Positions 1 through 64,000 of a stretch of 64,000 nucleotides of DNA are shown one piece after another. The notes below the pieces were generated by a model. The model did not search any database. It saw only the letters and a list, made by a program, of their open reading frames with translations, and was not told the DNA's origin. The stretch's first letter is position 1. The number at the start of each line of letters is the position of its first letter. Source of the stretch: Patescibacteria group bacterium (GTDB lineage Bacteria; Patescibacteriota; UBA1384; JBAYJO01); contig JBAYJO010000001.1 in the NCBI GenBank assembly GCA_041665085.1, positions 40,671-104,670 of the forward strand. The letters run 5' to 3'. The translations under genes were made by a program, and so were the position numbers.

Positions 1-1
1 A

Positions 2-1795
2 AATGCGTTTTATTTTATAATTATTCTTCTGCTTGCTTTAGGAGTGTATAGTTTTTTTAGTTCTCCATCTAAAGCACCGAAAGATGTTGCTTTGTCTGAA
101 ATTTCACAAGATGTCAAAGAAGATAAAGTTAAAAGCATTCAAGTTAATCAAGATAAAATTATTGCAACATTAAAAGATGGCAATAAGATACAATCATATA
201 AAGAATCCGGAGTAGGCCTTTCAGAATATGGCATTACATCGGATAAAGTTGCGATTAATGTATCAAATCCAGATAAGAGCAATTGGGTTGTTTTATTACT
301 GACCGGTGTTTTACCGATTGTTTTGATTATCGGTTTCTTTTATTTCATGATGAGACAAGCTCAAGGTGGAAATTCTAAAGCAATGTCATTTGGTAAATCA
401 ACAGCAAGACTAACCGGTCCGAGCAAAAAAACTACTTTTAATGATGTAGCTGGACTTGAAGAAGCTAAGCAAGAATTAAGCGAGATTGTTGATTTTTTGA
501 AAAAGCCGGAAAAATACAAAAAACTTGGGGCAGAGATTCCAAAAGGTGTCTTGCTTTTTGGCCCTCCGGGAGTTGGTAAAACTCTTCTTGCAAAAGCAGT
601 TGCCGGTGAAGCTGGCGTGCCATTTTTTAGCATTTCAGCTTCAGAATTTGTTGAAATGTTTGTTGGAGTTGGAGCTTCCAGAGTTAGAGATTTATTTCAA
701 AAAGCCAAGAGAAATGCACCATGTGTAATTTTTATTGATGAACTTGATGCTGTTGGACGACAAAGAGGTACCGGGCTGGGCGGATCTCATGATGAACGCG
801 AGCAAACATTAAATCAAATCTTGGTTGAAATGGATGGATTTGAAACCGATGACCGTGTTATCGTGCTTGCTGCAACAAATCGACCTGATGTACTTGATAA
901 GGCTTTGCTTCGACCGGGCAGATTTGATCGTAGAGTTACACTTGATTTGCCTGATCGAAAAGACAGAGAACAAATTTTGGCAATTTATGCAAAAAACAAA
1001 CCTTTAGATAAAAAAATTAATCTAAATACAGTAGCAGGTAGAACCATTGGTTTTTCCGGGGCTGATCTTCGAAATGTGTTGAATGAATCTGCGATTCTTG
1101 CAGCAAGAGATAACTCAAATACAGTGTCTCAACTGCATCTTAATGAAGCTGTTGAAAAAGTAATCATGGGGCCGGAAAAGAAGTCGCAAATTCTATCAGA
1201 TCAGGAAAAACAAATTGCTGCATTTCATGAAGGCGGACATGCAATTATTGGGGCACTGCTTCCTTATTGCAATCCTGTTCATAAAGTATCAGTAGTATCT
1301 CGCGGAATGGCACTTGGTTATACTATGAGTTTGCCGAATGAAGATACACATTTGAAATCAAAATCAGAATTTATAGATGATATTACCCAGCTTTTAGGTG
1401 GACGAGCTGCTGAAGAATTGATTTTTGATGAGCAAACAACAGGTGCGCAGAATGATCTTAAAGTTGCAACTAAAATTGCCAAAGAGATGGTCATGGTTTA
1501 TGGCATGAGTGAAGTTGGTCCTATTTCACTTGGTGAGCGAGAAGAAGTAGTTTTTCTTGGGCGTGAATTAGGAGAAAGACAACATTTCAGCGAACAAAAA
1601 GGTGCTGAAATTGATAAGGCTATTTCAGGAATTATTTTCAATGCTGAAGATCGAGCCAAGAAAATTCTAAAAGAACATAAAAAAGAGTTAGAGAAAATAT
1701 CCGAAGTTTTAGTTAAAGAAGAAAGCTTAGAGGGCGAAAGATTGGATAATCTATTACCTAAAAAGCAAGAGATCAAAATTATTAAAAAAGCTTAA
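2..1795 (+). CDS. ftsH: ATP-dependent zinc metalloprotease FtsH (5' end lies upstream of the window)
   Basis: The reading frame is open from base 2 and the N-terminal TM helix is encoded before the called Met. Walker [12 protein letters not shown] region, zinc motif HEGGHA. Confidence 0.9.
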
Positions 1796-1796
1796 G

Positions 1797-2888
1797 ATGA
1801 AACTAAAACTACTTGAAGTTGTGGCCGATTCAAGCTTGAGCGGTGCTCCAAAGCATGTATTAATTTTGTCTAAAAATCTTAATTCAACAGAATTTGATCC
1901 TATTGTTGTTTGTCCATCAGGTTGGCTTTCGGCTGAATGCAAGAAAAATAAAATAAAAACTAAAAATATTAATCTTAGAGGTTTTCTTGATTTCAAATCT
2001 ATGAAAAATCTAAGAAAATTTGTTCAGCAAGAAAAGCCGGATTTAATTCATTTGCATGGAATTAGAGCGGGTTTTATCGGAGTGATGGCTCTTGTCGGAC
2101 TTAATCAAAAGATAATTTACACTGAACATCTCTATACGGCAACTTATCATTTAAAAAGTAAAACTCGAGAAATTATTCAACTTTTTGGATTGATATTTAT
2201 TAATCTTTTTACAAAAATGATTATTACTCCTTCGATTGCAGTTAGAAAATTTTTGGTTGAGCGTATTTGGGTGAAGCCGACAAAAATTCAGGTTATTCCA
2301 AATGGTCTTGAAGATTTTAAGATTAAAAATGAATCATCTGAAATGAAGATTGGTTTCATTGGCTCGGTTAATCAACAAAAAGGTATAGCCGAATTAATTG
2401 CAGTTATGGAAGAACTTGAAACAGAATTTCCTGAACTTGTGCTTGAAATTCTTGGAGATGGACCGCTTAAAGAACAGTTAGAGCAAAAATATAAAAATAA
2501 AAAAGAAATAAGTTTCTTGGGAATCAAAGAAGATATTAAGAATTTTATTGCGAAATGGAAAATGGTTGTTATTCCTTCAATTTCAGAATCTTTCGGTCAA
2601 GTTGCGATTGAAGCGGGGATTGCTTCAAAACCGGTAGTTGCAACGACAGTCGGCGGGTTGCCGGAAGTGGTAATTGATGAGACATCCGGAGTTTTGGTTA
2701 GGCCGTCAGATAAAGAAGATTTGAAAAAAGGTATTTCATTTTTGCTTCGAAATCCTGAAGCTGCCGAGAGAATGGGTAAAAATGGAAGAAAAATTTTTGA
2801 GAAGTTTTTTACAGCCAAGAAAATGACTGCTAAAATTGAGAAAGTTTATAAAATAATTGCAGGTATTGATGAATCTAAAAAAAATTAA
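1797..2888 (+). CDS. Glycosyltransferase family 1 (GT4-like)
   Basis: GT-B C-terminal domain with a GGLPEVV-type motif and E-x7-E region. Start is 2 nt after the ftsH stop. Confidence 0.7.
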   Translation: MKLKLLEVVADSSLSGAPKHVLILSKNLNSTEFDPIVVCPSGWLSAECKKNKIKTKNINLRGFLDFKSMKNLRKFVQQEKPDLIHLHGIRAGFIGVMALVGLNQKIIYTEHLYTATYHLKSKTREIIQLFGLIFINLFTKMIITPSIAVRKFLVERIWVKPTKIQVIPNGLEDFKIKNESSEMKIGFIGSVNQQKGIAELIAVMEELETEFPELVLEILGDGPLKEQLEQKYKNKKEISFLGIKEDIKNFIAKWKMVVIPSISESFGQVAIEAGIASKPVVATTVGGLPEVVIDETSGVLVRPSDKEDLKKGISFLLRNPEAAERMGKNGRKIFEKFFTAKKMTAKIEKVYKIIAGIDESKKN

Positions 2889-3678
2889 AGAAAACTTATT
2901 ACATTTAAATAACTTAAGAAAGTTTATTGGTTATGAAATTTTTCGCGAAGCGATGAATTCTGAAACTAAGCTTCAAATTTTAGATACGCCGCCAAGCGGG
3001 AGGGTTTTGGTTTTAGCACCTCATCCAGATGATGATGTGATAGGGTGCGGAGGTACGATTAAAAAACATATTGATAATGGCGATAGTGTAAAAGTTGTTT
3101 TTTTAACAGATGGGTCAGGCGGAGTTGCTAAGAAGCGCCATATTACCACTGTTAAAGAGAGAAAGGATTTAACTGGCGAAAGAGAAAGCGAAGCCAAAAC
3201 TGCGGCATTGATTCTTGGAGTAACAGAAACGGCTTTTTGGAGATATCATGATGGTTCCCTTCTTTTAAATAATACTTCTATGAAGTTGCTTGATACCTTA
3301 TTTTCTGATTTTAAACCTAATATTATTTATGCGCCTTCTTTTTTAGATCCTCATCCGGATCATTTTGAAACAGCAAAAATATTAGCAGCATTCTTAGAAA
3401 AAAAGAATAATTTTACTGGAACAATTTTTAGCTATGAAGTGTGGTCGCCAATCTACGCGAATAGGCTTGTGAGGCTCGACGATGTGGCAGAATTTAAAAA
3501 ACAAGCCTTGCTTGCACATAAGTCCCAAATTGAATCACGGAGCTATGAGCAGGCGATTATGGGTCTTGCAAAATATCGTGCCGGAATGCATGATGCAGGG
3601 GAATATGCAGAAGCATTTTTTGCTTGCAATATGAAGTTGTATGTTCAGCTTTTTAATTTATTGAGTTTAAAGAAATAA
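2857..3678 (+). CDS. PIG-L/LmbE family N-acetylglucosaminyl deacetylase
   Basis: N-terminal LAPHPDDDVIGCGGT motif diagnostic of the LmbE/PIG-L fold. Overlaps the upstream GT, so likely the same operon. Confidence 0.7.
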   Translation: MQVLMNLKKIKENLLHLNNLRKFIGYEIFREAMNSETKLQILDTPPSGRVLVLAPHPDDDVIGCGGTIKKHIDNGDSVKVVFLTDGSGGVAKKRHITTVKERKDLTGERESEAKTAALILGVTETAFWRYHDGSLLLNNTSMKLLDTLFSDFKPNIIYAPSFLDPHPDHFETAKILAAFLEKKNNFTGTIFSYEVWSPIYANRLVRLDDVAEFKKQALLAHKSQIESRSYEQAIMGLAKYRAGMHDAGEYAEAFFACNMKLYVQLFNLLSLKK

Positions 3679-3751
3679 TTATTGCCAAAGAGCAGGGGGT
3701 TCTTTTCGATGTCGCCCCCTAGCCCTCTGGCGACTCCTTACCCCTACACGA

Positions 3752-3778
3752 CCTGCCTCGCCGGCAGGCGGGTTTTTC
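3752..3778 (+). terminator. Rho-independent terminator after the deacetylase gene
   Basis: Stem CCTGCC/GGCAGG with loop TCGCC, followed by CGGGTTTTT. Confidence 0.5.
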
Positions 3779-4012
3779 AAGGAGCATTCAAAATCACTTT
3801 CTTTCTAAAAGACACTTTGATGTCCTATCCTGTTTCACAGGCAGGCACAGTTTCTTTTGGAGCGAAACTGATTTTTCATTTCCTTGAAAAAAGAGGAAAA
3901 ATAGACAGGATCTTCACTTTTTTCTGGTTTTAATATAATATAAGGGTGGTTTTGGGCAGAGAACCGAACATAGCCGACGGCGTAAAAGGTCTAGGCAACT
4001 GGGAGGTCTCGA

Positions 4013-4657
4013 ATGTTTGATTTGGTTTCCGATGATGTATACGGGAATTGGCTGACAGCAGCGAGTGAAAAGGTGATCGTCAGGGCACATGAGATAGTGC
4101 ATCAGGAAGTAGATTACTTCACATCGCTGACTGAAATCCACATGTTTACATTGGTGGATCCGACTTGTGTGGTCTGTGCTCATGGTGATACTAATGGGAT
4201 GTTGCTTCCGTTCGTCAATATCTGGCAAGATGACGAGAGTGATACCTTTCGCGGGCAGATTGAGCTGATCTTTGGCACAGGCTTCATACATCGCGGGTTT
4301 TTGGGTCACGGAGTTGATACGGCGAGTGGCTGGACTATCGGTAGGTGGCAATCTGTTGAGCAGGTGCTTTTCGCAAAAGGATCGCCATCTTATTCGGTAA
4401 ACAGTGGTTCGTCTATTCGAGAGAATAACCACTGGGAGCTCTGTGATCCTACTAAGCTGTCAATCTTTCTGCAGGATCTGGCTCGCTTCGAAATGTTTTT
4501 GAGAATGAGCCCAGATCATTTGGTTGGAGGAAATGGTAAGTCTGAACGAAGTTCTGACAAAGAGAAGATCAAGATGCTGTGTCAGCGTTTGTTAGGGTTA
4601 CTGAAGTCCTTGAACGCTGGAGTCGATAGCTCTTGGATGAAACTTGTCAGACAGTGA
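4013..4657 (+). CDS. Hypothetical protein in a GC-rich, probably horizontally acquired segment
   Basis: RBS GGGAGG 6 nt upstream of ATG. Possible TTGAAA...TATAAT promoter near 3885-3938. GC content is far above the flanks. A hairpin AACCTGCC/GGCAGGTT sits directly after the stop. Confidence 0.45.
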   Translation: MFDLVSDDVYGNWLTAASEKVIVRAHEIVHQEVDYFTSLTEIHMFTLVDPTCVVCAHGDTNGMLLPFVNIWQDDESDTFRGQIELIFGTGFIHRGFLGHGVDTASGWTIGRWQSVEQVLFAKGSPSYSVNSGSSIRENNHWELCDPTKLSIFLQDLARFEMFLRMSPDHLVGGNGKSERSSDKEKIKMLCQRLLGLLKSLNAGVDSSWMKLVRQ

Positions 4658-4715
4658 GTTTGACCCAACCTGCCGCTGCCCCGGCAGGTTGAACCTTAAA
4701 AATTATTTTGAATAT

Positions 4716-4790
4716 TGCCGGGTCGTCTAGTGGTAGGACGTCTGCCTCTGGAGCAGAAGATCGTAGGTTCGAATCCTACCCCGGCAGCCA
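4716..4790 (+). tRNA. tRNA-Gln (anticodon CUG)
   Basis: Cloverleaf by eye: acceptor TGCCGGG/CCCGGCA, anticodon stem TCTGC/GCAGA with loop CTCTGGA, T-arm GTAGG-TTCGAAT-CCTAC, encoded CCA. Confidence 0.8.
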
Positions 4791-4801
4791 AATAAAAAAT
4801 T

Positions 4802-4825
4802 AAAGACCATGAATGGTCTTTTTTG
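4802..4825 (+). terminator. Rho-independent terminator after tRNA-Gln
   Basis: AAAGACCA-TGAA-TGGTCTTT followed by TTTTG. Confidence 0.6.
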
Positions 4826-4849
4826 ATATATTTATGTTAAAGTAAATTT

Positions 4850-5650
4850 ATGGAAAAGTTTGATTCAATAAAACATAAGCATTTATTTAAAGATTTGCCT
4901 TTTTCTTATTTTTCAACTGCATATTATTTAGATTATTGTGGTTATGTTTTTGAAAATAATGGTGAAGATTTAATTGTTTGGCAAGATATGTTGTATGTTC
5001 ATGATTTTCCCTCAATCTATTTGCCGAAAGAACAAAAAAATTGGGAGCGTGCATCTATTGCTTTTGCAACGCCAGAAGATATTTTAAAGGTTAAAAATGC
5101 CGGAATTCAAATAACCCTTGATAATCCAATCGAATCGGAATTTTATTACAAGACTGCTGATTTTATTAATCCAAAAAACAAAAATGCTGAACGAGTTAGA
5201 CAATTTGAAAAAAATTATACTTTTAATATTTTAAATGAATATCCAAAGCAAAAAATTATTGATTTTTATAATCAATGGAAAGATCAAAGAGTACACGAGT
5301 CGCTTACTTTTGAAGATGCTGAACAATCATTCTTTTTTTGCTTAGACAATTTAGGAAAATATAATGTTAAACAGGTTTATATTGAATCAGATGATAAATT
5401 AATTGGATTTGCCTGGGGGGTTGAACATCAAAGCGGTAATTGGATTGGGCTTCATTTGAAAGTGAATTATTCATTTAAAGGTTTGAGTAGATTTTTACAT
5501 CATAAACGAGCCGAGCTTTTTGCTGACAAGGAATATTTTTCTTTGGGAACCGGTTCTCATGATTCGGGAATTACGCAATATAAAGAGGAGCTGGGCCCGG
5601 ATTATAAATTGGAATATCATTATCTTTTAACTGGTGAGAAAGATAGCTAA
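4850..5650 (+). CDS. Hypothetical protein (possible GNAT-fold/DUF2156-like)
   Basis: Long ORF with host-like AT-rich codon usage. No decisive motif. Confidence 0.5.
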   Translation: MEKFDSIKHKHLFKDLPFSYFSTAYYLDYCGYVFENNGEDLIVWQDMLYVHDFPSIYLPKEQKNWERASIAFATPEDILKVKNAGIQITLDNPIESEFYYKTADFINPKNKNAERVRQFEKNYTFNILNEYPKQKIIDFYNQWKDQRVHESLTFEDAEQSFFFCLDNLGKYNVKQVYIESDDKLIGFAWGVEHQSGNWIGLHLKVNYSFKGLSRFLHHKRAELFADKEYFSLGTGSHDSGITQYKEELGPDYKLEYHYLLTGEKDS

Positions 5651-5652
5651 AT

Positions 5653-6558
5653 ATGGAAAATGAGCTTGGGATAGTTAATAGTCGTGAAATTGAATCTTTG
5701 GAAAAAGTAAGGTTGGAAAGAATTAAGCAGAATCTTGAAGTAGTATCAGATATTGAAAGTTTGTCTGGTGAGGAAGATAAAATTAGACAATATCTTCAAA
5801 GTAAAGCATTAGAGTTTGGGATTGAGACAGATATTGATAGAGCAGGAAATGTATGGTTTTTGTCTGATAGTCCTGAAGGAGAAGTGTTGTTAAATGCTCA
5901 TATGGATAAAGTTGGTGGTACTTCGCGAGCTATTGAATCTAATGGAAAAATTAATGGAAGGCTGGATAATTCTCTTGGAATTAGTGTTATTTTAGGTTTA
6001 CTACAAGAGGAAATTCGACCTTCAGTTGTATTCACAGTTGAAGAAGAATCAGAGCGTGAAAAAATTTCTGAAAGTGGAGAAAGAAGCTTTGTGAAAAGAG
6101 ATCTAAGAGAAGGAAAATATAATTTTGGTGCTAGAACTGCGGCCGAGGAAATTTATGAAGGAAAATACAAAAAACCAAAACTTGCAATTACTGTCGATGT
6201 TTCAGCTGCCGGAATGCTTGGGAACGGCCCGTTGGTTTACATGAGCTCATCTGTGTTCCGTTTTCCTAATGAAGGAGTTAAATTTATTTCCAAATTGGTA
6301 TCTCAAAATAAGCTCCATGCGCAATTTTTAAATGGACCGGCAAACGATTCGATTGAGTTTAGCTTTTTGAGAAAAAGCGGAACACTTGCTATTGAAATTC
6401 CAGTTGAAAATCTTCATACTGATAGCGAAAGATCTGATGTGGCAGATATTAAAGAGGCAGCTGAATTATTAAGTTTAGTTATTAAAAATCATGATATGAT
6501 TCCAGAAATGATTGATGAACCGACGCATAGAGAGTTTTCTGACATAACATCAATTTAG
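5653..6558 (+). CDS. M42-family (FrvX-like) peptidase-related protein
   Basis: Pattern SGEED...DRAGNVW...LLNAHMDKVG resembles the M42 aminopeptidase N-terminus. Confidence 0.45.
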   Translation: MENELGIVNSREIESLEKVRLERIKQNLEVVSDIESLSGEEDKIRQYLQSKALEFGIETDIDRAGNVWFLSDSPEGEVLLNAHMDKVGGTSRAIESNGKINGRLDNSLGISVILGLLQEEIRPSVVFTVEEESEREKISESGERSFVKRDLREGKYNFGARTAAEEIYEGKYKKPKLAITVDVSAAGMLGNGPLVYMSSSVFRFPNEGVKFISKLVSQNKLHAQFLNGPANDSIEFSFLRKSGTLAIEIPVENLHTDSERSDVADIKEAAELLSLVIKNHDMIPEMIDEPTHREFSDITSI

Positions 6559-6570
6559 TACAGGAGGAAG

Positions 6571-7443
6571 ATGGCTACAATCGAGGTTAAAAATTTAAAG
6601 AAACATTTTGGAAATATTAAAGCAGTTGATGGAATTTCATTTTCAGTTGAAGAAGGTGAAATTTTTGGTTTTTTGGGACCAAATGGAGCGGGAAAAACAA
6701 CTACAATCAGATGTATGACTGATTTTATTCGTCCAGATGATGGAAAAATTATGATACTCGGTAAAGATGTTGCAGGCGAAATTGTTGAAATTAAAAAAGA
6801 TATGACTTATCTTCCTGCTAGTGCTCAATTTTATGGCAACTGGACAGGTAAAGAACATTTGGATTTGATAAAAGCAATTAGACATGGCGATGGTGAGATT
6901 GAAGAATATGCAAAAAGGTTAGATTTTAATCCTAATTTAAGAGCAAAAACGTTATCGACCGGTAATAAACAAAAATTAGGTATTTTGCTTGCTCTGGTGA
7001 ATAAGCCAAAGGTGATTATTTTAGATGAGCCTACTTCCGGGCTTGATCCTTTGCTTCAAAATACATTTAATAAAATATTGAAGGATTTATCAGCTCAAGG
7101 TACAACGATTTTTATGTCAAGCCATAATTTGCATGAGGTTGAAGAAATTTGCGGGCGCGTCGCAATTATTAAAGATGGAAAATTAATGGCAGTTGAAAGC
7201 ATCAGAGATTTGAAACAAAAAAGAATTTACAGAGTTACTGTATCGTTTGAAAAAGATGTTCCGGACTTGTCTAAAGTTATAGATAAGATTGAGGAGAAAA
7301 AAGACGGTGGAATAGTTGCGATTGTAAAAGGCGATATTAATCCTTTTATTACAGAATTGTCGAGTCATAAAGTTAAAAGTTTAGAAATAATACAAGCACC
7401 GCTTGATGAAATATTTTTGGAATTTTATGGGAAGGAGAAATAA
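6571..7443 (+). CDS. ABC transporter ATP-binding protein
   Basis: Walker A GPNGAGKTTT, ABC signature LSTGNKQK, Walker B ILDEPTSGLD. Confidence 0.9.
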   Translation: MATIEVKNLKKHFGNIKAVDGISFSVEEGEIFGFLGPNGAGKTTTIRCMTDFIRPDDGKIMILGKDVAGEIVEIKKDMTYLPASAQFYGNWTGKEHLDLIKAIRHGDGEIEEYAKRLDFNPNLRAKTLSTGNKQKLGILLALVNKPKVIILDEPTSGLDPLLQNTFNKILKDLSAQGTTIFMSSHNLHEVEEICGRVAIIKDGKLMAVESIRDLKQKRIYRVTVSFEKDVPDLSKVIDKIEEKKDGGIVAIVKGDINPFITELSSHKVKSLEIIQAPLDEIFLEFYGKEK

Positions 7444-8252
7444 TGATGAAAATTGCTCTTAAGCTATTAAAAGATAATAAGTTATCACTTATAGTTTATA
7501 CTATTGCATCTCTTTTGTTTGCTTTGATGTATGTTTCGATGTTTCCTTCAATGGCAAAACAATCAGAACAATTTATGGAAGCATTTAAAAATTATCCAAA
7601 GGATATGATGGAAGCATTCGGAATTGAAATTTCACAGCTTTCATTTTCAAATGTGCAATCTTTCTTGGCAATGGAAAATTTTAGTTTGATGTGGCCAATT
7701 ATGGTTTTTGCAATGTCGATTTCGCTAGCTTCAAGTGCGATTGCGGGTGACATAGAAAAAGGGACGATGTCAATTTTTCTAAGTCAGCCAATATCTCGAG
7801 TTAAATTATATTATTCTAAGGTTTTATCAGGCTTCTTGTTTATTTCAATATTTGTTGTTTTGTCTGTCTTTTTAATTCCGATTATTATTGCTTTACAAAA
7901 TATTGATTTTAAATTTAATGGATTTGTGATGATGGCAATTATTGGTTGGTTTTTTAGTATGGCGATTTATGGGGTTATGATGTTTTTATCTTCAATTTTT
8001 TCGGAGAAGGGCAAAGTGATGTTTATGGGTGTTGGACTTATAGTTTTGATGTATGCAATTAATGTTGTGGCAAACCTAAAGGATAGCTTAGATAAATTAA
8101 AATATCTTTCCTTTTTTCATTACTTTGACCAACAAAATGCGCTTGTGAATGCAAAAATTGATTGGCATTCAATTGTTGTTTTTACTTTGGTTGCAGTGGT
8201 TTGCATTATTTCGGGATCAGTAATTTTTAAAAAGAGAGATATTATTGTTTAG
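7443..8252 (+). CDS. ABC-2 type transporter permease
   Basis: Six predicted TM segments. Start overlaps the ATPase stop (ATGA). Confidence 0.6.
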   Translation: MMKIALKLLKDNKLSLIVYTIASLLFALMYVSMFPSMAKQSEQFMEAFKNYPKDMMEAFGIEISQLSFSNVQSFLAMENFSLMWPIMVFAMSISLASSAIAGDIEKGTMSIFLSQPISRVKLYYSKVLSGFLFISIFVVLSVFLIPIIIALQNIDFKFNGFVMMAIIGWFFSMAIYGVMMFLSSIFSEKGKVMFMGVGLIVLMYAINVVANLKDSLDKLKYLSFFHYFDQQNALVNAKIDWHSIVVFTLVAVVCIISGSVIFKKRDIIV

Positions 8253-8428
8253 AGAAGCATAGAGAATAATCAAAAACGCCAGCATGGCCGGCGTAATTGG
8301 GGTAAAATGATTTGCCCCTAACTATATTCAACTTAACATGTGTGTAAATTAATTCAATATAGTTTTCAACATATTTCGTGATTATTTTTGATGATGCCTG
8401 ATAATTTAAAAAGTGGTAAGATAATATC

Positions 8429-8947
8429 ATGAAGAGAATTGCTTTAGTTGTGGCGCAAAATGAATTTAATGAACAAGAGTATGAAGATGTTTTTGATGCG
8501 TTTGAAGCAGAGGATTTTAATATATCGGTTGTTTCAGAAAGCGTGGGGCAAGCAGTTGGCAAAAATGGAAAAATTATAAATGCCGATTTCTCGCTTGGTT
8601 CAATAATAGTTGGTAATTATGATGCAATTGTTTTTATTGGCGGACATGGTGCGCGTGAGTTAGTTCATAATTCTAGTGCTATGCATTTAATTAAAGATGC
8701 CTATTCTCAAAATAAGATTGTGGCTGCAATTTGTATTGCACCGATTATTTTGGCATTTGCCGGGATATTAGAGGGGAAGAAAGCCACTGTTTCGTCTGGC
8801 GGAGTTGATATTTTAGTAAATAAAGGCGCAGAATATGTTGACAGAGATGTTGTGGTTGATGGGAATATTATTACCGGTTCCGGTCCAGATGCATCAATTG
8901 ATTTTGCAAATAAAATAATCGAGGAACTTCAAAATGGTGAATCATAA
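8429..8947 (+). CDS. DJ-1/PfpI family protein
   Basis: AAICIAP nucleophile elbow. Size and layout match the DJ-1/PfpI family. Confidence 0.7.
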   Translation: MKRIALVVAQNEFNEQEYEDVFDAFEAEDFNISVVSESVGQAVGKNGKIINADFSLGSIIVGNYDAIVFIGGHGARELVHNSSAMHLIKDAYSQNKIVAAICIAPIILAFAGILEGKKATVSSGGVDILVNKGAEYVDRDVVVDGNIITGSGPDASIDFANKIIEELQNGES

Positions 8948-9332
8948 AAGACTTCTAGTTGTTGAAGATGATTATATTTTAGCTCACATGTATAAGGAGC
9001 GATTTGGTGCTGAAGGATATGAGGTGGTGTCAGCTGACAATGGTGAAGACGGGATTGATGAAGCATTGGCAGGAAATTTTGACTTGGTTATTCTGGATCT
9101 GATGCTTCCTAAAAGAGGTGGTTTGTCGGTTCTTCAGATTTTGCGTTCAAGACCGGAGACTGAAAAGATTCCTGTAATTATTATTACTAATCATCCGGAT
9201 GACAGGTATCGAGAAATTGCTGAAAAATATGGGATCGAGGATTTTGTGTTTAAAGCCGAAATAATGCCCAAAGATGTGATCGATCGAATTAATAAAATTA
9301 TAAAAAAATACGATGCGTCCGCTTTTGAATAG
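8934..9332 (+). CDS. Single-domain response regulator (REC only)
   Basis: LLVVEDD, phospho-acceptor region LVILDLMLP, and K near the C-terminus. Confidence 0.85.
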   Translation: MVNHKRLLVVEDDYILAHMYKERFGAEGYEVVSADNGEDGIDEALAGNFDLVILDLMLPKRGGLSVLQILRSRPETEKIPVIIITNHPDDRYREIAEKYGIEDFVFKAEIMPKDVIDRINKIIKKYDASAFE

Positions 9333-9381
9333 TATTGAACTAAAGGTGTTTTTCGAGTAAAATAATAGGGTAATACATCAT

Positions 9382-9456
9382 GGCGCCATCGTATAGAGGT
9401 TAGTACGCCGCCCTCTCACGGCGGTAACAGGGGTTCGATTCCCCTTGGCGCTGCCA
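9382..9456 (+). tRNA. tRNA-Glu (anticodon CUC)
   Basis: Acceptor GGCGCCA/TGGCGCT, anticodon stem CCGCC/GGCGG with loop CTCTCAC, T-arm AGGGG-TTCGATT-CCCCT, encoded CCA. Confidence 0.8.
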
Positions 9457-9538
9457 ACAGGTTAAAAATAGTTCATTTCTTCATAGTTTCGAACTTTTTT
9501 AGTTATCATGTTAAAATAAAGAAAAATAAGGAGATGAA

Positions 9539-9853
9539 ATGATAGAAAAAGAGGAGATTAAAAATCGTTTGATAAAAAAATATAATTATCCTGATGAAGG
9601 AGCAGAACTTGTAGCATCAAAACTACTAGGCTTAGATGAAAAATTAGTGACAGAATTTGTTAAATGGTGGGAAACTGATCAACTGCCTATGATTGAAATA
9701 GAAGGATATTCGATAGAAAAATTCATTAGTGAATATGATTCTACACCACCAGCTGCATTTCTAAATATGAACTGGTTGATTAAAAATCCAGAGGAAGCAA
9801 AAAAGGCCTTTAGCAAAGGTTATGATAATGTAATTGTAAAGAAAAATGAGTGA
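9539..9853 (+). CDS. Hypothetical protein (islet A)
   Basis: RBS AAGGAG upstream. No recognised motif. Confidence 0.5.
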   Translation: MIEKEEIKNRLIKKYNYPDEGAELVASKLLGLDEKLVTEFVKWWETDQLPMIEIEGYSIEKFISEYDSTPPAAFLNMNWLIKNPEEAKKAFSKGYDNVIVKKNE

Positions 9854-10703
9854 ATTACTTGGTTCTGCATTTAAAAACGAAACAGTTCAGCCAGTGAGTA
9901 ATTTCGTTAGAATTACAGAAGAAATAGACCAACTTTTGTCGGAAGATACACCTGATAATCAGAAAGCATTAGAGGCTTTTGTTCTAAAACGTACTTCAGA
10001 ATTGACGGCAACTGCACCAGAAACTGAATATATTACATACAAAAAAGAAAAGCCACACAATGGTTTCATATCACCTAAAACTGAAGTTAAAGGCAAAATT
10101 ATGTATGATGGATTTCATTTAGATGATCCTGATTTATATCCTGCATTACTAAATGGATTAAAAGAATTAAAGTCAACTCCTGGATGGAAAGAAATGAGCA
10201 TAAAAGCTTTAGCAGTTCCAGCCGTAAACTATGCTGTATCAAAGTACTTTGGTAGTTATAAAATATCAGATGAACAAGAAAAACAAAATGCAGCTCATTA
10301 TATGAATCTTGGAGCTCCTTGTTCTATTAAAGAAATGAAGGGTAAAGGTATTGCTGTTTGTGCCGAAAAAGCAGCTGCCGCTCAAAATCTATTAACCTTT
10401 TTGGGGCTTGATTCAGAACTAGCAATGGCGGATTGCAAGCTTGATCCAAATCAAGAAGAAGGACCACATGCTTATAATATTGTTACGGGCCCAAATGGTC
10501 ATTTTATTTTTGATCCTACAAATCCTATTGTAAATGATAGTGCAGAGGGGCAACCGAATTATTTGCCAGCCACATATAAAATTTCAGATGAGCAATATGA
10601 ATCGCTGCAAAACCATCAAGCTGTTGAAGTAGCTCACACAAATACTAAGATTGTTGATGGGGAACAAGAAGCAGAAACAAATGCTAGAGTTTATAATGCT
10701 TAA
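9846..10703 (+). CDS. Hypothetical protein with possible transglutaminase-like Cys-His-Asp core
   Basis: GIAVCAEKAAAAQNLL ... GPHAYNIV ... FIFDPT resembles the transglutaminase-like cysteine peptidase core. Confidence 0.4.
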   Translation: MSELLGSAFKNETVQPVSNFVRITEEIDQLLSEDTPDNQKALEAFVLKRTSELTATAPETEYITYKKEKPHNGFISPKTEVKGKIMYDGFHLDDPDLYPALLNGLKELKSTPGWKEMSIKALAVPAVNYAVSKYFGSYKISDEQEKQNAAHYMNLGAPCSIKEMKGKGIAVCAEKAAAAQNLLTFLGLDSELAMADCKLDPNQEEGPHAYNIVTGPNGHFIFDPTNPIVNDSAEGQPNYLPATYKISDEQYESLQNHQAVEVAHTNTKIVDGEQEAETNARVYNA

Positions 10704-10762
10704 TTTTAAAAATTAGCTAAACCAAAATCTGGCAAAATAATATTATTTTCCTGCATGAAATA

Positions 10763-10835
10763 GATTCGAACGTCGTTTCCCTTGGCGCTGCCAAAAAAAT
10801 CACGAACTTTTGTTCGCGATTTTTTTGTAGTGCGG
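10763..10835 (+). repeat. Partial copy of the tRNA-Glu 3' end (att-like) plus a hairpin terminator
   Basis: CCCTTGGCGCTGCCA (10782-10796) repeats the tRNA 3' end at 9442-9456. Followed by ATCACGAAC-TTTT-GTTCGCGAT and a T7 run. Confidence 0.6.
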
Positions 10836-10946
10836 GGATGAGATTTTTGTATGGTGGACTATGCAAAACTTGATTATACGACCTATAGTGTGTTAATATT
10901 TTGGCAATTAGGATTAGCGAAAGTCCTGATCAAGGAGGAGGCAACG

Positions 10947-11453
10947 ATGATCACACGAATAATGCTGTCGGTCGTCATCGTTATACTGGCAGTGTGTTTC
11001 CTGCCAGTTCCAGTGAGGAGTCAGACTGTCTCCCTCTGGACTGAATCCAGTAGTGACTATACCACATACAATTGGGCGGTAGATTGGTATGGTTTGACTT
11101 TCTTCTCCGTACTGATACCGGAGAATGCTCACTTCGCAAGTTTGTATTGCCCGTGTGGGTGGGCATTCGATCTCTCTAGATATGGGAACATATGGGAAAG
11201 ATATTTGGAGTCCCCACCCTCTGATTATATGTGGGCGTATTATTGTCGGACTGCGCCCGGTACACCTCCCAGTGTATTGACATTCGCACTGACAACCAGT
11301 GCGTATTACGAGACCGGAATTGCCCTGTATGGTGTTGCAAATGGTTCTGGCACATCGTACGGCCCAACAATGGGGCCAATTGTGCCGGAACTGCCGTCTA
11401 TGATAGTGTTGATGCTAGGAGCTCTCGGTATTGTCGCTCGTAGGTGGCATTAG
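10947..11453 (+). CDS. Secreted protein with PEP-CTERM-like sorting signal, GC-rich
   Basis: RBS AAGGAGGAGG before ATG 10947. N-terminal signal peptide. C-terminus VPELPSMIVLMLGALGIVARRWH (PE-P motif, TM helix, basic tail). Confidence 0.5.
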   Translation: MITRIMLSVVIVILAVCFLPVPVRSQTVSLWTESSSDYTTYNWAVDWYGLTFFSVLIPENAHFASLYCPCGWAFDLSRYGNIWERYLESPPSDYMWAYYCRTAPGTPPSVLTFALTTSAYYETGIALYGVANGSGTSYGPTMGPIVPELPSMIVLMLGALGIVARRWH

Positions 11454-11667
11454 CCAGAGTTTGTCTTTTCTCGGCCTGGCCCTTACTCGGGGCTAGGCCA
11501 TATTTTATTTCATTTTACGCTTATTAATATTAAATTACGAATTATCAGGTTATTTGAGAACCATTCCTTGATTTTAATTAGATAATCTTCAAAAGTTAAT
11601 TCTAGTTGATTTTGGTTAATCAAATATTTATTATACTCTTAAATGATAAAGGATTAATTTTGTAGTT

Positions 11668-12660
11668 ATGAATCATACATTTAGGACGCTAAAATGGAAA
11701 CGCCATTCTACAGCAATAGCAAGAAAGCGTTTAAGACGACAGAGAAGAAAAAAAGGTCAGACACTTTTTAATTCTCCGAAGTATTTTAAGAAAATTTCTG
11801 CCCCTGCTTATTTTAGTATGATTAAAAATCCTGAAGGTATGGTTAGATTTTATCATGATTTTGAAAACGTTGTTAGCACAGGTGCGGGTGTTGATTTTGA
11901 TTTATCTCAAATAAAAGTGATGACGGTAGATGCTGTATTGTATACTCTTTATTTCTTTGATTATTTGAAATCTAAAAGAGTGTATTATTTTGTCAGAGGA
12001 AATGAGCCTAAGGATCAAGAATGCAAAAGGATTTTTCAAGAATCAGGGTTTTATAAATATGTTCAATCTTCTCAACTTAACAAAACGAGTTATAATATAT
12101 TTCCAATAGAATCAGGAACTTCTGTAGATCCTACCTTGGCTGAAAAAATAATTGATTTTACACGAGATAGATTACTTTATCCGAAATCGAAAAAAATAGA
12201 AGGTGTTTTTATAACTTTAGTTGAGTGTATGACAAATACTATTCAATGGGCTTATGAAAAAAATTATTCCCTTAATAAATGGTGGGTGGCAGCTTATTAT
12301 GACAAAAACCAAAACAAGATCTTTTATATTTTTTTAGACAACGGGCAAGGAATACCATCAACTGTGAGTAAAAGATTTCCAGAACGTGTCGCAGCGATAT
12401 TTAAAAAGATCACAAAGCAGCAACTCGATACAACTTTAATTAAATCTGCATTAAAAGGAGAATTTAGAACTCGAACTAAACAATCAAGTAGAGGAAAAGG
12501 ACTACCACAGATTTATAGTTTTGCTAAAGAGGGAAAGATATCTGATTTGCGAATAATGTCCAACAGAGGTTATATTGATACTGTGGATCCTAATAATTGT
12601 GAGGAGCTAAGCCGCAAATTCATAGGTACTCTGTTTAGTTGGAGTTACTCAACTAAATGA
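11668..12660 (+). CDS. GHKL-type (histidine kinase-like) ATPase protein without HisKA domain
   Basis: N-box-like VECMTNTIQWA, G1 box FLDNGQGIP, G2 box SRGKGLPQI. Basic N-terminal tail. Confidence 0.55.
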   Translation: MNHTFRTLKWKRHSTAIARKRLRRQRRKKGQTLFNSPKYFKKISAPAYFSMIKNPEGMVRFYHDFENVVSTGAGVDFDLSQIKVMTVDAVLYTLYFFDYLKSKRVYYFVRGNEPKDQECKRIFQESGFYKYVQSSQLNKTSYNIFPIESGTSVDPTLAEKIIDFTRDRLLYPKSKKIEGVFITLVECMTNTIQWAYEKNYSLNKWWVAAYYDKNQNKIFYIFLDNGQGIPSTVSKRFPERVAAIFKKITKQQLDTTLIKSALKGEFRTRTKQSSRGKGLPQIYSFAKEGKISDLRIMSNRGYIDTVDPNNCEELSRKFIGTLFSWSYSTK

Positions 12661-12689
12661 TCTATAATTTAAATTGATAAGGAGCCAAA

Positions 12690-12995
12690 ATGGATATATA
12701 TATAAAAAATTTTTCTACTGCCCTTGGCGGCAGATTTAAAAAAGAAGGTAATTTTTCGGGAGAAGAGTTTAGAGAAAAATATTTAGAACCTTTATTCAAT
12801 GGGAAAAAGACCGATCAGATCAATATCTATCTTGATGGTACCGAAGGATACCCAAGTTCTTTTTTAGAAGAAGCATTTGGCGGATTGGTTCGTTTATTAA
12901 ATGATAAGGAAATTGTAAAAAAACGATTGCGCTTGGTTACAAGTGATTCAATGTTGGAAAAAGAAATATTAAATTATATTGAAAATGCCCTATGA
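12690..12995 (+). CDS. Small STAS-like (DUF4325-like) protein
   Basis: 101 aa. The IYLDGTEGYPSSFLEEAFGGLV core matches my recollection of the DUF4325/STAS-like family that partners GHKL ATPases. Confidence 0.4.
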   Translation: MDIYIKNFSTALGGRFKKEGNFSGEEFREKYLEPLFNGKKTDQINIYLDGTEGYPSSFLEEAFGGLVRLLNDKEIVKKRLRLVTSDSMLEKEILNYIENAL

Positions 12996-13567
12996 AAATT
13001 TGGTTTAAAGAAAAGTATATTTTCATTACTCTGTTTATCCCCCTTTTGGTGGGAATAATAATTGTGTATTTAAAATGGGCAGATATTAGAGATGATTTTT
13101 TTAAAATTAATTTCGCTGATGTGTTCCAAGTCATTGCCACATGGATTATTGCTTTATTTGTAACCTCATATGTCGGTGAAAAAACAGGTAACAGCAATAA
13201 GAGGAAAGAAATTATTTTAAAAATCTTGGATGAATTTAGAGATAGGATATCCGAGATGTTTAATCTATCCACTACTTATATGGAAAATTCTGACAAAAGT
13301 CTCGAGAAATCAATCTTAGCCTGCAGTGAAAAAGCTAATTATCAGCTTAATAGTCTTATAGAATTAAAAAAGAATGGGATTTTAAATTGTTTAAATTTTG
13401 GCGATGATCTTGAAAATTGTTGTTTAAAGTTTAAAATTGCCGTTACTGAATCACCTTTTCGTACTAATAATGTTGTATATGATGAAACAAAAAAGAATAA
13501 AGTCTATACTAGTTTTTATGAGTTAATAAAAAAAATTGATACTATTAGGTATAGACTTTATAAGTAA
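12992..13567 (+). CDS. Membrane protein (two N-terminal TM helices plus cytoplasmic domain)
   Basis: Start overlaps the previous stop (ATGA), so translationally coupled. No known motif. Confidence 0.5.
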   Translation: MKIWFKEKYIFITLFIPLLVGIIIVYLKWADIRDDFFKINFADVFQVIATWIIALFVTSYVGEKTGNSNKRKEIILKILDEFRDRISEMFNLSTTYMENSDKSLEKSILACSEKANYQLNSLIELKKNGILNCLNFGDDLENCCLKFKIAVTESPFRTNNVVYDETKKNKVYTSFYELIKKIDTIRYRLYK

Positions 13568-13598
13568 ATTTATTTACACATACCCAGAAAGAAACAAT

Positions 13599-13763
13599 AT
13601 GGCCAACACAAAAGGAAAAGTTACATTTAGAGCTAATAAAACCATTACCAAACCAGTAAAGGTTGAATTTACAAATCGTAGGGGAGAAAGAGTGTCTTTT
13701 ACAACACATGAGAAAGTGATTAAGCCTGTAAAAGTTGAATTTTATGTTAGAAGAAAAAAATAA
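13599..13763 (+). CDS. Small basic protein with internal KPVKVEF repeat, putative antitoxin partner of the PIN protein
   Basis: ATG at 13599. Motif TKPVKVEF...IKPVKVEF duplicated. Overlaps the PIN gene start. Confidence 0.35.
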   Translation: MANTKGKVTFRANKTITKPVKVEFTNRRGERVSFTTHEKVIKPVKVEFYVRRKK

Positions 13764-14388
13764 AGTTTTTTATATCGATACTAATATAGCTTTGGATTGT
13801 GCTACTAATAGAAATATACATACTATTCTTTTAATTGAGAGGATTAAAGAGCAGAATTGGAAATGTGTTAGCTCAGCTTTTCTCGCCATGGAAATGGCTG
13901 ATTATAAAAAAGATAGTCTTTTTATTACAGATAGAATTATAAATAAAAAATGGGAAACAAGAAAAGTGCTAAGGGAAGTATATAAAAAAACCTTGCGAGA
14001 GAGCGATTATGAAGAATTATCAGAGTGGCTAAAAGAATTTAATCAAAGATACAAAATTGAGATGTATGACTTTTTAAGTGAGGCTAAAGGTTGGGATTTG
14101 GCACAACAAATTAGTAATAAATATTCAATTACTGCTGCAGACTCTATTCATTTAGCATCGGCTGTGTTAGGATCATTGAGCCAAGGGATTGAAATTTTTA
14201 TAACAGAAGATAAAGATTTAAAACAAATAACTTATCAGATAGTAAAGGATTTAAAAGTTGAAAATCCAGAGCTAAGTCTTCAACCTATGAATGTTGAAGA
14301 AGTGAAGAAAAGTTATTTCCAACCATTATCTATTCAAGTTGATAAAAAAGTGGACGTAGCAGAAAGGACAGTGTCTGAAAGATGGTGA
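13735..14388 (+). CDS. PIN-domain (VapC-like) nuclease
   Basis: Acidic residues in FYIDTNIALD, AADSIHLASAV and FITEDKDL match the PIN catalytic motifs. Confidence 0.7.
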   Translation: MNFMLEEKNKVFYIDTNIALDCATNRNIHTILLIERIKEQNWKCVSSAFLAMEMADYKKDSLFITDRIINKKWETRKVLREVYKKTLRESDYEELSEWLKEFNQRYKIEMYDFLSEAKGWDLAQQISNKYSITAADSIHLASAVLGSLSQGIEIFITEDKDLKQITYQIVKDLKVENPELSLQPMNVEEVKKSYFQPLSIQVDKKVDVAERTVSERW

Positions 14389-14500
14389 TTAAATATAGTT
14401 CTACTAAAGGATGGTAGTATTCAAGCTAAGTCCCAACTCTAGAAAATTCAGCTTCAGAGAAGATACTCCGGAGTTGTTTTAATTCATTGATCAGTTGATT

Positions 14501-14560
14501 CCAAAAAAAATTTGGCTGTCTGTCAAAAAAATCACAAACTTTTGTTCGTGATTTTTTTTG
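14501..14560 (+). repeat. Second copy of the att-like tRNA-fragment plus hairpin repeat
   Basis: TTGGCTGTCTGTCAAAAAAATCACAAACTTTTGTTCGTGATTTTTTTTG is near-identical to 10783-10835. Confidence 0.6.
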
Positions 14561-14656
14561 TGTTATAGCATTTATTTGCTATAGTTTATTTGTATTACAG
14601 GTGGAAGGTTGGAAGTTTCTGGATTTTTTTAATTAATAGTTTCAGGAGGTGTCAAA

Positions 14657-15442
14657 ATGAGAGAATTAGTGGTTGCTGTTAACAATGAAAATATAAATTT
14701 GAAACCCTTTGAAACTATAAAGGTGATAAAAGAAGCTGGATTTCAGAATGTATTTATCTATTGGCTTAACAAAAAATGGGAATGTTCTCAAGAAAAGCAG
14801 CTGAAGTATATAAGAGATTTAGGATTAAATGTAATTTTTGCTCATCTTGGTTATCAAGAAATAAATTCATTGTGGGAAACGGGAGAAAAAGGTCAATTAT
14901 TGGCTGAAAGATATAAAAATGATTTAGAAGTTTGCAAGAAGAATGATATCTCAATGGTTGTAATGCACTTGACTAGTAAAACCATAGCTCCGAAATACGG
15001 TGAAATTGGATTAAATCGAATAAGAGAGATTGTAAATTATGCAAAAGAACTTGATATTAAAGTTGCTTTTGAAAATAATAAAATTAAAGGGTATTTAGAT
15101 TATGTTTTGTCAAATATAGATCAAGACAATGTTGGCGCTTGCTTTGACTCGGGGCATTGCCATGCACATTTTGATGATGATTTTAATTTTGAATTGTTTA
15201 AAAATCGTATTTTTGCCCTACATTTGCATGATAATGATAAAACAGGAGATTTACATTTACTACCATTTGACGGAACTGTCGATTGGAATTGGTTAATAAA
15301 AAAATTGAAATATTGTAATTACAATGGTCCGGTAACATTAGAACCGCGTTATAGTGATTATTATTTAAATATGTCTCCATTAGAGTTTTATAAAAAAGGT
15401 TTTGAAATCGCAAAAGAAATATCTGATAGGTTTGCGAAGTAA
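14657..15442 (+). CDS. Sugar phosphate isomerase/epimerase (xylose isomerase-like TIM barrel)
   Basis: HLHDNDKTGDLHLLPFDGTVDW metal-binding region. Confidence 0.65.
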   Translation: MRELVVAVNNENINLKPFETIKVIKEAGFQNVFIYWLNKKWECSQEKQLKYIRDLGLNVIFAHLGYQEINSLWETGEKGQLLAERYKNDLEVCKKNDISMVVMHLTSKTIAPKYGEIGLNRIREIVNYAKELDIKVAFENNKIKGYLDYVLSNIDQDNVGACFDSGHCHAHFDDDFNFELFKNRIFALHLHDNDKTGDLHLLPFDGTVDWNWLIKKLKYCNYNGPVTLEPRYSDYYLNMSPLEFYKKGFEIAKEISDRFAK

Positions 15443-15464
15443 ATAGATAAGTTAGGGATGAAAC

Positions 15465-15963
15465 TTATTTGTATCTGATTCTATATCCTAAAATTCCAAG
15501 AGAAGTAGCAACATTTAATGATTTGCCTTTGCCAAGCATTGGTATTTCAACTACTAAATCTGATTGATCGATAATTTCTTGATCAAGTCCTTCTCGTTCG
15601 TGTCCAATAACTATTGCCAGAGGAAATTTATAATTCGCTTCAATATAATTTAAGCTTTTTGTTGTTTGCTCCAGAGCGATAATCGATACATCTTGGGTTT
15701 TGAGTTTTTTGATTAATTCTAGGGCTGATTCTTGGCATTCCCACGCAACATTTGCATAACCTTCAAGAGCGGTTTTTTTAATTATTTTGTCAGCGCGATC
15801 TGATACTTCGAATCTTCTTGGGTCGTCGGGTAATTTTGGATAACCGGTTAATCCGCAAAGATAAAGTTTTTTAACTCCGAGAGCGTCGCAAGTTCTAAAA
15901 ATTGTGCCGACATTTATAAGAGACCTGATGTTGTTGCAAATTACATAAATTTCTTGGTTCATT
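15465..15963 (-). CDS. SpoU/TrmH family RNA 2'-O-methyltransferase
   Basis: NIGTIFRTCDALG, GHEREGL, SLNVATS. Real start is MNQEIYV at 15963, abutting the stop of the upstream gene. Confidence 0.75.
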
Positions 15964-16569
15964 TTAAAGTGGAATATCGAGATCAGCTGTTGGATTAGAA
16001 TTAGTACTTGGAATTGTAGATGTGGAAGATGCAGGAATAATTGATTCTGCTGGCGAGAAAGGTGAGAGCGGTGCCGGTTCAATTGATGGTGCGGGTGCTG
16101 GTTTGGCGACCGGTTGCTCTGATAATTGCGGAGTGGTTTCTTTTATATCGGTTTGTAGAGTATTGGTTGCATCAGAAGGTTGTTGTTGTGTGGGTGGTGC
16201 AGCAAATGTTTCTGTGGACTTAATTTCAGGCGTTTTAGGAGCATAAGAAGTCTGTGAGGAATTATTATTTATTGGATTTGAAGGTGTATTGTTTTCTGAT
16301 GTGCTAGGTGTTGTATTTGTAGTTTGAGGCTTTGCTGACTCTATGTTCATTGGTTTTTTGACAGGGATTCTTTCTTTACCTGTGATTTTTTTCAAATAAT
16401 TAATGTTAATTAAAGCTGCGGCAGGTTGGGATTCATTATCCAAAAAAACATACAGGTTTTCCGGATGCGCTGAATTTTGGACATCGGTTATTATTTTTTC
16501 AGTATTGTTTTTTAGTTCGCTAACAGGCATTATTTTATCAATTTCGACTTCAGGCATTTGTTCCTCCAA
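15964..16569 (-). CDS. Protein with Phd/YefM-like N-terminal domain fused to a long Pro/Thr/Ser/Gln-rich low-complexity tail
   Basis: N-terminus IMPVSELKNNTEKIITDVQNS...LYVFLDNESQPAAALININ resembles the Phd/YefM fold. The rest is PTS-rich. Confidence 0.4.
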   Translation of the reverse strand: MEEQMPEVEIDKIMPVSELKNNTEKIITDVQNSAHPENLYVFLDNESQPAAALININYLKKITGKERIPVKKPMNIESAKPQTTNTTPSTSENNTPSNPINNNSSQTSYAPKTPEIKSTETFAAPPTQQQPSDATNTLQTDIKETTPQLSEQPVAKPAPAPSIEPAPLSPFSPAESIIPASSTSTIPSTNSNPTADLDIPL

Positions 16570-16939
16570 GTTCTTTAGCTAATATTTGTGCAATTTTATC
16601 CGGTTCATTGTAGGCTTTAACATAATATTCTTTAGCGCCCATTTTCATTGCTTTTTCTTTGGCTGATTCTTCAGGTAAATTGGTTAAACAATAAATTGGG
16701 ATTTTATTTCCATTTGAGTCTTTTTTGATTTGATCTAAAATATCAAGGCCATTGGTGTGAGGCAATAATATATCTAGGAGAATTGCATCAGGTTGAAATT
16801 TTGGAATTAGTTCCACCCCTTGTTCTCCGCTTTGAGTAATTTCAACTTCAAAGCCTGATTTTATCAATGCATCTTTATACATTGTTAAGATATCAATTTC
16901 ATCATCTATGATTAAGATTTTTTTCTTTTGAGTTATCAT
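16550..16939 (-). CDS. Single-domain response regulator (REC only)
   Basis: ILIIDDE, DAILLDILLP, K103 region. Immediately downstream of the histidine kinase. Confidence 0.85.
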   Translation of the reverse strand: MITQKKKILIIDDEIDILTMYKDALIKSGFEVEITQSGEQGVELIPKFQPDAILLDILLPHTNGLDILDQIKKDSNGNKIPIYCLTNLPEESAKEKAMKMGAKEYYVKAYNEPDKIAQILAKELGGTNA

Positions 16940-16953
16940 AGGCTAATTATACA

Positions 16954-18225
16954 TCATTGCTTTGCAATAGGAAGCGACAAATAAAATGTGGTTCCTTTAC
17001 CTTCTTTTGATTCAAACCAAATTTTACCGTTTTGTTTATTTACAAGCGCTTTTACGATAAAAAGTCCAAGTCCGTTTCCTTTATTTCTGTTGTTTGAGCC
17101 ATGAAAAAACTCTTTAAATACATTTTGTTGTTCGTTTTGAGGAATGCCTTGTCCAAAATCTTTTACAGATATGATTAAATCATTTGAGAATTCATTTTTG
17201 CCTTGTTCTGCATTTATTACAACTTTTTTTCCTTTGGAATATCTGATTGCGTTATCGAGTAAATTATAAAGTGATTCGGTTATTTTTACAGGATCGATAA
17301 AAACTTTTGGTAATTTTTGTGGGATAAATTGTATTGGAATTTTTTTGTATTCGGACTCAAGACTGATATGCTCTATTGCAAGTTTTATTACCTCATTAAT
17401 ATCGGCAGGTTCAAGTGATATTATTATTTTTTTTGATTCTATATGAGTAATGTTTAAAAGATTGCTTACAATATCAACCATATTTGTGGTTGATATATGA
17501 ATTGAGTTTAGATATTTTTCCTGATCTTTGTTTAATTTGCCTAAATGACCGGACAAAAGGTTTGAGCAATAGCCTCGGATTATTGAAAGCGGGGTAAATA
17601 ACTGGTGCGAGGTCATGGAAATAAATTCTTTTTCTCTGGTTTCGATTGATTTCATTGCTTCATCTGCTTTTTGGAGTTTTGTTTCTGCCAGTTCGCGTAG
17701 TTCTTTTTCATGCCTTAAATTCATGGCAAGAGTTCGGCAAAACAAAGTAATAAAGAGTAGAAAAATTATTTGAAGGGGACCGGTGAAAAATAAGTTTTCG
17801 CCGGAGTAGCTATAGACACTGTTATTAATTAAAAATTCTGCGCCAAGCATCAGAGAAACAAAGGCGGCCATGAGCAGGCTATTTATTAGATTTAGAGTCA
17901 TTGCAACTGAAGCAACCGGGATAAAATATAGGACATAAAAATATTGACCATAATCTTTAATCAGATGAATTAATATTCCAATAAAAATTACATCAATGAT
18001 ACTTTTGAGCCAGATTCTTTTGGTTTTGTTGAGCCAGTTGAACAGGACAAGGTAATAGAGAAGGGCAAAAGAGATTATTGCGCCTATAAAATAAAAAATT
18101 TCATCGTTGTTGATTAAGTTTTGAGGTAGAAATTTAACAAAAATCAAAGCAATAATTACGATTGCCCATGTGATTCCTTCGTAGATTTTCTCTAAATGGT
18201 GTGATTTTTGAAGTGCGATCGGCAT
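16954..18225 (-). CDS. Sensor histidine kinase with polytopic membrane N-terminus
   Basis: H-box FISMTSHQLFTPLS, N-box LLDNAIRYS, G1 VKDFGQGIP, G2 GNGLGLFIV. Confidence 0.85.
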   Translation of the reverse strand: MPIALQKSHHLEKIYEGITWAIVIIALIFVKFLPQNLINNDEIFYFIGAIISFALLYYLVLFNWLNKTKRIWLKSIIDVIFIGILIHLIKDYGQYFYVLYFIPVASVAMTLNLINSLLMAAFVSLMLGAEFLINNSVYSYSGENLFFTGPLQIIFLLFITLFCRTLAMNLRHEKELRELAETKLQKADEAMKSIETREKEFISMTSHQLFTPLSIIRGYCSNLLSGHLGKLNKDQEKYLNSIHISTTNMVDIVSNLLNITHIESKKIIISLEPADINEVIKLAIEHISLESEYKKIPIQFIPQKLPKVFIDPVKITESLYNLLDNAIRYSKGKKVVINAEQGKNEFSNDLIISVKDFGQGIPQNEQQNVFKEFFHGSNNRNKGNGLGLFIVKALVNKQNGKIWFESKEGKGTTFYLSLPIAKQ

Positions 18226-18328
18226 TTCCCTCCGTTCCGTTTGCCTTTGGTAGGCAGAAACCCCGCCTTAGCTCGCACTGAAAGTAGAGAATGCAATTCC
18301 TTTTTCAGTAAGAGCGTAGGTTGGGTAC

Positions 18329-19621
18329 CTAATTTTTTATTGATTGAACGATTTTTTCAATATCAAGTGTAATTTCTTTTTGCTCGCCCGAATCCATATC
18401 TTTGATTTTTACAATATTTTTTTCAAGTTCGGGCTTTTCAAATATGATGACGGTAGAGATCTTTTTTTTGTCGGCATATTTTATTTTTTTACCTAGATCA
18501 GATTCGTTTAGATATATTTCAGTTGTGATTTCATTTTTTCTTAATTCTTCAATAATTGGAAAAGACTTTTCTTGAGTTTCAGCATCAAATATAAATAATA
18601 TTTTTGATTTTTTATCTTGCAATGGAATGTTTAATGCCTTTAGGGCTTCAATAATTCTATCGATTCCAAATGAAAATCCGACACATTCAAAATCTTCATT
18701 GCTAAACATGTTGGTCAATTGATCGTATCTTCCGCCGCCGATTACAGATCCAAATTCTCGAGCTTGATTTAGCTTGAATTCAAAAATAAATCCAGTGTAA
18801 TAATCAAGTCCGCGAGCTAGAGCTGGATCAATTTTAATATTTTCTTCGGTAATACCATAATCTTTTAAAATTTGAAGAAGGTTTTCAAGTTTTTCGAATT
18901 CATTTGGGTCTATTTCTTTAAGCTCGATTTTAGCTTCATCATTGTTTGTTGTATTTAATAATTTCTTGATTTGATCTATGGTGTCATTTGAAAGTTCTAA
19001 TTTGGAAAGCTCTTGAATTACATCATCAGCACCGATTTTGTCGAGTTTATCAATTATCTGTAGAATACGATTTTGATCTTCTAATTTGATATTGTTTTTG
19101 GAAAAAAATGACATAAAAAATTTTCTTGAATTTAGAAAAATTGTGAAATCATCGATACCGAGTTCTTTTAAAACTTTAAAACCAAGATAAATAATTTCTG
19201 CTTCTGACTGAACAGAACTTGTGCCGACAATATCAGCGTCAAATTGGCAGAATTCTCTAAATCTGCCTTTTTGAGGTTTTTCAGCACGCCAAACTTGTCC
19301 GATTTGATATCTTTTGAAAGGTAGTGCAAGCTCGCGATAGTTCATAGCAATATATCTTGCTAGCGGAACGGTTAGATCGTATCTTAAAGCAATTTCTCGC
19401 TCGCCTAAATCTTTGAATTTATAGATTAATTTTTCGCCTTCAGAGCCGTATTTTCCAAGTAAAATGTCAGAATATTCCAGTGCTGGAGTTTCAAGTGGAG
19501 AAAAGCCAAAAAGACGGCATATTTTTTCTATCCTACGAGTTAAATTTATTTTGTCTTCAGCCTGTTCAGTTGGAAGGTCGCGAAATCCTTGCAGGATCCG
19601 CGGTTCAATTTTTTTGTCCAT
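18329..19621 (-). CDS. hisS: Histidine--tRNA ligase
   Basis: Class II motifs including RGLDYYTGFIFE and GGGRYD. Confidence 0.9.
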   Translation of the reverse strand: MDKKIEPRILQGFRDLPTEQAEDKINLTRRIEKICRLFGFSPLETPALEYSDILLGKYGSEGEKLIYKFKDLGEREIALRYDLTVPLARYIAMNYRELALPFKRYQIGQVWRAEKPQKGRFREFCQFDADIVGTSSVQSEAEIIYLGFKVLKELGIDDFTIFLNSRKFFMSFFSKNNIKLEDQNRILQIIDKLDKIGADDVIQELSKLELSNDTIDQIKKLLNTTNNDEAKIELKEIDPNEFEKLENLLQILKDYGITEENIKIDPALARGLDYYTGFIFEFKLNQAREFGSVIGGGRYDQLTNMFSNEDFECVGFSFGIDRIIEALKALNIPLQDKKSKILFIFDAETQEKSFPIIEELRKNEITTEIYLNESDLGKKIKYADKKKISTVIIFEKPELEKNIVKIKDMDSGEQKEITLDIEKIVQSIKN

Positions 19622-19834
19622 GGATCTATTCTAGCAAATTCTGATGTTTTATCAACTCGATTTGACAAATGTTTTAAAATCTTTAATACTTTACATGTTG
19701 GATGTTAAAATAATAATTAAATTTAGTTATAATTTAACTTTGTCCAGCCTCCATCTTTACTGAAAAAAAGATTGTTTTCAGTGCAGATTACGGCGGACTT
19801 CCTGTCCACTCAAGGTGGACGGAGTGGAGGTAAT

Positions 19835-20212
19835 ATGGCGGGGAAAGCAAAAATATTAGTAGCTGATGACGATGTTGTTTTAAGAGATATGTACAAGGCA
19901 AGACTTGAAGATTCCGGATATGAAATTATTACAGCGTCCAATGGCGAAGAAGCAATGGCGCGAGCAACAGATTCAAGTCCTGATTTGATTTTGCTTGATG
20001 TGATGATGCCGAAGGTTAATGGTTTTGATTGTTTGGATATGTTAAAAAGTACTGCCGAAACTAAGAAAATTCCAGTTGTGATTTTAACTGCTTTGGTTCA
20101 GGATTCTGATCGTGAAAGAGGGGTAAAAGGCGGAGCTGATGATTATATTGTGAAATCAGAGACAATGCCCGGTGAAATTATTGAAAAAATTGAAAAATTA
20201 GTCAAAAAGTAA
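19835..20212 (+). CDS. Single-domain response regulator (REC only)
   Basis: RBS GGAGTGGAGG then ATG 19835. ILVADDD, LILLDVMMP, DDYIVKS. Confidence 0.85.
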   Translation: MAGKAKILVADDDVVLRDMYKARLEDSGYEIITASNGEEAMARATDSSPDLILLDVMMPKVNGFDCLDMLKSTAETKKIPVVILTALVQDSDRERGVKGGADDYIVKSETMPGEIIEKIEKLVKK

Positions 20213-20327
20213 TTTTTATAACTTAGGTTTGTCATTTAGACCGAGCTAGCAAGCGAGCGGAGGAATATTGCATTATAAATTAGATCTCTCGACAAGCTCG
20301 AGATGACAGTTTTATTTTTTAAAAGGA

Positions 20328-20846
20328 ATGTGTATGGAAGATAAGCTTATTTTAGTTAATGAGCAGGATGAAGAGGTTGGAACCGAAGTTAAACTTGAGG
20401 TTCACGAAAAAGGCGCATTACATCGTGCTTTTTCTATTTTGGTTTTCGATTCATCGAAAAAGTTGATTATACAAAAACGGGCGGAAGGGAAGTATCATTC
20501 CGGTGGGCTTTGGGCAAATACTTGCTGCTCTCATCCTAGAGAGGGTGAAAAACTCGATGTGGCTATTCACAGGAGATTAAAAGAAGAAATGGGTTTTGAT
20601 TGTCAGTTGGAAGAAAAATTTTCATTTATATATGAAGTGAAATTAAATGATCTCAAAGAGCATGAATTTGATCATGTTTTTTTTGGTAATTATGATGGTG
20701 AAATTGAGCCTAATCCTAAAGAAGTTTCCGAAATAAAACGGGTGAGCTGGAGCGAATTAAGTCAGGATGTAGAAAAAAACCCAGATCAATATGCATATTG
20801 GTTTAAGATTATTGTTCGAGAGATAAATCAAAGAAAATTTATTTAA
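20328..20846 (+). CDS. idi: Isopentenyl-diphosphate delta-isomerase, type 1 (Nudix fold)
   Basis: WANTCCSHP and RRLKEEMG motifs. Confidence 0.8.
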   Translation: MCMEDKLILVNEQDEEVGTEVKLEVHEKGALHRAFSILVFDSSKKLIIQKRAEGKYHSGGLWANTCCSHPREGEKLDVAIHRRLKEEMGFDCQLEEKFSFIYEVKLNDLKEHEFDHVFFGNYDGEIEPNPKEVSEIKRVSWSELSQDVEKNPDQYAYWFKIIVREINQRKFI

Positions 20847-20860
20847 AAATAATTAATTAA

Positions 20861-20983
20861 TAATTTCTAATTTCTAATTTCTAATTAATTTCCAATATTT
20901 TAAATGTTTAATGTTAAATCCTTGATTATCCTTTGATCATTTATTAATTAGGATTTATTTAGTAATTAGTAATTAGAAATTTT
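20861..20983. repeat. TIR-bounded AT-rich element, copy A
   Basis: 5' (TAATTTC)n TAATTAATTTCCAAT and 3' TAGTAATTAGTAATTAGAAATT inverted ends. Lies between convergent genes. Confidence 0.55.
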
Positions 20984-20993
20984 GTAATTTTAG

Positions 20994-22076
20994 CTAGTAT
21001 TCTCGATATATCATATAGTGAGCAATGCCAAGCAGGAAGTCTTTTCCTTCTGAATTGAGTTCTATTTTTTCTAATGCATCGATTGCCTCATCAACTAATT
21101 TTTTGGCAAAATCCCTAGATTTATCCAATGCTCCGGTTTCAATAATTATTTTTTTTACATCTTCATGGTCTTCATTTGTGATATTTTTATTACCTAGATT
21201 TCTATTTATTATTTCTTTTTGAGCAGGCGAAGCCGATTCAAGAGCGTCAAAAATTAAAAGAGTTTTTTTGCCTTCCCTAATATCTGAAATAACAGGTTTG
21301 CCTATTTTTTCTTCAGAACCAAACATCCCAATTATGTCATCTTGAATTTGAAAAGCGGTGCCCATTGGTATGGTGTATTTTTCAAGATTTGTGATTTGTT
21401 CTTCTGTTGCGCCGGCAAGGATTGCCCCAAGTTTTACCGGTGTGTCAAAGGTATAAGGAGCTGTTTTTAATTCTTGAATCAAAATAATATCTTTTTTTGT
21501 AATATTTTCAGTGATTTGCGTAATTAAATCTAACGCTTCTCCGTAAATTTCTCGTTCATAAGTTTTGTTTAGCTCGGCAATTGCTTTTGATTGATTTTGA
21601 ATGTCAAAATTTGATGTAACTATGATTTCATTTGAATAAGCACAGGCTAAATCGCCAGCTAAAATTGCAATTGAAGTGCCGAAGTGGCGAGGATCAATTT
21701 TATTTTTGTATTTTTCATTGGCAATTTTCTCATAATCAGCGTGAATTGTTGTTTTGCCTCGTCTTAGTGAATCGTTGTCGATAATATCGTCATGAATTAA
21801 GAGAAAAGTTTGAGAGATTTCCATTGCCATTGATGCGTTTAAAGCGGATTTAGTATCTATTCCATCGTGAGCAAGATAACTGTAGTAGGCAAGTGCGGCG
21901 CGAATTCTTTTGCCTCCTCGAAGCGTCATATCTTTCACATGTTCGGCCAGTGCTTCGGCGTGAGGTGAGATATTTTTGGCATTTTCCACTTTTTGAGATA
22001 AAAATTTATCTAATTCAAGATCAATTTTAAGTTTAAAGTCTTGCAGTTGATTTATTGCTGTATTTATCTCGACCAT
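20994..22076 (-). CDS. Polyprenyl diphosphate synthase (FPP/GGPP synthase family)
   Basis: First Asp-rich motif LIHDDIIDND and second FQIQDDIIG. Confidence 0.85.
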   Translation of the reverse strand: MVEINTAINQLQDFKLKIDLELDKFLSQKVENAKNISPHAEALAEHVKDMTLRGGKRIRAALAYYSYLAHDGIDTKSALNASMAMEISQTFLLIHDDIIDNDSLRRGKTTIHADYEKIANEKYKNKIDPRHFGTSIAILAGDLACAYSNEIIVTSNFDIQNQSKAIAELNKTYEREIYGEALDLITQITENITKKDIILIQELKTAPYTFDTPVKLGAILAGATEEQITNLEKYTIPMGTAFQIQDDIIGMFGSEEKIGKPVISDIREGKKTLLIFDALESASPAQKEIINRNLGNKNITNEDHEDVKKIIIETGALDKSRDFAKKLVDEAIDALEKIELNSEGKDFLLGIAHYMIYREY

Positions 22077-22085
22077 ATTTTCCTT

Positions 22086-23864
22086 TTAAATTATTTCTAA
22101 TACTTTTTTGCAAATTCCATTAGCTGTTAAGCCATATTTTTCTCTAAGTTCGTTAATTTCTCCGTGTTCGATGAAATCTTCAATTCCAATTCTTACAACT
22201 TGAGTGTCTTGAATGTTTTGTTTTTGAAGCTCTTCCAAAATTGCGGAGCCAAAACCACCATCTAAAATATTTTCCTCAACAGTGATTATTTTACCGGTTT
22301 TTGCGGCATTTTTTACCATTTCCGAATCAATCGGTTTTACTGACCTGGCGTTATATACTGTTGCGTGGATATCATTCTTTTTAAGTAGATTTGATGCCTC
22401 AATAGCGGGATAGACCATGGATCCGATGGCTAAAATTGCAGCGTTGTTTCCTCGTCTTAACTTTTCTGCTTTTCCGATCTCGAGTTTTTCAAGAGTTCGG
22501 TTCATTGCGCTTCCGATGCCTGTCCCGCGAGGATAGCGAATGGCAATTGGACCTTCAGTGTATTGGGTGGCAGTGTAAAGCATATGCTGGAGTTCGTTTT
22601 CATCTTTTGGCGCCAAAATTATCATATGCGGGATATTTCTTAAATATGACAGGTCAAAAGCTCCGTGATGAGTTGGTCCATCGGATCCAACAAGGCCGGC
22701 TCGGTCAATCGCAAAAATTACTGGAATTTTTTGCAAAGCAACATCATGTAAGATTTGGTCGTAACTTCTTTGAAGAAAAGTGGAGTAAATGGCAACAACC
22801 GGTTTAAATCCTTCAAGCGCCAGGGCGGATGCAAATACAACAGCGTGTTCTTCAGCAATACCAGTATCGAAGAATCTCTCGGGGAATTCAAGAGCGAATT
22901 TATCGATTCCTGTTCCCGCAGGCATGGCTGCGGTTATGGCTATGATTTTTTTATCTTTTTTTGCCAGCTTAATTAAGGTATTGCCAAAGACTTTAGTGTA
23001 GGTTAGTTTTTTGGTGTCTTTGGATGTTTTTCCTGATTCCAAAATAAATGGGCTGGTTGAGTGAAATGCAGGGGGATTGTGTTCGGAGTAGTAATATCCA
23101 AGACCTTTTTTTGTTTCAATATGAATCAGTTTTGGTCCTGGTGTTTCTTGGGCAAGATTAAACACATCAATTAATTGTTTAATGTCGTGCCCATCGATGG
23201 GACCGAAATATTTAAATCCAAGAGAATGAAATATTGATTCAATATCGGTGTGAGGCTCTCCATTCATATGAATAGAGGAAAGTTTTTCCAGATAATTGGC
23301 TATGCCTCCGGTATTTTTTGAGATGGAAAATTTATTATCATTTAAAATTACTGTAAGATCGGTTTCTGTTGAACCAACATTATTTATACCTTCAAAAGTT
23401 AAGCCATTTGTTAGGCTGCCATCCCCGATAATTGCAACAACATGATTTTTTTCTTTTTTTAGATCGCGAGCTTGAGCAAAACCTAGCGCAGCCGAAACAG
23501 CCGTTCCGACATGACCGGCTCCATAGCAGTCGTGCTCGCTTTCTTCTCTTTTCAAATATCCACTTAGCCCGTCTTTTAATCTTAATGTTGAAAATTTTTC
23601 ATATCTTCCGGTGAGTAGTTTGTGTGTGTATGCCTGATGTCCGACATCCCAGACGATTTTATCTTCAGGGGAATTATATGAGTAGTGAAGTGCGATTGTG
23701 AGTTCGACTGTTCCCAAGTTTGGGGCTAAATGGCCACCGTTTTTTGCAACGGTTTTAATAAGGACTGTTCTGATTTCTTCAGATAGTTTTTTTAGCTGGG
23801 TAATCGGTAGCTTCTTTAAGTTTTTCGGACCTTTAATTTTTTTGAGTAAAGATTTTTTAAACAT
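22086..23864 (-). CDS. dxs: 1-deoxy-D-xylulose-5-phosphate synthase
   Basis: TPP-binding GDG region, DVGHQAYTHK, transketolase-like C-terminal domains. Confidence 0.9.
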   Translation of the reverse strand: MFKKSLLKKIKGPKNLKKLPITQLKKLSEEIRTVLIKTVAKNGGHLAPNLGTVELTIALHYSYNSPEDKIVWDVGHQAYTHKLLTGRYEKFSTLRLKDGLSGYLKREESEHDCYGAGHVGTAVSAALGFAQARDLKKEKNHVVAIIGDGSLTNGLTFEGINNVGSTETDLTVILNDNKFSISKNTGGIANYLEKLSSIHMNGEPHTDIESIFHSLGFKYFGPIDGHDIKQLIDVFNLAQETPGPKLIHIETKKGLGYYYSEHNPPAFHSTSPFILESGKTSKDTKKLTYTKVFGNTLIKLAKKDKKIIAITAAMPAGTGIDKFALEFPERFFDTGIAEEHAVVFASALALEGFKPVVAIYSTFLQRSYDQILHDVALQKIPVIFAIDRAGLVGSDGPTHHGAFDLSYLRNIPHMIILAPKDENELQHMLYTATQYTEGPIAIRYPRGTGIGSAMNRTLEKLEIGKAEKLRRGNNAAILAIGSMVYPAIEASNLLKKNDIHATVYNARSVKPIDSEMVKNAAKTGKIITVEENILDGGFGSAILEELQKQNIQDTQVVRIGIEDFIEHGEINELREKYGLTANGICKKVLEII

Positions 23865-24359
23865 CAGATTTATTTAATTGCTAATATTCGAATACTCTGT
23901 GGCTTGTCACAGAGATGAAGAATACTAAGATAGTACTTGTCGGACTTCGACGAGCTCAGTCGAGTCGCGGAGCCGACTTCCTCTGCAACGCACCCACCAT
24001 GATATCCTGCCAAAGCGGGGTTGGGTTCATTGATATTCTTAATATAGCAGGATTATGCAAAAATACTCAAGATCCGATTGATTTATCGTTGTTTGAGATG
24101 GTACATTGTGTTTAAATACAATTATGGCAAGTGAAAGAGAAATTAGGAAATTTGGTTTTTTCAAACTAACAGAGATTATTTTGGGTCGCTCCGAAGCGAA
24201 GCGGTAGTTATTTAATGCATTTTTTTAGAATACTTTTATATTATTTATCAGTCAGAAAACAAAACCCCCAGGTCCTTTGACAGAACTGGGGGGATTTAGC
24301 TTATTAACATGATCAGCGTGGGTGGTTATCAAAAGAAAAGTGATGTGTCCTCTAAGCTC

Positions 24360-24704
24360 CTATAGCAATTTACGAAGTTGGTTTGCCAGCTCTGGGAGAT
24401 CTTCTTCAACAACTTTCCAAACCTCATCAACATTCACATAATCGTATTCATGGACTAAGAGATTGCGCATCCCAATTGCTTCCTTAATGGGGAGATCGGG
24501 ATTTTTTTCTCTTAAATCGGTAGATAATTTTTTTGCTGCTTCACCTAAAATTTCCAAATTTCTCATAACAGCGTCTTGTATGAGCTTAGTGTTGGCGAAT
24601 TTTATGTAATCATAACCTTTACAGTATTCAAGAATCTGATCCGTAGCATCTAGCATATCTTTAAGATAAACTTCATCTTTTTTCATATAGAACTTTCGTA
24701 TCAT
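24360..24704 (-). CDS. HepT (HEPN-domain) toxin
   Basis: R-x4-HxY motif RNLLVHEY. Confidence 0.75.
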   Translation of the reverse strand: MIRKFYMKKDEVYLKDMLDATDQILEYCKGYDYIKFANTKLIQDAVMRNLEILGEAAKKLSTDLREKNPDLPIKEAIGMRNLLVHEYDYVNVDEVWKVVEEDLPELANQLRKLL

Positions 24705-24972
24705 TCAAAATATTTTTTTTGATACTTGGTTTAATGTTTTTTCTAGAGACCAGATCGACTGGTCGACCGAGCATTTCCTCTAAATCATATTGGATGCCCC
24801 CAATTTTCATAAGTGATTTAGTTTCTTCGAAATCAACCATTATATCAATATCGCTATCATCTTTCTCTTCTCCACGAGCAAAAGAACCAAAAATTCCAAA
24901 GTAATTAATTTGGTTTTTTTGGCAGTAGTCTTGAAGCTCAATTTTATTGTCGATTAGGAGTTGTTTTTTCAT
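24673..24972 (-). CDS. MntA minimal nucleotidyltransferase antitoxin
   Basis: GSFARGE...SDIDI (GS-x9-13-DxD). Overlaps HepT by 32 nt. Confidence 0.75.
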   Translation of the reverse strand: MKKQLLIDNKIELQDYCQKNQINYFGIFGSFARGEEKDDSDIDIMVDFEETKSLMKIGGIQYDLEEMLGRPVDLVSRKNIKPSIKKNILNDTKVLYEKR

Positions 24973-25101
24973 AACTTAATTTTATCAAATATTGCTCATT
25001 TTGCATATAGTAGAATTCATTAGCGTTCTAGTATGTTGTGGGTTTAAAATGTTTTTTTGAGGTAATATATAAATTAGATATTGAATCTATTTAGGAGGGA
25101 A

Positions 25102-25551
25102 GTGAAAAAAGTTTCACAGGCAATTTGGCTTGATTCTAAAAAAATTGAAAAACCTGTGAATTTAAGAAAAAAAACTTGGGCTTTTTTAATTTTTGAGCTT
25201 GAAAAAATGGATTATGATGATTTAATACAGCATTTAGGGGATTTGGGTTATGGTAATGCTAAAAAATTAGATAAATTCAAAGCATTGAAAATAATTGCTG
25301 ATTGCCCAGCGCCTTTTCTTTTGAGAATTGGAATTTTAAATTTTGCTGATTTGATGAGTAATACAGTTATTTCTTTAGACGAAGGTGTTGAATATATTAT
25401 TGATAAAAAAGCGGCAGATGAATTAAAATCAAGTACGCAATCTGTTGATCTAATTAGACTTTACGATAATAAATTAAAAAGGTTTGATCGAAAAGAAATT
25501 ATCCAATCAATATTTTCAGAAAAAGTTTTTGACCAACTATCTGAAAATTAA
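25102..25551 (+). CDS. Hypothetical protein (GTG start after RBS AGGAGGG)
   Basis: Its 5' region is duplicated at 26571-26668 and 27751-27840. Confidence 0.45.
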   Translation: MKKVSQAIWLDSKKIEKPVNLRKKTWAFLIFELEKMDYDDLIQHLGDLGYGNAKKLDKFKALKIIADCPAPFLLRIGILNFADLMSNTVISLDEGVEYIIDKKAADELKSSTQSVDLIRLYDNKLKRFDRKEIIQSIFSEKVFDQLSEN

Positions 25552-25564
25552 TAATTATTAGAAT

Positions 25565-25897
25565 TTATTTAAAATATTTTTTTTCCCAATCTTTAAAAAT
25601 GGCAATAAATTCTTGCCAAAGTTTTTCAGGATCGCCAGGAATGTGATGATCAGGAAGTTCCAAATCTCCCGCGACTGTTGCTATGTCAAACATTTCTTCG
25701 TCTTTTTCTATTTCCGGATCGAACATAAGTTCGGCAATTTGATAAGCAGTTTCTTTTCTGTCGATTTCTTTTTTCTCTAGTTTATCTAAAACTTTATTAA
25801 CAAAATCAACGAATTTTTTTCGTTCTTTGAATTTCTTTTTTTCTTCTTCAGGCGATAAATTTGTTTGTTCTGAAAAGATTTTCATAAAGTGTTTCAT
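25565..25897 (-). CDS. Hypothetical protein
   Basis: ORF only. Confidence 0.4.
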   Translation of the reverse strand: MKHFMKIFSEQTNLSPEEEKKKFKERKKFVDFVNKVLDKLEKKEIDRKETAYQIAELMFDPEIEKDEEMFDIATVAGDLELPDHHIPGDPEKLWQEFIAIFKDWEKKYFK

Positions 25898-25900
25898 ATT

Positions 25901-26113
25901 TTATTTTGAAGAAGTAATATCATTAAATGCTTTTATTACATCTTCCTTCTCAAATTCATCAAGAGCTAGAATATAATCGATTTCTCTGATTTTTTCTGGT
26001 TCACAATAAAAAACTAATCCAACTTTATCGGCAATGAATTTCAATTGATTTTTAGAGAGTTTAACTAATTTTTTTTTGAAATTTTCAAATTCTTTTTTAG
26101 TAAATTCAGACAT
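25901..26113 (-). CDS. Hypothetical protein
   Basis: ORF only. Forms a tight pair with 25565-25897. Confidence 0.4.
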   Translation of the reverse strand: MSEFTKKEFENFKKKLVKLSKNQLKFIADKVGLVFYCEPEKIREIDYILALDEFEKEDVIKAFNDITSSK

Positions 26114-26172
26114 ATTTGCTCCTATTAATCTTATTTATTGAGTGAGAGGACGAATGCCCTCTCACTCAGAGC

Positions 26173-26457
26173 TCATTGTTTGTTGACGGGTATGTCAACG
26201 GGCTGGCTGTTGTATCCTGGCGTGTCGTAGTTGTGGCCAACCTTTTCTGTATCACAACCACGGTTACTCACTGTTCTCTGGGTGTCTGTGTGGATGACTC
26301 CAGTTTTGTCTGGATGTTCTGGTGAAAACCTGATTCTTGTTTCTTTCGAGCTTCCGCCTGAGCCGCCACTACTCCCAGAGCTTTTATCACCTCCCGACGA
26401 GCCGGATTCGCCGCCCGATGACGGGCTAGTTCCGAAAATGGCATCCCATAAACCCAT
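26173..26457 (-). CDS. Hypothetical Gly/Ser-rich protein, GC-rich
   Basis: RBS AGGTG before ATG at 26457. A perfect 11-bp hairpin lies downstream (26128-26157). Confidence 0.4.
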   Translation of the reverse strand: MGLWDAIFGTSPSSGGESGSSGGDKSSGSSGGSGGSSKETRIRFSPEHPDKTGVIHTDTQRTVSNRGCDTEKVGHNYDTPGYNSQPVDIPVNKQ

Positions 26458-26673
26458 TACTGCACCTCTATTTGTGTGCGAATGCATGTGTTCTTATTGC
26501 TAAGTATATGTTGTTTTATCAAGCTGTCAAGAGTTCATTACTTTTTTTATGGATTAAAATATTGTATTCAAATGTTTTTTTGAGGTAATATATAAATTAG
26601 AGATAGAATCTATTTAGGAGGGAAGTGAATAAAGTTTTGAGGGCAATTTGGAATGAATTTATTGTCTAAAAAT

Positions 26674-27639
26674 TTACTTCTCTATGATTTGTAGTTTTAG
26701 TTCCAAAAAATTTGTATCTAGTTCTAAGATTTGTTCTTCTTTGTCTTTTATTTTTAGCCAATCTTCAATTAAATGGCATTTTTCTCCTAGAATTTCTTTT
26801 GCGATTTGATACCCCGAAGCGCATGCCGGATACATTCCTTTTCCAGTAAGTCCGGAGGCTAATCCCGCGGCATCACCTGCAAGATAAATATTATCAAATT
26901 TGTATCCTTGATAATCATAGTTTATTATTGACCCAGCGAATTTTCCTTTTGAAATATCAATATTATTTTTTTCAATCCATCTTTTCAAATTTTGAGTTAG
27001 CAATGGTAGGTTGGGGGATTTGTAATCAACTGCTGCTCCGACAGAAGTAAATTTATTATTTGGAAATATCCAAGCATAACCTTTATCAAATAATTGTTCA
27101 TCAACAAACATTTCGAAATCAGGATAAACCTTGGGAATGGTGTAATGGACAGCAGCTATAAATTTTTTTGTTTCGAGGCCAAGGAATTTTCGAACTATTG
27201 AAAATGAGCCGTCAGCACCAATTAAATATTTGAAATTTATTTCTAATCCATTAGCGGTTAGTTTATTTTTTTCAATATTTGTTATTTTTTGACCTAATTT
27301 AATATCAATATTCTTAAATTCAGAAAGTTCGTTTTTAAGTTTATTTAAAAAATCAGGCCTGCAAATTGAAGAGATCAAGCTCTGGTTAGTTGGCATTCTG
27401 TGTTTTTTATTTTTAGTTACGATTACTAGAGGTTTAAGGGAAAAGTTCATGCTTGATTCAGGAATAAATTGTATATCTTCGTCTTCTACGCCATAACCGC
27501 AGGGTTTTAATCCCAGTTCATTATTTTTTTCTAAAACCAAAACGTTTATGTTAGAATTTCCTAGCGCTTTTGCACAGTTTAATCCTGCAAAGCTTGCACC
27601 GATTATTACAATGTCATAAAAGTTTATTATCTTTTGCAT
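26674..27639 (-). CDS. Geranylgeranyl reductase family FAD-dependent oxidoreductase
   Basis: N-terminal FAD fold DIVIIGASFAGLNCA, LVLEKN, GDAAG. Confidence 0.7.
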   Translation of the reverse strand: MQKIINFYDIVIIGASFAGLNCAKALGNSNINVLVLEKNNELGLKPCGYGVEDEDIQFIPESSMNFSLKPLVIVTKNKKHRMPTNQSLISSICRPDFLNKLKNELSEFKNIDIKLGQKITNIEKNKLTANGLEINFKYLIGADGSFSIVRKFLGLETKKFIAAVHYTIPKVYPDFEMFVDEQLFDKGYAWIFPNNKFTSVGAAVDYKSPNLPLLTQNLKRWIEKNNIDISKGKFAGSIINYDYQGYKFDNIYLAGDAAGLASGLTGKGMYPACASGYQIAKEILGEKCHLIEDWLKIKDKEEQILELDTNFLELKLQIIEK

Positions 27640-27750
27640 GAGTTAATTTTATTTTAATAAATTGATTTTTGCAATAAATTTTCTTTTGTTATTTGAGTTG
27701 ATTTAATTAATAAATCGAGCTAATTTAGAGTTAATGAAAAATCAAATAAT

Positions 27751-27840
27751 AAAAATTGGAAAACCTGTAAATTTAAAAAAAAGACTTGGATTTTTTTAAT
27801 TTCTGGGCTTGAAAAAATTGATTATAGTAATTTATTACGG
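27751..27840 (+). pseudogene. Degraded fragment homologous to codons ~13-45 of the 25102 gene
   Basis: ~80% nucleotide identity to 25139-25228, with a frame disruption. Confidence 0.5.
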
Positions 27841-27912
27841 TAATCATCAGGTTAAAATCGTTCACGGAACAGAAATATTTCGTTAATAAATTCTTTTGTC
27901 ATCGATATTAAT

Positions 27913-28620
27913 CTATTTAGTCTTTGATTCATTCTCGATCAAAAATGGGTTGAAATTTGTTTTGTCATCAAAAGCGTCTTCCTTTTCCTCTTTTTTCAAA
28001 AAGCTTACAACTCGATAAGTCAAGGGGGTCATGATAACTTCTACACCCGTTTTGAATAAATAATTTGAAATAATAATTGTCAAGACAATGCCTGGGTTAA
28101 GGATTCCAATAAACGCAATACTAACAAAGAGTACAGAATCAACAAGTTCCCCCACTAAAGTCGATCCTATCGTCCTAGTCCATAACCATTTTCCCTTTGT
28201 AAAGACCTTCATCTTCGCCAAAATGTAGCTATTTGTAAATTCTCCAGCCCAGTATGCTATTAATGATGCTAGCACAATACGAGGAACTAAACTGAACAAG
28301 GCTTTAAATGCATCATTCCACTGCCAACTTTCATTTGGCGGAATTGCCGCCACAATAGCAAGCGTAATAGCCATAAGTATTGCCGAGATAAAACCGGTCC
28401 AGATAACCTTGCGTGATCCCGAATATCCGTACACCTCAGTTAATATATCGCCAAAGATATAGGAGAGAGGGAATAGTAATGTGCCACCATCAAATACAAA
28501 AGGGCCAATATTAATAATTTTGGTTGAGGCAATATTGCTGATTAACAGAACAGCTACAAAAAGGCCGGTGATTATAGGAAACCATTTATAATTTTCTAAT
28601 TTTCTTTCAGAGTTCTTCAT
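27913..28620 (-). CDS. Queuosine precursor transporter, YhhQ/COG1738 family
   Basis: Signature FPLSYIFGDILTEVYGY. Polytopic membrane protein. Confidence 0.75.
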   Translation of the reverse strand: MKNSERKLENYKWFPIITGLFVAVLLISNIASTKIINIGPFVFDGGTLLFPLSYIFGDILTEVYGYSGSRKVIWTGFISAILMAITLAIVAAIPPNESWQWNDAFKALFSLVPRIVLASLIAYWAGEFTNSYILAKMKVFTKGKWLWTRTIGSTLVGELVDSVLFVSIAFIGILNPGIVLTIIISNYLFKTGVEVIMTPLTYRVVSFLKKEEKEDAFDDKTNFNPFLIENESKTK

Positions 28621-28689
28621 AATTCATACATTTAATAATTAATATTGTTTAATTTGTATAATCTGGTAGGCTGTTCTAACACGAACAGC

Positions 28690-29385
28690 CTACCATGGAG
28701 ATAGTGGGGAGATGAAGCTCATCGCTTTTTGGACCGTTTCATCGATAGGTTTCTCATTGCACAGAACTATCCAATGAATTGGCTTCACAGAGAACGTTTC
28801 TATTAGTCGATCGAAGCACTCTTTATCGGCAACGTTTTTCTCAGCCATTCCTAGTTGAGTGTTGTCGAAATCAAGTAGGGCTGTTTCTCTGTTCGAGAAC
28901 CTTTCAATCGCCACTTCTGGAGAAGTTTCTAGATATATCAACTTCAAATCAGTGTAGCGGTTCAGTATCCCTAGTAATCTTGGATCCAGATCAGGAACAA
29001 ACTTTCCATTAACAAGCCCTGCTGATTTGCGAAGTGCTTTGGTCCGTCTAATGGAGAAATGTCCGTCAATAAGCAGTAGCTCGCTCTTTGATGCTAAAAA
29101 ACGCATCAGCACGAGCCAAGCGGCTCGTTCAATAAAGTCGTCGTGGTAAGGACCAATCTGATCCCAACCTGAGAGTCCCTCTGTTCCCCCAATCTCGACT
29201 ACGAGTTGACGTTGCTTGGCTGTTAGGCAGCCAGTCATACTTTGTATGACCGAGCATAGTGTTGTTTTGCCGGCACCATGATTACCTCCCACTACTGCTA
29301 CCTGTTTCACGCACAGCACCTCCTTATCTGTGAATACTCCATCTAATATACTAGATACCGAACTTTTGTCAATACAAATCGACAA
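28690..29385 (-). CDS. P-loop NTPase / predicted kinase (AAA_33-like), GC-rich
   Basis: Walker A GGNHGAGKTT. A perfect 12-bp hairpin lies downstream (28654-28684). Confidence 0.5.
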   Translation of the reverse strand: MSICIDKSSVSSILDGVFTDKEVLCVKQVAVVGGNHGAGKTTLCSVIQSMTGCLTAKQRQLVVEIGGTEGLSGWDQIGPYHDDFIERAAWLVLMRFLASKSELLLIDGHFSIRRTKALRKSAGLVNGKFVPDLDPRLLGILNRYTDLKLIYLETSPEVAIERFSNRETALLDFDNTQLGMAEKNVADKECFDRLIETFSVKPIHWIVLCNEKPIDETVQKAMSFISPLSPW

Positions 29386-29395
29386 GCCCTACTTC

Positions 29396-30643
29396 TTATC
29401 TTGAAATGATAATCTCACTAAATCCAGATATATAATTTTTTTCTATATTATACGATGACAGTACCTTGACTTTTTCTTTCTTTTTGACCTCCACAGCTTT
29501 GTTTTTATTGTTCATTATTAATTCGATAAGTTTAATTAGTTCTTTTGTATTGTGTTTACACAAAAAACCATTTTGCCAGTTTTGAATTATGCTTGTGAAG
29601 CATTGGATGTTGCTGTTGATAGTATATAAATCTTTATGAGAAATTAGTACTGCTTCGTTTGGAACAATTGGACTGAAATCTCTAAGTGGCATATTAATCA
29701 AAAATTTTGTGTTAGAGTATCTTAATAGATACTTTGGAAGGTCTGGCTCATAATCAAAAAATAAATAAATTTGTGAATTATCTTTTGCAATTTCTGCAAG
29801 ATTGTTTTGAATTTTTTCAATAAATGCTTCATCGCTAAAACTAGAAGCAATTAAAATTCCTATAAAATCGTCGTGCTTCTTGCAAAACTGAATCATACAA
29901 TTTAAAGAAAAATCCAGTCCTTTATATTCGTCAGCCCTTGCGTATGAAAAAATGATTTTTTTATCGAGAGGGATCTTTTTTTTGGCTAGAAACAATTTAA
30001 TTTGTTGTTTAGTTAATCTGGTGTATTTTTTAAGTTCATTAAAATTTAGACCATTCCTAAACTGAATCACCTTGTTATTGGGGATTGCAAGCTTCTTCTT
30101 TATTATTTCATCAACTGACTTAGATATTGATCCCAGAAAATAATTTGGTAATTTTTTTATTTTTGAGATTGCTTGATCCTCCCAACTACGAAGATCTTTT
30201 TCGTTACAATAACTTTGTTTGTGTACGCCAGCTAAGCTATGAGGAATCCAAACATTAATTAGATTCTTTTGATCCGTTAGAACTCCTGCAAAAATTGAGT
30301 CATTGGCTAAAACTATATTTTCGCCGGAATTATTATCCGAAATATGATGAATAATGCCAATAGCTTCTTTGTTATATTCTTTCCACAAAACCAGATCAAA
30401 ATAAGAGTTATTGAGAGATTTACGTCTTTTAATATAGAAATTATTACTCGAATTTCTTTTTGTGTCAGACAGAGATATTACAAACAAACTCAATAATATT
30501 CCTCGTTTAGCAAAGTAGGCTCTAACGTTAGACCATGACTTTGCAAAGTTTTGCGCAATTGTACCTACCCCGCAACGAGTTTCGGTTATTCCATCTTCGG
30601 TTAGATAGATAATATTAAATAATTTTTTTGAGTTCATCTTCAA
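29396..30643 (-). CDS. GT-B fold glycosyltransferase-like protein
   Basis: C-terminal domain pattern YARADEYKG ... PIVPNEAV is weakly GT4-like. Confidence 0.35.
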   Translation of the reverse strand: MKMNSKKLFNIIYLTEDGITETRCGVGTIAQNFAKSWSNVRAYFAKRGILLSLFVISLSDTKRNSSNNFYIKRRKSLNNSYFDLVLWKEYNKEAIGIIHHISDNNSGENIVLANDSIFAGVLTDQKNLINVWIPHSLAGVHKQSYCNEKDLRSWEDQAISKIKKLPNYFLGSISKSVDEIIKKKLAIPNNKVIQFRNGLNFNELKKYTRLTKQQIKLFLAKKKIPLDKKIIFSYARADEYKGLDFSLNCMIQFCKKHDDFIGILIASSFSDEAFIEKIQNNLAEIAKDNSQIYLFFDYEPDLPKYLLRYSNTKFLINMPLRDFSPIVPNEAVLISHKDLYTINSNIQCFTSIIQNWQNGFLCKHNTKELIKLIELIMNNKNKAVEVKKKEKVKVLSSYNIEKNYISGFSEIIISR

Positions 30644-31175
30644 CTTTTTCTAGTAAATTCACTTTGTCATGTCCTGAGGTAATATAAATAACATTTTTTT
30701 TATTTTTAAAAAATAATTTATAAAAATCACTGCAATGTTTCATTCCTTCTGAACCACTCCATACATCCTCAATTATAGTTTTTCTTGGACGATTAATAAG
30801 GCTGAATTCTGGAGTTTGATTCAAATAAATATAATAATCTGGTTCATATAACTTATGTTCTTTTAGGGCGGTTGCAACCCATTTTTTCTTCTCCTTAAAA
30901 TTTCTGGCCAATTTAAATTTTTCTGCCACATAATCCCAAGCCAACATAGACGGGTACCCTCTATCAATAACTGAATTTTTTCTACTTCTTTGGGCTAGAT
31001 AATATTTTTCCTTTGTTTCTTCAAATATTTTTTCTTGACTATCAGAGATAGCAGACTCGTCTAAATGTCCCAATGACTCATTTACTTTTTCAAAATTAAA
31101 TCGGTCTCGTAGCAAATCTGCAACTGTGGTTTTACCACTAGCCGGAAGACCTTCAATTACGAATATCTTTTTCAT
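30615..31175 (-). CDS. P-loop nucleoside/nucleotide kinase-like protein
   Basis: VIEGLPASGKTT Walker A. Deoxynucleoside-kinase-like layout. Confidence 0.5.
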   Translation of the reverse strand: MKKIFVIEGLPASGKTTVADLLRDRFNFEKVNESLGHLDESAISDSQEKIFEETKEKYYLAQRSRKNSVIDRGYPSMLAWDYVAEKFKLARNFKEKKKWVATALKEHKLYEPDYYIYLNQTPEFSLINRPRKTIIEDVWSGSEGMKHCSDFYKLFFKNKKNVIYITSGHDKVNLLEKVEDELKKII

Positions 31176-31710
31176 TTAGTTGAAGCTCCTTTTCTCCCTT
31201 AACCCTTTTTTCCCAAGGGAATCTAATCCATTTTAAGTGGGGGCAAATAAAAGCCACATAAAGACTAACGCCATAATTTGAAGAAGACATATCAAACTTT
31301 TCGTCAATAACAATGGAGCAGATACCAGTGAGAGTGGATCCGCCTTTCTTAATCTTGGCAATTGCCCCGTCTATTGTCACCCCTTTAAAAATAATATCTT
31401 CTACAATGAGATAACGTTTACCTTTTTTAATTTTTGAGCTCATCCCAGTTTCCACAAACTCGCAGTAATCATGCGGAGTGTTTGAGGCAGTTCTTTTGCC
31501 TTGATAGAAAGATAAATCGCGCTTGACAGTATGATGAGAGATGATTGCAGCGGGAACCATGCCTCCTCGAGCCATAACTAAAATCTCATCAAAAGAAGAA
31601 GCATCAAGAGACTCAATACTCTTCAATACGCCATTAAAAATATTGTCCCAGGAGAGGCAAATCACTTTTGACTTATTGCTCATTAATTTTGGCTTATTTG
31701 CAAATTTCAT
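31153..31710 (-). CDS. Purine phosphoribosyltransferase (type I PRTase)
   Basis: ARGGMVPAAI and PRPP-binding YLIVEDIIFKGVT. Confidence 0.7.
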   Translation of the reverse strand: MKFANKPKLMSNKSKVICLSWDNIFNGVLKSIESLDASSFDEILVMARGGMVPAAIISHHTVKRDLSFYQGKRTASNTPHDYCEFVETGMSSKIKKGKRYLIVEDIIFKGVTIDGAIAKIKKGGSTLTGICSIVIDEKFDMSSSNYGVSLYVAFICPHLKWIRFPWEKRVKGEKELQLNEKDIRN

Positions 31711-32390
31711 TTGTTGATTACTACAAATGCATCAAAACTACCTTTGAAAATGGATACTTTTTTGATGTTATATGTGGCACCTAATTTTTTAATCTTACCC
31801 AAAATATTAATTAGTTTTTTTTCCTCAATGCTAGTGATTTTTCCAACTTTTCTGGTTTTATTAACACCAAAATAGTCATCTTTAGTTTCAACAATAATAT
31901 TAAATAATATGTATTTTTTGCTCATTGAATACATCTTAAAAATATTGTATTCCAAATATTTTTGGAAAAATCTTGTTTTCGAATTTAATCCACCTAAATT
32001 AATTACTAGGTCGTATTGAGCTTTAGGGTTGAAGGAAAGAAAATTTTCCGTTTTAACATCTAGTGAATTATTCTTATTCTTGACATAATTAATAAACTCT
32101 GGCACAATATCAATTCCAGTATACTGAACTTTTTTGTTACATTTGTCTTTATAAAAATAATAGAAATTGCCAGTTCCGCAACCAACATCAAAAATAGAGA
32201 AAACTTTTGCGCAATCAATTATGCCAATTGAGTAATTGAAAAATTTTAGACTGCCCTCCTTATCTCTCCAGTCTAAAGACTTTTCCGAGATGCCTGATTT
32301 TTTTATTCTTGCTTGATAGTAAGAAATTATCTTGTTTGAATCAAGTTGCCATTTTTCTAACAGAATTTTTTTATTCAAATTTTGATTCAT
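31707..32390 (-). CDS. Class I SAM-dependent methyltransferase
   Basis: Motif I DVGCGTGNF. Confidence 0.7.
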   Translation of the reverse strand: MNQNLNKKILLEKWQLDSNKIISYYQARIKKSGISEKSLDWRDKEGSLKFFNYSIGIIDCAKVFSIFDVGCGTGNFYYFYKDKCNKKVQYTGIDIVPEFINYVKNKNNSLDVKTENFLSFNPKAQYDLVINLGGLNSKTRFFQKYLEYNIFKMYSMSKKYILFNIIVETKDDYFGVNKTRKVGKITSIEEKKLINILGKIKKLGATYNIKKVSIFKGSFDAFVVINK

Positions 32391-32513
32391 ATATTAGGAT
32401 TCATATTTTAGTTATTTATACAACAATTAGGGGACTTCGTCAAAGAATTGGAAAACTCTATTTTATTCTTAGCCTTGAAAATGCTATATTGAGATTAAAG
32501 ACAGAATGATTAA

Positions 32514-33635
32514 TTGTTATTTATTATATTTCCAATGAAAAAAGTTAAATCTATATCGGCAGGTGGACTTATCTCTAGAAATTTTCAGGACAGGTTAGAA
32601 CTTCTTTTAATTACAACTCTTGATGGCAAATTGACGATTCCAAAGGGTCACATAATTGGAACTGAGACATTTGAAGAAACTGCTGTCAGAGAAATCAAGG
32701 AAGAAATTGGGCTGAAAGAAGCTGCTGTTACCGGTTCTTTGGGAGATATAACTCGAGATGGTATGGAACCTAGCGGGGAATCCTCATTAAAAGAAATCCA
32801 TTTTTTTCTTATGAAAGGATCTGGTTATACTTATCTTCATGAAGAAGATTATGTTTGGATAGAGTTTGATCGTGCGTTGAAACTTATGCAATGGAAAGAA
32901 GAAAAAGAACTGATTGAAGAGAATAAAAAGAAAATTGCCAAGAATGTCTCTGACTATTTTTCCAAAAGCGATTTATCATTACTGTGGGATAATCAATACG
33001 CCAATTATCAAAAAAGAGATGAATTCGCGTTGAAGCCATATAATATAATAGAAGAAACGCTAAGCAAGCTCACACCTAGCGCTACTATCTTTGAGTTGGG
33101 AACGGCCACAGGGAGAGATGCCCTAACTTTCGCCAAAGCTAAAAAATCTAAAATTTTTGGTATCGATATATCCTTGCACGCCATTTGTAAAATGTGTGAA
33201 AACTTTATGTCTTTTGAGCTAGATCACCTGTTAACAACAAAAGTAATGGATGCAGGAAACATTATTGAATCTGATTTACCAAAAAAAATAGATATATTTT
33301 TTGCCAGATTTGCCTTGAATCTTTCTGATATGAAAACTTTTTTTCTCATCAATGAAATTATAAAAAAAATGCCCATTGGAGGATATGTAATTATTGAGGG
33401 CAAAACCAAACAAGACTATGGTATCCTAGAGGGCAAAAAATTAGGACCAAATGTTTATAGAGATAAACACGGCTTCAATATCAGAACATGGGACGAATCA
33501 TATGTTAATGAATATTTTGTGAAGAAACTCAAGCTAAAATTAGTAAAATATAAAAAAGCTAGCTTTTTATGGGGACAGAACAGGGCCAATGTCGCCTATT
33601 TTGTTCTGCAAAAAACCAGAGAATATTGTTATTGA
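32514..33635 (+). CDS. Nudix hydrolase fused to SAM-dependent methyltransferase
   Basis: Nudix box GHIIGTETFEETAVREIKEEIGL in the N-terminal half. MTase motif I FELGTATG in the C-terminal half. Confidence 0.6.
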   Translation: MLFIIFPMKKVKSISAGGLISRNFQDRLELLLITTLDGKLTIPKGHIIGTETFEETAVREIKEEIGLKEAAVTGSLGDITRDGMEPSGESSLKEIHFFLMKGSGYTYLHEEDYVWIEFDRALKLMQWKEEKELIEENKKKIAKNVSDYFSKSDLSLLWDNQYANYQKRDEFALKPYNIIEETLSKLTPSATIFELGTATGRDALTFAKAKKSKIFGIDISLHAICKMCENFMSFELDHLLTTKVMDAGNIIESDLPKKIDIFFARFALNLSDMKTFFLINEIIKKMPIGGYVIIEGKTKQDYGILEGKKLGPNVYRDKHGFNIRTWDESYVNEYFVKKLKLKLVKYKKASFLWGQNRANVAYFVLQKTREYCY

Positions 33636-33667
33636 GAGAAATTATTAATTAATGTTAAAATAAAAAT

Positions 33668-34516
33668 ATGAAGAAAGTTTTGAAAGTGATTTGGAATGAG
33701 TTTATTTATGGGGGGCATTTGCTTGCTCTGGGACCAGTAGCCATTAATTTATCTGTGATGACTGCTTTAAAATTACCTATCAATTTTTTTATTTTAGTTG
33801 GAGTATATCTTCTATCATATATTGTTTATTTTTTCGATCGAATTCAGGATTATGATTTAGAATCATCTCAATTAAGAAAGGATTTGTATAAATTTCATTT
33901 TAAATATCGTATTTATATTTCTGTAACAGTAGTTATTGCCTTATTATTATCAATGTATGCAGCCAGCATGCAAAGTTTTTATTTGTCTTTACTATTTATT
34001 ATTTTAGGTTTTTTCTACGGTATTTTTTTTAAAAAATTAACTCATATTATAATTGGATTTAAAAGTTTTTTTGTCGCAATTCTTTATTCTGGCACGATTT
34101 TGTTTACTCTTTCAGTCATCCCAACCGTTAATAGTTTTGGGTTAAAGCTGATTCTGATTTTATTCTTTTTTTATTTTATGCGATGGTTTATTAATACATC
34201 TTTTTGTGATGTTAAGGACAGGGAAGTGGACAAGAAAATTGGTTATAAGACTTTGGCTGCAGTTTTAACCAACAGAGTTTTTTTAATAACAATTCATATA
34301 ATTAATCTTTTTTCATTAATGTTTTTAGTTATAATGATTTATTATTTTAAATTACCTTATTATTTATTTGGGTTATCTTTAGTTTTTCCTTTCACTGTCT
34401 TGTATTTAAATTTATATCAAAAACAGTATGATTTACAGAAATTAACAAATATATGGGCTGACGCAGAAGTTATAATTTGGTTATTTGTATCAATAGGAGG
34501 GTTTAAATGGGTTTAA
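33668..34516 (+). CDS. UbiA-family prenyltransferase
   Basis: Polytopic. Asp-rich motifs FFDRIQDYD and DVKDREVDKKIG. Confidence 0.6.
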   Translation: MKKVLKVIWNEFIYGGHLLALGPVAINLSVMTALKLPINFFILVGVYLLSYIVYFFDRIQDYDLESSQLRKDLYKFHFKYRIYISVTVVIALLLSMYAASMQSFYLSLLFIILGFFYGIFFKKLTHIIIGFKSFFVAILYSGTILFTLSVIPTVNSFGLKLILILFFFYFMRWFINTSFCDVKDREVDKKIGYKTLAAVLTNRVFLITIHIINLFSLMFLVIMIYYFKLPYYLFGLSLVFPFTVLYLNLYQKQYDLQKLTNIWADAEVIIWLFVSIGGFKWV

Positions 34517-36243
34517 TAGGGTTAGTTTTATTAGTGATAATAATTTTAACTGGTGGAATTTTAGGAATAGCTGTTTATAGCAGCAATAAAAAATCGATTG
34601 TTGGCAAATTTTTTCTATTAACATCCATTAGCATTCTTTTGTGGAATATTTTTGGTTATTTAGGATATTGGACAAGTTCAGATCAATATATAACTATTTT
34701 TTTTAAATTAAATTACTCAGCAGTTGCACTCTGTTTTTTGTCATTTTATTATTTTTCTGTGCACTTCCCAATCGAATTAAAAGAACGAAAACTAATCGAT
34801 TTTTCTATATATTTTTTAGGATTTGTTTTTTTAATTTTATCAATATCAAGTAATTGGATTATTAAAGATGTAAATCTTCTGAGTGATGGTTCTATCAAAA
34901 TGCAAACTGGATTTCTAGGGAATTATTTTTATCTTTACACTTTTATAGTGACTATTAATATTATTTACTCATATTTTAAAAGATATTCTTCATTAGATAG
35001 TGATATAAAATTAAAAGTGAAGTTTTTTATAATAGGAACTTCTTTGTGGGCTTTATTTAATGTAATTTTTAATATTATTGTTTCGGTTTTTGGAAATAAT
35101 TATCGCTATACCCAGCTTGGTGATTTTTCAGCAATATTTTTTATTGGCTTCACGGCTTATGCGATTTTGAAGCATCAATTATTTAATATCAAAGTCATTG
35201 CAACTGAAACTATTGTCGTTTTATTATCGATTGGCTTATTAGTAGAAACTTTTTTGTCCAATACTGTTGGGGAGGGTCTTATTAAAGCGGTGGTGTGGAT
35301 TCTTGCGACTTACGGGGGATATAGATTAATTAAAAGTGTTAAATTGGAGATTCAGCAGGCAGAAGATTTAAGAGCAGTTACTAAAAAGTTAGAAAGTACA
35401 AATAAAGATCTAAATGTTGCCAATGAAGAACTCAAAAAACTTGATAAAACTAAAGATGAGTTTATTTCAGTTGCAAGCCACGAATTAAATACTCCGCTTG
35501 CGGCTATAGAAGGTTATTTATCGATGATATTGGATGAACATATGGCTAAGGTAGATACGAAGGCAAAAGAGTATTTGAAACGCGCTTATCAATCGTCAAA
35601 ACGTCTTGCAGCACTTATTATGGACCTGCTTAATGTATCGCGTATTGAACAGGGAAGAATTCATCTTCAATATGTGGAAACTAATATCTGCGATTTAATT
35701 GAAGAAGTTGTTCATGAGCTTGAAATCAAAGCTGACCAAAAGAAAATTAAAATTAGTTTTGCCTGCCCTGCAAAAGAAATTCCAAAAACATGGCTTGATC
35801 AAGCTAGATTTCATGAAATTATTACAAATTTAACCGGAAATGCAATTAAATTTACTGAAAAGGGAGGCGTGGTTGTTTCTGCAAGCATGAAAGATGATAA
35901 GGTTACAATATGTATTAAAGATAATGGTATTGGAATTGCAAAAGAAAATTTAGAAAAATTGTTTCATAAATTTAGCCAAGTTAATCGAGAAGAATATGAA
36001 AAGCAGGGTTCCGGGCTTGGGCTGTATATTTCCAGAAGCTATGTAGAACTTATGAATGGTAGAATTTGGGCAGAAAGTGAAGGAGAAGGAAAGGGTACTT
36101 CATTTTTTGTCGAAATACCAATTCTAAAAAAGAAACCTTTTGACCCTAACGAAGGTGAAGGATCGGTTATAAGATCAACTCCTGATCAGGAAGTGATGAA
36201 ACAAGTAATGCAAATATCAGAGAAGCATGCGATAAAAGAATAA
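34507..36243 (+). CDS. Sensor histidine kinase with multi-TM N-terminal domain
   Basis: H-box VASHELNTPL, N-box LTGNAIKFT, G1 IKDNGIGI, G2 GSGLGLYIS. Confidence 0.85.
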   Translation: MGLIGLVLLVIIILTGGILGIAVYSSNKKSIVGKFFLLTSISILLWNIFGYLGYWTSSDQYITIFFKLNYSAVALCFLSFYYFSVHFPIELKERKLIDFSIYFLGFVFLILSISSNWIIKDVNLLSDGSIKMQTGFLGNYFYLYTFIVTINIIYSYFKRYSSLDSDIKLKVKFFIIGTSLWALFNVIFNIIVSVFGNNYRYTQLGDFSAIFFIGFTAYAILKHQLFNIKVIATETIVVLLSIGLLVETFLSNTVGEGLIKAVVWILATYGGYRLIKSVKLEIQQAEDLRAVTKKLESTNKDLNVANEELKKLDKTKDEFISVASHELNTPLAAIEGYLSMILDEHMAKVDTKAKEYLKRAYQSSKRLAALIMDLLNVSRIEQGRIHLQYVETNICDLIEEVVHELEIKADQKKIKISFACPAKEIPKTWLDQARFHEIITNLTGNAIKFTEKGGVVVSASMKDDKVTICIKDNGIGIAKENLEKLFHKFSQVNREEYEKQGSGLGLYISRSYVELMNGRIWAESEGEGKGTSFFVEIPILKKKPFDPNEGEGSVIRSTPDQEVMKQVMQISEKHAIKE

Positions 36244-36373
36244 AAATAGTTTTTAAAGTTCATAAAGTCTATAAAGTCGAAAGGGAAAAAGATTACTTCG
36301 TTTTGCTCGCAATGATAAAGGATATGGTAATGCCTAGAGCTAATCACTCTAGGCATTTATGTCTTATGTGAGG

Positions 36374-37342
36374 CTAGTCGTAGATTGACCAGCCGAGTTG
36401 TTTGATAGTGTCGGCAGAGATGCTGAGCTTGACGAGCTCGTTCTTACTGATTTTAGCGTCCCCTCCCCAGTCGATGACTTTCCAGCTATCTTTTGCTTTC
36501 TTCAGAAGATATGTCGTATCACCACCATACTGATGTTCTCGGGCGTCAACTACATAGTTTGTAATAGCGGCATAGTCGCCCGCGATCTTCTTCTGTCTGA
36601 ACCGATCTTTGTATGGCGGCGGCGTAATGCTAAACGGTGGAGTACATATGTTGTAGTATTCGACCGTTTCCTCAATCGTGAGTATTCTCTTGCTCTTCAG
36701 CAGTTTGATCCTTGATTGTTCCCAAAGCCGTTCGGATCTTTCGAGAATCTTCACACCACAGGGGTTGGAAAATGCCATATCTTTAGGGTGTATAATAGGT
36801 ATTTCCCAACTACGGGAGCCGTAGACATCGGTTATGTAGTATCGCATTGCTTGTGCTGAAGCTATTTCCGATTCAAGAATCCATTTACCATCAGATGATA
36901 CTTTGTTCACGATGTCGGTGTTAGCATTGATCATTTTCCGTAGCGATGTATAAGATATGCTCAATCCTTTGATCTTTGGTGAAGCATTACCGCACTCTAT
37001 TTCCCAGCAGTTGTCGGCGACCTGCTTCATGTTTGTTCCGTCGATATTGACCGCATAGAGATATCTCTGGCGGCTGTTAACTTCGGAGATGAAGTAAATC
37101 GACTTATTGTCTGGTGAGAAAACAGCTGATTCAATGAGGCAGATTGGACCGGGAAATTTGCCGGTGCAAATGAGCTTGTTGTTTCTGCCGTCTAGGTTAG
37201 AAACTTGCAATTCATCTTTCTGCCACCCAATATCAGGGCTTGAAGTTCTCACGATGTACAGCATTTTTGGGTTTGTTGCATTGGTTGATGATGTTGCGAC
37301 GAGCAATACCAAAGTGACAAAAAACAGGATTCTTTTATTCAA
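36374..37342 (-). CDS. Secreted beta-propeller-like protein (paralog 1), GC-rich
   Basis: Signal peptide. SPDNKSIYFIS and SSDGKW PD40-like repeats. C-terminus LGWSIYD. Confidence 0.55.
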   Translation of the reverse strand: MNKRILFFVTLVLLVATSSTNATNPKMLYIVRTSSPDIGWQKDELQVSNLDGRNNKLICTGKFPGPICLIESAVFSPDNKSIYFISEVNSRQRYLYAVNIDGTNMKQVADNCWEIECGNASPKIKGLSISYTSLRKMINANTDIVNKVSSDGKWILESEIASAQAMRYYITDVYGSRSWEIPIIHPKDMAFSNPCGVKILERSERLWEQSRIKLLKSKRILTIEETVEYYNICTPPFSITPPPYKDRFRQKKIAGDYAAITNYVVDAREHQYGGDTTYLLKKAKDSWKVIDWGGDAKISKNELVKLSISADTIKQLGWSIYD

Positions 37343-37739
37343 GGAACGGTACCTCCGCGAAGTGATGAGTAGATTATATAACTGAATTGTTTATTTTTCA
37401 ATAGGTTGGATTGGTTGTTGGAATGACAAATAGGGTTAAAATGATTGCTATATTTCGTTCGAATGATAATTAGTGTTATTATAAAATTAAGTCTAATACG
37501 GAATAGTATTAAGTATTAAAAAATAGTTTTTAAAATCTATAAAGTCAGAAAGTAACTGGATTCCAGCTTTCCGCCTAGGTTCGGTGAGATTGGTCACTGT
37601 AATGACAGAAGGGAAAAGATTGCCACGGATGACCTCGCAATGACAGAGGGGACTAAAATGGCAAATGAGTTGGAATGTGATAAGAAAATGGTAAGGCCTG
37701 AAGCGGGGAGCTTCAGGCCTTTGGTTTTGTGCGAGCCGG

Positions 37740-38687
37740 CTAGTCGTTGATTGACCAGCCGAGTCGCTTGGCGGTATTGGCAGTGATGTTGAGCTTGCCG
37801 AGCTTCCTCTTGTCGATCCCTGACTCATCGGAGAAGTAAACGACTTTCCAGCTACCCTGTGTTTTCTTGAGCAGGAAAGTCTCTTCTTCACCGATTCGAT
37901 TCCCTCGTGAATCGACCTCCATTCGAGTTATGCTCGCGACATTACCGATCGATTCGCTTTCTTTGAATTCTTCCCTGTTGGGAGAAAGCGGAATCCCGAG
38001 CGCGGATTTGAGAAGGCAGTAGTATTCGACTGCCTCCTCAATGCTGTACGATTTCTTCTTGAGAAGGTAATCGATCTTGGACTTAAGTTGCGCTATGTGC
38101 AACTTGTCCAACGCCTTCTTTCCGCAGGGGTTGAAGAAGCCGATATCTTGCGTCCTCGTTGCGACCGATAGCCATGTCAGTGAACCATTGGTGGCACTGA
38201 CATAATATCGGAGTTGCCCTTTTGGATCGGTCCATTGTTCAGCCATCCAACATCCATCGGGGCTGACCTTGTTCTCGATCCTCGAGCCGACTACCAGCAT
38301 CTTCTGAAGTGAAGCGTAGCTGATAGTTAGACCCTTGATCTTTTGCGGGGAATTTCCCGCTTCGATCTCCCAGCAATTCGCTATCTTTTTCAGCTTCTTG
38401 CCATCAAGTGTTGAGCTGTAGAGGTACTTTTGTCTACTGTTCACGAAGTAGATGAAGTATATCTCTTTGTTGCTAGGCGAAAAAGTGGCTGCTTCAACGT
38501 ATCCCTTTTCGCCATATAACTTGTTTCCGCAGATCGGAAACCAGTTGGTTCCGTCTGGGTTGCATACGACCAGTCTGGTATTATCCCAGCCGGTCCTTTC
38601 GATGAAGAACATCTTCGGCTGGCAGAGCGCTGACCCTGATATAACTATGGTCAGCAGAATGATGAAAAACGTGACTTTTCTGTTCAA
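37740..38687 (-). CDS. Secreted beta-propeller-like protein (paralog 2), GC-rich
   Basis: ~40% identity to 36374-37342 across the full length. C-terminus LGWSIND. Confidence 0.55.
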   Translation of the reverse strand: MNRKVTFFIILLTIVISGSALCQPKMFFIERTGWDNTRLVVCNPDGTNWFPICGNKLYGEKGYVEAATFSPSNKEIYFIYFVNSRQKYLYSSTLDGKKLKKIANCWEIEAGNSPQKIKGLTISYASLQKMLVVGSRIENKVSPDGCWMAEQWTDPKGQLRYYVSATNGSLTWLSVATRTQDIGFFNPCGKKALDKLHIAQLKSKIDYLLKKKSYSIEEAVEYYCLLKSALGIPLSPNREEFKESESIGNVASITRMEVDSRGNRIGEEETFLLKKTQGSWKVVYFSDESGIDKRKLGKLNITANTAKRLGWSIND

Positions 38688-38996
38688 GATACGCCTCCGT
38701 CAAGTAGTGGGTAGATTATACAATAAAAGAGATAATATTTCAATATCTAAGTGAATTTATTTTGATTTTTAAAATTAATGATATGATAGACTTAAGTTTA
38801 TAAAGTTAAAAGATGAATATTAGTTGGATTCCATCCGCCAGCTGGCGGACTGTCTGGAATGACAAAAGAAAAGATTGCTTCGAATGGATCGCAATGATAC
38901 GAAAAAATAAAGTTTAAATTTTTAAATTATGACATTGAAAATTGAATTTAAATTTTAAATTAGTAAATTTTAAATTAATTATAAATAAGGAGGTAG

Positions 38997-39374
38997 ATGT
39001 ATAAAATTATGTTGGTTGAAGATGATAAAATACTTCAGGAAATGTATAATGCCAGACTTGAAGCAGAGAGCTTTGAAGTCAAAGTGGCTGAAAATGGAAG
39101 AGAAGCAATAAATCAATTAAAGGATTGGCATCCTGATTTAATTTTGCTTGATATTATGATGCCTGAAATGAATGGAATGGAAGTTTTACATTATTTAAAG
39201 TCTGAACCAAAAACAGAAAAGATCCCGGTATTTATTTTGACTGCACTCGGACAATCAAAAGACCGTGAAGCAGGTCTTAAAGCAGGAGCAGATGATTATA
39301 TCGTTAAGTCCGATCTAATGCCAAAAGAAGTGGTGGAGAAGATTAATCAAGTTCTTAAAGTTAAAAGTTCATAA
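38997..39374 (+). CDS. Single-domain response regulator (REC only)
   Basis: IMLVEDD, LILLDIMMP, DDYIVKS. Confidence 0.85.
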   Translation: MYKIMLVEDDKILQEMYNARLEAESFEVKVAENGREAINQLKDWHPDLILLDIMMPEMNGMEVLHYLKSEPKTEKIPVFILTALGQSKDREAGLKAGADDYIVKSDLMPKEVVEKINQVLKVKSS

Positions 39375-39392
39375 AGTTTGTAAAGTCTAAAA

Positions 39393-39737
39393 ATGAAAAT
39401 AAATAGATTTGAGGAAATTATTGCTTGGCAGAAAGCCAGAGAGTTAGTTTTAGATTGTTATGAAACTTTTAATAGTTGTCGAGATTTTAGTTTTTGCGAT
39501 CAACTTAAAAGAGCAGTTGTATCGATAATGAACAATATTGCTGAAGGATTTGAAAGAAAAAGTAATAAAGAATTTAAACAGTTTTTATTTATTTCTAAAG
39601 GTTCATGTGGAGAAGTAAGATCAATGTTAGATTTAGCCATTTCTTTAAACTATATTACTGAAGAAAAATTTGATAAATTGTCTGAACAATCTACTGAAAT
39701 ATCAAAAATTTTATCAGGATTCATAAAAACTCTGTAA
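39393..39737 (+). CDS. Four-helix-bundle protein (23S rRNA intervening-sequence protein family)
   Basis: EIIAWQKARELV ... IMNNIAEGFER ... SKGSCGEV, characteristic of TIGR02436. Confidence 0.75.
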   Translation: MKINRFEEIIAWQKARELVLDCYETFNSCRDFSFCDQLKRAVVSIMNNIAEGFERKSNKEFKQFLFISKGSCGEVRSMLDLAISLNYITEEKFDKLSEQSTEISKILSGFIKTL

Positions 39738-39781
39738 TTTTTCAAGTTTTCTTACTTTATAAACTTTTAACTTTAAGAACT

Positions 39782-40525
39782 TTATGGACTTATTGCAGCG
39801 AAGGGATTATCACGGCCGTCAGAGCCCACTGATGATGGTGTGACGAATTTTTTATATTCAATTAGACTTTGTATAGCTTTTAGCTTATCGATATCAAATT
39901 TAGCGTTTTCAGCGTCACTACTTAAATAATAAACCGTTCCATTTAGAGCAACTGAAACTTTGCCGTCTGAAGGCGAAAGGCTAAGTGATGGCAGGCTGTT
40001 AAATCTTTTGCTTGATTCGAGTTTACAGAGAAAGTCTAAAAAATCTGTGTAAGAACCGCTGACAGTTGCTTGATAACCAACAGCAGTTGCATTGATTGTT
40101 GATGCGTCAGCTGCTTTAGCGGTTGGTATTAATTGATTGTTTTTTGTTACCGGTTCTTCGGTTTTTGTGGCAGGTGCAGGCTCTGATTTTATTTCTGCAT
40201 CAAAGGAGATTGTAGGAATTGCTAGATTGGAGCTTTTTGCCAAGTAATCAAGCTCAAGCATAAATGAACTGTTATCTGATTCATCGGGCATTAGATTATC
40301 TGCTAAAACTCCCAATTTTAATACTTCGTCTTTGTTTTCAATCAGTTTGTTTATTTCATCATATTTTGTTTGCGTTATCTCCAATTCGGAAGATGTGCTG
40401 TCAGATTTATTTTGCCTGTTTGTTAAATTGCTGATTTGAGGAACAATGAAAATAATAATAATTGCTAGCTCAATTAAACTTGAAATAACAAGAATTAATA
40501 TTAATAGTTTATTTTTTATTTTCAT
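39782..40525 (-). CDS. pilO: Pilus assembly protein PilO-like
   Basis: N-terminal TM plus periplasmic domain. Position after pilM-pilN. Confidence 0.5.
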   Translation of the reverse strand: MKIKNKLLILILVISSLIELAIIIIFIVPQISNLTNRQNKSDSTSSELEITQTKYDEINKLIENKDEVLKLGVLADNLMPDESDNSSFMLELDYLAKSSNLAIPTISFDAEIKSEPAPATKTEEPVTKNNQLIPTAKAADASTINATAVGYQATVSGSYTDFLDFLCKLESSKRFNSLPSLSLSPSDGKVSVALNGTVYYLSSDAENAKFDIDKLKAIQSLIEYKKFVTPSSVGSDGRDNPFAAISP

Positions 40526-41078
40526 TTGCCTCTTTTTTTGTTTGATCTTCCCATAAAAATGTCATATTAAATGAAACAGTTGTTAGAGTTTCTGTTTGCG
40601 TTTCAGTAGTTGAACTATATGATGCTTTTTCGAAATAAGGAGAATCGTCGATTCTTTTTTTAAAGTTTTCTACATCCGGTCTGGTTTTTGTGGTTGCTGT
40701 AATAGTAAAAACAAGAGGAGTCCCTGTGATGCTTAAACTATTTATTTGAACATTTTGTGGAACTGTTTTTGAAAATTCTGATATTACTTGAGACCAGAGG
40801 ATGCGAGAACTTTTTAATTCGGTCAGTGAATCACTTTTATTAAAAATTTTACTTAAATCATTTTTTATCTTTTGTTGATTTTCAATTTTAACATTTAATT
40901 GTTCGATTTCTTTAGTGTTATTTATATCTCTCATTTCGTAAACTTCGTTAATATTTTTAAGGATAAACCAAGCAATAAAACTGATTAAAAAAACCGAAAG
41001 AGAAATTATAACAATAGCAAAATTTTGTTGTTTATGTTTTATTTTTAATTTTTCCGGTTCAGGCAGTAAATTTATCAT
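40509..41078 (-). CDS. pilN: Pilus assembly protein PilN
   Basis: MINLLPEPEK start. Single TM. Confidence 0.6.
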   Translation of the reverse strand: MINLLPEPEKLKIKHKQQNFAIVIISLSVFLISFIAWFILKNINEVYEMRDINNTKEIEQLNVKIENQQKIKNDLSKIFNKSDSLTELKSSRILWSQVISEFSKTVPQNVQINSLSITGTPLVFTITATTKTRPDVENFKKRIDDSPYFEKASYSSTTETQTETLTTVSFNMTFLWEDQTKKEANENKK

Positions 41079-41079
41079 T

Positions 41080-42123
41080 TTACTTTATGTTAATTTTTCT
41101 TAAGCTCAAACCAATTGCAACACTGTATTTTAATAAGCTGGGTGACAGGATCTCTTTTGGGCATGAAGTTATATTAAGAAGAGGGTTTGAAATAATTGTT
41201 GGAATTTTTGTCATTTCTTGAAAATAATTCGCAACATTAGTAATTTGTGATCCGCCGCCGCAAAGCCTAATTTCTTTTACTACGCCAGAGGATTCAACTC
41301 TACTTTGATAATATTTAACCAATTTTATAACCTCATCAACTATTGGTTTTAAACCGTTTGTAATAATATTATTTACATCTTTTGTTTGACCTTCTTGAAC
41401 TAAGTTGTTTGCAGAAGCTGTAGTATTTTTTTCAGTTGCTTTAATAGCATCGATAATATTTTGAGCGCCGATTGTCAGAGTGCTTGTGGCTTTTACATTT
41501 CCTCTATGGGTGATACTAATACCTGTTGCGTCAGATCCGATATCAACTATAGCAATTGGATTTTCTTCACTGGCATTGGTTATTGAACGAGCTAAAGAAA
41601 TTGGTTTTATTTCAATAAATTGAAGTTTTAATCCAGCAGCTGCAAAAACAAGTGCCAGATCATTTACTAGCGCTTTTGGGGCTGCGATAATTAATATATC
41701 CATCTCTTTTTCAATGTGGTTTTGGCTAATTATTTGCCAGTCTAAAACTACTTGATCGATGGGAATTGGAAGAAAATCTTCAGCTTGCCTAGGAATTGAT
41801 TTTTCTAGATTTTTAATATCGGTGATTAATGGTTGAGTTATCAGTTTAGTAAAAACCAAAGAAGAGGGAAGCGAAGTGCCTGTAATAATTGATGAGATCG
41901 GATGTGGTTTTGCGGTTTGCAGAGCCTGCCTGATATTTGTAATCAATGTGTTTTTATCGGATATGCCTTCTTTAGACATGGGTACATTTTTAACTGGAAT
42001 CTCGTTTATTGAAAGTAATTGAGCTTTTTTCCCTTTTCTTAATACAAAAGCGATCTTGATCGATGAATGACCAATATCAATACCAATAACGGGTTTGTTA
42101 TTATTGAAAAAGTTCTCGAACAA
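41080..42123 (-). CDS. pilM: Type IV pilus assembly ATPase-like protein PilM
   Basis: Actin-like IGIDIGHSSIKIA N-terminus. Confidence 0.8.
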   Translation of the reverse strand: MFENFFNNNKPVIGIDIGHSSIKIAFVLRKGKKAQLLSINEIPVKNVPMSKEGISDKNTLITNIRQALQTAKPHPISSIITGTSLPSSLVFTKLITQPLITDIKNLEKSIPRQAEDFLPIPIDQVVLDWQIISQNHIEKEMDILIIAAPKALVNDLALVFAAAGLKLQFIEIKPISLARSITNASEENPIAIVDIGSDATGISITHRGNVKATSTLTIGAQNIIDAIKATEKNTTASANNLVQEGQTKDVNNIITNGLKPIVDEVIKLVKYYQSRVESSGVVKEIRLCGGGSQITNVANYFQEMTKIPTIISNPLLNITSCPKEILSPSLLKYSVAIGLSLRKINIK

Positions 42124-42330
42124 AACCCCTCCTTGCTAAGTTAAAAGTTGAAAGTCTGTAAAGTTCATAAAGTTCAATGAATAGAAAATCTTTAAGACTA
42201 GAAATCAAAGTTTTTAACTTCAAACTTAATCCAATTCTATTCTACTATGATTTGTCAAAAAAAAGAATAAATTCATATTCTGACCATCTTAACTTTATAA
42301 ACTTTTAACTTTATGAACTTTATGAACTAA

Positions 42331-43536
42331 TTAGTATTCTTCTTCCCAATGGTTGAGAATTATTACAGGTGTGTCATTGGTTGAAGGAGATAGCGCTTCG
42401 TTAATTAAATTAGCATCGAAATAAATATCAAGTTGTCTATAATTTAAATAAAAATCTCGGGAAAGAATTCCGCCGGTTATGGTCATAGGAAATCCTGTTG
42501 AAATATCGACTCTGCTACCAGCATAAACAAGACCGGTGATGTTTGCGCTTCCAAATCGATCAATAGTAATCTTGGACATTGAGGCTATTCCGGAAGGTTT
42601 GCCGTCAACATGATTGATATTTACTGTTCCGAGTATTGTCGGTGTGCCAATATTAATATTTCCTTCGGCAATAAGCATACCGTTGATGGTTAATGTTTTG
42701 GCTAAATCAACATCGATTCCTCCTGTTACATAAACCACACCGCTTAAAGTCTGGTTGCCACTTTTGAGAAGATTTTTAAATGCTTGTTGGGTATAAAGTT
42801 GGTTTTGTGATTGAGCAAGATTTTTATATGAGTTTACATCAACTGAATTAAAATCGAGTGTTGGCATTGCATTTGAAGCCATGCCTGTTTCGCGAACTCC
42901 ACCATAAGAAAGGCTGCTTAATGGTCCAATATCAATATTTCTGACTGCTTTTATGTCTTTATCAATATTTACATCAGAAAGAAATTTAATGCTAATATCT
43001 CGATTGCTAATGATTGATGAATTGTGAATGTTTAGAATTGATCCCCAAATGTTGATATCTTGTTCAGAGCTGGCTTGACCGCCACCGGTATAAATTGCCC
43101 CGTCTTTGTTATAAGGTGGTGGATCAATGGCTTTAGCGACTTGGATTTTTATTTTTCTATTTGAAGTTTTATTTGGTCCGAACTCAAAAGTTCCATTTGA
43201 TGTAATGGTTGCTACACCTTTGGCACTGTTTTGAATTACAACGCTATATGAGCCATTTGCAGTTAAATTAGTATTTCGAGTGAAGGTGGTTTGACCGTCA
43301 GTTGAATTTAAAAAAGTTGCTTTTGCAGTCTCGTCATTTTTAATCATCCAAATGGCTTCATTTGCACCGGCTTCTGCTAAATAAAAACATTTTGTAGCTG
43401 ATGAAGTATTTTTGGATAGTTTAAATTCTTGATTTATGGTGTTTACCAAATAAAAACCAATCAGACTTAAGGCCGCTGTAAATAATATGACTAAAGGCAA
43501 GACAAATGATTTGTTGACAGACCAATTCTTTTTCAT
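42331..43536 (-). CDS. Large pilus-associated protein (PilX/tip-adhesin-like), N-terminal TM
   Basis: Context only. Confidence 0.4.
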   Translation of the reverse strand: MKKNWSVNKSFVLPLVILFTAALSLIGFYLVNTINQEFKLSKNTSSATKCFYLAEAGANEAIWMIKNDETAKATFLNSTDGQTTFTRNTNLTANGSYSVVIQNSAKGVATITSNGTFEFGPNKTSNRKIKIQVAKAIDPPPYNKDGAIYTGGGQASSEQDINIWGSILNIHNSSIISNRDISIKFLSDVNIDKDIKAVRNIDIGPLSSLSYGGVRETGMASNAMPTLDFNSVDVNSYKNLAQSQNQLYTQQAFKNLLKSGNQTLSGVVYVTGGIDVDLAKTLTINGMLIAEGNINIGTPTILGTVNINHVDGKPSGIASMSKITIDRFGSANITGLVYAGSRVDISTGFPMTITGGILSRDFYLNYRQLDIYFDANLINEALSPSTNDTPVIILNHWEEEY

Positions 43537-44087
43537 AAAATATTTCTGCTCATTACTGTTGTTTCATAATCTTCTTGATAATTTCCTTTTGAAACCAGAA
43601 GAGATATGTTGATAGCGTCGCTGCCCCAGAAATCAAGTGATTTGATATTTAATGCAACGATTTCACTCGAATCTGTTGTTTCGCTTGGACTATTTCCGCT
43701 GCCATCTTTTGTGTCGCTGAAAACCCAAGTTAATGGGTCAGAGATAAAACTATAATGAGAATATTTTTTAATTAAGTTTTCTTGATCAAGACTGTAGGTA
43801 ATGTATTGAATTTTATTTATAGTGTGTCCATCTTGAAATTTTATTTCATTTGCAGGAGTGTCTTTTGTTTCCGGGATATTATTGATTATTTTTACTGATT
43901 GTCTAATGTCTCGACTCATTCTTTCGATTGCGATTCTTGCATTTTGACGAACTTCAAATCTGGCATTTGTTTTAGACCAAGCGATGCTTGCTAAATCGAA
44001 AAGTTCATAAGCTGACACCAGTATAACCATACCAATTGTTATGGCTGCCAAAATTTCGATTAAGCTAAAACCTTTTTGTTTTTTCAT
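43533..44087 (-). CDS. Prepilin-type minor pilin
   Basis: GFSLIEILAAITIG N-terminal methylation motif. Confidence 0.7.
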   Translation of the reverse strand: MKKQKGFSLIEILAAITIGMVILVSAYELFDLASIAWSKTNARFEVRQNARIAIERMSRDIRQSVKIINNIPETKDTPANEIKFQDGHTINKIQYITYSLDQENLIKKYSHYSFISDPLTWVFSDTKDGSGNSPSETTDSSEIVALNIKSLDFWGSDAINISLLVSKGNYQEDYETTVMSRNIL

Positions 44088-44500
44088 TTTCTTGCCACAG
44101 TTGTAAATAATTCATAATTTTTATTCTGACTACCTTGTTGCCATGAGATTATAACTTTAACGCTTTTAAGGCCTGTGTCTGTTGGTGTGGAGATAAAGTC
44201 TGTATTAATATTTTGAATAATGGTTTGAGATTTAAATTTATAATAAGGGCTAGTAGTGTCTGCTTCGTAATCTACTATTCCGGTATCGCCGGGCGTGATT
44301 GTGTCGTAGTTTTGATTTATTTTATTGTCCATAACTGATTGAGCAAGTCCAATGGCAACAGTTGTATTTTCAGTTTGAGCAGATATTTTTGTGCTAAGTG
44401 GAATCAAAGCAAAAGCCGAAAGAATTCCAAAAGTGAAGATTCCAATTGCAAGCAAGACTTCGATTAATGAGAATGACTTTAGGACAGATCCTTGTTTCAT
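44084..44500 (-). CDS. Prepilin-type pilin/pseudopilin
   Basis: SFSLIEVLLAIGIF. Confidence 0.7.
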   Translation of the reverse strand: MKQGSVLKSFSLIEVLLAIGIFTFGILSAFALIPLSTKISAQTENTTVAIGLAQSVMDNKINQNYDTITPGDTGIVDYEADTTSPYYKFKSQTIIQNINTDFISTPTDTGLKSVKVIISWQQGSQNKNYELFTTVARK

Positions 44501-44943
44501 TGTTGCCTAATTGTTCCTATAGGGTTAATAACTATTGTTTTTGTGATTCCTGTTGGGCTATTTAAAGTTATATTGCCAGAATGAATTGGAGTTGAATCAG
44601 ATTTGAAAACAAATTGATTGTTGATGACATTTATCTCTACTTTTAGATTTGTTTCGATATCTTGAGTCCGAATAATTGTTTCAGTGCTATCATCATTTAT
44701 TTTAATAAGTGAATAAGAGGTTGGATTTGATGCTTGGTTAAAACGAATACAGTGGAGTAGTTGAGAAGTGGTTGCATCAGATTGAGCGTTTCTTAAGTCG
44801 CCGATTAGGTTATTGGAGGTCCCTCTGATGTCAAGTTGTGATTTGATATTGGAATAAGATGGAACTGAAATAACAGTAACTATTGAAATAATGGCAACCA
44901 CGGTAATGATTTCAAGCAATGAAAAAGCCTTAGTCGGTTTCAC
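44497..44943 (-). CDS. Prepilin-type pilin
   Basis: AFSLLEIITVVAIISI. Confidence 0.7.
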   Translation of the reverse strand: MKPTKAFSLLEIITVVAIISIVTVISVPSYSNIKSQLDIRGTSNNLIGDLRNAQSDATTSQLLHCIRFNQASNPTSYSLIKINDDSTETIIRTQDIETNLKVEINVINNQFVFKSDSTPIHSGNITLNSPTGITKTIVINPIGTIRQQ

Positions 44944-46142
44944 ATTGCTCCTACTAAACCATATATTGGCATTAAAACTGAAATTATAACAAAGCCAACT
45001 CCAATGCCTAAAACAATCATAATTACAGGTTCAATTATTGAAGATAAATTTGAAGTAACTATGTCAACTTCGCTTTCATAATAGTCAGATAAAGTTTCAA
45101 GAACATAGTCTGTTTTACCTGATTTTTCACCGACTTTAAGAAGCGAAGGAACGAGATGAGGAAAAAGTTTGTTTTCCTCAAATATTGCTGAAAGAGGCCG
45201 ACCGGCTTTAATTTCTTCGCAGGTTTTATCTAATTTTGTTGCATATATCGAATTATCAATTACCTGACCAACAGTTGTAAAAATTTGATTAATTGGAACT
45301 CCTGATGAAATTAAAGTATATGCGCTTCTAGCAAATCTAGCAGCATAAATTTTTTGAAAAATTCCGCCAAGAATTGGAGCTTTAATTTTAAATAAGTCAA
45401 AATAATGACGGCCCGAGTTTGTTTTAATAAATTTCATAAATCCAATTGACAGGGCGATAACTGCAACCAAGAGAATATACCAATATTTTACTAAAAATCT
45501 GCTTGTTCCAAGCAATATTCTAGTAATCATCGGTAGTTTTACCCCAGTATCATTAAAAACTTTCTCAAGTTGGGGCATTACGAAAATCATTATTAATGTT
45601 GCAACAACAAGTAAAGTAACAAAAATTAAGGCCGGATATGTCATAGCGCTTTTTACTTTAGCTGTTAGCTTATAGTTTTTATCAAGTTGTTCTGACAGGT
45701 TGAGCAAGACTATGTCAAGTTTTCCCGATTCTTCACCTGATTTTATTATACTGGTGTAAAGGGGCGGAAAAACATCCGGATGCTTGGCTAAGCTTTTGGA
45801 AAAACTTTGTCCTCCTTTAATATCGTTTGCAATTTCACCAATAATTTTTTTAAATTTAGGTTTTTCAAACTCATCGGCAATTGAACTTAGTGCATCAACA
45901 ACGGAAAGTCCGGATTTAATCATTATTGCTAGCTCTTTTGTGAAAATGATTTTATCTCGCATGCTGACTTTGTTGAAAAAAGGTAAATTAAGTCCATTTT
46001 TAGTTTCTTTTTTCTCGGTAATATCTGCAACCACAAGTTTTTTTTCTTTTAAAATCACTGCAGCGCTTTTTTCATCTGTTGCATCAATAATACCTTTTTT
46101 GATTTCGCCTAATTTATCGTAAGCAATATATTTAAAGATCAT
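44940..46142 (-). CDS. pilC: Type IV pilus inner-membrane platform protein PilC (GspF family)
   Basis: Two T2SS-F domains. Confidence 0.85.
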   Translation of the reverse strand: MIFKYIAYDKLGEIKKGIIDATDEKSAAVILKEKKLVVADITEKKETKNGLNLPFFNKVSMRDKIIFTKELAIMIKSGLSVVDALSSIADEFEKPKFKKIIGEIANDIKGGQSFSKSLAKHPDVFPPLYTSIIKSGEESGKLDIVLLNLSEQLDKNYKLTAKVKSAMTYPALIFVTLLVVATLIMIFVMPQLEKVFNDTGVKLPMITRILLGTSRFLVKYWYILLVAVIALSIGFMKFIKTNSGRHYFDLFKIKAPILGGIFQKIYAARFARSAYTLISSGVPINQIFTTVGQVIDNSIYATKLDKTCEEIKAGRPLSAIFEENKLFPHLVPSLLKVGEKSGKTDYVLETLSDYYESEVDIVTSNLSSIIEPVIMIVLGIGVGFVIISVLMPIYGLVGAM

Positions 46143-46150
46143 ATTGTGAA

Positions 46151-46185
46151 ATTCCTAATTTCTAATTCCTAATTTCTAATTAACT
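46151..46185. repeat. Partial copy (5' heptamer array only) of the same element
   Basis: AATTCCTAATTTCTAATTCCTAATTTCTAATTAAC between pilC and pilB. Confidence 0.4.
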
Positions 46186-46197
46186 TTAAATTTCGGA

Positions 46198-48018
46198 TTA
46201 ATCCTTTGTTACTCGCCAGACTTCTTCAAGAGTTGTATCGCCACTTATGACTTTTGTTATTCCATCAAGAAATAGTGTTGACATTCCTTGTTTTATTGCC
46301 AATTCTTTGATTTTATCAATTGACACATCTCGCGTGATAATTGATTTAATTTCCGGTGATAATGGAAGCACTTCAAATACTCCAATTCGACCGTGATAAC
46401 CGGTTGAATTACAGGATGGGCATCCAGCTCCTTTGTAAAGTTTTGTTGGCATCTCGATATTATAAATTGAACCAAGTTGAGCTTTGATTTCATCGATTTG
46501 TTGCAGTGTTATGGCTATTTCTTGTTTGCATGATTTACAGATCTGCCGACAAAGTCGTTGAGCAATAATTACATTTATTGACGAGTTGATCAGAAAAGGC
46601 TCGATGCCCATATCAATAAGTCTTGGAATAGCTCCGCTGGCATCGTTTGTGTGAAGAGTTGATAATACAATGTGTCCGGTAAGAGCTGATTGAACTGCCA
46701 TTTCCGCTGTTTCCTTGTCGCGAATTTCCCCAAGCATGATGACATTTGGGTCTTGCCTTAAAATAGTTCGGAGTCCGCTGGCAAAAGTATAGCCGATTTC
46801 TGAATTTACTTGGCTTTGATTGATTCCATTCATTCGATATTCTACTGGATCTTCAAGAGTAACAATGTTTATATCGTCGCTTTTTATCTGATCAATAATT
46901 GCATAGAGCGTGGTTGTTTTACCTGAACCGGTTGGACCGGTAATTAAAACCATACCATGCGGTTTTTTGATATCCGAATCTAAAATTTCATAACCCCTGT
47001 CGCGCAAGCCCAAATCTTTAAGAGTTAATACTCCGCTTGTTTTGTCTAAAATTCTCATTACGATTTTCTCGCCATTCACAGTTGGCAAGGTAGAAACGCG
47101 AAAATCTATTTCTTTTTCATCAAGAATTGTTTGGAATCTGCCGTCTTGAGGCATTCTTTGTTCGTCGATTTTCATATTGCAAAGAATTTTAATACGAGAA
47201 ATAACGGCCGGTTGAATTTCTTTTGGCAAGGTTAAAACTTTACGTAGGATTCCGTCTAGTCGATATCTTACTTCAAGGTTTTCTTCGTTTGGTTCAATAT
47301 GAATATCTGATGTTTGTTCGCGAACCGCTTGTTTTATGATTGAGCTGACAATTTTTGATGCAGGTGCTGATTCGCTTAATTCTTCATTTAGTGGTTTTTT
47401 GATATGCTCTTTTTTTGGTTCTTCGACTTTGACAATTTCTTCAAGTTCTTCTTTATCGCCGGAGTATTGGTTTAAAACATGGTTTAGATCATTTTTTGTG
47501 CAAATATTTGGAATAATTTCATATCCGGTTGATTTTCTGAAAAGTTCAAGTGTTTCGGCATCTTCCGGATCAATCATAGCAACAGTTAGTATTTTGTTTT
47601 CAAGTTTAATCGGAACGGCTTGATATTTTTGAGCAATTTTTTCCGGAATTATTTTTAGAATTTCAGGTGGAATTATGGCATTAGTCAGGTCGATATATGG
47701 TATTGTGTTTGACGGGCCGGAGAAAGATGGTTTTTGGGTAATTTCGGGAGTGGAATTGATCGAATTTTCGATTATTTGTGGTTTTTCATTTTGTTTAATA
47801 TTTGAAAATGAAACAATTTTACCATCCAGAGTAATTTGTTGATTGCCTTGTCTGTCCGGCATTAATTTTAAGATACCTAAATTGCCAAGATCAATTTGAC
47901 CTGATTTATTTAGAATTGCTCGAATCGATTTTACTAAAAAATCCACATCAATCATGGCTTGATTGGGAGTAATACCAGTTTTTTGAGCCAAGAGATTTAT
48001 AAAATCGCGATAAAGCAC
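46198..48018 (-). CDS. pilB: Type IV pilus assembly ATPase PilB (GspE family)
   Basis: Walker A TGPTGSGKTTT. C-terminal Cys cluster CPSC. Confidence 0.9.
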   Translation of the reverse strand: MLYRDFINLLAQKTGITPNQAMIDVDFLVKSIRAILNKSGQIDLGNLGILKLMPDRQGNQQITLDGKIVSFSNIKQNEKPQIIENSINSTPEITQKPSFSGPSNTIPYIDLTNAIIPPEILKIIPEKIAQKYQAVPIKLENKILTVAMIDPEDAETLELFRKSTGYEIIPNICTKNDLNHVLNQYSGDKEELEEIVKVEEPKKEHIKKPLNEELSESAPASKIVSSIIKQAVREQTSDIHIEPNEENLEVRYRLDGILRKVLTLPKEIQPAVISRIKILCNMKIDEQRMPQDGRFQTILDEKEIDFRVSTLPTVNGEKIVMRILDKTSGVLTLKDLGLRDRGYEILDSDIKKPHGMVLITGPTGSGKTTTLYAIIDQIKSDDINIVTLEDPVEYRMNGINQSQVNSEIGYTFASGLRTILRQDPNVIMLGEIRDKETAEMAVQSALTGHIVLSTLHTNDASGAIPRLIDMGIEPFLINSSINVIIAQRLCRQICKSCKQEIAITLQQIDEIKAQLGSIYNIEMPTKLYKGAGCPSCNSTGYHGRIGVFEVLPLSPEIKSIITRDVSIDKIKELAIKQGMSTLFLDGITKVISGDTTLEEVWRVTKD

Positions 48019-48310
48019 AGCCCTCCTTGCTAAGTTAAAAGTTGAAAGTCTGTAAAGTCCATAAAGTTCAATAAGCAGAATATCAGAAGATTTTATAAGT
48101 TAAAAGTTGAAAGTCAGTAAAGTCTTGAATATGTTCGGTGTTATTAAAAATTACTTAGCACCGGCGGACCTATATGCGTAATTTTCAACAACACCTCATA
48201 TTTAGAGATTATAAAGTTAAAAATTGGAATTTTTAACTTAAAATTTCTTCTGACTTTATTTTACTATGATTTGTCAAAAAAAAGAATGACGACTAAACTA
48301 AGAAAGTAAA

Positions 48311-48446
48311 TATCTAATTTCTAATTTCTAATTTTTAATTAATTCTCCAATGATCAAATTATTAGAATGTTTTTAAAGAAAGTTAGAAATTTATATTCTT
48401 ATTTATTCAATTTATTTTAGAAATTAGTTATTAGTAATTAGAAAAT
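48311..48446. repeat. TIR-bounded AT-rich element, copy B
   Basis: Same ends: ATCTAATTTCTAATTTCTAATT...CTCCAATG ... TTAGAAATTAGTTATTAGTAATTAGAAAATT. Confidence 0.55.
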
Positions 48447-48453
48447 TATATTT

Positions 48454-49989
48454 ATGGCTTTATATCAAAAATTTCGTCCGCAAAAATTTAATGATGTTGT
48501 TGGACAAGATCATATTGTTTATTCTCTGTCAGGTGCAATTTTATCTGATAGGATTTCTCATGCTTATTTATTTACCGGTCCAAGAGGACTTGGAAAAACT
48601 ACTCTGGCTAGACTCATGGCTAAGGCAATTAATTGCCAAAATAGAAAAAGTGATGAGAATGAGCCATGTGGAAAATGTCAAAGCTGCCTTGAAATTTCAA
48701 ATGGTTCTTCCTTGAATGTAATTGAAATTGATGCCGCTTCAAATAGGGGTATTGATGAGATTCGGGATTTAAAAGAGAAAATTAGATATTTACCATCTGG
48801 CGCAAAGTTTAAGATATATATTATTGATGAGGTTCATATGTTGACTGAACCTGCTTTTAATGCACTTCTTAAAACTATTGAGGAGCCGCCAGCTCATGCG
48901 ATTTTTATTTTAGCAACAACCGATTTACATAAAGTTCCTTTAACAATTGTTTCAAGATGCCAGAAATTTGATTTTCATCGAGCCGGTCCTCAAACAGTAA
49001 AGAGTAAATTAGATAAAATTGTTAAATTAGAAAAATTTGATATTACACCTGATGGAATTGACTTGATTTCGAGATTAGCTGAAGGGTCGTTTCGCGATGG
49101 GGAGTCTATTTTAGAACAAATTAGTTCTGTTAGTGATGGCCAGCAAATTACATCTCAAAAAATTGAAAATTTACTTGGTATTTCACCGAAAGTTTTCCGT
49201 TTGAATCTTTTGAAATTAATCAATACGGGAAAAATTCGCGAAACTATTACTCTTATTGAGCAAGAAAATAGTCGGGGATGCGATATGAAGCAGCTTAACA
49301 TCGATTTGATCGAAACGCTTAGACAGTTTTTACTTGCAAAAGTCGGAGTTTTGGATATTGATTCTGAAGAAAAAGAAGTTGCAGATATGTTGAGCATTGA
49401 ACAAATCACATATTTGATTGAAAGACTAATTCAGTGCGGAAGAGATTTAAAAAATGATTTAATGTCGCAGCTGCCGCTTGAAATGGCTTTGATTGAATTT
49501 ATTAATAAATATAAAAAAGATGAAGTTCAAGAAGATGAAATAAAGAGAGAAATTTCTGCTCCAAAAATTAAAGAAGTTGAAGCTGTGAAGAAAGTTGAAG
49601 CTAAAAACAATTTAGATGTTACAGACGAGATATCAAAAAAAACCGTTGAACCAATAGTTGATGGGTTGATTGATAAAGAGAAATGGTTAGAACTGCTTGA
49701 GGCTCTTAAGCCTTTAAATCATTCTTTGTACACGATTGTTAGTGATTCAAATGTGATTGGTGTAAATGATGGAGTAATAAAAATTGAAGTTAAATTTAAA
49801 TTTCATGCCGATAGAGTAAATGATAAAAATTTAAAAAAAGATTTTGATGCGGTTACAGAAAAAATTTTTGGTCGTCCGATGAGAATTCAGGCTGAAGTCG
49901 CGGCAAAAGTTAAAAAAGAAGAACTAAACGAAAGAAAAGAGGATGAAATTCTTGGTGATGTAGCTGAAGTTTTTGGAGTTGATCTTTGA
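48454..49989 (+). CDS. dnaX: DNA polymerase III subunit gamma/tau
   Basis: GPRGLGKTT and zinc module CGKCQSC. Confidence 0.9.
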   Translation: MALYQKFRPQKFNDVVGQDHIVYSLSGAILSDRISHAYLFTGPRGLGKTTLARLMAKAINCQNRKSDENEPCGKCQSCLEISNGSSLNVIEIDAASNRGIDEIRDLKEKIRYLPSGAKFKIYIIDEVHMLTEPAFNALLKTIEEPPAHAIFILATTDLHKVPLTIVSRCQKFDFHRAGPQTVKSKLDKIVKLEKFDITPDGIDLISRLAEGSFRDGESILEQISSVSDGQQITSQKIENLLGISPKVFRLNLLKLINTGKIRETITLIEQENSRGCDMKQLNIDLIETLRQFLLAKVGVLDIDSEEKEVADMLSIEQITYLIERLIQCGRDLKNDLMSQLPLEMALIEFINKYKKDEVQEDEIKREISAPKIKEVEAVKKVEAKNNLDVTDEISKKTVEPIVDGLIDKEKWLELLEALKPLNHSLYTIVSDSNVIGVNDGVIKIEVKFKFHADRVNDKNLKKDFDAVTEKIFGRPMRIQAEVAAKVKKEELNERKEDEILGDVAEVFGVDL

Positions 49990-50023
49990 TGTTGTTATTT
50001 TAAATTTAAAAAGGTTTACCCGG

Positions 50024-50052
50024 CGCGGATGCGCCGGGTTTGGTCCAGCAGT
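50024..50052 (+). terminator. Terminator hairpin after dnaX
   Basis: ACCCGGCGC-GGAT-GCGCCGGGT followed by TTTGG. Confidence 0.5.
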
Positions 50053-50274
50053 AGAAGAATTCAGTCCTCCCCCCGTTTGTACGTCCTTACCATTTAAGAG
50101 GCAGGTGCACGGGGGGAATCAGCATTTTATGACGTTATGCAATGTTTTCTCCTTTCCTCTACAAATTTGGAGACCTATGTATTGTATATTTATTTTGTCT
50201 CTTTGTCAATAATTAACACAATTCACCTAATTCACAAGTTTGACGATTTAAGACAATCAAACTAAGTTAAGATT

Positions 50275-52908
50275 ATGGCGCGAAAAGATGAAAAACTGAA
50301 TCAACTAAAATTGCCTCCTCAAAACATTGAGGCAGAAAAGAGTATTTTAGGTTCTATTCTTTTGGATAAAGATGCGATTTTGAAGATTGTTGATTTTTTA
50401 ACAGAAGATGATTTTTATTTGACCGAACATAAACTTATTTATGGTGCAATGGTTAAATTATTTGAAAAAAGATCTCCAATTGATCTGGTAACGCTATCTG
50501 ATGTTTTAGAATCTGAAAAACATTTAGACAGGGTTGGGGGCGCAGATTTTTTAAGCTCGCTTGTAAATGTGGTGCCAACAGCAGCTCATGTGATTGATTA
50601 TGCAAGAATCGTTTCAGATAAATCATCAAGGCAAAGGCTTATTTCTGCCGGTACTAAAATTGTTGAAATGGCATATAATGAAGAGATTGAAACTGCCGAG
50701 GTGATGGATAAATCAGAGCAGCAATTATTTAATGTGAGCCAAAAACAGGTTAAAGATAAATTTATTCCGATTAAAGATGTTTTAGTTGATAGTTTTAATA
50801 GATTGGATAAAATTCATAAGGAAAAAGGGACTTTAAGAGGAGTGCCATCGGGTTATAAGGATTTGGATAATTTACTTTCCGGTTTTCAGCCGTCAGATTT
50901 GTTAATTTTAGCAGCTCGTCCTTCAATGGGTAAAACATCTTTTGCTTTATCGATAGCGCAGCATGCAACAATTGATGAAAAAGTCGGAGTTGGTATTTTT
51001 TCTCTTGAAATGAGCAAGGAGCAGTTGGTTGATCGTTTGATTTGTTCTCAAGCCGGAGTTGATTCGTGGAAGCTTCGAAATGGACATTTGAGTGATGATG
51101 ATTTTAGAAATGTAGGTTATGCAATGGGGCATTTATCTGAAGCGCCTTTGTATATTGATGATTCGCCAATGCTTACAGTGTTAGATATTAGAACCAAAGC
51201 TAGAAGGTTGATGATGGAACAACCGCTTGGGTTAATTATTATTGATTATTTGCAGCTTATTTCAGGTTCATTTAAAAGTGATGGAAACAGAGTTCAAGAG
51301 ATTTCAGAGATTTCTCGAGCATTGAAAGGTTTAGCAAGAGAATTAAATGTGCCGGTGATGGCTCTTTCACAGCTTTCGCGTGCGGTTGAACATCGTGATA
51401 AAAAAGTGCCGCAGCTTTCTGATCTTCGTGAATCGGGCTGTTTAGCTGGCGATACTTTAATTTACAATGCTAAAACCGGACAAAATGAACAGATTAAAAA
51501 TTTGGTTGGAAAGGAATATGTTTGTTTGTCTCTTAATGATAAGAATAAATTAGTAAATACAAAATCTAGTAGGATTTTTTCAACTGGTAGAAAACAAATT
51601 TATGAATTAGTAATGGCTAGTGGTAAGCGAATCAAGGCGACTGCAAATCATAAGTTTTTGAAATTTTATGAGTGGGTTAGGTTAGATCGGTTGAGTGTTG
51701 GTGATTTTTTGGCGACTCCTCGGGAAATAAGATTTTCAGATTCAACTCAAGATATTTCTGATAATAAAATTATTTTATTAGCTCATTTAATTGGTGATGG
51801 CTGTTATTTGTCGCATCAACCTTTGCATTATACTAATGCTGATCCGCAATGTCTTAAAATTGTTGACGAGGTTTCTTATGATGAGTTTAAAACCAAAAAC
51901 AGATTAGTTAAGCAACAGAATTGGTTTCATTTGTATTTATCCGCACCAATTAAATTAGCACGAGGCAGAAAAAACCCTATTATAAAATGGTTAGATGAAG
52001 ATTTGAATATTTTTAATCAACGATCTGGAGAAAAAAGAATTCCAAAAATAGTTTTCTCTCTTGATAATAAAAAAGTATCTTTATTTATTAGTCATTTATT
52101 TGCAACTGATGGAGGATTAACAAAATCATCTGGAATTTGGAGGCTTCACTATGCTTCAAAAAGTAGAAGGCTGATCGAAGATTTGCAGCATTTATTGTTG
52201 AGATTTGAGATTCTTTCAAGAATTAAAGAAAATAAGAAAAAAGGATATGCAATTGTCTATGATTTAGTAATTTCGGGATCAGATAACCAGCTAAGTTTTT
52301 TGATAAATATCGGAATATTCGGAGAGAAGGAAAAAAATGTTAAACTTGCTATTGCTGAATTAAGAATGATTAATTCTAATACAAATGTTGATATTATACC
52401 ATCTGAAGTGTGGCAGAAAATTAAAGATGGCTTTATGAAACTAAATTGGTCTGCGCGGAAGTTTCATCAAGAAATGAATTGGGCTTATAGCGGCACGCAA
52501 AGATATAAAAATGGCTTATCCAGAGATCGTTTGGACAAAATTGCCGAGGTTCTTAAAAATAATGAATTAAAACAAATTGCTGATTCCGATATATTTTGGG
52601 ATCAAATTAAAGAAATAAATAAGCTGGGTGTTGAAGATGTTTATGATATAACAATTCCTGATAGTCATAATTTTATTGCAAATGATATGATCGTTCATAA
52701 TTCGATTGAGCAAGATGCAGATGTAGTGATGTTTATTTACCGAGAAGATTATTACGAGGCTGATACCGAAAGAAAAGGTATTACTGATATTTTAATTAGA
52801 AAACATAGAAACGGTCCCATTGGATCAGTTGAACTATTTTTTGTACCGGAACAGATGACGTTTAGATCAATTGATAAAAAAAGATCAGTGCCGAGTGAGA
52901 TAGAATAG
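50275..52908 (+). CDS. dnaB: Replicative DNA helicase DnaB interrupted by an intein
   Basis: DnaB N- and C-terminal domains. The extein sequence resumes at SIEQDADVVMFIYRE. Confidence 0.9.
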   Translation: MARKDEKLNQLKLPPQNIEAEKSILGSILLDKDAILKIVDFLTEDDFYLTEHKLIYGAMVKLFEKRSPIDLVTLSDVLESEKHLDRVGGADFLSSLVNVVPTAAHVIDYARIVSDKSSRQRLISAGTKIVEMAYNEEIETAEVMDKSEQQLFNVSQKQVKDKFIPIKDVLVDSFNRLDKIHKEKGTLRGVPSGYKDLDNLLSGFQPSDLLILAARPSMGKTSFALSIAQHATIDEKVGVGIFSLEMSKEQLVDRLICSQAGVDSWKLRNGHLSDDDFRNVGYAMGHLSEAPLYIDDSPMLTVLDIRTKARRLMMEQPLGLIIIDYLQLISGSFKSDGNRVQEISEISRALKGLARELNVPVMALSQLSRAVEHRDKKVPQLSDLRESGCLAGDTLIYNAKTGQNEQIKNLVGKEYVCLSLNDKNKLVNTKSSRIFSTGRKQIYELVMASGKRIKATANHKFLKFYEWVRLDRLSVGDFLATPREIRFSDSTQDISDNKIILLAHLIGDGCYLSHQPLHYTNADPQCLKIVDEVSYDEFKTKNRLVKQQNWFHLYLSAPIKLARGRKNPIIKWLDEDLNIFNQRSGEKRIPKIVFSLDNKKVSLFISHLFATDGGLTKSSGIWRLHYASKSRRLIEDLQHLLLRFEILSRIKENKKKGYAIVYDLVISGSDNQLSFLINIGIFGEKEKNVKLAIAELRMINSNTNVDIIPSEVWQKIKDGFMKLNWSARKFHQEMNWAYSGTQRYKNGLSRDRLDKIAEVLKNNELKQIADSDIFWDQIKEINKLGVEDVYDITIPDSHNFIANDMIVHNSIEQDADVVMFIYREDYYEADTERKGITDILIRKHRNGPIGSVELFFVPEQMTFRSIDKKRSVPSEIE
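51439..52701 (+). mobile_element. Intein (421 aa) with LAGLIDADG homing-endonuclease domain inside DnaB
   Basis: Begins CLAGDTLI (block A) and ends VHN with a +1 Ser. LAGLIDADG motifs LLAHLIGDGCY and LFISHLFATDGGL. Confidence 0.85.
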
Positions 52909-53051
52909 GTTTTTTTAAAAGGGACAAGAATTAATAATTGGAATGTAAAAGCCTGTGGATAACTCAAAAATTATTGCTCAATTATTTGTGGAAAAATGAG
53001 AGATTTTTTTTGTTTTAAACCTGTTGTTTAGATTGATTGCTACCTAAACCC

Positions 53052-53080
53052 TTGACAAATATTGCTAAGCGTATCATAAT
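53052..53080 (+). promoter_or_regulatory. Sigma70-like promoter TTGACA-N17-CATAAT
   Basis: Consensus -35 at 53052-53057 and -10 CATAAT at 53075-53080 with 17-nt spacing. Confidence 0.5.
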
Positions 53081-53087
53081 GATTAGA

Positions 53088-53397
53088 TTTGATGAAAAGC
53101 ACATTGAAAGACAAATTCAAGTTCACCAAGGAAATATTGCTTCAGGACGGTCGGAATCAATATTTCCTTGCAAGACTCTAGAGGGAAAGCAGAGAATGCA
53201 AAGAGTCTCAAAACAAGTGAGCAAGGAAAATATACTTAAAGGAAGAGAACAAACGTTTCTTACGCGAACCAAAATGGACGGGTAGGATGCGAAAGTAATC
53301 TATCCTAACATCTAAGGCGCGAAAGAAGCGGTCAATAATATAAGAACTATAGGCTGAATACTTCAATATAAATCGCGCCTTTTTCTATTTTTTTACA
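53088..53397 (+). ncRNA. Candidate ~300-nt structured ncRNA of unknown class
   Basis: No credible ORF. Perfect helices: GGAAATATTG/CAATATTTCC, GACTCT/AGAGTC, TAGGAT/ATCCTA. Terminal GGCGCGA/TCGCGCC stem followed by TTTTTCTATTTTTTT. Confidence 0.35.
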
Positions 53398-53500
53398 AAG
53401 TTGAATAATTGTTAATCTTAAAAAGAGATTGAGCACATGACGTTTTATTGTCTTGTGCTCGAGTATCTTGTTTGTAAATTCTCAAACAAGTAAAGCTGAT

Positions 53501-53740
53501 TCATAGGATGCTCCATGGTCCGGAACCTGCTAGAGGAGATGCTGACCTGCAGGACATGGCACATGTTGCTTCGTATGGTCCGAAGCATATTGCCTGTCGG
53601 CAGGGGCTTTGCGGGTCGCAGCTGGATAGGCATTCCTTGCACTTGCATTTTACGCATTCCGTTTGTGTTGCGTGTTCGCGGCATGCTTCTGTCTGTTGTC
53701 CGCCATGTTTGCGTGGTTGAGACATTGCTTCAGTTAGCAC
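53501..53740 (-). CDS. Possible small Cys-rich protein (10 Cys in 79 aa) in a GC-rich segment
   Basis: GGAGGT RBS 6 nt upstream of a GTG start. Every frame is open here, so coding status is uncertain. Confidence 0.3.
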   Translation of the reverse strand: MLTEAMSQPRKHGGQQTEACREHATQTECVKCKCKECLSSCDPQSPCRQAICFGPYEATCAMSCRSASPLAGSGPWSIL

Positions 53741-53863
53741 AACCTTACCTCCACGGTGAAGTGCTTGTAGTTTATATTTTATTTATAACTAACTTTAAAT
53801 ATTATTACAAATCGAATTGCTTAAAGGCTTGTTCTGGAACGATACTATGAGTAGAATGAAAAA

Positions 53864-55867
53864 GTGTCTAATATAGATTTACTTGAAGGTTTAAATGAAA
53901 GACAAAAAGAAGCGGTGCTTTTAACAGAAGGTCCGCTCCTTGTTATTGCCGGGGCTGGATCAGGAAAAACCAAGGTTTTGACGCATAGATTAGCCCATTT
54001 AATTCTTGATAAAAATATTAGTCCATATAGTATTTTGGCAGTTACATTTACAAATAAAGCAGCAGGGGAAATGGGTCAGCGAATGCATTCGCTACTCATT
54101 TCAAATTCCAAATATCAAATTCCAAATCCCAAAAAAAATCAAAATTCCGAACATACTGCCGACTTTATGAACTTTCAACTCGCCTCTTCGGCGAGCGCCG
54201 ATAAGGCGCTTTATGAACTTTCGACTAAATTGCCATGGCTTGGAACTTTTCACTCTATTTGCGTTAGGATTTTAAGAAAAGAAATTCAAAATATTGGCTA
54301 TGAGCGAAATTTTGTTATCTATGATTCAGATGATTCACTTTCTTGTATTAAAAAAATTATTAGGGAATTAAAATGGGATCCGAAGGAGATTAATCCAAAT
54401 TCTGTCAGAAATATGATTTCAAGTGCTAAGAGCGAATTTATTGACCCTAATACTTACGCGAAATATGCTGATGGATATTTTCAGGAAAAAGTAACGGAAA
54501 TTTATAAAAGATATCAAGATTTTTTGAGAAGATCTAATGCCCTTGATTTTGATGATTTGCTTAACCAGACATTAGTTTTATTTGAAGAAAAGCCGGAGAT
54601 TTTGTTTAAATATCAGGATTTATTTAAATATATTTTGATTGATGAGTATCAAGATACAAATCAAGCCCAGTATTTGCTGGCGAAAAAATTATCAGATAAA
54701 CACAAAAATATTTGCGTGGTTGGCGATGATTATCAAGCAATTTATTCTTGGCGTGGGGCAAATTTTAAAAATATTTTAAATTTTGAGCGAGATTATCCAA
54801 AGGCTAAAGTAGTAAAATTGGAACAAAATTATCGAAATAGTCAAAATATTATTCAAGCGTCAGAAAATGTGATTAAGAAAAATACTTTGCGTACAGATAA
54901 AAATATGTGGACGAAAAATGAAGAAGGGGCGCCGATTACGATTTATAAGGCAGCAGATGAGAGCGATGAGGCTGATTTTATTGTTGGTGAAATTGTAACT
55001 CTTAAAAAAGCAGGTGAAAGTTTAAATTCAATGGCGATTTTGTATCGAACAAATGCTCAATCAAGATCTCTTGAAGAAGCATTTTTGAATTATGGCATTC
55101 CATATCGGGTTATTGGTTCCTTGAAGTTTTATGAAAGACGAGAAATTAAAGATATAATTTCTTATTTGCGTTTAATAGTAAATCCGTCTGATTTTATTGC
55201 TTTTGAACGAGCGGTATCAGTACCTCCTCGAGGCATTGGCGATAAAACAATAGAACAGTTAGTAAAAATTCCAAATTACAAATCCCAAATTACAAATAAA
55301 TCTCAAATCCTAAATCTCAATATTCAAAAAAAAATGCAGGATTTTTTGATTATGATTGAAGATTTAAGAAATATGGCGGCGGAGAATTTACCGGCAGATT
55401 TTATTGATATTTTAACTGCCCGAACTAATTATCGAAGTTATTTGGTTGATGGGACTATTGAAGGGGAAGCAAGATGGGAAAATGTTGAGGAGCTTAAAAC
55501 AGTAGCGCAGAATTTTGATAGTCTAGAATCTTTTTTGGAAAATATTGCTTTGATGACTGATCTTGATGAATATGATGAAGCTAAAGAATCTGTGACTTTA
55601 ATGACAATGCATTGTGCTAAAGGTCTTGAGTTTGAAACGGTTTTTATTGCAGGAATGGAAGAAGGCCTTTTTCCTCATTCAAGATCAATTAGCGAGCCGA
55701 ACGAAATGGAAGAGGAGAGACGGCTTTGTTATGTCGGGATGACTCGAGCCAAAATGAGGCTTTATATGATTTATGCGGGTTCCAGAACAGTTTTTGGACG
55801 AACTCAAATGGGAATTAAATCGCGTTTTTTAAACGAGATTCCAGAGTGGTTGTGCGAGGAGATTTAG
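53864..55867 (+). CDS. UvrD/PcrA-family ATP-dependent DNA helicase
   Basis: Walker A AGAGSGKT, motif II DEYQDTN, motif III GDDYQAIYSWRGA, NYRN. Contains in-frame repeat-derived insertions. Confidence 0.9.
   Translation: MSNIDLLEGLNERQKEAVLLTEGPLLVIAGAGSGKTKVLTHRLAHLILDKNISPYSILAVTFTNKAAGEMGQRMHSLLISNSKYQIPNPKKNQNSEHTADFMNFQLASSASADKALYELSTKLPWLGTFHSICVRILRKEIQNIGYERNFVIYDSDDSLSCIKKIIRELKWDPKEINPNSVRNMISSAKSEFIDPNTYAKYADGYFQEKVTEIYKRYQDFLRRSNALDFDDLLNQTLVLFEEKPEILFKYQDLFKYILIDEYQDTNQAQYLLAKKLSDKHKNICVVGDDYQAIYSWRGANFKNILNFERDYPKAKVVKLEQNYRNSQNIIQASENVIKKNTLRTDKNMWTKNEEGAPITIYKAADESDEADFIVGEIVTLKKAGESLNSMAILYRTNAQSRSLEEAFLNYGIPYRVIGSLKFYERREIKDIISYLRLIVNPSDFIAFERAVSVPPRGIGDKTIEQLVKIPNYKSQITNKSQILNLNIQKKMQDFLIMIEDLRNMAAENLPADFIDILTARTNYRSYLVDGTIEGEARWENVEELKTVAQNFDSLESFLENIALMTDLDEYDEAKESVTLMTMHCAKGLEFETVFIAGMEEGLFPHSRSISEPNEMEEERRLCYVGMTRAKMRLYMIYAGSRTVFGRTQMGIKSRFLNEIPEWLCEEI
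54164..54232 (+). repeat. RPE-like palindromic element inserted in-frame in the helicase gene
   Basis: CTCGCC-TCTTC-GGCGAG and GCGCC-GATAA-GGCGC hairpins, flanked by direct repeats CTTTATGAACTTTC(A/G)ACT. Confidence 0.6.
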
Positions 55868-55959
55868 AATAGTATTGAGTATAGAGTATTGGGTATTGGG
55901 TATCGGGTATCGGGAAAATAGAGATTGTTTCGTCGGGACTCCTCGCAATGACAAAGGAG

Positions 55960-56022
55960 TCGAAAGTTTATAAAGCGCCTCATTGGCGCTCGCCGAAGAG
56001 GCGAGTTGAAAGTTCGTAAAGT
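55960..56022 (+). repeat. RPE-like palindromic element, intergenic copy (inverse orientation)
   Basis: ~90% identical to the reverse complement of 54164-54232. Confidence 0.6.
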
Positions 56023-56151
56023 ATTTTTAAATTTTAAAATTCAAAACAATAAATTATTTTTTACACTTATAATTTAGTAAAAATTGAAAAAGAAAATTGT
56101 AATAAAACAAATGGTCGGAGAACGAGTCTCCGACCGAGTTGTGCCAGGATA

Positions 56152-57192
56152 TTATCTCGACACTCGATCTATTGCTTTGTTGATCAGATCAGCGACTTCT
56201 TCGTGCTTGATCTTATCGCGCTGGTTGAACAGAACCGCGAAGTTGATACCATCTGTTCTCTGACAGGCGATAGCGGTAGTGCCAGGAAGGCTGCCGTAAA
56301 ACATGTAGCTATAGCCGGTTGTGCTGTTGCGACTATCTCCGCTGATCCAGTACTTGTCCAGGAACCGACAGAGTTCGACAGTTGAGATTGCAAAACAGTC
56401 GAAATAAGCCGGACTTTCTGGCTCGTACCAGATTTCACTTTCATCGCGACTTTCCTTGGGTAAAGTGAGTGCGATGTTGGTTATACCGGCTCTTTTGCAG
56501 ATAGAGCCGACAAGAAAGTCGTAGTAGGGCATGCCAGCGGCTTTTTCGACTGCCCTTCTCAAAACCACCGAACCGAAGTTGGAATAGACTTCTTTGGTGC
56601 CGGGGTCATAATCCAGTGGGCGAGTCAGCATGTATGCGATAATGTTTCGCATTGTTGGTTCGGTCTTCTGACCACTCTTGGCCATGAGTTGCCTCACCGC
56701 TTCCGAGCTCTTGGGTGAAAAGCCGTCGTTTTCGGCTGACCAGCCAAGTTTGTGGTCGATCACATTTTGGATTGTGATCTGGTTGACTCTTGCGTCAGCT
56801 ATGCTGCCATAAGGCTGAACGCCAAGGAGCGGAAATACTGCTGTATTTGCTTTCAGAATCCCTTGTTGAATCAGTTCTTTGGCACAGGCATTACCAAAGC
56901 ATTTGTCGATACTGGCAATGCGCATGCGAGTTTCTGGATTGATTGGTTTGGTTTGGCTCTTGTCTTGCCAGCCATAACCGCGAATCATCCAAAATTTGCC
57001 TCTGTAGGCAACTGCGATAGTAGCGGCTTTGTAGCCTGTTTGTTTCATAATGGAACACATGACTTGATCAACCGCTTCCATCCTCCTAGTATAGATACCA
57101 GTGGATGGCAGCATTTCTGCTGCAAAGATGAACCGGGGAATTGCGATCAGTATGATCGCAAAAACTGAAGATCTGCATTTCATCGAAATCAT
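56152..57192 (-). CDS. Beta-lactamase-family serine hydrolase (PBP/esterase type), secreted, GC-rich
   Basis: Signal peptide. SIDK (SxxK) and YSN (YxN) motifs. Confidence 0.65.
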   Translation of the reverse strand: MISMKCRSSVFAIILIAIPRFIFAAEMLPSTGIYTRRMEAVDQVMCSIMKQTGYKAATIAVAYRGKFWMIRGYGWQDKSQTKPINPETRMRIASIDKCFGNACAKELIQQGILKANTAVFPLLGVQPYGSIADARVNQITIQNVIDHKLGWSAENDGFSPKSSEAVRQLMAKSGQKTEPTMRNIIAYMLTRPLDYDPGTKEVYSNFGSVVLRRAVEKAAGMPYYDFLVGSICKRAGITNIALTLPKESRDESEIWYEPESPAYFDCFAISTVELCRFLDKYWISGDSRNSTTGYSYMFYGSLPGTTAIACQRTDGINFAVLFNQRDKIKHEEVADLINKAIDRVSR

Positions 57193-57390
57193 CCTTTCCT
57201 CGAGTTCTAGAACGCTAATTCTATCGGCATAAGTATAATACTTTTTTTAAAAAAATCAATAGATAAATACTTCATTGGGTTTGAGGATCTGACGAAAAAT
57301 ACCATTTTCGCTTCAAAAGCGCATTTGTCGATAGACCCTTGACCGTATAGCGGTGTGTTGTTATGATATTTTTGCAACCCGAAAATATAA

Positions 57391-58446
57391 TTGAGGGGAA
57401 AGCCGTGTATCAATAAGATATGTGGCAGAGGAGGAATTATATCACGCTCTTCCTTACCAGCTTCAAGCGCGCTTATAATTTTAGCAATATTGGTTACAAT
57501 TTTTTCCGGCGCAAATGAGAAAACCGAGTCAGCCGGCAAAGTTAAAGGAGAGGCGACCATTGCCCCCCTTTTTATGAGCGATAAAATCGATACTTTTTAT
57601 GGACCTCGCGGTCTTTTTACTTATGAAGAAATGTTTAAATCAATTAAGGCAACAATTTATCCGGAAGATAAATACATTGGTTTCCCTCCGCCGGAGTTAG
57701 GTGAGGGATCGGTAATTAGTGTTTATCGCGCGATGTCGGTTAATTTAACTGATGCAAATGAAAAACAAATATATCGAACTTGGCAAACATCAGTTATTGA
57801 TTTGCTTACTGAAAAGAAAATAATTTTAGGTAATCAAGATACTATTTTGCCTGATAAAAATTCAATTTTGTTTCGAGATATGAATATTGTAATTACTCGT
57901 GTTTCTGAAACTGATATTGATGAATTTGAGCCGATCAAATATAAAACTGTTACAAAGCAAACGAAAGATATGGAAAAAGGAACCCAGAGTCTGGAGCAAA
58001 AGGGAAAAAATGGAAAGCTCAAAAAAACTTATCATGTTAGAAGAGAGAATAATAAAGAAGTTTCTCGAAAATTAATCAATAAGGAAGTTGTTGTAGAATC
58101 TGTTGATGAAATTATTCTTATTGGAACCGGACCAAAACTTGCCAAATCCGGCCCATACTTAACTGAAATTAATTCGGCTGCAAAGCAATATGATATAAAT
58201 GGAACAGCTTTAAGCTGTCTTATGATGATTGAATCAGGTGGTACGGCTAATACCGGTTTTCCAGATGCCCAATATAATGGTTTATTTCAGTATGAAGAAG
58301 GTTTTTGGGCTGATATTAGCAAAAAAGCAGGTTATGGCGGATCAAGCATTTATAACGGCCCTGCTCAAATCTATACAACAGCTTATGCCTTAACTCATGG
58401 TTTTGCGACTCGTTGGCCTCCGTGGAAGAGATGTAGTGATAAATAA
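57391..58446 (+). CDS. Cell-wall protein with G5 domain and Rpf-like transglycosylase C-terminal domain
   Basis: VVESVDEIILIGTG (G5-like). C-terminal region MMIESGG...NGLFQY is lysozyme-like. Confidence 0.5.
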   Translation: MRGKPCINKICGRGGIISRSSLPASSALIILAILVTIFSGANEKTESAGKVKGEATIAPLFMSDKIDTFYGPRGLFTYEEMFKSIKATIYPEDKYIGFPPPELGEGSVISVYRAMSVNLTDANEKQIYRTWQTSVIDLLTEKKIILGNQDTILPDKNSILFRDMNIVITRVSETDIDEFEPIKYKTVTKQTKDMEKGTQSLEQKGKNGKLKKTYHVRRENNKEVSRKLINKEVVVESVDEIILIGTGPKLAKSGPYLTEINSAAKQYDINGTALSCLMMIESGGTANTGFPDAQYNGLFQYEEGFWADISKKAGYGGSSIYNGPAQIYTTAYALTHGFATRWPPWKRCSDK

Positions 58447-58457
58447 GTATTAATTAA

Positions 58458-58606
58458 GAATTTCTAATTTCTAATTTCTAAATAAAATCCAATGTTTAAA
58501 AAAATAAATTATAGAGTAATTTATTCGAAAAATGTTATAATAACTAGGTTAGCCATTATTAATTTAGTCATTAGTTAGGAATTAGTAATTAAATATTAGA
58601 AATTTT
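58458..58606. repeat. TIR-bounded AT-rich element, copy C
   Basis: GAATTTCTAATTTCTAATTTCTAA...ATCCAATG ... TTAGGAATTAGTAATTAAATATTAGAAATTTT. Confidence 0.55.
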
Positions 58607-58612
58607 ATAAAT

Positions 58613-59476
58613 ATGATTGATTTAACAAATATTTCTTTAATTAAAAGTTTACTCAAGATTGATAATTCATCTCCTGACAGAAGGATGGGTCAAAACTTTT
58701 TGATTAGCAGCAAAAGCTTGGAAAGAATTTCCAACTCAACTGAACTTGAGGGTCAGACTGTTTTAGAGATTGGAACCGGTCTTGGCGTATTGACTCAAGA
58801 GCTTTGTAAAAAAGCTAAAAGAGTTATATCGGTTGAAAAAGACGAGCGAATGTATAATATTGCAAAAGACGTTTTAATTTTTGACAATTTAACTCTTTTG
58901 AATGAAGACATTTTGGATTTTGAAGTTGAAAAATATATTTCGGGTGAGTTTAAGATCGTAGCGAATATTCCTTATCAAATTACTTCTCCGATAATCAGAA
59001 AATTTCTGCCCAATAAAAATCTTACAGAGATGATTTTATTGATGCAAAAAGAGGTAGCAGAGCGTATTTGCGCAAAACCAGGTAGCAGCAAGCGAGGATA
59101 TTTGACGCTTGTTTGTGAATTTTATAGTGATCCGTCGATTCTTTTCGGCATATCAAAAAATTGTTTTTGGCCAAGCCCGAAAGTTGATAGCTCGGTAGTA
59201 AAGTTTAAAGTGCCTCTTCGGCAATCGCCGGAGAGGCGAGTTTATGAAGATATTAATGCCCATAAAGTTGATGAAAAAGAACTATTTAGGATAGTACAGG
59301 CTGGTTTTTCATCAAAAAGAAAACAACTTTTGAATTCATTATCAGCTGGATTGAGATGTGATAAATCCGAAATCGAAAATATTTTAAATAAAGTTAATAT
59401 TATTCCGACACGACGAGCTGAAACTTTGACGCTTGAGGAATGGTGCTTAATTACCAAAAAAATACCAGTCAATTAA
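58613..59476 (+). CDS. rsmA: 16S rRNA (adenine1518/1519-N6)-dimethyltransferase
   Basis: GQNFL, VLEIGTGLG, NIPYQITSP. Confidence 0.85.
   Translation: MIDLTNISLIKSLLKIDNSSPDRRMGQNFLISSKSLERISNSTELEGQTVLEIGTGLGVLTQELCKKAKRVISVEKDERMYNIAKDVLIFDNLTLLNEDILDFEVEKYISGEFKIVANIPYQITSPIIRKFLPNKNLTEMILLMQKEVAERICAKPGSSKRGYLTLVCEFYSDPSILFGISKNCFWPSPKVDSSVVKFKVPLRQSPERRVYEDINAHKVDEKELFRIVQAGFSSKRKQLLNSLSAGLRCDKSEIENILNKVNIIPTRRAETLTLEEWCLITKKIPVN
59196..59249 (+). repeat. RPE-like palindromic element inserted in-frame in rsmA
   Basis: AAAGTGCCTCTTCGGCAATCGCCGGAGAGGCGAGTTTATGAAG aligns with the 55960-56022 copy. It encodes KVPLRQSPERRVYE. Confidence 0.55.
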
Positions 59477-59659
59477 TTGATTACCAAGAAACAATCATCA
59501 ATAATCAGTTAATAACCAATTATTCAATTATCAATTTTCAAACAATTTTCTATTCTATTTGGCTATTGGTTATTGATTATTACTTATGTGGTTATTGGTT
59601 TTCATGTGATTTTGTTTATTTATTTGAGTATTTATCATTTATTTTGTTATTATTAGATT

Positions 59660-61009
59660 ATGCAAGAAGATATAAAAAAAATCGAAGTTGATATTGCAGA
59701 AGCAGCTGGAAAAATTGCCGAGGATGTTAGTGAAATTGGAAAAGATGCTGTTAAAGCTGTTAAATCTGATGTGAAGGTTTTAGGGCCAGGACTTATTACC
59801 GGTGGTGCTGATGATGATTCGTCTGGAGTTGTAACATATTCTCAAGTTGGAGCTCAATTTGGGTATCGCATGAACTGGCTTTGCTTGATTTCGCTTCCGC
59901 TTATGACAGCAGTTCAGGAAATGTGTGCCAGAATCGGTATTGTTACCGGAAAAGGTCTTGCCGGAGTAATAAGAAATCATTATTCAAAATGGGTTTTATA
60001 TTTTGCAGTAACATTACTTTTGATCGCAAACGGAATAAATATTGGGGCAGATCTAGGTGCCATGGCAGCGGTTACAAAATTGGTTTTTGGCGGGAATTTT
60101 TATATTTTAGTAATCATGTTTACTATAATTACCTTATTTTTAGAGATATTCGTTTCTTATAAAGTTTATTCAAAATATTTAAAATGGTTAGCTTTTTCAC
60201 TTTTGTCATATTTTGTAACGGCACTAATTGTTCATCAGGATTGGACTCAAATTATAAAATCAATTGCAGTGCCTTCAATGCCTTTTACAACCCCTGCTTT
60301 AATGGCATTGGTAGGATTTTTAGGTACAACAATTTCTCCTTATCTTTTTTTCTGGCAGGCAGCTGAAGAAGTTGAAGAAGAGGTAAAAGAAAAAAGAATA
60401 TTTGCTTTTGGGTGGGGTTTGCCAAGATTTACATGGAGGCATATTAAAGCAATGAGAAAAGATAATGCTTTTGGTATGATTTTTTCGAATATTGTAGCTT
60501 TGTTTATTATGCTAACTGCTGCTGCAACCTTAAACCGAAATGGCGTTCAGATTACTGATGCTGCTTCTGCTGCCGGAGCATTAAGACCGCTTGCAGGAGA
60601 TTTCGCATTTTCGTTATTTGCAATTGGAATTATTGGTACCGGACTTCTTGGCGTGCCGGTGCTTGCAGGATCAGCTGCTTATGCCGTAAGCGAGTCTTTT
60701 CATTGGAAAACCGGACTTTATCGAAAGTTTAATCAAGCTCATGGTTTTTATGGGATTATTACTTTGGCGACTTTGGCAGGGCTTTGTATTAATTTTATAG
60801 GCATTGATCCAATGAAAGCTTTGTATTATGCCGCAATAGTAAATGGAATCGCGGCGCCTTTCTTGATTTTGATTATTTTGTTTATTGGAAATAATAAGAA
60901 AATTATGGGTAACAAATCTAATGGCCCTTGGTCAAATTTTTTCGGAGTTATTGCATTTCTTTTGATGTCTTTAGCAGTAGCTGCACTTTTCATTTTCTGG
61001 GGGAAGTAA
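59660..61009 (+). CDS. mntH: Nramp-family divalent metal transporter
   Basis: GPGLITGGADDD motif. ~11 TM helices. Confidence 0.8.
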   Translation: MQEDIKKIEVDIAEAAGKIAEDVSEIGKDAVKAVKSDVKVLGPGLITGGADDDSSGVVTYSQVGAQFGYRMNWLCLISLPLMTAVQEMCARIGIVTGKGLAGVIRNHYSKWVLYFAVTLLLIANGINIGADLGAMAAVTKLVFGGNFYILVIMFTIITLFLEIFVSYKVYSKYLKWLAFSLLSYFVTALIVHQDWTQIIKSIAVPSMPFTTPALMALVGFLGTTISPYLFFWQAAEEVEEEVKEKRIFAFGWGLPRFTWRHIKAMRKDNAFGMIFSNIVALFIMLTAAATLNRNGVQITDAASAAGALRPLAGDFAFSLFAIGIIGTGLLGVPVLAGSAAYAVSESFHWKTGLYRKFNQAHGFYGIITLATLAGLCINFIGIDPMKALYYAAIVNGIAAPFLILIILFIGNNKKIMGNKSNGPWSNFFGVIAFLLMSLAVAALFIFWGK

Positions 61010-61141
61010 GATAGTTAGTAAAGTTCGTAAAGTCGAAAGTTTATAAAGTTTATAAAGTTGAAGGTCTAGATAAATAAAATTTTTAATAATTGCAAAACTG
61101 CCCAAAGAATCTTTGGGCAGTTTAGTCAATGTGTTAAGACG

Positions 61142-61531
61142 TTAGCGCCGGCCGTACTTATCCGGATGCAGCTTGCGAATAGCCGCATCAATTCTGACGT
61201 CTCTAAGATAATCTTGGTAAGTGCGATTGAGATCGTCCCGAGCTTCTGTTTCGGCTCCGTTGGAAACTAGGAGATTCACGATCTCATCTCTGCCGCGCTC
61301 GGCAGCCATATGCAGAGGTGTCTTCTGTCTTCTGCTCTGGGCGTTGATGTTTGCATTATGTTCCAAGAGATCGGCAGCTATTTCTGCTTGACCGTTTGCG
61401 CATGCAAGATGAAGCAAGCTCATGCCGTACTCACTAGTCATATCGGGATTACCTCCATTTCGGAGATAAGAGTTGGCAATGTCTCTGTTGCCGTTTTGTG
61501 CGGCTAACAGTATTTCATTATCGTTCATCAC
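61142..61531 (-). CDS. Ankyrin-repeat protein, GC-rich
   Basis: Three ANK repeats (LHLACANGQAEIAADLL, TPLHMAAERGRDEIVNLL). Confidence 0.75.
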   Translation of the reverse strand: MMNDNEILLAAQNGNRDIANSYLRNGGNPDMTSEYGMSLLHLACANGQAEIAADLLEHNANINAQSRRQKTPLHMAAERGRDEIVNLLVSNGAETEARDDLNRTYQDYLRDVRIDAAIRKLHPDKYGRR

Positions 61532-61657
61532 AACATTCCCCTCTCGTTTGATGAGAGTATATTAGCATATAAATATCTTGTTTGTCAAGGTGCTATATTT
61601 GACTTTTGGTTGGTTTTAGTTTAAAATTACAATTATCTTGAGGTGGAGGATGTTCTT

Positions 61658-62296
61658 ATGAGCACTGATTTTCAGGATTTGCGAGAGACACTGGCTTCAG
61701 GAATCGCCAAGGTTCAGGAGACTCTGAAAGATGTTGCCGGCATCATGGGCAAAATGGCACTAATGTGTGGCTATGTAGGGCTTTGGGTTTATATCGGTCT
61801 TTTTCTCAAAGCGCTTCCGGTTTGCATGTTGATGATGGTTGCTATGGTCTATGCGTATCTTGGCCTATATCCGCTTAGGAGTTTTGATCGTGAAGTGGAT
61901 GCTTGGGCTCGAGCGACAGGCAACGACAGAATGAAAGCCCTGTTTGGCATTATGAAGCAGATGGCTTATCTGCAAAGCCGTGCTTGGTTCTATGCTTCTG
62001 CCTTCCTGCTGATACTTATATTGTCATTCGTTATTCTCGGACAGACAGAGAACATGAAGTATTGGGCAGGGATCTATGCAGTATTCGGACTTGTGTGGCT
62101 GTCTTGTAGATTCTACTTCTACACGATGGAGCAGGCAATGATCAAGTCAGTAAGAGCAAAGATGAATTGTCTTGATAGACAAGTACTGGCGGAGATGAAA
62201 GGGAGATTGTCGGGCCCGTACGATCCCTGTTACGGTTATTTCAAGGGTGAGCCGCAACTGTTCCGACTGGTCGATACTTTGGCCAGGACGGAATAG
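61658..62296 (+). CDS. Hypothetical membrane protein, GC-rich
   Basis: RBS GAGGTGGAGG. Four TM helices. Confidence 0.4.
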   Translation: MSTDFQDLRETLASGIAKVQETLKDVAGIMGKMALMCGYVGLWVYIGLFLKALPVCMLMMVAMVYAYLGLYPLRSFDREVDAWARATGNDRMKALFGIMKQMAYLQSRAWFYASAFLLILILSFVILGQTENMKYWAGIYAVFGLVWLSCRFYFYTMEQAMIKSVRAKMNCLDRQVLAEMKGRLSGPYDPCYGYFKGEPQLFRLVDTLARTE

Positions 62297-62404
62297 TAGC
62301 GAAACCAGTTGCCTTGGAAAAGACGAATCTCGGGAGCAGCCACAAGCTGTTCCTGTTTCTTTTCTATAGAATAAAATTAAAATTAAGTGTAAAATTTAAA
62401 TACT

Positions 62405-63121
62405 ATGAAAAATATTGGAAAATTATTTATTGTCGCCACTCCGATTGGTAACCTTGAAGATATAACTTTCAGAGCAATTCGTGTACTAAAAGAAGTCGAT
62501 ATGATCGCTTGTGAGGATACACGACACTCGCGCGTCTTGTTTGACAGATACGAGATAAAAACACCAACCGTGAGCTATTTTGAGGCAAATAGGGCTAAGG
62601 TATTAAGCAAGATTGCTTATATAATTTCCCAAATTCAAAAAGGGAAAAATATTGCTCTTGTAACTGATGCCGGTACTCCTGGAATTTCAGATCCGGGGCA
62701 GTTTCTGATTCAAAAAGCAACCGAGGCTGAAATTGAAATTAGTCCAATTCCAGGACCAAGCGCATTTGTTTCTGCCTTATCAATTTTCGGTTTTAATGAC
62801 GGAAGTTATTTATTTATACCTTTTCTGCCCAAGAAAAAAGGTCGTCAAACCTTACTTAAAAAAATTTGCAGGATGGATTCAGCAATCGTTTTTTATGAAT
62901 CGCCTCATCGAGTTATTAAAACCTTGGAAGATTTAGCGATGTATTTTTCTGCCGAAAGACCTATTGTTATCTGTAGGGAGCTAACCAAACAGTTTGAGGA
63001 AATTTTTAGAGGAACAATTGAAGAAGCACAGAAATATTTTAATGAATCAAAAATTAGAGGAGAATTTGTATTTGTGGTTAAAGGAAGTAATAATGTAAAT
63101 AATAGCTCTCTGAAAGATTAA
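62405..63121 (+). CDS. rsmI: 16S rRNA (cytidine1402-2'-O)-methyltransferase
   Basis: TPIGNLEDITFRAIRVLKEVDMIACEDTRHS. Confidence 0.85.
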   Translation: MKNIGKLFIVATPIGNLEDITFRAIRVLKEVDMIACEDTRHSRVLFDRYEIKTPTVSYFEANRAKVLSKIAYIISQIQKGKNIALVTDAGTPGISDPGQFLIQKATEAEIEISPIPGPSAFVSALSIFGFNDGSYLFIPFLPKKKGRQTLLKKICRMDSAIVFYESPHRVIKTLEDLAMYFSAERPIVICRELTKQFEEIFRGTIEEAQKYFNESKIRGEFVFVVKGSNNVNNSSLKD

Positions 63122-63285
63122 AGGAAATATGGCAAAAGATAAAATTATTCATACTAATAAAAAGAAAAAACCGAATAAGAGGATTCAGAAAAAGCTTCAA
63201 AAAGCGACTGACAAATTAATTGATCAGTATGGGGATGTTTTAAAGAAATTAGGAAAGACCTGATGCAAAATGACAGAATTACTAA

Positions 63286-63386
63286 TTATTCTAATTTCTA
63301 ATTAATTTTCAATGAATAAATTATTAAAAATCATACTTAAATCATTGGTTGTTGTTAATTGTTTAGAAATTAAAAATTAGAAATTT
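63286..63386. repeat. TIR-bounded AT-rich element, copy D
   Basis: TTATTCTAATTTCTAATTAATTTTCAATG ... TTAGAAATTAAAAATTAGAAATTT. Confidence 0.5.
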
Positions 63387-63403
63387 ATTAATTGAGTTAT
63401 GAT

Positions 63404-64000
63404 ATGATTTATTTGAATGAGCAATTAATGGAGGAGATGTGTCACCGCCTAGCGGCGACTTTTTTTAACAAAATTAAAGAACCTATACCTGATTTTTCTA
63501 ATGTTGATAAACCTCTTCTTAAGTCTGCTATTAATTTGCCTCGAGCAACCTATGCAAAACATGAGCTTTATCCAACGCTTTTTGAGAAAGGCGCAATTTT
63601 GTTTTATACTTTAATTAAGAATCATCCATTTCCAAATGGAAATAAAAGAATTGCAACAGCTTCTCTATTGGTTTTTTTGTATCTGAATGATTATTGGATG
63701 GAGACGCCGAAAGGAGTGCTGTACAAAAAAGCGATTAAAATTGCTGAATCTAAAGCAAGTGAAAGAGATGTAATTTTAAAAGAATTGCAGGATTGGATCA
63801 GGGAGGAGATTTCAAAAGAATCAGATGAGGGAAGGTTAAGGCGGCTTCTCATAGGTTTCTGGAGAGCAATTCTTGAGAAAATGACTTTTAAACGCAGAAA
63901 GCTTGATATAGTAAAAGTACCTGTTGTTAAAATGTCTTCAAAGAGAAATCTATTTTTTGGTAGAAAAAAGAAAGAAAATATTACTGTTCAGAAAAAGGGT
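63404..64000 (+). CDS. Fic/Doc-family protein (3' end lies beyond the window)
   Basis: Fic motif HPFPNGNKRIA. No stop before the window end. Confidence 0.65.
   Translation, partial: MIYLNEQLMEEMCHRLAATFFNKIKEPIPDFSNVDKPLLKSAINLPRATYAKHELYPTLFEKGAILFYTLIKNHPFPNGNKRIATASLLVFLYLNDYWMETPKGVLYKKAIKIAESKASERDVILKELQDWIREEISKESDEGRLRRLLIGFWRAILEKMTFKRRKLDIVKVPVVKMSSKRNLFFGRKKKENITVQKKG

Follow-up and report, generated by a model that had tools for sequence, protein, structure and literature searches.

The window, a 64,000-nucleotide stretch of a Patescibacteria contig, carries a tRNA-Glu(CTC) gene followed on the same strand by small gene blocks, which we call islet A, with two cargo genes, and islet B, with a longer row of genes (Table 1). 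Each block ends in a boundary module with a terminator-like hairpin, and a gene for an AP_endonuc_2 protein follows the last of these modules.

Table 1. Features of the tRNA-Glu(CTC) locus (positions are those of the window).
Feature	Positions	Strand	Details and evidence
tRNA-Glu(CTC), intact, CCA encoded	9382-9456	+	core copy 1 (O) at 9442-9456, the final 15 nt of the gene; ARAGORN; Rfam tRNA, 61.6 bits; 15-mer search
Left-end segment (P') of islet A	9457-9538	+	ACAGGTT immediately after CCA; promoter-like site and RBS of first cargo gene; sequence comparison with L040
Islet A: cargo gene 1, 104-aa protein, no family match	9539-9853	+	ORF list
Islet A: cargo gene 2, 285-aa protein, predicted transglutaminase-like Cys-His-Asp fold	9846-10703	+	AF2 model, Foldseek
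R-type boundary module	10711-10843	+	arm 10711-10778; core copy 2 (O) 10779-10793; A-run/hairpin/T-run 10794-10827; tail GTAGTGCGGGGATGAGA 10827-10843
Islet B: GC-rich gene, secreted protein with PEP-CTERM-like C-terminus	10947-11453	+	ORF open from 10851; likely start 10947
Islet B: 330-aa GHKL-like ATPase	11668-12660	+	phrog_3364, E 1.5e-39
Islet B: 101-aa DUF4325 (STAS-like) protein	12690-12995	+	PF14213, E 5.4e-9
Islet B: 191-aa protein, third gene of conserved three-gene module	12992-13567	+	L051 comparison
Islet B: 54-aa ORF (13599-13763) and 214-aa PIN-domain protein (13744-14388)	13599-14388	+	PIN PF01850, E 3.2e-6; gene calls
C3-type boundary module	~14436-14558	+	arm ~14436-14511; degenerate core TTTGGCTGTCTGTCA ending 14525; A-run/hairpin/T-run 14524-14558
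AP_endonuc_2 gene (xylose-isomerase-like TIM barrel)	14657-15442	+	PF01261, E 7.8e-24

The last 15 nt of the tRNA, CCCTTGGCGCTGCCA, occur exactly twice in the window, at the end of the gene itself and on the far side of islet A, so that this islet is, as the sequence-only reading had proposed, bounded by exact copies on both sides; the second copy had been placed at 10782-10796, which is 3 nt off (it lies at 10779-10793). The match extends to 19 nt if one mismatch is allowed, and in a local alignment the tRNA 3' end and the 60 nt that close at 10793 reach a score of 32, shuffles giving 10.3 +/- 1.8 (p <= 2e-4). The stretch 10788-10826, made up of the final 6 nt of copy 2 and its hairpin, is repeated at 14520-14558 (36/39 identical, 92%), and this hairpin has no further occurrence in the window at <=3 mismatches or in ~81 kb of the same contig. 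For this third copy, initially delimited at 14501-14560, the hairpin and 6 core nucleotides stand, whereas the degraded tRNA fragment ascribed to it lacks statistical support: its best alignment to the tRNA, GTT-GATTCC, has p = 0.09, which is not significant alone, and the relative's two homologues of copy 3 give p = 0.21 and 0.37. Copy 3 shares CTGTCA (CTGCCA at the other sites) in the same register ahead of the A-run and hairpin.

It might be argued that these matches reflect chance similarity, or a misassembly, at a conserved tRNA sequence, as contigs of the Logan assembly of SRR6484324 break within the tRNA and co-occurring Patescibacteria have tRNA sequences in common. However, the break is explained by a 30-mer common to other Patescibacteria tRNA-Glu genes, and the exact 15-mer and the 39-nt repeat far exceed chance. 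An assembly artefact is excluded because three independent assemblies (ENA, JGI and Logan) agree at 99.95-100% identity over the whole locus, no difference at the locus being found among them. This explanation is effectively refuted.

Both the tRNA fragment and the hairpin of the originally described repeat are present, but they are part of larger modules of ~125-135 nt that come in two types, R and C3. Both types are found in the nearest relative, from sample ERZ27297473, at 76-82% identity; its array locus is L040, and L037 and L040 are treated as one genome on just two grounds, the shared sample and similar divergence. The R module, including its conserved tail, is 81% identical over 134 nt to L040 6180-6312, and the C3 module is 79% identical over 125 nt to L040 3385-3508. 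The left-end segment of the window, conserved from the first base past the CCA and with a promoter-like TTCATA-18-TATCAT at 9480-9509, is 73% identical to L040 1003-1074 (75 nt), where it precedes an unrelated 123-aa gene. The modules flank other cargo in the relative, a 123-aa membrane protein as against the 104- and 285-aa pair in the window. Of the eight sites in total, all intergenic and all on one strand, three are in the window and five in L040, four of the latter having a hairpin and the five bounding different cargo.

A closer look at where homology between copies breaks off proved informative, the breakpoint being CTG[C/T]CA just before the following A, i.e. the tRNA 3' terminus. Arm and core may be retained while the hairpin is different or missing: L040 1474-1548 is 76% identical (76 nt) to the R arm and core, with another hairpin coming next, and L040 882-973 is 82% identical to C3 over 94 nt, the homology ending at CTGCCA before the A with no hairpin afterwards. 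Conversely, core and hairpin are retained with differing arms both in L040 (3469-3510 versus 6256-6297, 100% over 42 nt) and between the second and third copies of the window. Arms and hairpins are reshuffled around a common core (arm, core and left end, P-O-P'), as site-specific recombination predicts. We infer that a site-specific recombinase made these junctions.

The same signature is seen at other tRNA genes. Of ~13 readable Patescibacteria tRNA-Glu loci, 6 have the tRNA 3' end repeated exactly, once or twice, 105-185 nt downstream; these repeats measure 17-24 nt and begin in the T-loop or at its end. The same units are found after tRNA-Glu(TTC) in one genome and after tRNA-Glu(CTC) in another, or occur in changed order. 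On the same contig as the window, a tRNA-Met has its 3' half repeated 138 nt downstream, without mismatch over 41 nt.

These observations bear on a different account, which we regard as unlikely, namely that R and C3 are functional transcript-end modules (terminators, 3'-UTRs or small-RNA genes) that ordinary homologous recombination, gene conversion or duplication has spread within this lineage. In this view, the tRNA-like 15-mer would have been copied once along with the tRNA's own terminator, with no site-specific integration, and the islets would be operons with related terminators. A terminator-like hairpin does end each module, including R as scored, with compensatory changes between genomes; in the predicted R fold (z = -3.7) the core pairs with the tail, lengthening the hairpin stem, and the use of G-U pairs suggests constraint at the RNA level. 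Module conservation (~80%) equals that of coding DNA, hairpins are more alike within than between genomes, as under gene conversion, the relative's modules are not beside a tRNA, and no recombinase family is found in ~81 kb of the window's contig. However, a module copied as a unit should not have breakpoints on either side of the 6-nt CTGCCA core, nor arms and hairpins that recombined independently of each other, and the left-end segment past the CCA is conserved before unrelated cargo too. Moreover, the modules match no Rfam family and are missing from the other ~75 kb of the contig despite other terminators there, and the exact 3'-end repeats at other tRNA genes of this and other Patescibacteria genomes require a process specific to tRNA ends. 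Taken together, this favors the att-like interpretation, in which the repeats serve as cores for recombination at the 3' end of the tRNA and are neither chance matches nor generic terminators.

The specificity for this particular tRNA is partial. Within ~81 kb of the window's contig, R and C3 are confined to the tRNA-Glu(CTC) locus, whereas the relative's elements lie away from any tRNA: none was found beside its array in the 20.9 kb read, the distance to any tRNA being at least ~1 kb on the left and, on the right, >10 kb. In part this agrees with the refutation that the sequence-only reading had named, repeats not specific to this tRNA. The relative carries its tRNA-Glu(CTC) on a separate contig from the array, in the opposite orientation relative to SpoU, which the tRNA directly abuts; the 6 kb found next to SpoU in the window are wholly absent there. 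To account for this arrangement, one has to assume an inversion or else a second anchor, for example tRNA-Glu(TTC). No empty-site junction was recovered from metagenome or genome collections; there is no close relative to show one, and the nearest HisRS is 59% identical.

The islet A cargo looks native. Its 104-aa protein has no match in Pfam, PADLOC, NCBIfam or PHROG. The AF2 model of the 285-aa protein (pLDDT 88.7) finds its best Foldseek matches in TglA (9crn), arylamine N-acetyltransferases and transglutaminase 2, and C172, H208 and D223 do not vary among 18 homologs. The two genes have adjoining orthologs in the relative at 72 and 78% amino acid identity, respectively, with core proteins at 57-89%, and islet A homologs occupy core or ordinary chromosomal contexts in other lineages. 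Judged by these comparisons, this is an ordinary Patescibacteria gene pair, and the core-like divergence and core contexts elsewhere do not indicate a recent transfer.

Such features could also suit an ancestral chromosomal segment rearranged by inversion or translocation, with the tRNA-like pieces being pseudogene fragments of an old tRNA-Glu duplication and no mobile elements involved. Most genes are native in composition, the islet A genes diverge like the core, and the differing orientation of tRNA-Glu and SpoU in the two genomes implies that a rearrangement did occur. We nevertheless consider this account highly improbable: an exact 15-mer sharply delimited at the CCA would not survive pseudogene decay, and neither the two arm families conserved at ~80% across genomes with 57-89% identical core proteins nor the repetition of fragments covering just T-loop to CCA in many unrelated genomes is explained.

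Foreign composition is restricted to the PEP-CTERM-like gene of islet B (GC 0.49, GC3 0.50, neighbors' GC3 ~0.22), with native GC3 in the rest of both islets. Its product has no Pfam match itself; it shares 26% identity (E 6e-7) with a protein next to the relative's R-type module, and that protein clears the Pfam PEP-CTERM cut-off. The 330-aa protein shows GHKL-like motifs read by eye from the translation (N-box ECMTN, G1 DNGQG, G2 GKGL), with 2514 cluster representatives at E <= 1e-3 and no Pfam HATPase_c match; the DUF4325 protein matches phrog_5816 in the C-terminal part of that family. In another Patescibacteria genome (L051/L052) a collinear GHKL-like/DUF4325/19x-aa module, at 42, 59 and 34% identity (the last, to a 194-aa protein, with E 7e-36), lies in an island abutting the tmRNA gene, together with a reverse-strand 530-aa large serine recombinase, an OLD-family nuclease and DUF4238.

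Beyond the C3 module, the AP_endonuc_2 gene is possibly the oldest and most distal cassette, so that the array may extend as far as this gene. Its GC3 is native-like and, identical protein aside, its best homologs are 60-71% identical; two of them bear an organism name, P0025 from Clostridia and P0001 from this Patescibacteria MAG itself. The relative has no such gene beside SpoU.

No recombinase Pfam family was found for any gene called across the window and its flanks (~8 kb on the left, ~9 kb on the right; ~81 kb of contig in all); thus, the absence of a visible integrase holds, and the search beyond the window was equally negative over these flanks.

The two or three small gene blocks at the tRNA-Glu are most likely the leftovers of mobile elements inserted one after another, and the region from 9457 to ~14560, perhaps to 15442, probably consists of integrase-less, CIME-like remnants of serial integration at tRNA-Glu(CTC). 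Integrative elements bearing a copy of the tRNA's T-loop-to-CCA end would recombine with the tRNA, each integration rebuilding an intact tRNA, shifting older insertions downstream and leaving a core copy (CCCTTGGCGCTGCCA, or CTG[C/T]CA once decayed in older sites). On one side of this copy would lie an element-specific right arm, and on the other the left end of the next unit, which would usually open with a terminator hairpin stopping tRNA transcription. Islet A (left end ACAGGTT..., two-gene cargo, R arm, exact core) would be the youngest unit, and islet B (PEP-CTERM-like gene, GHKL-like/DUF4325/191-aa module, 54-aa ORF, PIN, C3 arm, degenerate core) an older one. The recombinase genes may have been lost or may act in trans, so that the units would be integrase-less remnants (CIMEs or cis-mobilizable elements). 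The genomic-island accretion put forward by the sequence-only reading is partly supported: the repeats, the conserved modular ends, the breakpoints at the CCA junction, the signature at other tRNA genes and the mobility context of the islet B module are shown, whereas an empty site, a tRNA origin of copy 3 and a recent foreign origin of islet A are not. If accretion is true, one would expect a tRNA-Glu joined directly to the hairpin at 10794, or a circular junction ...CGTCGTTTCCCTTGGCGCTGCCAACAGGTTAAAA....

Chromosomal integron cassette arrays and CALINs (attC clusters lacking an integrase) likewise consist of small cassettes on one strand, and their hairpin-forming repeats resemble each other more within a genome than between genomes. 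Like CALINs, the window's cassettes are small and on one strand, with hairpin repeats between them and no adjacent recombinase. However, sequence inspection shows the window's hairpins to be ordinary A-run/stem/T-run terminators that have neither R''-L''/L'-R' boxes nor a GTTRRRY core; the common core here is a tRNA 3' end, and the relative's array includes reverse-strand genes.

Precedents exist in tandem islands that have partial tRNA or ssrA repeats at their borders, some of the islands lacking integration genes (bioRxiv 10.1101/2020.12.28.424599; PMC3146451; PMC5704250). This type of genome island is known already, and the window adds a case from a phylum that has received little study. 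In the streamlined genomes of Prochlorococcus, tRNA-adjacent islands with tycheposons grow by successive integrations, new elements pushing older ones inward and leaving partial tRNAs and degenerate elements (bioRxiv 10.1101/2020.12.28.424599); tycheposons, however, have a tyrosine recombinase and replication modules, and the window array has neither. Streptococcal ICE/IME families show accretion at tRNA genes and CIMEs that keep attL/attR and have lost integration and transfer genes (PMC5704250); by comparison, the units here are far smaller than typical CIMEs, their cis- or trans-mobilization is putative, and the lineage has no known related integrase-bearing element. In the small genome of Dehalococcoides, tandem islands downstream of a single small RNA gene, ssrA, are marked by ~20-nt direct repeats of the gene's 3' end with the insertion point in the T-loop, and some without an integration module are proposed to be cis-mobilizable (PMC3146451). 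In contrast, the anchor here is tRNA-Glu, the units, of 1.3 and 3.7 kb, are much shorter, an integration module is missing from each, and no strain-to-strain variation is seen at the window locus. Nevertheless, a conserved motif just upstream of each Dehalococcoides repeat, not alignable with the RNA gene, resembles the R and C3 arms, and the L051 island, with its reverse-strand large serine recombinase next to the tmRNA, has the same layout as the ssrA islands (PMC3146451).

The intact tRNA-Glu(CTC) gene (ARAGORN, Rfam) is followed directly at its 3' end by islet A, and its last 15 nucleotides, CCCTTGGCGCTGCCA, have one further exact occurrence in the 64 kb (hereafter copy 2; p <= 2e-4 against shuffled sequence), a repeat that extends to 19 nt with one mismatch. 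Islet A, with a cargo of just two genes, is thus flanked by exact cores at both ends. Directly after copy 2 come an A-run, a hairpin and a T-run, and the last 6 nt of copy 2 together with this hairpin are found again, with 36/39 identity, at the distal boundary of islet B. There, the third copy comprises only CTGTCA, in register with the CTGCCA of the other sites, and the shared hairpin. The sequence-only reading, in which two tandem islets had been serially integrated at this tRNA gene, is largely confirmed in its observations and partly supported in its interpretation: the exact repeat is real, although it had been placed 3 nt off (at 10782-10796), and the degraded third copy stands as a recurrence of the hairpin with the preceding hexamer, but not as a statistically demonstrable tRNA fragment (p = 0.09 versus shuffles).

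The window belongs to an uncultured Patescibacteria (CPR) genome, and its proteins bear the NCBI name 'Patescibacteria group bacterium'. Three independent assemblies contain this locus, one on a 147.8-kb MEGAHIT contig from ENA, one on a contig from JGI and one on a set of Logan contigs (samples ERZ27249449, JGI 3300037810 and SRR6484324), and they are 99.95-100% identical across the region. An origin of the pattern by chance or as an artefact fits poorly and is hardly credible. A break of the Logan contigs within the tRNA (SRR6484324; 9423-9452, 30-nt overlap) was considered as a possible alternative path and rejected: it arises without any strain variation because the 30-mer is identical in other Patescibacteria tRNA-Glu genes.

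The locus is probably best understood as an accretion array whose units entered one after another by site-specific integration at the 3' end of tRNA-Glu, with the recombinase genes either lost or never carried. This reading also gives a function to the hairpin that follows nearly all cores, because an element that replaces the 3' end of a tRNA gene must also bring a terminator. Its units are comparable to integrase-less examples among the ssrA islands of Dehalococcoides (PMC3146451) and to the partial-tRNA scars of Prochlorococcus islands (bioRxiv 10.1101/2020.12.28.424599). Cis-mobilizable elements likewise lack an integrase (PMC5704250) and by definition can be excised or moved by that of a related element, and islet A similarly keeps attL/attR-like cores without integration and transfer genes.

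Positions of features at the tRNA-Glu locus, at the loci compared with it and elsewhere in the window
Feature	Sequence	Position	Details
tRNA-Glu(CTC), intact	window	9382-9456	
Islet A genes	window		104-aa protein; 285-aa protein
Copy 2 of the tRNA end	window	10779-10793	
A-run, hairpin and T-run	window	10794-10827	
R module	window	10711-10843	68-nt arm, 15-nt core, hairpin, tail GTAGTGCGGGGATGAGA
Counterpart of R	L040	6180-6312	81% identical
Counterpart of R arm and core	L040	1474-1548	76% identical
PEP-CTERM-like gene, islet B	window	10947-11453	
Following islet B genes	window		GHKL-like (330 aa); DUF4325/STAS-like; 191-aa protein; 54-aa ORF; PIN-domain protein
C3 module	window	~14436-14558	
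Second occurrence of copy 2 end with hairpin	window	14520-14558	
Counterpart of C3, with hairpin	L040	3385-3508	79% identical
Counterpart of C3, without hairpin	L040	882-973	82% identical
C3 arm peptide, WNQLINELKQLRSIFSEAEFSRVGT*	window	14429-14530 (-)	
C3 arm peptide	L040	872-979 (-)	
C3 arm peptide	L040	3376-3480 (-)	
Counterpart of 70 nt after tRNA CCA (ACAGGTT...)	L040	1003-1074	73% identical
AP_endonuc_2 / sugar-phosphate-isomerase-like gene	window	14657-15442	
PEP-CTERM-type gene	L040	5487-6035 (-)	
GC-rich stretch after R-type hairpin	L040	1560-1700	~140 nt
tRNA-Glu(CTC) and GC-rich contig end	L037	14165-14713	~60% GC after the tRNA
tRNA-Met(CAT) and repeat	L049	7737-7951	window ~-467 to -253
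~75-nt element	L049	7640-7715; 7998-8072	
tmRNA island	L051	3607-13523	460-kb contig
tRNA-Glu loci with repeats	L007, L010, L015, L016, L018, L020		Gracilibacteria, Peribacteria, Altimarinota
HepT-like/MNT pair	window	24360-24972 (-)	Pfam
DnaB helicase gene with intein	window	50275-52908	Pfam

The boundary sequences of the window have copies in its nearest relative, which is represented by two loci (L037 and L040; contigs k141_3190280 and k141_2608447 of ERZ27297473) taken to be one genome on account of their shared sample and similar divergence. Two types of modules can be distinguished, R at the end of islet A and C3 at the end of islet B. L040 carries orthologs of the islet A pair (72 and 78% identical in amino acids, 79% in nucleotides), and the 20.9 kb of it that were read contain no tRNA. 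One L040 site matches the entire R module, while another matches only its arm and core and continues into a different hairpin. C3, in turn, is matched with its hairpin at one site, and at another the homology ends between CTGCCA and the A that follows it, with the hairpin absent thereafter. Two L040 sites with different arms have in common a 42-nt core and hairpin that are 100% identical. The sequence downstream of the window tRNA recurs in L040 in front of an unrelated 123-aa gene, itself followed by an R-type arm: therefore, L040 possesses a 0.55-kb unit with the two ends of islet A and other cargo. All eight sites (five in L040, three in the window) lie on one strand and between genes, and the L040 copies of the hairpin are clustered within 9 kb.

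Thus, arms, core and hairpins recombine independently, with the tRNA 3' terminus as the common breakpoint. Judging from these alignments, such shuffling would be the pattern expected of site-specific recombination at a shared core (P-O-P'), and it is not expected from a terminator module copied as a single piece. Further, generic families of intrinsic terminators recur at many operon ends, whereas the hairpin with the end of copy 2 has no further copy elsewhere in the window or in the ~81 kb of contig. These breakpoints, along with the tRNA-end repeats found at other loci (see below), speak against a rival explanation, namely that ordinary recombination has spread R and C3 as modules forming transcript ends or small RNAs. 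That explanation accommodates the extended stem of R, in which G-U pairs join the core to the conserved tail, the ~80% conservation of the modules and the missing recombinase; on balance, we regard it as rather unlikely. Separately, L040 has a GC-rich stretch that directly follows an R-type hairpin within AT-rich intergenic DNA and could be a candidate structured RNA.

We also considered several other identities for the boundary modules. No Rfam family was recovered for them at E <= 1, and a match to MicC (14457-14567) was dismissed, as it scores 26.9 bits against a cut-off of 90 and rests mainly on the terminator hairpin. Reading R as a small reverse-strand gene (a 49-aa ORF, 10717-10866) was rejected on comparison with the relative, with 46% amino acid versus 81% nucleotide identity and stops in the third copy, and a sigma-54 promoter in the R arm (TGGCA...TGCAT) was rejected by inspection, the GG-to-GC spacing being 22 nt. 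An integron attC reading was likewise rejected by inspection. The hairpins take the form TCACGAAC-TTTT-GTTCGCGA and similar, between A and T runs, and the GTTCGCG and GTTTGGG within them adjoin the loop and do not fit GTTRRRY; in contrast, integron cassette arrays and CALINs have attC sites with R''/L''-L'/R' boxes and a GTTRRRY core. Moreover, integrons carry IntI and attI at the head of the array, whereas the window array is headed by a tRNA gene with no integrase. The C3 arm also encodes, on its reverse strand, a conserved C-terminal peptide with the sequence ...WNQLINELKQLRSIFSEAE(L/F)SRV..*, which enters through the degenerate core; this 34-aa peptide has no Pfam match and one of its three copies has an internal stop. 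Judging from its sequence, the peptide could be what is left of a gene that once spanned the attachment core. Its path through the core resembles that of the L051 recombinase, which reads through a tmRNA end (see below).

The second locus of the relative, L037, retains the right-hand synteny (DXS, polyprenyl synthase, NUDIX, RR, HisRS, HK, RR, a 187-aa protein and SpoU), with orthologs 57-89% identical to those of the window. Here SpoU is followed after 47 nt by tRNA-Glu(CTC) on the same strand, in the orientation opposite to that seen in the window, and the 6 kb adjoining SpoU in the window are absent at that position. As to the variable occupancy among related genomes that integration would predict, SpoU-adjacent content is absent in the relative, but the orientation is reversed, the islet A pair lies elsewhere and the lineage is thinly sampled, the next HisRS being 59% identical and the one after it 48%. 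We infer that an inversion of the tRNA together with the array would reconcile both genomes, making the AP_endonuc_2 gene the most distal unit. An ancient rearrangement that left tRNA pseudogene relics is a poor fit and quite improbable. The L037 contig ends 475 nt past the tRNA in GC-rich DNA, and the 3' half of this tRNA departs from the phylum consensus from the T-arm onward, with two acceptor mismatches to its own 5' strand; at this junction, either foreign DNA has integrated or the contig end is a chimera. A reverse-strand fragment in the GC-rich end shows, by eye, a formylglycine-generating-enzyme-like domain (GNVWEW motif).

Turning to the cargo, the 285-aa protein of islet A has a confidently predicted structure (pLDDT 88.7) with a transglutaminase-like fold and invariant Cys172, His208 and Asp223. 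Both islet A genes are native-looking, with homologs of the pair in ordinary chromosomal contexts in other lineages, and the pair has diverged from its counterpart in the relative to the same extent as core genes have; at the sequence level, nothing shows a recent foreign origin for it. The six genes of islet B include the GC-rich PEP-CTERM-like, GHKL and PIN genes that had already been recognized there. The first of these encodes a signal-peptide protein and is alone in its deviant GC3 (0.50 versus ~0.22). The GHKL-like ATPase matches phrog_3364 and displays N, G1 and G2 motifs, and the three-gene module to which it belongs matches phage protein families. No known defence system was detected in islet B with PADLOC or NCBIfam, and PDB sequence searches with the 285-aa and 330-aa proteins found nothing.

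In the window genome and its relative alike, a gene for a PEP-CTERM-tailed secreted protein adjoins an R-type module; both genes are 48-50% GC in ~33% GC genomes and the two proteins are only 26% identical. To our knowledge, PEP-CTERM sorting signals are not expected in CPR bacteria. The AP_endonuc_2 gene has its best homologs, an identical protein aside, at 60-71% identity, and the sole non-self organism name among them is a Clostridia MAG (P0025), on contigs of up to 1.7 Mb. This suggests, on sequence similarity, a possible transfer from Firmicutes, yet its GC3 is native-like.

No recombinase Pfam family was found among the called genes of the window and its flanks (~8 kb on the left, ~9 kb on the right), extending to ~81 kb of contig the earlier observation that no integrase is visible. 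An islet A empty-site junction would read ...GGTTCGATTCCCCTTGGCGCTGCCAAAAAAATCACGAAC... and a circular junction would read ...TTCGAACGTCGTTTCCCTTGGCGCTGCCAACAGGTTAAAAATAG...; the empty-site pattern (tRNA T-arm, 3' end and start of the hairpin) had no match in metagenome or genome contig collections. When the left-flank DJ-1 gene was used as a synteny anchor in JGI metagenomes, it yielded relatives of at most 48% identity with no synteny. Viral contigs gave no match to the 285-aa or 330-aa proteins or to a 25-mer and an 18-mer of the tRNA end, and no related integrase-bearing element was found in these scans; a phage collection gave one weak match to the 330-aa protein and none to the 285-aa protein.

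A recombinase does accompany the islet B trio in another Patescibacteria genome (L051/L052), where the GHKL-like, DUF4325 and third proteins (the latter 194 aa) are collinear, with 42, 59 and 34% identity. The trio lies inside an island, also found in SRR6484324, that abuts a tmRNA gene and encodes a 530-aa large serine recombinase on the reverse strand, the last codons of which overlap the tmRNA 3' end, along with an OLD-family nuclease, a DUF4238 protein and a T4 endonuclease-IV-like gene. Within 13 kb, the tmRNA end was not found to recur as a distal repeat of at least 11 nt. The combination of a serine recombinase and tmRNA matches the layout of the Dehalococcoides ssrA islands (PMC3146451).

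The same signature appears at other tRNA genes. The 25-nt 3' end is identical in the tRNA-Glu(CTC) and (TTC) genes of Gracilibacteria, Peribacteria, Saccharibacteria, Berkelbacteria and Altimarinota, and at 6 of the ~13 tRNA-Glu loci with readable downstream DNA we observed one or two exact 3'-end repeats of 17-24 nt, located 105-185 nt downstream and beginning in, or at the end of, the T-loop. The units in between do not code for protein, are strongly structured (z of -5.0 and -7.6 for the two folded) and match no Rfam family at E <= 0.1; they open with a terminator hairpin, to which several add a GAACCC...GGGTTCG hairpin. Genomes share these units in mosaic fashion: one stands behind tRNA-Glu(TTC) or, in a different genome, behind tRNA-Glu(CTC), and a further one takes the first place in one array but the second place in another. 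No obvious recombinase adjoins the Gracilibacteria and Peribacteria arrays (table 11 and 25 translations read by eye), and one partial recombinase-like ORF was seen by eye in a Saccharibacteria locus without the repeats (L009). These repeats in six other Patescibacteria genomes suggest that tRNA-Glu serves as a hot spot throughout the phylum.

The window genome has a further att-like repeat of a tRNA on the same contig, just left of the window (L049): the 3' half of tRNA-Met(CAT), from the anticodon loop to CCA, is repeated exactly over 41 nt at 138 nt downstream, with a non-coding spacer of ~97 nt. Identity blocks running from the T-loop or anticodon loop to CCA are said, in work attributed to Williams in 2002, to be the classical attachment-site geometries of tRNA-targeting integrases. 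Such sublocations are also mentioned in the work on the Dehalococcoides islands (PMC3146451). A ~75-nt element, GAAAAT.C..G.TATTGCCAAAATTGCTTAGCTACGGCAGACCTTTATGCGCAATTTCAGCAACA.CTCG.ATTTT, has two copies in L049, one behind tRNA-Met #1 and the other behind the repeat of tRNA-Met #2.

More speculatively, it is conceivable that Patescibacteria harbor a family of tiny cassettes that lack an integrase, share conserved ends and depend for their movement on a recombinase supplied in trans, with the T-loop-to-CCA end of tRNA-Glu, and of others such as tRNA-Met, as their target; we advance this proposal with considerable reserve. Its members would range from the 105-185-nt non-coding structured units to gene cassettes of 1-4 kb. 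If true, the tRNA gene would be a platform for cassette capture, with an integron-like function built on a tRNA attachment core. For the accretion array itself, the window locus and its counterpart in the relative indicate that the classical route, in which elements integrate one after another at the 3' end of a tRNA gene and then lose their recombinase, works also in CPR bacteria, whose genomes are tiny and whose gene gain and shuffling are little understood. Such integration builds small variable regions with defence-like and surface-protein genes. Islands of this tRNA-targeting type are already known, and the window locus would be one of them in an under-studied phylum.

Elsewhere in the window, we also noted an intein, bearing a LAGLIDADG endonuclease domain, that interrupts the DnaB helicase gene, and a toxin-antitoxin pair of the HepT-like/nucleotidyltransferase (MNT) type.

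What the first reader, a model, noticed from the sequence alone, without database searches (positions are those of the whole stretch)
11668..14388. Uncharacterised three-gene operon (GHKL ATPase, small STAS-like protein, 2-TM membrane protein) beside an atypical PIN toxin pair, inside a tRNA-linked islet: candidate novel defence or abortive-infection module
Three translationally coupled genes sit at 11668-13567. The first has GHKL N/G1/G2 boxes but no HisKA domain. The second is a ~100-aa STAS/DUF4325-like partner. The third is a membrane protein with an unannotated cytoplasmic domain. This recalls the SpoIIAB/SpoIIAA kinase plus anti-anti-sigma logic, but with a membrane effector attached. 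Directly downstream is a PIN nuclease whose partner is a 54-aa basic protein with a duplicated KPVKVEF motif, which is not a canonical VapB. The whole block sits in a 3.7-kb islet bounded by repeated tRNA-Glu 3' fragments, which is the typical genomic context of defence islands. I do not recognise this gene combination as a described system.
Basis: partly seen in the sequence, partly recalled or inferred. Interest (0 to 1): 0.8.

Follow-up and report, generated by a model that had tools for sequence, protein, structure and literature searches.

The report
Kinase–STAS–membrane protein defence-like operon
Three genes here encode a protein kinase, its small likely substrate and a membrane protein; the trio is widespread in phages and bacterial defence islands and looks like an undescribed membrane-acting relative of the recently published VapKSC anti-phage system.

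Summary
Genes g1 (11668-12660), g2 (12690-12995) and g3 (12992-13567) are real.

- **g2:** a DUF4325 STAS protein with an invariant serine.
- **g3:** a two-helix membrane hairpin plus a cytoplasmic four-helix bundle.

The order g1-g2-g3 recurs in 64 of 69 related loci with enough downstream sequence. These span many phyla and prophages, and one copy follows a phage cI gene. Restriction-modification (RM), BREX, AbiE and toxin-antitoxin genes are frequent neighbours. The g1 family has about 5,100 clusters at 50% identity.

The gene combination is not wholly unknown. g1 and g2 are remote homologues of CapK/CapS and VapK/VapS (EMBO J 2026), a kinase activated by single-stranded DNA (ssDNA) that phosphorylates a STAS protein. 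Here a membrane protein sits where the PIN toxin VapC sits in VapKSC.

The neighbouring PIN gene and its 54-aa partner form a separate conserved pair that never co-occurs with the trio.

Most likely mechanism (inferred): g2 restrains g3 until g1 phosphorylates g2. I rate this a new variant of a known kind, of moderately high interest.

The parts
11606..11634 (+). Promoter-like site (TTGATT-17-TATTAT) 34 nt upstream of g1
   Evidence: Consensus scan. The number of such sites in the region is not above the shuffled expectation, so this is only a candidate. The terminator at 11473-11499 lies just upstream.
11668..12660 (+). g1: CapK/VapK-like Ser/Thr kinase, 330 aa. Basic N-terminal tail (about residues 1-38), STAS domain (about 39-135, nt 11782-12072), SpoIIAB/RsbW-like GHKL domain (about 144-330, nt 12097-12657).
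12690..12995 (+). g2: DUF4325 STAS-like protein, 101 aa, the presumed kinase substrate. The invariant Ser57 is encoded at 12858-12860.
   Evidence: PF14213 E 5.4e-9. R15, F27, G53 and S57 are invariant in 59 homologues. The g2 'PSSF' motif aligns on CapS 'DSSF', whose Ser54 is the phospho-acceptor (and PMC13373217). VapS against the g2 profile: E 1.4e-4. Present directly after g1 in 70 of 74 loci.
12992..13567 (+). g3: 191-aa membrane protein with two N-terminal transmembrane helices and a cytoplasmic four-helix bundle; the presumed effector or membrane partner.
13599..13763 (+). 54-aa very basic protein with a tandem duplicated KPVKVEF(Y) unit, partner of the PIN gene. This is a separate module, not part of the triad.
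   Evidence: repeat D4. Homologues of 55-57 aa lie directly upstream of, and overlap, the PIN gene in 21 of 23 metagenome loci. No family hit.
13744..14388 (+). PIN-domain protein (214 aa from ATG 13744; 217 aa from TTG 13735), presumed toxin of a separate two-gene module.
   Evidence: PF01850 E 3.2e-6. 23 homologous loci at 43-52% identity, none with g1, g2 or g3. No homologue in the 84 triad loci. No PDB sequence hit at E<=10 to any PIN protein, including the VapC chains of 9Z7O.
10788..10826 (+). Left copy of the 39-nt direct repeat (last 6 nt of tRNA-Glu, an A-run and the terminator hairpin) bounding the 3.7-kb islet.
   Evidence: the repeat finder family D1. Terminator-like site 10803-10816.
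14520..14558 (+). Right copy of the 39-nt direct repeat, 92% identical to the left copy.
9382..9456 (+). tRNA-Glu(CTC), the anchor of the islets. Its 3' 19 nt are repeated at 10776-10794 (95% identical).
   Evidence: ARAGORN. Rfam RF00005, 61.6 bits. Repeat D3.
11473..11499 (+). Strong intrinsic-terminator-like hairpin that separates the GC-rich ORF 10851-11453 from the triad operon.

Best explanation
The three genes form a self-contained, horizontally mobile kinase-substrate-effector module of the CapK/CapS-VapK/VapS class, with a membrane protein in the position that the PIN toxin VapC holds in VapKSC.

**Shown here**
- g1 is a STAS + GHKL protein of the SpoIIAB/RsbW/CapK/VapK type with an intact ATP-binding and catalytic motif set.
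- g2 is a single-domain STAS protein with an invariant serine at the phospho-acceptor position.
- g3 is a 2-TM hairpin with a cytoplasmic four-helix bundle and no catalytic signature.
- The three genes, and only these three, travel together through many phyla, prophages and defence islands.

**Inferred by analogy with VapKSC and CapKS**
- In resting cells, unphosphorylated g2 binds the cytoplasmic bundle of g3 and keeps it inert.
- On infection or DNA damage, g1 is activated. The activator is probably a nucleic acid, and binding may involve g1's conserved, very basic N-terminal tail.
- Active g1 phosphorylates g2 on Ser57. Phospho-g2 lets go of g3.
- Free g3 oligomerises or otherwise perturbs the membrane, stopping growth and aborting the infection.

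In temperate phages the module would be expressed from the lysogen and protect it against other phages. This would make it a functional counterpart of lambda rexAB built from unrelated proteins.
For: - **Catalytic motifs.** N190, D224, G226 and G278 are present in 249 of 249 members, E186 in 246 of 249, R275 in 245 of 249.
- **Homology to the characterised kinases.** Against the g1 profile: CapK Prob 96.7%, E 3.6e-10; VapK Prob 92.7%, E 4.4e-7 over 226 columns spanning STAS + GHKL.
- **g2.** DUF4325 E 5.4e-9. S57 is invariant in 59 sequences and aligns on CapS Ser54. The best PDB sequence hit of the g2 profile is VapS, 9z7o_A. hhalign VapS E 1.4e-4.
- **Published mechanism of the relatives.** The kinase is activated by ssDNA (shown in vitro for CapK; for VapK inferred from an AlphaFold 3 model and the loss of protection in the F54A mutant). 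The phospho-mimic (S to E) mutation frees VapS from VapC and CapS from DNA. VapKSC gives about 2 log protection against phage Bas42 (PMC13373217).
- **Conserved synteny.** g2 follows g1 in 70 of 74 loci. g3 is present in 66 of 69. Both are present, in the same order, in 64 of 69. There is no conserved fourth gene.
- **g3 orientation.** The bundle is cytoplasmic in 58 of 58 homologues, so g2 can reach it.
- **Context.**
  - 28 IMG/VR viral contigs carry the module.
  - Flanking genes include lysis and terminase genes, recombinases, RM types I, II, IIG and III, PglZ, MADS, PifA, AbiEi, IetA, a CBASS cyclase and DISARM genes.
  - In Dialister the triad lies between transposases and next to AbiEi/AbiEii.
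  - In Manganitrophus it lies between a type III RM system and an MNT/HEPN pair.
  - On a Leptospira plasmid it lies next to MNT/HepT.
  - In Marinobacter phage AS1 the order is cI repressor, g1, g2, then a one-TM helical protein that the g3 profile does not detect, divergent from cro.
- **Family size.** 5,117 clusters at 50% identity at E<=1e-3, and 1,765 at E<=1e-30.
Against: - No experiment and no complex prediction links g2 to g3. The toxicity of g3 is assumed.
- g3 has no invariant residue. Its model is only moderately confident (pLDDT 69, five sequences), and its fold matches are generic.
- The aromatic residue that stacks on ssDNA in CapK (W68) and VapK (F54) maps to g1 position 84, which is variable. 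The activating signal may therefore differ.
- g2 similarity to VapS and CapS is weak (Prob 52% and 6%).
- No phosphatase is encoded, so how the switch resets is unknown.
- None of the three proteins hits any PADLOC model.
- The window's own g1 has Trp at position 194, where 247 of 249 relatives have His.
- The host is a Patescibacteria MAG, for which no phage-host system exists.
Confidence: 0.55

Rival explanations
1. Membrane-anchored signalling module rather than a toxin system. g3 acts as a sensor or scaffold that recruits or regulates the g1 kinase at the membrane, for example by sensing envelope perturbation or DNA injection. The output is phosphorylation of g2 or of another, unlinked target.
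Against: The bundle is cytoplasmic, not periplasmic as in the sensor domains. The fold matches are generic and include de novo designed bundles. No further conserved gene exists that could be the output. A three-gene unit that moves on its own needs its own effector.
Confidence: 0.2
2. Prophage superinfection-exclusion device. g3 sits in the membrane and blocks DNA entry of incoming phages, and g1/g2 only tune its activity. No cell death is involved.
For: The module sits in the immunity region directly after cI in Marinobacter phage AS1, and between lysis and terminase genes in several viral contigs. These are typical moron positions. A similar trio lies between CI and the integrase in Francisella prophage KIRK (PMC7924643).
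Against: Most copies are in chromosomes, islands or plasmids next to RM, TA and Abi genes rather than in prophages. An elaborate kinase switch is unusual for the small membrane proteins known to exclude superinfecting phages (background knowledge).
Confidence: 0.1
3. In this window g1 and g2 control the downstream PIN nuclease, making a split VapKSC, so that the functional unit is the five-gene block 11668-14388.
For: All five genes are on the same strand with no terminator between them; the next terminator-like hairpin is at about 14526-14558. VapKSC couples exactly such a kinase and STAS pair to a PIN toxin (PMC13373217). An earlier survey noted a PIN subgroup, PIN.4, coupled to DUF4325 genes (PMC5499597).
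Against: The PIN gene has its own conserved overlapping partner in 21 of 23 loci, none of which has g1, g2 or g3. None of the 84 triad loci has this PIN or the small protein. The PIN shows no sequence match to the VapC chains of 9Z7O at E<=10.
Confidence: 0.07
4. Housekeeping partner-switching module that controls a sigma factor, as RsbW/RsbV or SpoIIAB/SpoIIAA do.
For: The nearest solved structures are SpoIIAB, RsbW and UsfX. One source annotates a homologue as 'anti-sigma regulatory factor'.
Against: There is no conserved sigma factor or PP2C phosphatase in the neighbourhood: Sigma70_r4 occurs in only 2 of 140 upstream flanking proteins. The distribution across phyla is patchy, and the module occurs in phages, plasmids and islets. 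The kinase carries its own fused STAS domain, as CapK and VapK do.
Confidence: 0.03

Closest known systems
VapKSC (VapK kinase, VapS STAS antitoxin, VapC PIN toxin); Chambers et al., EMBO J 2026, PMC13373217
   Same: A three-gene operon in the same order: a STAS+GHKL kinase, then a small STAS protein with a conserved Ser/Thr, then a third protein. g1 aligns with VapK over both domains (hhalign Prob 92.7%, E 4.4e-7). VapS is the best PDB sequence hit of the g2 profile. Both are found near defence genes.
   Different: The third gene is a 2-TM plus four-helix-bundle protein, not a PIN nuclease. g1 has a long basic N-terminal tail that VapK lacks. The VapK ssDNA-stacking residue F54 has no conserved counterpart in the g1 family. 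Sequence identity is only about 17%.
CapK + CapS, regulators of CBASS, Bub and Thoeris operons that respond to DNA damage (same paper)
   Same: A STAS+GHKL kinase followed by a STAS substrate. hhalign of CapK against the g1 family gives Prob 96.7%, E 3.6e-10. The g2 motif 'PSSF' aligns with CapS 'DSSF', which contains the phospho-acceptor Ser54. The pair often lies just downstream of an RM system, as in Manganitrophus.
   Different: g1 lacks the N-terminal HTH of CapK. g2 lacks the C-terminal winged HTH of CapS, so it cannot be a DNA-binding repressor. A conserved membrane protein follows the pair, instead of a variable immune operon.
SpoIIAB/SpoIIAA and RsbW/RsbV partner-switching modules
   Different: No sigma factor target and no PP2C phosphatase is present. 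In g1 the kinase is fused to its own STAS domain. The context is mobile or defence-related rather than developmental or stress regulons.
Lambda RexA/RexB (functional and positional analogy only)
   Same: In Marinobacter phage AS1 the module directly follows cI in the immunity region, as rexAB does in lambda. Both combine a cytoplasmic sensor with a membrane protein (background knowledge on Rex).
   Different: No homology is known or was found here. RexB is a multi-pass membrane protein and RexA is not a kinase (background knowledge).
VapBC-type PIN toxin-antitoxin pairs (for the neighbouring 13599-14388 module)
   Same: A PIN-domain protein (PF01850) is preceded by a small gene that overlaps it, and the pair is conserved.
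   Different: The partner is a 54-57 aa, very basic, internally duplicated beta-rich peptide with no recognisable VapB DNA-binding domain. The PIN carries a long insertion and a C-terminal extension.

Membership tests
VapKSC | Kinase with a STAS domain followed by a GHKL kinase domain (VapK-like) | tested here: met
VapKSC | Second gene encodes a small STAS protein with an absolutely conserved Ser/Thr in the STAS domain | tested here: met
   PF14213 E 5.4e-9. S57 is invariant in 59 sequences. Homology to VapS itself is weak (E 1.4e-4, Prob 52%).
VapKSC | Third gene encodes a VapC-like PIN toxin | tested here: not met
   The third gene is a 2-TM plus helical-bundle protein in 66 of 69 loci. The nearby PIN is not co-conserved with the triad.
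VapKSC | Conserved aromatic ssDNA-stacking residue in the STAS domain (VapK F54, CapK W68) | tested here: not met
   It maps to g1 position 84, where the commonest residues are N, K, E, S and V, none above 33 of 249.
VapKSC | STAS protein neutralises the third protein; phosphorylation releases it; the system protects against phage | not testable with these tools
   This needs expression, pull-down, Phos-tag and plaque assays.
CapK + CapS | CapK architecture HTH-STAS-GHKL | tested here: not met
   STAS and GHKL are present and homologous. The N-terminus is a basic tail with one helix, not an HTH, and no HTH family hit was found.
CapK + CapS | CapS architecture STAS plus winged HTH, a DNA-binding repressor | tested here: not met
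   g2 is 101 aa and ends with the STAS domain.
CapK + CapS | The pair lies upstream of a variable immune operon | tested here: not met
   A conserved membrane-protein gene follows the pair. Beyond it the genes are unrelated from locus to locus.
SpoIIAB/RsbW anti-sigma kinase modules | GHKL Ser kinase of the HATPase_c_2 type, with N, G1 and G2 boxes | tested here: inconclusive
   The fold and motifs are met. No Pfam HATPase model scores, and NCBIfam RsbW gives only E 0.06.
SpoIIAB/RsbW anti-sigma kinase modules | A cognate sigma factor and a PP2C phosphatase in the regulon or neighbourhood | tested here: not met
   No conserved neighbour exists. Sigma70_r4 occurs in 2 of 140 upstream flanking proteins, and no PP2C is among the top families.
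Sensor histidine kinases | HisKA/DHp dimerisation and phospho-acceptor domain before the catalytic domain | tested here: not met
   The region before the GHKL domain is a STAS fold. No HisKA hit was found.
Known defence systems in PADLOC-DB v2 | Any component matches a PADLOC model | tested here: not met
   No hit at E<=1 for g1, g2, g3, the 54-aa protein or the PIN.
VapBC toxin-antitoxin (neighbouring pair) | PIN-domain toxin with acidic active-site residues | tested here: met
   PF01850, 28.2 bits against a cut-off of 23.6. The motifs D in 'YIDTN', E in 'AMEMA', D in 'AADSIH' and 'TEDKD' can be read directly in the sequence.
VapBC toxin-antitoxin (neighbouring pair) | Upstream antitoxin with a recognised DNA-binding fold (AbrB, RHH, PHD/YefM or HTH) | tested here: not met
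   No Pfam, NCBIfam or PHROG hit for the 54-aa protein. It is a basic tandem-repeat peptide.

The most novel reading that the evidence does not exclude
The triad is a distinct, very widespread abortive-infection or exclusion system carried by prophages and defence islands. In this reading a nucleic-acid-activated GHKL kinase phosphorylates a STAS 'antitoxin' to unleash a small membrane-disrupting protein. This would be a Rex-like outcome reached with CapK/VapK-type parts. It would show that the kinase-STAS sensor pair is a general plug-in trigger for unrelated effectors (repressor, nuclease, membrane protein).
Probability: 0.4. Interest if true: 0.75.

Novelty: new variant of a known kind. Interest (0 to 1): 0.62.

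Why it matters
The kinase-STAS sensor pair was characterised only in 2026, and in two settings: as a transcriptional switch (CapKS) and as the trigger of a PIN toxin (VapKSC). This locus suggests a third and apparently much larger setting. The kinase family has about 5,100 clusters at 50% identity, no Pfam model detects the kinase in the window's copy, and no PADLOC model matches any of the three window proteins. The pair is wired here to a small membrane protein, and the unit is carried by temperate phages, plasmids and defence islands in many phyla, including Patescibacteria.

If the proposed mechanism holds, three things would follow:
- A new effector class would be added to a phosphorylation-controlled immune trigger.
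- There would be an annotation for thousands of proteins now called 'hypothetical' or 'ATP-binding protein / STAS-like protein'.
- A compact three-gene system would be available in which every step can be tested with simple point mutants: g2 S57A and S57E, and g1 N190A.

Tried and rejected
- **Family scans of g1.** Pfam, NCBIfam and PADLOC gave nothing significant; the best were RsbW at E 0.06 and DUF6272 at E 0.18. The GHKL assignment therefore rests on structure and profile-profile evidence.
- **PDB sequence searches.** g1 alone and the g1 profile gave only sub-threshold matches to histidine kinases and STAS domains.
- **g3 homologue searches.** The word-indexed protein search found only g3 itself, and then only 6 proteins with the profile. 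The g3 model consequently rests on 5 sequences.
- **AFDB50 fold search.** Not available.
- **BFVD search with g1.** It returned only generic viral HATPase proteins.
- **g2 against the STAS domain of g1.** hhalign found no detectable relationship.
- **First genome scan.** The wide alignment failed for lack of a conserved stretch. It was repeated with a narrower alignment.
- **Literature searches.** Searches for STAS or partner-switching together with phage defence returned nothing useful. Searches for 'VapS' drowned in unrelated acronyms. The relevant paper surfaced only with 'GHKL' + 'anti-phage'.
- **MADS membership.** Considered because mad2, mad3 and mad8 genes flank two or three loci. Rejected because g1, g2 and g3 themselves hit no mad model and most loci have no mad genes.
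- **PIN pair as part of the system.** Rejected on co-occurrence.
Full report
**1. What is in the sequence**

On the + strand the window carries, in order:

| Name | Coordinates | Length |
|---|---|---|
| g1 | 11668-12660 | 330 aa |
| g2 | 12690-12995 | 101 aa |
| g3 | 12992-13567 | 191 aa |
| small ORF | 13599-13763 | 54 aa |
| PIN ORF | 13735/13744-14388 | 217/214 aa |

- g2 and g3 overlap by ATGA. g1 and g2 are 29 nt apart with an AAGGAG ribosome-binding site. The small ORF overlaps the PIN start.
- A strong terminator-like hairpin at 11473-11499 precedes the block, and a promoter-like site lies at 11606-11634.
- No terminator-like site lies inside the block. The next hairpin followed by a T-run is at about 14526-14558.
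- The host is a Patescibacteria MAG. g1 is identical to NCBI protein WCW17_00280.

**2. The islet**

- tRNA-Glu(CTC) lies at 9382-9456. Its last 19 nt recur at 10776-10794 (95% identical) and close a 1.3-kb insert with two unknown ORFs.
- A 39-nt direct repeat occurs at 10788-10826 and 14520-14558, 92% identical and 3732 nt apart. It consists of the last 6 nt of the tRNA, an A-run and the terminator hairpin.
- This second islet holds three things: a GC-rich ORF (about 50% GC against a background of about 31%), the triad and the PIN pair.
- Neither islet contains an integrase.

**3. g1 is a STAS + GHKL kinase**

- No Pfam, NCBIfam or PADLOC model detects it. It does match the uncharacterised phage family phrog_3364 (E 1.5e-39).
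- An alignment of 53 homologues shows an N box (ExxxNTxxHA), a G1 box (DxGxGIP), a G2 box (RGKGLP) and a GT motif.
- In 249 distinct members N190, A195, D224, G226 and G278 are invariant. E186 is present in 246, H194 in 247 and R275 in 245.
- The AlphaFold2 model is confident: pLDDT 90.1, pTM 0.85.
- There is no DHp/HisKA domain.
- Position 86, at the N-cap of the STAS helix, is Thr or Ser in 221 of 249 members, and D88 is acidic in 236 of 249.
- Upstream of the STAS domain every member has a very basic tail, with a median net charge of +16 over 58 residues.
- The window's copy has Trp instead of the near-invariant His194. So does one unrelated member (33% identical), so the change appears tolerated.

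**4. g2 and g3**

g2:
- It is a DUF4325 STAS-like protein (E 5.4e-9).
- R15, F27, G53 and S57 are invariant in 59 homologues.

g3:
- It has no family hit.
- Its model (pLDDT 69, from only five sequences) shows helices 3-32 and 41-64 followed by four long helices.
- By the positive-inside rule, both termini and the bundle are cytoplasmic in 58 of 58 homologues.
- No residue is invariant among 55 homologues.

**5. The three genes are one conserved unit**

Using the g1 alignment I fetched 28 viral (IMG/VR) loci and 56 genomic loci. The genomic loci come from Patescibacteria, Bacteroidota, Acidobacteriota, Deltaproteobacteria, Bdellovibrionota, Spirochaetota, Deinococcota, Gammaproteobacteria and others. 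Local profile searches gave these counts:

| Measure | Result |
|---|---|
| g2 homologue directly after g1, among loci with at least 400 nt downstream | 70 of 74 |
| g3 homologue present, among loci with at least 1 kb downstream | 66 of 69 |
| Both present, in the same order | 64 of 69 |

- Gene junctions are typically overlapping or within a few nucleotides.
- Flanking genes are unrelated from locus to locus. The largest flank clusters, of 4-5 members, are terminases of related phages. The unit is therefore exactly three genes.
- A profile search of 1.84 billion representative proteins finds 5,117 g1 relatives at E<=1e-3 and 1,765 at E<=1e-30.

**6. Context**

- Upstream and downstream neighbours include phage lysis genes (Amidase_2, holin), small and large terminases, serine recombinases and integrases.
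- They also include many defence genes: RM types I, II, IIG and III, PglZ, DISARM DrmD and DrmMII, mad2/3/8, PifA, AbiEi, IetA and a CBASS cyclase.
- In Dialister the triad lies between two transposases and next to AbiEi/AbiEii.
- In Candidatus Manganitrophus it lies between a type III RM system and an MNT/HEPN pair.
- On Leptospira interrogans plasmid p4 it is annotated 'ATP-binding protein / STAS-like domain-containing protein / hypothetical' and is followed by MNT/HepT.
- In the cultured temperate Marinobacter phage AS1 the order is AS1_42, AS1_41, AS1_40, AS1_39, transcribed divergently from cro:
  - AS1_42 is a Phage_CI_repr protein (E 1.4e-7).
  - AS1_41 is g1-like (E 1.7e-32).
  - AS1_40 is g2-like (E 4.3e-32).
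  - AS1_39 is a one-TM helical protein that the g3 profile does not detect.
- This is the position that rexAB occupies in lambda (background knowledge).
- A published table for Francisella prophage KIRK lists the same pattern between CI and the integrase: a 293-aa protein whose best hit is phage AS1, a 112-aa DUF4325 protein and a 125-aa TM protein (PMC7924643).

**7. Relation to what is known**

- The best PDB sequence hit of the g2 profile, though weak (E 0.04), is 'Escherichia VapS', 9z7o_A.
- This led, via a search for 'GHKL' plus 'anti-phage', to Chambers et al., EMBO J 2026 (PMC13373217).
- That paper describes two systems:
  - **CapK + CapS.** CapK is an HTH-STAS-GHKL kinase and CapS is a STAS-wHTH repressor. 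CapK is activated by ssDNA and phosphorylates CapS on Ser54.
  - **VapKSC.** VapK is a STAS-GHKL kinase. VapS is a STAS antitoxin with conserved Ser48 and inhibits the PIN toxin VapC; the phospho-mimic S48E mutant no longer binds or neutralises VapC. The operon gives about 2 log protection against phage Bas42.
- I took the sequences from the paper's supplementary files and compared them by hhalign:

| Comparison | Prob | E-value | Aligned columns |
|---|---|---|---|
| CapK vs g1 family | 96.7% | 3.6e-10 | 172 |
| VapK vs g1 family | 92.7% | 4.4e-7 | 226, across STAS and GHKL |
| VapS vs g2 family | 52% | 1.4e-4 | 55 |
| CapS vs g2 family | 5.9% | 6.4e-3 | 32 |

- In the CapS alignment, CapS 'DSSF' falls on g2 'PSSF', which places g2 Ser57 on CapS Ser54.
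- g1 and g2 are therefore remote members of the CapK/VapK and CapS/VapS class.
- The differences are clear:
  - g1 has no HTH but has a basic tail.
  - g2 has no wHTH.
  - The ssDNA-stacking aromatic residue (VapK F54, CapK W68) maps to the variable g1 position 84.
  - The third gene is a membrane protein rather than a PIN.
- The paper's main text contains no occurrence of 'transmembrane'.
[quoted passage not shown] That subgroup presumably corresponds to VapKSC.

**8. The PIN pair is a separate module**

- Neither the PIN nor the 54-aa protein has a homologue in any of the 84 triad loci.
- Conversely, 23 metagenome loci encode PIN homologues at 43-52% identity. Of these, 21 have a 55-57 aa basic protein directly upstream that overlaps the PIN start and carries the same tandem KPVKVEFY unit. 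None has g1, g2 or g3.
- The gene upstream of that pair is often a DNA methyltransferase or restriction gene. This is my reading of the translated sequences and was not checked with HMMs.
- The PIN shows no sequence match at E<=10 to any PIN protein in the PDB, including the VapC chains of 9Z7O.
- The juxtaposition in this window is best read as two defence-type cassettes stacked in one islet. Co-transcription cannot be excluded.

**9. Mechanism**

Shown:
- the domain composition;
- an intact catalytic motif set;
- an invariant serine at the acceptor position;
- the cytoplasmic orientation of the g3 bundle;
- strict three-gene synteny;
- a mobile, prophage or defence-island context.

Inferred by analogy with VapKSC and CapKS:
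- g2 holds g3 inactive.
- An infection-linked signal, plausibly a nucleic acid sensed with help from the basic tail, activates g1.
- g1 phosphorylates g2 on Ser57.
- Released g3 damages membrane function and stops the infected cell.

Alternatives are that g3 is a sensor or scaffold, that the module is a non-lethal exclusion device, that g1 and g2 also govern the PIN here, or that it is a housekeeping sigma-factor switch. These are weighed in the rival explanations.

**10. Verdict**

It is right on architecture and context. It is wrong that nothing comparable is described, and wrong to link the PIN pair to the triad.
- This is a new effector variant of a kind of system described only in 2026. 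It is very widespread, unnamed and directly testable.

Noticed in passing
window 10851-11453 (+): A 200-aa ORF with about 50% GC in a genome of about 31% GC. It has an N-terminal hydrophobic segment and a C-terminal 'VPELPS + hydrophobic stretch + RRW' tail that resembles a PEP-CTERM/MYXO-CTERM sorting signal (TIGR03901, E 0.6 only). A strong terminator follows at 11473-11499. It looks foreign, which is odd for a Patescibacteria genome.
   Followed up: partly
window 9539-9853 and 9846-10703 (+): Two overlapping ORFs (104 and 285 aa) with no family hit. They fill a first 1.3-kb islet between tRNA-Glu and the 19-nt repeat of its 3' end at 10776-10794. This suggests two successive insertions at the same tRNA.
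   Followed up: partly
window 13599-14388; loci L093-L115: The PIN protein and its 54-57 aa, very basic, internally duplicated partner (KPVKVEFY twice) form a conserved overlapping gene pair in 21 of 23 metagenome loci. The pair usually lies right after a DNA methyltransferase or restriction gene. The partner has no recognised antitoxin fold, so this may be an undescribed PIN-partner family.
   Followed up: partly
window 12247-12249 (g1 residue 194): The window's kinase has Trp at position 194. At that position 247 of 249 family members have His, as do VapK, CapK and SpoIIAB. One unrelated member (P0144, 33% identical) shows the same change, so it is probably tolerated.
   Followed up: yes
g2 against phrog_5816: g2 matches only the C-terminal positions 345-438 of a 441-position phage family profile. 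Phages therefore also carry larger proteins with a DUF4325 STAS domain fused at the C-terminus.
   Followed up: no
loci L002-L028 (IMG/VR): In several viral contigs the triad lies between the lysis cassette (amidase, holin) and the small and large terminase genes, a classic moron position. In two or three genomic loci it lies among MADS genes (mad2, mad3, mad8).
   Followed up: partly
window 8934-9332, 16550-16939 and 16954-18225: Response-regulator receiver proteins and a histidine kinase flank the islets. These are ordinary two-component genes unrelated to the triad.
   Followed up: no

Follow-up and report, generated by a model that had tools for sequence, protein, structure and literature searches.

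An orphan clade of UbiA-family prenyltransferases paired with a HisKA_7TM sensor kinase in Patescibacteria, a candidate prenyl-lipid module

We report that a UbiA-superfamily membrane prenyltransferase of an orphan clade and a HisKA_7TM sensor histidine kinase most likely constitute a translationally coupled two-gene unit in Patescibacteria, as judged from gene order across genomes. The pair lies in a 64-kb stretch of a patescibacterial MAG (hereafter the window), whose gene content is elsewhere typical of this group (Table 1). Across many patescibacterial classes, a homologous HisKA_7TM kinase gene adjoins the prenyltransferase gene (ubiA below) in all 30 loci compared, and it stands directly downstream in 29. 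In 29 loci the stop and start codons overlap or are at most 20 nt apart, most often with a 4-nt overlap. Moreover, the pairing is retained at 25-40% UbiA identity while the other neighbours vary. In the window, the two reading frames share the 10 nt between the kinase start and the ubiA stop, and both the kinase ATG and a GGAGGG Shine-Dalgarno-like sequence are contained within the 3' end of ubiA. The promoter-like site before ubiA is the best of the region, in a scan that as a whole was not enriched over shuffled sequences. We also note that an earlier, sequence-only reading of this DNA left the kinase pairing out, although it is the strongest feature of the locus. That reading dealt with five isoprenoid genes, namely dxs, a polyprenyl synthase, idi, a geranylgeranyl-reductase-family (GGR) flavoprotein and ubiA; all five are present, with exactly matching open reading frames.

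Table 1. Features of the window considered in this work (positions in the window; PPS, polyprenyl diphosphate synthase; HK, histidine kinase)
Feature	Position	Strand	Evidence
Receiver-only response regulator, shortly before idi	19772-20212	+	PF00072 89.8 bits
idi, type-1 isopentenyl-diphosphate isomerase	20328-20846	+	NF002995 149.4 bits (cut-off 127); TIGR02150 113.8 bits (cut-off 105.8)
Short-chain trans-polyprenyl diphosphate synthase (PPS), FPP/GGPP-synthase type	20994-22076	-	PF00348 192 bits
dxs, 1-deoxy-D-xylulose-5-phosphate synthase	22086-23864	-	TIGR00204 774 bits (cut-off 466)
Short GGR-family flavoprotein, 321 aa	26674-27639	-	TIGR02032 110 bits, below 158.8 cut-off
Second methyltransferase, divergent	31707-32390		
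Nudix hydrolase-SAM-methyltransferase fusion, directly upstream of ubiA	32546-33635	+	PF00293 36.6 bits, PF13847 28.8 bits
Promoter-like site before ubiA	33632-33661	+	TTGAGA-18-TAAAAT, 10/12 matches, TG extension
UbiA-superfamily membrane prenyltransferase, orphan 'EFIYGGH' clade	33668-34516	+	PF01040 42.1 bits (gathering 34.2)
Sensor histidine kinase (HK): polytopic HisKA_7TM sensor, HisKA, HATPase_c	34507-36243	+	HisKA 66.3 bits, HATPase_c 96.2 bits
Terminator-like hairpin 3' of the kinase gene	36329-36357	+	11-bp stem, then T-rich tail

The UbiA-family assignment made from the letters holds: the protein passes the PF01040 threshold, is all-helical with the 8-9 transmembrane segments of the UbiA fold, and conserves the catalytic residues; an identical database protein, encoded on a 152,995-bp contig of a Patescibacteria group bacterium MAG, is annotated as a UbiA family prenyltransferase. 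Its two acidic motifs read [N/D]57-x3-[D/E]61-x3-[D/E]65 and D181xKD184xxxD188, and its basic diphosphate-binding residues are R70, K122 and K132. Among 157 clade representatives, there is no exception to D184, D188, K122 or K132; 150 keep R70, 155 have N or D at position 57, and 151 have D or E at position 65. Position 61, the +4 acidic residue of the first motif, is acidic in 83% of these representatives and missing in about 17%. With its catalytic residues conserved across the clade, the protein is a genuine enzyme and probably an active one.

The clade comprises at least 431 cluster representatives at E <= 1e-30, and its hallmark is an invariant N-terminal EFIYGGH motif. Its members are found in Patescibacteria and in several archaeal lineages, including Methanosarcinaceae, Methanocellaceae and Thermoplasmatales. 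When ten members were compared with the NCBIfam equivalogs, no cut-off was reached, the top score being 51 bits against a 238-bit cut-off. The (bacterio)chlorophyll synthase models (TIGR01476, TIGR02056, PRK07566) gave at most 32.5 bits against cut-offs of 212-436, and the ChlG match in the PDB covers only 92 residues (E = 4e-3). On these profile scores, the window protein belongs to an uncharacterised orphan clade, distinct from the known enzymes of ether-lipid and quinone synthesis.

As for the kinase, its PF16927 (HisKA_7TM) score in the window is marginal (25.6-28.1 bits against a gathering threshold of 28.6), and the domain was matched at E <= 0.01 in 21 of 26 UbiA-adjacent kinases, the best at 8.7e-13; we defined the class by PF16927 together with PF00512 and PF02518. 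The sensor is conserved, with seven invariant residues (W46, G135, G177, N185, F188, G205 and S208). The sensor is predicted to fold as a seven-helix bundle of GPCR-like topology, and receptors with lipid ligands are among the matches of the model. The literature gives no ligand for any HisKA_7TM domain (PMC5847659, PMC6944256).

We then considered the isoprenoid precursor genes. The earlier calls of dxs and of a type 1 idi are borne out by curated equivalog cut-offs, all of which are exceeded, and the presumed FPP/GGPP synthase has short-chain features in addition to its PF00348 match. Indeed, its first Asp-rich motif (FARM) is an insertion-free DDIID with a Phe at -5, where a bulky residue limits chain length, and its closest solved structures are the GGPP and FPP synthases 3lk5, 8f8f and 1wy0. 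The second Asp-rich motif (SARM) is DDIIG, which we take to be that of the actinobacterial IdsA-type enzymes, the top PDB matches of this protein. No chain-length equivalog cut-off was reached in the profile search, and from its motifs the protein looks like a short-chain (C15-C20) enzyme. It is likely the supplier of the prenyl donor, and it could also be just the housekeeping FPP synthase for bactoprenol. Altogether, dxs, the short-chain PPS and idi are an ordinary precursor cluster.

The GGR assignment stood in part: the hallmark motifs of the FAD fold are kept, but the TIGR02032 subfamily cut-off was missed, and the C-terminal part present in the 390-450-aa enzymes is missing from the protein. 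K45-P-C47-G with the catalytic Cys47, G187-YAWIFP193 and G255-DAAG259 are invariant in 16 bacterial and archaeal short-form homologues, while the N-terminal dinucleotide motif is GASFAG instead of GxGxxG. The best solved relatives are the Sulfolobus GGR and the Thermoplasma DGGGPL reductase.

In the window, the isoprenoid genes form three separate units over 14 kb rather than a single operon, the GGR gene standing 6 kb and the PPS up to 12 kb from ubiA, with unrelated genes in between, among them a transporter gene and a toxin-antitoxin pair. The functional link among these units comes from gene neighbourhoods in other genomes. PPS homologues adjoin the UbiA-kinase pair in 8 of the 30 loci and stand directly beside ubiA in L004, L006 (with a gap of 18 nt), L009, L012, L016, L018 and L034; the short GGR gene adjoins ubiA in four (L007, L042, L049 and L051). 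The closest GGR homologues, P0020, P0023 and P0025, are divergent neighbours of the pair in L007, L051 and L049, respectively, and searches seeded with GGR homologues arrived at the pair in two of three look-ups. Both genes thus re-associate repeatedly with the pair, in differing order and orientation, and an archaeal locus (L017) has the order UbiA-UbiA-GGR. Nudix genes recur beside ubiA in related loci, one of which (L010) has a CMAS-type lipid methyltransferase there; the window fusion was listed from a TTG at 32514, and the ATG at 32546 is the likelier start. Stand-alone receivers occur within 6 kb of ubiA in 12 of the 30 loci and directly flank the pair in seven. These candidate partner regulators are receiver-only, without an output domain; the window has four receivers, each a candidate partner of the kinase, and the one upstream of idi is an uncertain member of the module. 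No acceptor-biosynthesis genes recur around ubiA in the 30 loci.

The sequence-only reading had proposed a saturated prenyl chain attached to an acceptor. This is a reasonable interpretation, because the synthase and the GGR-like reductase recur adjacent to ubiA and form a neighbourhood with it in other Patescibacteria. We propose, at roughly even chances, that the synthase, the prenyltransferase and the reductase are a prenyl-lipid module coupled to a dedicated intramembrane sensor kinase. In this scenario, PPS would provide a C15-C20 prenyl diphosphate, which UbiA would ionise at its two conserved acidic motifs, joining the chain to an acceptor in the membrane. The GGR relative would then saturate the chain and, in some genomes, the Nudix hydrolase or a methyltransferase may further modify the product. 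The co-translated kinase might sense this lipid, or the membrane state that it sets, through its seven-helix intramembrane domain, and signal to receiver-only response regulators. The gene identities, the UbiA fold with its conserved catalytic residues, the orphan status of the clade and its pairing with the kinase are shown by the data, and we infer the donor chain length, that there is a reduced lipid product and that the kinase senses it. Several observations weigh against the module: PPS and GGR adjoin the pair in a minority of loci and lie 6-12 kb off in the window, no genes for making an acceptor recur nearby, the candidate partner regulators have no output domain, the +4 acidic residue is missing in about 17% of the clade, and the synthase may serve bactoprenol.

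A more specific scenario is that the product of UbiA is a prenylated signal, either diffusible or carried in the membrane, of which the adjacent kinase is the dedicated receptor, a possibility that we consider doubtful. In quorum sensing, the genes of a signal synthase and its receptor typically lie side by side, and here the adjacency is strict and translationally coupled amid a variable context. The conserved intramembrane residues and the predicted GPCR-like topology, with lipid-ligand receptors among the structural matches, are also consistent with a ligand-synthase/receptor system, although it seems unlikely that the seven-helix sensor binds a lipophilic prenylated molecule made by UbiA. 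Divergence between relatives is fast for UbiA (nearest relative at 42% identity, against 75% for the GGR), but any membrane protein would be expected to diverge faster. Moreover, the overlapping genes leave no room for a ComX-like peptide gene, export of the product from the membrane would be conjectural, and a homeostatic sensor fits the data equally well. At the opposite extreme, dxs, PPS and idi would feed only bactoprenol for peptidoglycan, GGR and UbiA would be unrelated, and the UbiA-kinase adjacency would be an inherited order without function. The adjacency of ispA and dxs is indeed common in bacteria, and unrelated genes intervene in the window. However, the pairing persists over many patescibacterial classes with every other neighbour changing, the stop/start overlap is maintained, and PPS and GGR rejoin the pair repeatedly, which makes this explanation very improbable.

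The remaining alternatives concern the product. The archaeal-type ether-lipid option raised by the sequence-only reading would make UbiA a divergent DGGGP synthase that, together with GGPP synthase and GGR, provides a bacterium with saturated diether lipids. MjDGGGPS is the top match of UbiA both by sequence in the PDB (E = 1e-3) and by Foldseek, the short GGR family is also found in DPANN archaea at about 40% identity, and one Parcubacteria genome is reported to encode homologues of the GGGP and DGGGP synthases (PMC7852524). However, all ten clade members tested scored at most 36.6 bits against the DGGGP synthase models (NF009521, NF009522, NF009512; cut-offs 278-353), and the window protein had no match to them at E <= 1. 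No G1P dehydrogenase or GGGP synthase (PcrB) domain was found in the window and its flanks of about 10 kb on each side (about 84 kb), or, across the 30 related loci, among the gene families that recur (in 2-3 loci or more) in the 6 kb on either side of ubiA, and the ether-lipid reading is therefore unsupported. In addition, Methanosarcinaceae, Methanocellaceae and Thermoplasmatales already carry a canonical DGGGP synthase, and in methanogens and Thermoplasmatales the clade protein comes as an additional paralogue. We hold this option to be very unlikely. The same reading had set against it a grouping of UbiA with MenA/UbiA quinone enzymes and a lack of other ether-lipid genes; the latter were indeed not found in the regions searched, but the protein did not group with the quinone enzymes. 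Prenylation of a ring acceptor by a MenA/UbiA-like enzyme, followed by methylation and side-chain reduction, is likewise very unlikely. The methyltransferase domain directly upstream of ubiA, the second divergent methyltransferase gene, a UbiE-type methyltransferase 4.5 kb downstream of ubiA in L001 and weak matches of some clade members to MenA models argue for it. Against it, the ten members scored at most 39.6 bits with the MenA, UbiA and MqnP models (TIGR00751, TIGR01474, PRK06080, NF041585; cut-offs 102-555), which left the window protein unmatched, and the window, its 10-kb flanks and the 30 related loci yielded no genes for ring biosynthesis or a respiratory chain. The methyltransferase of L010 belongs to the CMAS lipid-olefin type rather than to UbiE/MenG, and to our knowledge Patescibacteria are generally without quinone-dependent respiration. 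Finally, UbiA could cyclise the prenyl diphosphate itself without an acceptor, giving a terpenoid for use by the membrane or the kinase. Genes of an acceptor pathway do not recur, PPS, UbiA and the kinase being the smallest set that does, and membrane UbiA-type cyclases retain the same Asp-rich motifs. These motifs do not discriminate, however, specific support is absent, and the recurring GGR and methyltransferase genes fit a linear chain at least as well; we give cyclisation little credence.

Patescibacteria (CPR) are usually described as host-dependent cells without membrane lipid synthesis of their own. The prenyl-lipid module that we favour bears on this picture: a predicted catalytically intact prenyltransferase clade of at least 431 clusters goes with a sensor kinase of its own throughout the phylum and recurs beside PPS and a chain reductase, which implies that patescibacterial cells may themselves produce, and monitor, one or more isoprenoid lipids. 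At the same time, archaeal-type ether lipids, a tempting claim for this bacterium, are set aside as unsupported. The pairing with UbiA would offer the first functional entry point to the HisKA_7TM sensor domain, and the two- to four-gene set is a concrete candidate for heterologous expression. If the product were a signal, Patescibacteria would sense their own density, membrane or host through a self-made isoprenoid, with a possible use in cell-cell or host sensing by episymbionts.

Among known systems, the archaeal MjDGGGPS (PDB 6m31/7bpu) resembles the proposed module in its UbiA fold, its C20 donor and the reduction of its product by a GGR. The window protein differs by its low identity (13-15%), the family cut-offs, which it misses by more than 250 bits, and its pairing with a histidine kinase, no GGGPS/G1PDH partner being found in the 84 kb and 30 loci. 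In helix 1, which is outside the PDB alignment, it has EFIYGGH where DGGGP synthases presumably have an ExxRPxN-type motif. The archaeal homologues ApUbiA and AfUbiA (PDB 4od4, 4tq3; 11-12% identity) offer no function to transfer; as far as we know, their physiological substrate was undefined when the structures were solved, and we know of no kinase association. The UBIAD1-HMG-CoA reductase couple is an analogy only, being a eukaryotic, kinase-free protein-protein mechanism. ComQXPA, CqsA/CqsS and LuxM/LuxN also place the gene of an isoprenoid- or lipophilic-signal enzyme beside those of a response regulator and a multi-pass histidine kinase. ComX carries a prenyl group (PMC5331326), but ComQ is a soluble polyprenyl-synthase-like protein that acts on a peptide. 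A prenylated-peptide system of the ComQXPA type was rejected for the present locus: a precursor-peptide gene is absent, given the overlap or short spacing of the pair in 29 loci. DesK-DesR of Bacillus subtilis is likewise a case of a polytopic-membrane histidine kinase tied to lipids, DesK being encoded beside the lipid-modifying enzyme under its control. DesK keeps lipid homeostasis by sensing the membrane via its transmembrane helices (PMC8301901). It has five of these, a HisKA_3 core and the DNA-binding regulator DesR, whereas the system described here would combine a HisKA_7TM sensor with receiver-only regulators and a prenyltransferase co-translated with its kinase.

All five isoprenoid genes that the sequence-only reading had combined into a saturated-lipid set (dxs, a polyprenyl diphosphate synthase, idi, a geranylgeranyl-reductase-family flavoprotein or GGR, and the orphan membrane prenyltransferase UbiA) were found exactly where it had placed them, but it overlooked the overlapping histidine kinase gene directly after UbiA. 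A Shine-Dalgarno-like GGAGGG lies within the end of UbiA. There is also a promoter-like site ahead of UbiA, and a hairpin beyond the kinase gene. The kinase consists of a polytopic N-terminal sensor (HisKA_7TM, with a marginal score) followed by HisKA and HATPase_c. A homologous kinase adjoins UbiA in all 30 patescibacterial loci examined, window included; it is directly downstream in 29 of them, with an overlap most often of 4 nt. In the exception, L010 (L-numbers denote loci carrying UbiA-clade genes in other genomes), a CMAS-type lipid methyltransferase gene is inserted, and the presence of this cyclopropane/mycolic-acid-synthase-type enzyme is a hint of methylation at double bonds in the UbiA product. 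The other neighbours vary by locus; among them are the mraZ-ftsI cluster and genes for Mur ligases, tRNA synthetases and ribosomal proteins. Since UbiA identity across the 30 loci is merely 25-40%, the pairing appears to be kept by selection and not by recent common ancestry.

Coordinates of the genes and clusters discussed, in the window unless another locus is named
Feature	Position	Strand	Details
Receiver-only regulator	8934-9332	+	
Receiver-only regulator	16550-16939	-	
Second kinase	16954-18225		PilS-like 6TM sensor
Receiver-only regulator	19772-20212	+	
idi, type 1	20328-20846	+	curated equivalog, 149 bits (cut-off 127)
Polyprenyl synthase	20994-22076	-	PF00348, 192 bits
dxs	22086-23864	-	curated equivalog, 774 bits (cut-off 466)
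HepT-like RNase and MNT nucleotidyltransferase	24360-24972	-	toxin-antitoxin pair between dxs and the GGR gene
GGR-like flavoprotein	26674-27639	-	321 aa; GGR family 110 bits, below cut-off 158.8
UbiA	33668-34516	+	above Pfam threshold
Histidine kinase	34507-36243	+	578 aa; start overlaps UbiA stop codon
Receiver-only regulator	38997-39374	+	
Type IV pilus cluster	39782-48018	-	PilM, PilN, pilins with N-terminal methylation motifs, T2SSF platform protein, T2SSE ATPase
DnaB replicative helicase	50275-52908	+	877 aa in total; intein with LAGLIDADG homing endonuclease inside
CMAS-type methyltransferase, L010	2527-3420	+	uncultured bacterium; between UbiA and kinase
UPF0047/YjbQ, L006	6508-6951		directly upstream of synthase
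UPF0047/YjbQ, L009	1196-1699		directly downstream of synthase
UPF0047/YjbQ, L010	803-1249		
UPF0047/YjbQ, L016	13085-13534		
UPF0047/YjbQ, L049	14112-14552		directly upstream of synthase
Distant clade member and signalling genes, L045	960-8662		Calditrichaeota MAG

An invariant N-terminal EFIYGGH motif marks out the UbiA clade, which numbers 431 representatives of fifty-percent clusters at E <= 1e-30. Its subfamily placement was sought by curated HMM cut-offs, a PDB profile search and a fold search. None of ten clade members, bacterial and archaeal, reached an NCBIfam equivalog cut-off: the best score was 51 bits, to the uncharacterised PRK13591 model (cut-off 238), and the DGGGPS, MenA, UbiA, MqnP and ChlG models all gave 40 bits or less. 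Among solved structures, the clade profile matched MjDGGGPS best (E = 1e-3), followed by ChlG (4e-3) and AfUbiA (0.04). Across 157 representatives, D184, D188, K122 and K132 are invariant, R70, D181 and K183 nearly so, and motif 1 reads [N/D]-x3-[D/E]-x3-[D/E]. The catalytic apparatus is thus strongly constrained, and UbiA is most likely an active prenyl-diphosphate-using enzyme and not a degenerate sensor subunit; the near invariance led us to rule out a non-catalytic pseudo-enzyme.

The closest solved relatives of the window synthase are GGPP and FPP synthases. Established rules predict the chain length made by polyprenyl synthases from the first Asp-rich motif (FARM) and its upstream residue. 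Here the FARM is DDIID, with no insertion, and a Phe stands five residues upstream, so that a C15-C20 product is predicted. The window GGR keeps the catalytic-Cys KPCG, GYAWIFP and GDAAG motifs, and among solved structures it matches Sulfolobus GGR and Thermoplasma DGGGPL reductase best. The protein is of a short-form family, about 320-346 aa long and without the C-terminal domain that GGRs usually have, which is common to many Patescibacteria and, at about 40% identity, to DPANN archaea (Aenigm-, Woese- and Nanoarchaeota; GGR homologues P0064, P0065, P0076 and P0109 belong to this comparison). In the GGR subclade adjoining the UbiA-kinase pair, GASFAG replaces the GxGxxG dinucleotide motif. 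The isoprenoid genes of the window form three separate units, set apart by nucleotide-metabolism genes, the HepT/MNT pair and a queuosine-precursor transporter. Database records assign the 152,995-bp contig, with its UbiA and GGR proteins, to a Patescibacteria MAG. The rest of the window fits this assignment: it has FtsH, HisRS, the intein-bearing DnaB and type IV pilus genes, and the pilus cluster is typical of episymbiotic Patescibacteria.

In some other genomes these genes come closer together. The synthase adjoins the UbiA-kinase pair, before or after it, in 8 of the 30 loci, and the short GGR does so in four, as compared with a distance of 6 kb in the window. Of four GGR homologues with known neighbourhoods, three that are among the closest to the window GGR (P0020, P0023 and P0025) lie divergently beside the pair, and P0028 does not. 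Genes for idi, small Nudix proteins and UPF0047/YjbQ also recur nearby, the last with no copy seen in the window, and ispH and ispG are found near the pair in L049.

In the sensor of the UbiA-adjacent kinases, residues W46, G135, G177, N185, F188, G205 and S208 are invariant, and PF16927 was matched by 21 of 26. Structure prediction of the domain from a 9-sequence alignment gave a pLDDT of 78, and a word-index search with it returned eight matches and no new gene context. The ligand of the HisKA_7TM family is not known (PMC5847659, PMC6944256). Receiver-only regulators occur at 12 of the 30 patescibacterial loci. The window holds four stand-alone ones with no output domain, one paired with the second kinase and one directly upstream of idi; BLAST scores do not single out any of them as partner of the UbiA-linked kinase.

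A scan of species-representative genomes for the EFIYGGH motif gave 41 loci. The bacterial ones are from Patescibacteria of many classes (Paceibacterota, Saccharimonadales, Parcubacteria, Moraniibacteriota, Minisyncoccales, Nealsonbacteria), and the archaeal ones from Thermoplasmatales, Methanosarcinaceae, Methanocellaceae, one Aenigmatarchaeote and one Methanobacteriota MAG; Methanohalophilus sp. RSK (Methanosarcinaceae) is the sole record without a MAG or SAG label. Loci L016, L020, L024, L030 and L040 come from Saccharimonadales or Saccharibacteria. A crude neighbour-joining tree of 45 members is star-like, with archaeal groups scattered among bacterial ones at no fewer than four places, and therefore supports no direction of transfer. 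No archaeal UbiA locus has a co-directional kinase. A divergent PAS histidine kinase lies beside UbiA in Methanocellaceae (L027, L038), and a divergent PaaK-like AMP-ligase in Methanosarcinaceae (L031, L036, L041), with a downstream MFS transporter in two of the three (L036, L041). Tandem UbiA paralogues occur in four of five Thermoplasmata-class loci, the Thermoplasmatales (L011, L013, L014, L017); a 377-aa gene of unknown function follows in all five. In L011 alone a KaiC-like ATPase could be confirmed, and a GGR is present at one of the five. A methanophenazine prenyltransferase role for the archaeal members was considered and dropped, because some lineages holding the clade presumably lack this compound. 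UbiA paralogues have been connected with methanophenazine synthesis as speculation only, the paralogues being unspecified (PMC6315138; bioRxiv 10.1101/2022.07.20.500911). In the Calditrichaeota MAG, a distant clade member has as neighbours a kinase of 1147 aa, a response regulator of 431 aa and a sigma-54 activator, and the tie to signalling genes may thus extend beyond Patescibacteria.

The best-supported model, to which we give about an even chance, is a prenyl-lipid module of synthase, UbiA and GGR monitored by the co-translated HisKA_7TM kinase. The synthase would supply a short-chain prenyl diphosphate, UbiA would transfer it to a membrane acceptor and the short GGR would then saturate the chain, the product being possibly methylated or dephosphorylated in some genomes. 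The kinase would monitor that lipid, or a membrane state arising from it, and signal to stand-alone receiver proteins. UbiA and the kinase might also be a true signal-synthase and receptor pair, which we hold to be possible but rather doubtful. Although the window genes lie in three units, the comparative neighbour data show that the synthase, reductase and UbiA combination of the sequence-only reading is real as a recurring neighbourhood, and we find it highly improbable that there is no functional module among them.

The possible archaeal-type ether lipid raised by that reading fared less well. Every substantial window ORF was scanned against Pfam, and about 10 kb of contig on each side was covered through precomputed Pfam annotation. 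Neither G1P dehydrogenase nor PcrB/GGGPS, nor CarS, UppS or quinone-ring genes, were found in the 64-kb window and these flanks, a negative that holds for these roughly 84 kb of the 152,995-bp contig; none is among the recurrent neighbours in the 30 related loci either. Moreover, the archaeal lineages with the clade presumably already possess a canonical DGGGP synthase, so that in them the clade member is a further paralogue, and this speaks against its acting as a DGGGPS. GGGPS and DGGGPS homologues have been reported in one Parcubacteria genome (PMC7852524); they are described as close DGGGPS homologues, and the present clade is unlike them. We consider a part for UbiA in ether-lipid synthesis highly unlikely, despite MjDGGGPS being the best structural match, and quinone prenylation very unlikely; a UbiA-type terpene cyclase seems very improbable too.

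Taken singly, the proteins add new members to known superfamilies; the conserved unit of enzyme and kinase amounts to a two-component system joined to a lipid enzyme. In the literature searched, neither the pairing of UbiA with a histidine kinase nor this UbiA clade had been described before, nor had a role for the Patescibacteria GGR homologues or a HisKA_7TM ligand. The unit indicates that these bacteria, although reduced and dependent on hosts, produce and sense their own isoprenoid lipid, and it opens an orphan sensor domain to testing. By analogy, and not by family membership, it resembles DesK-DesR, in which a membrane-sensing kinase is tied to a lipid-modifying enzyme (PMC8301901), the quorum-sensing pairs of a synthase and a polytopic kinase, among them ComQX/ComP, whose peptide is prenylated (PMC5331326), and the prenyl sensor UBIAD1 (PMC4374513).
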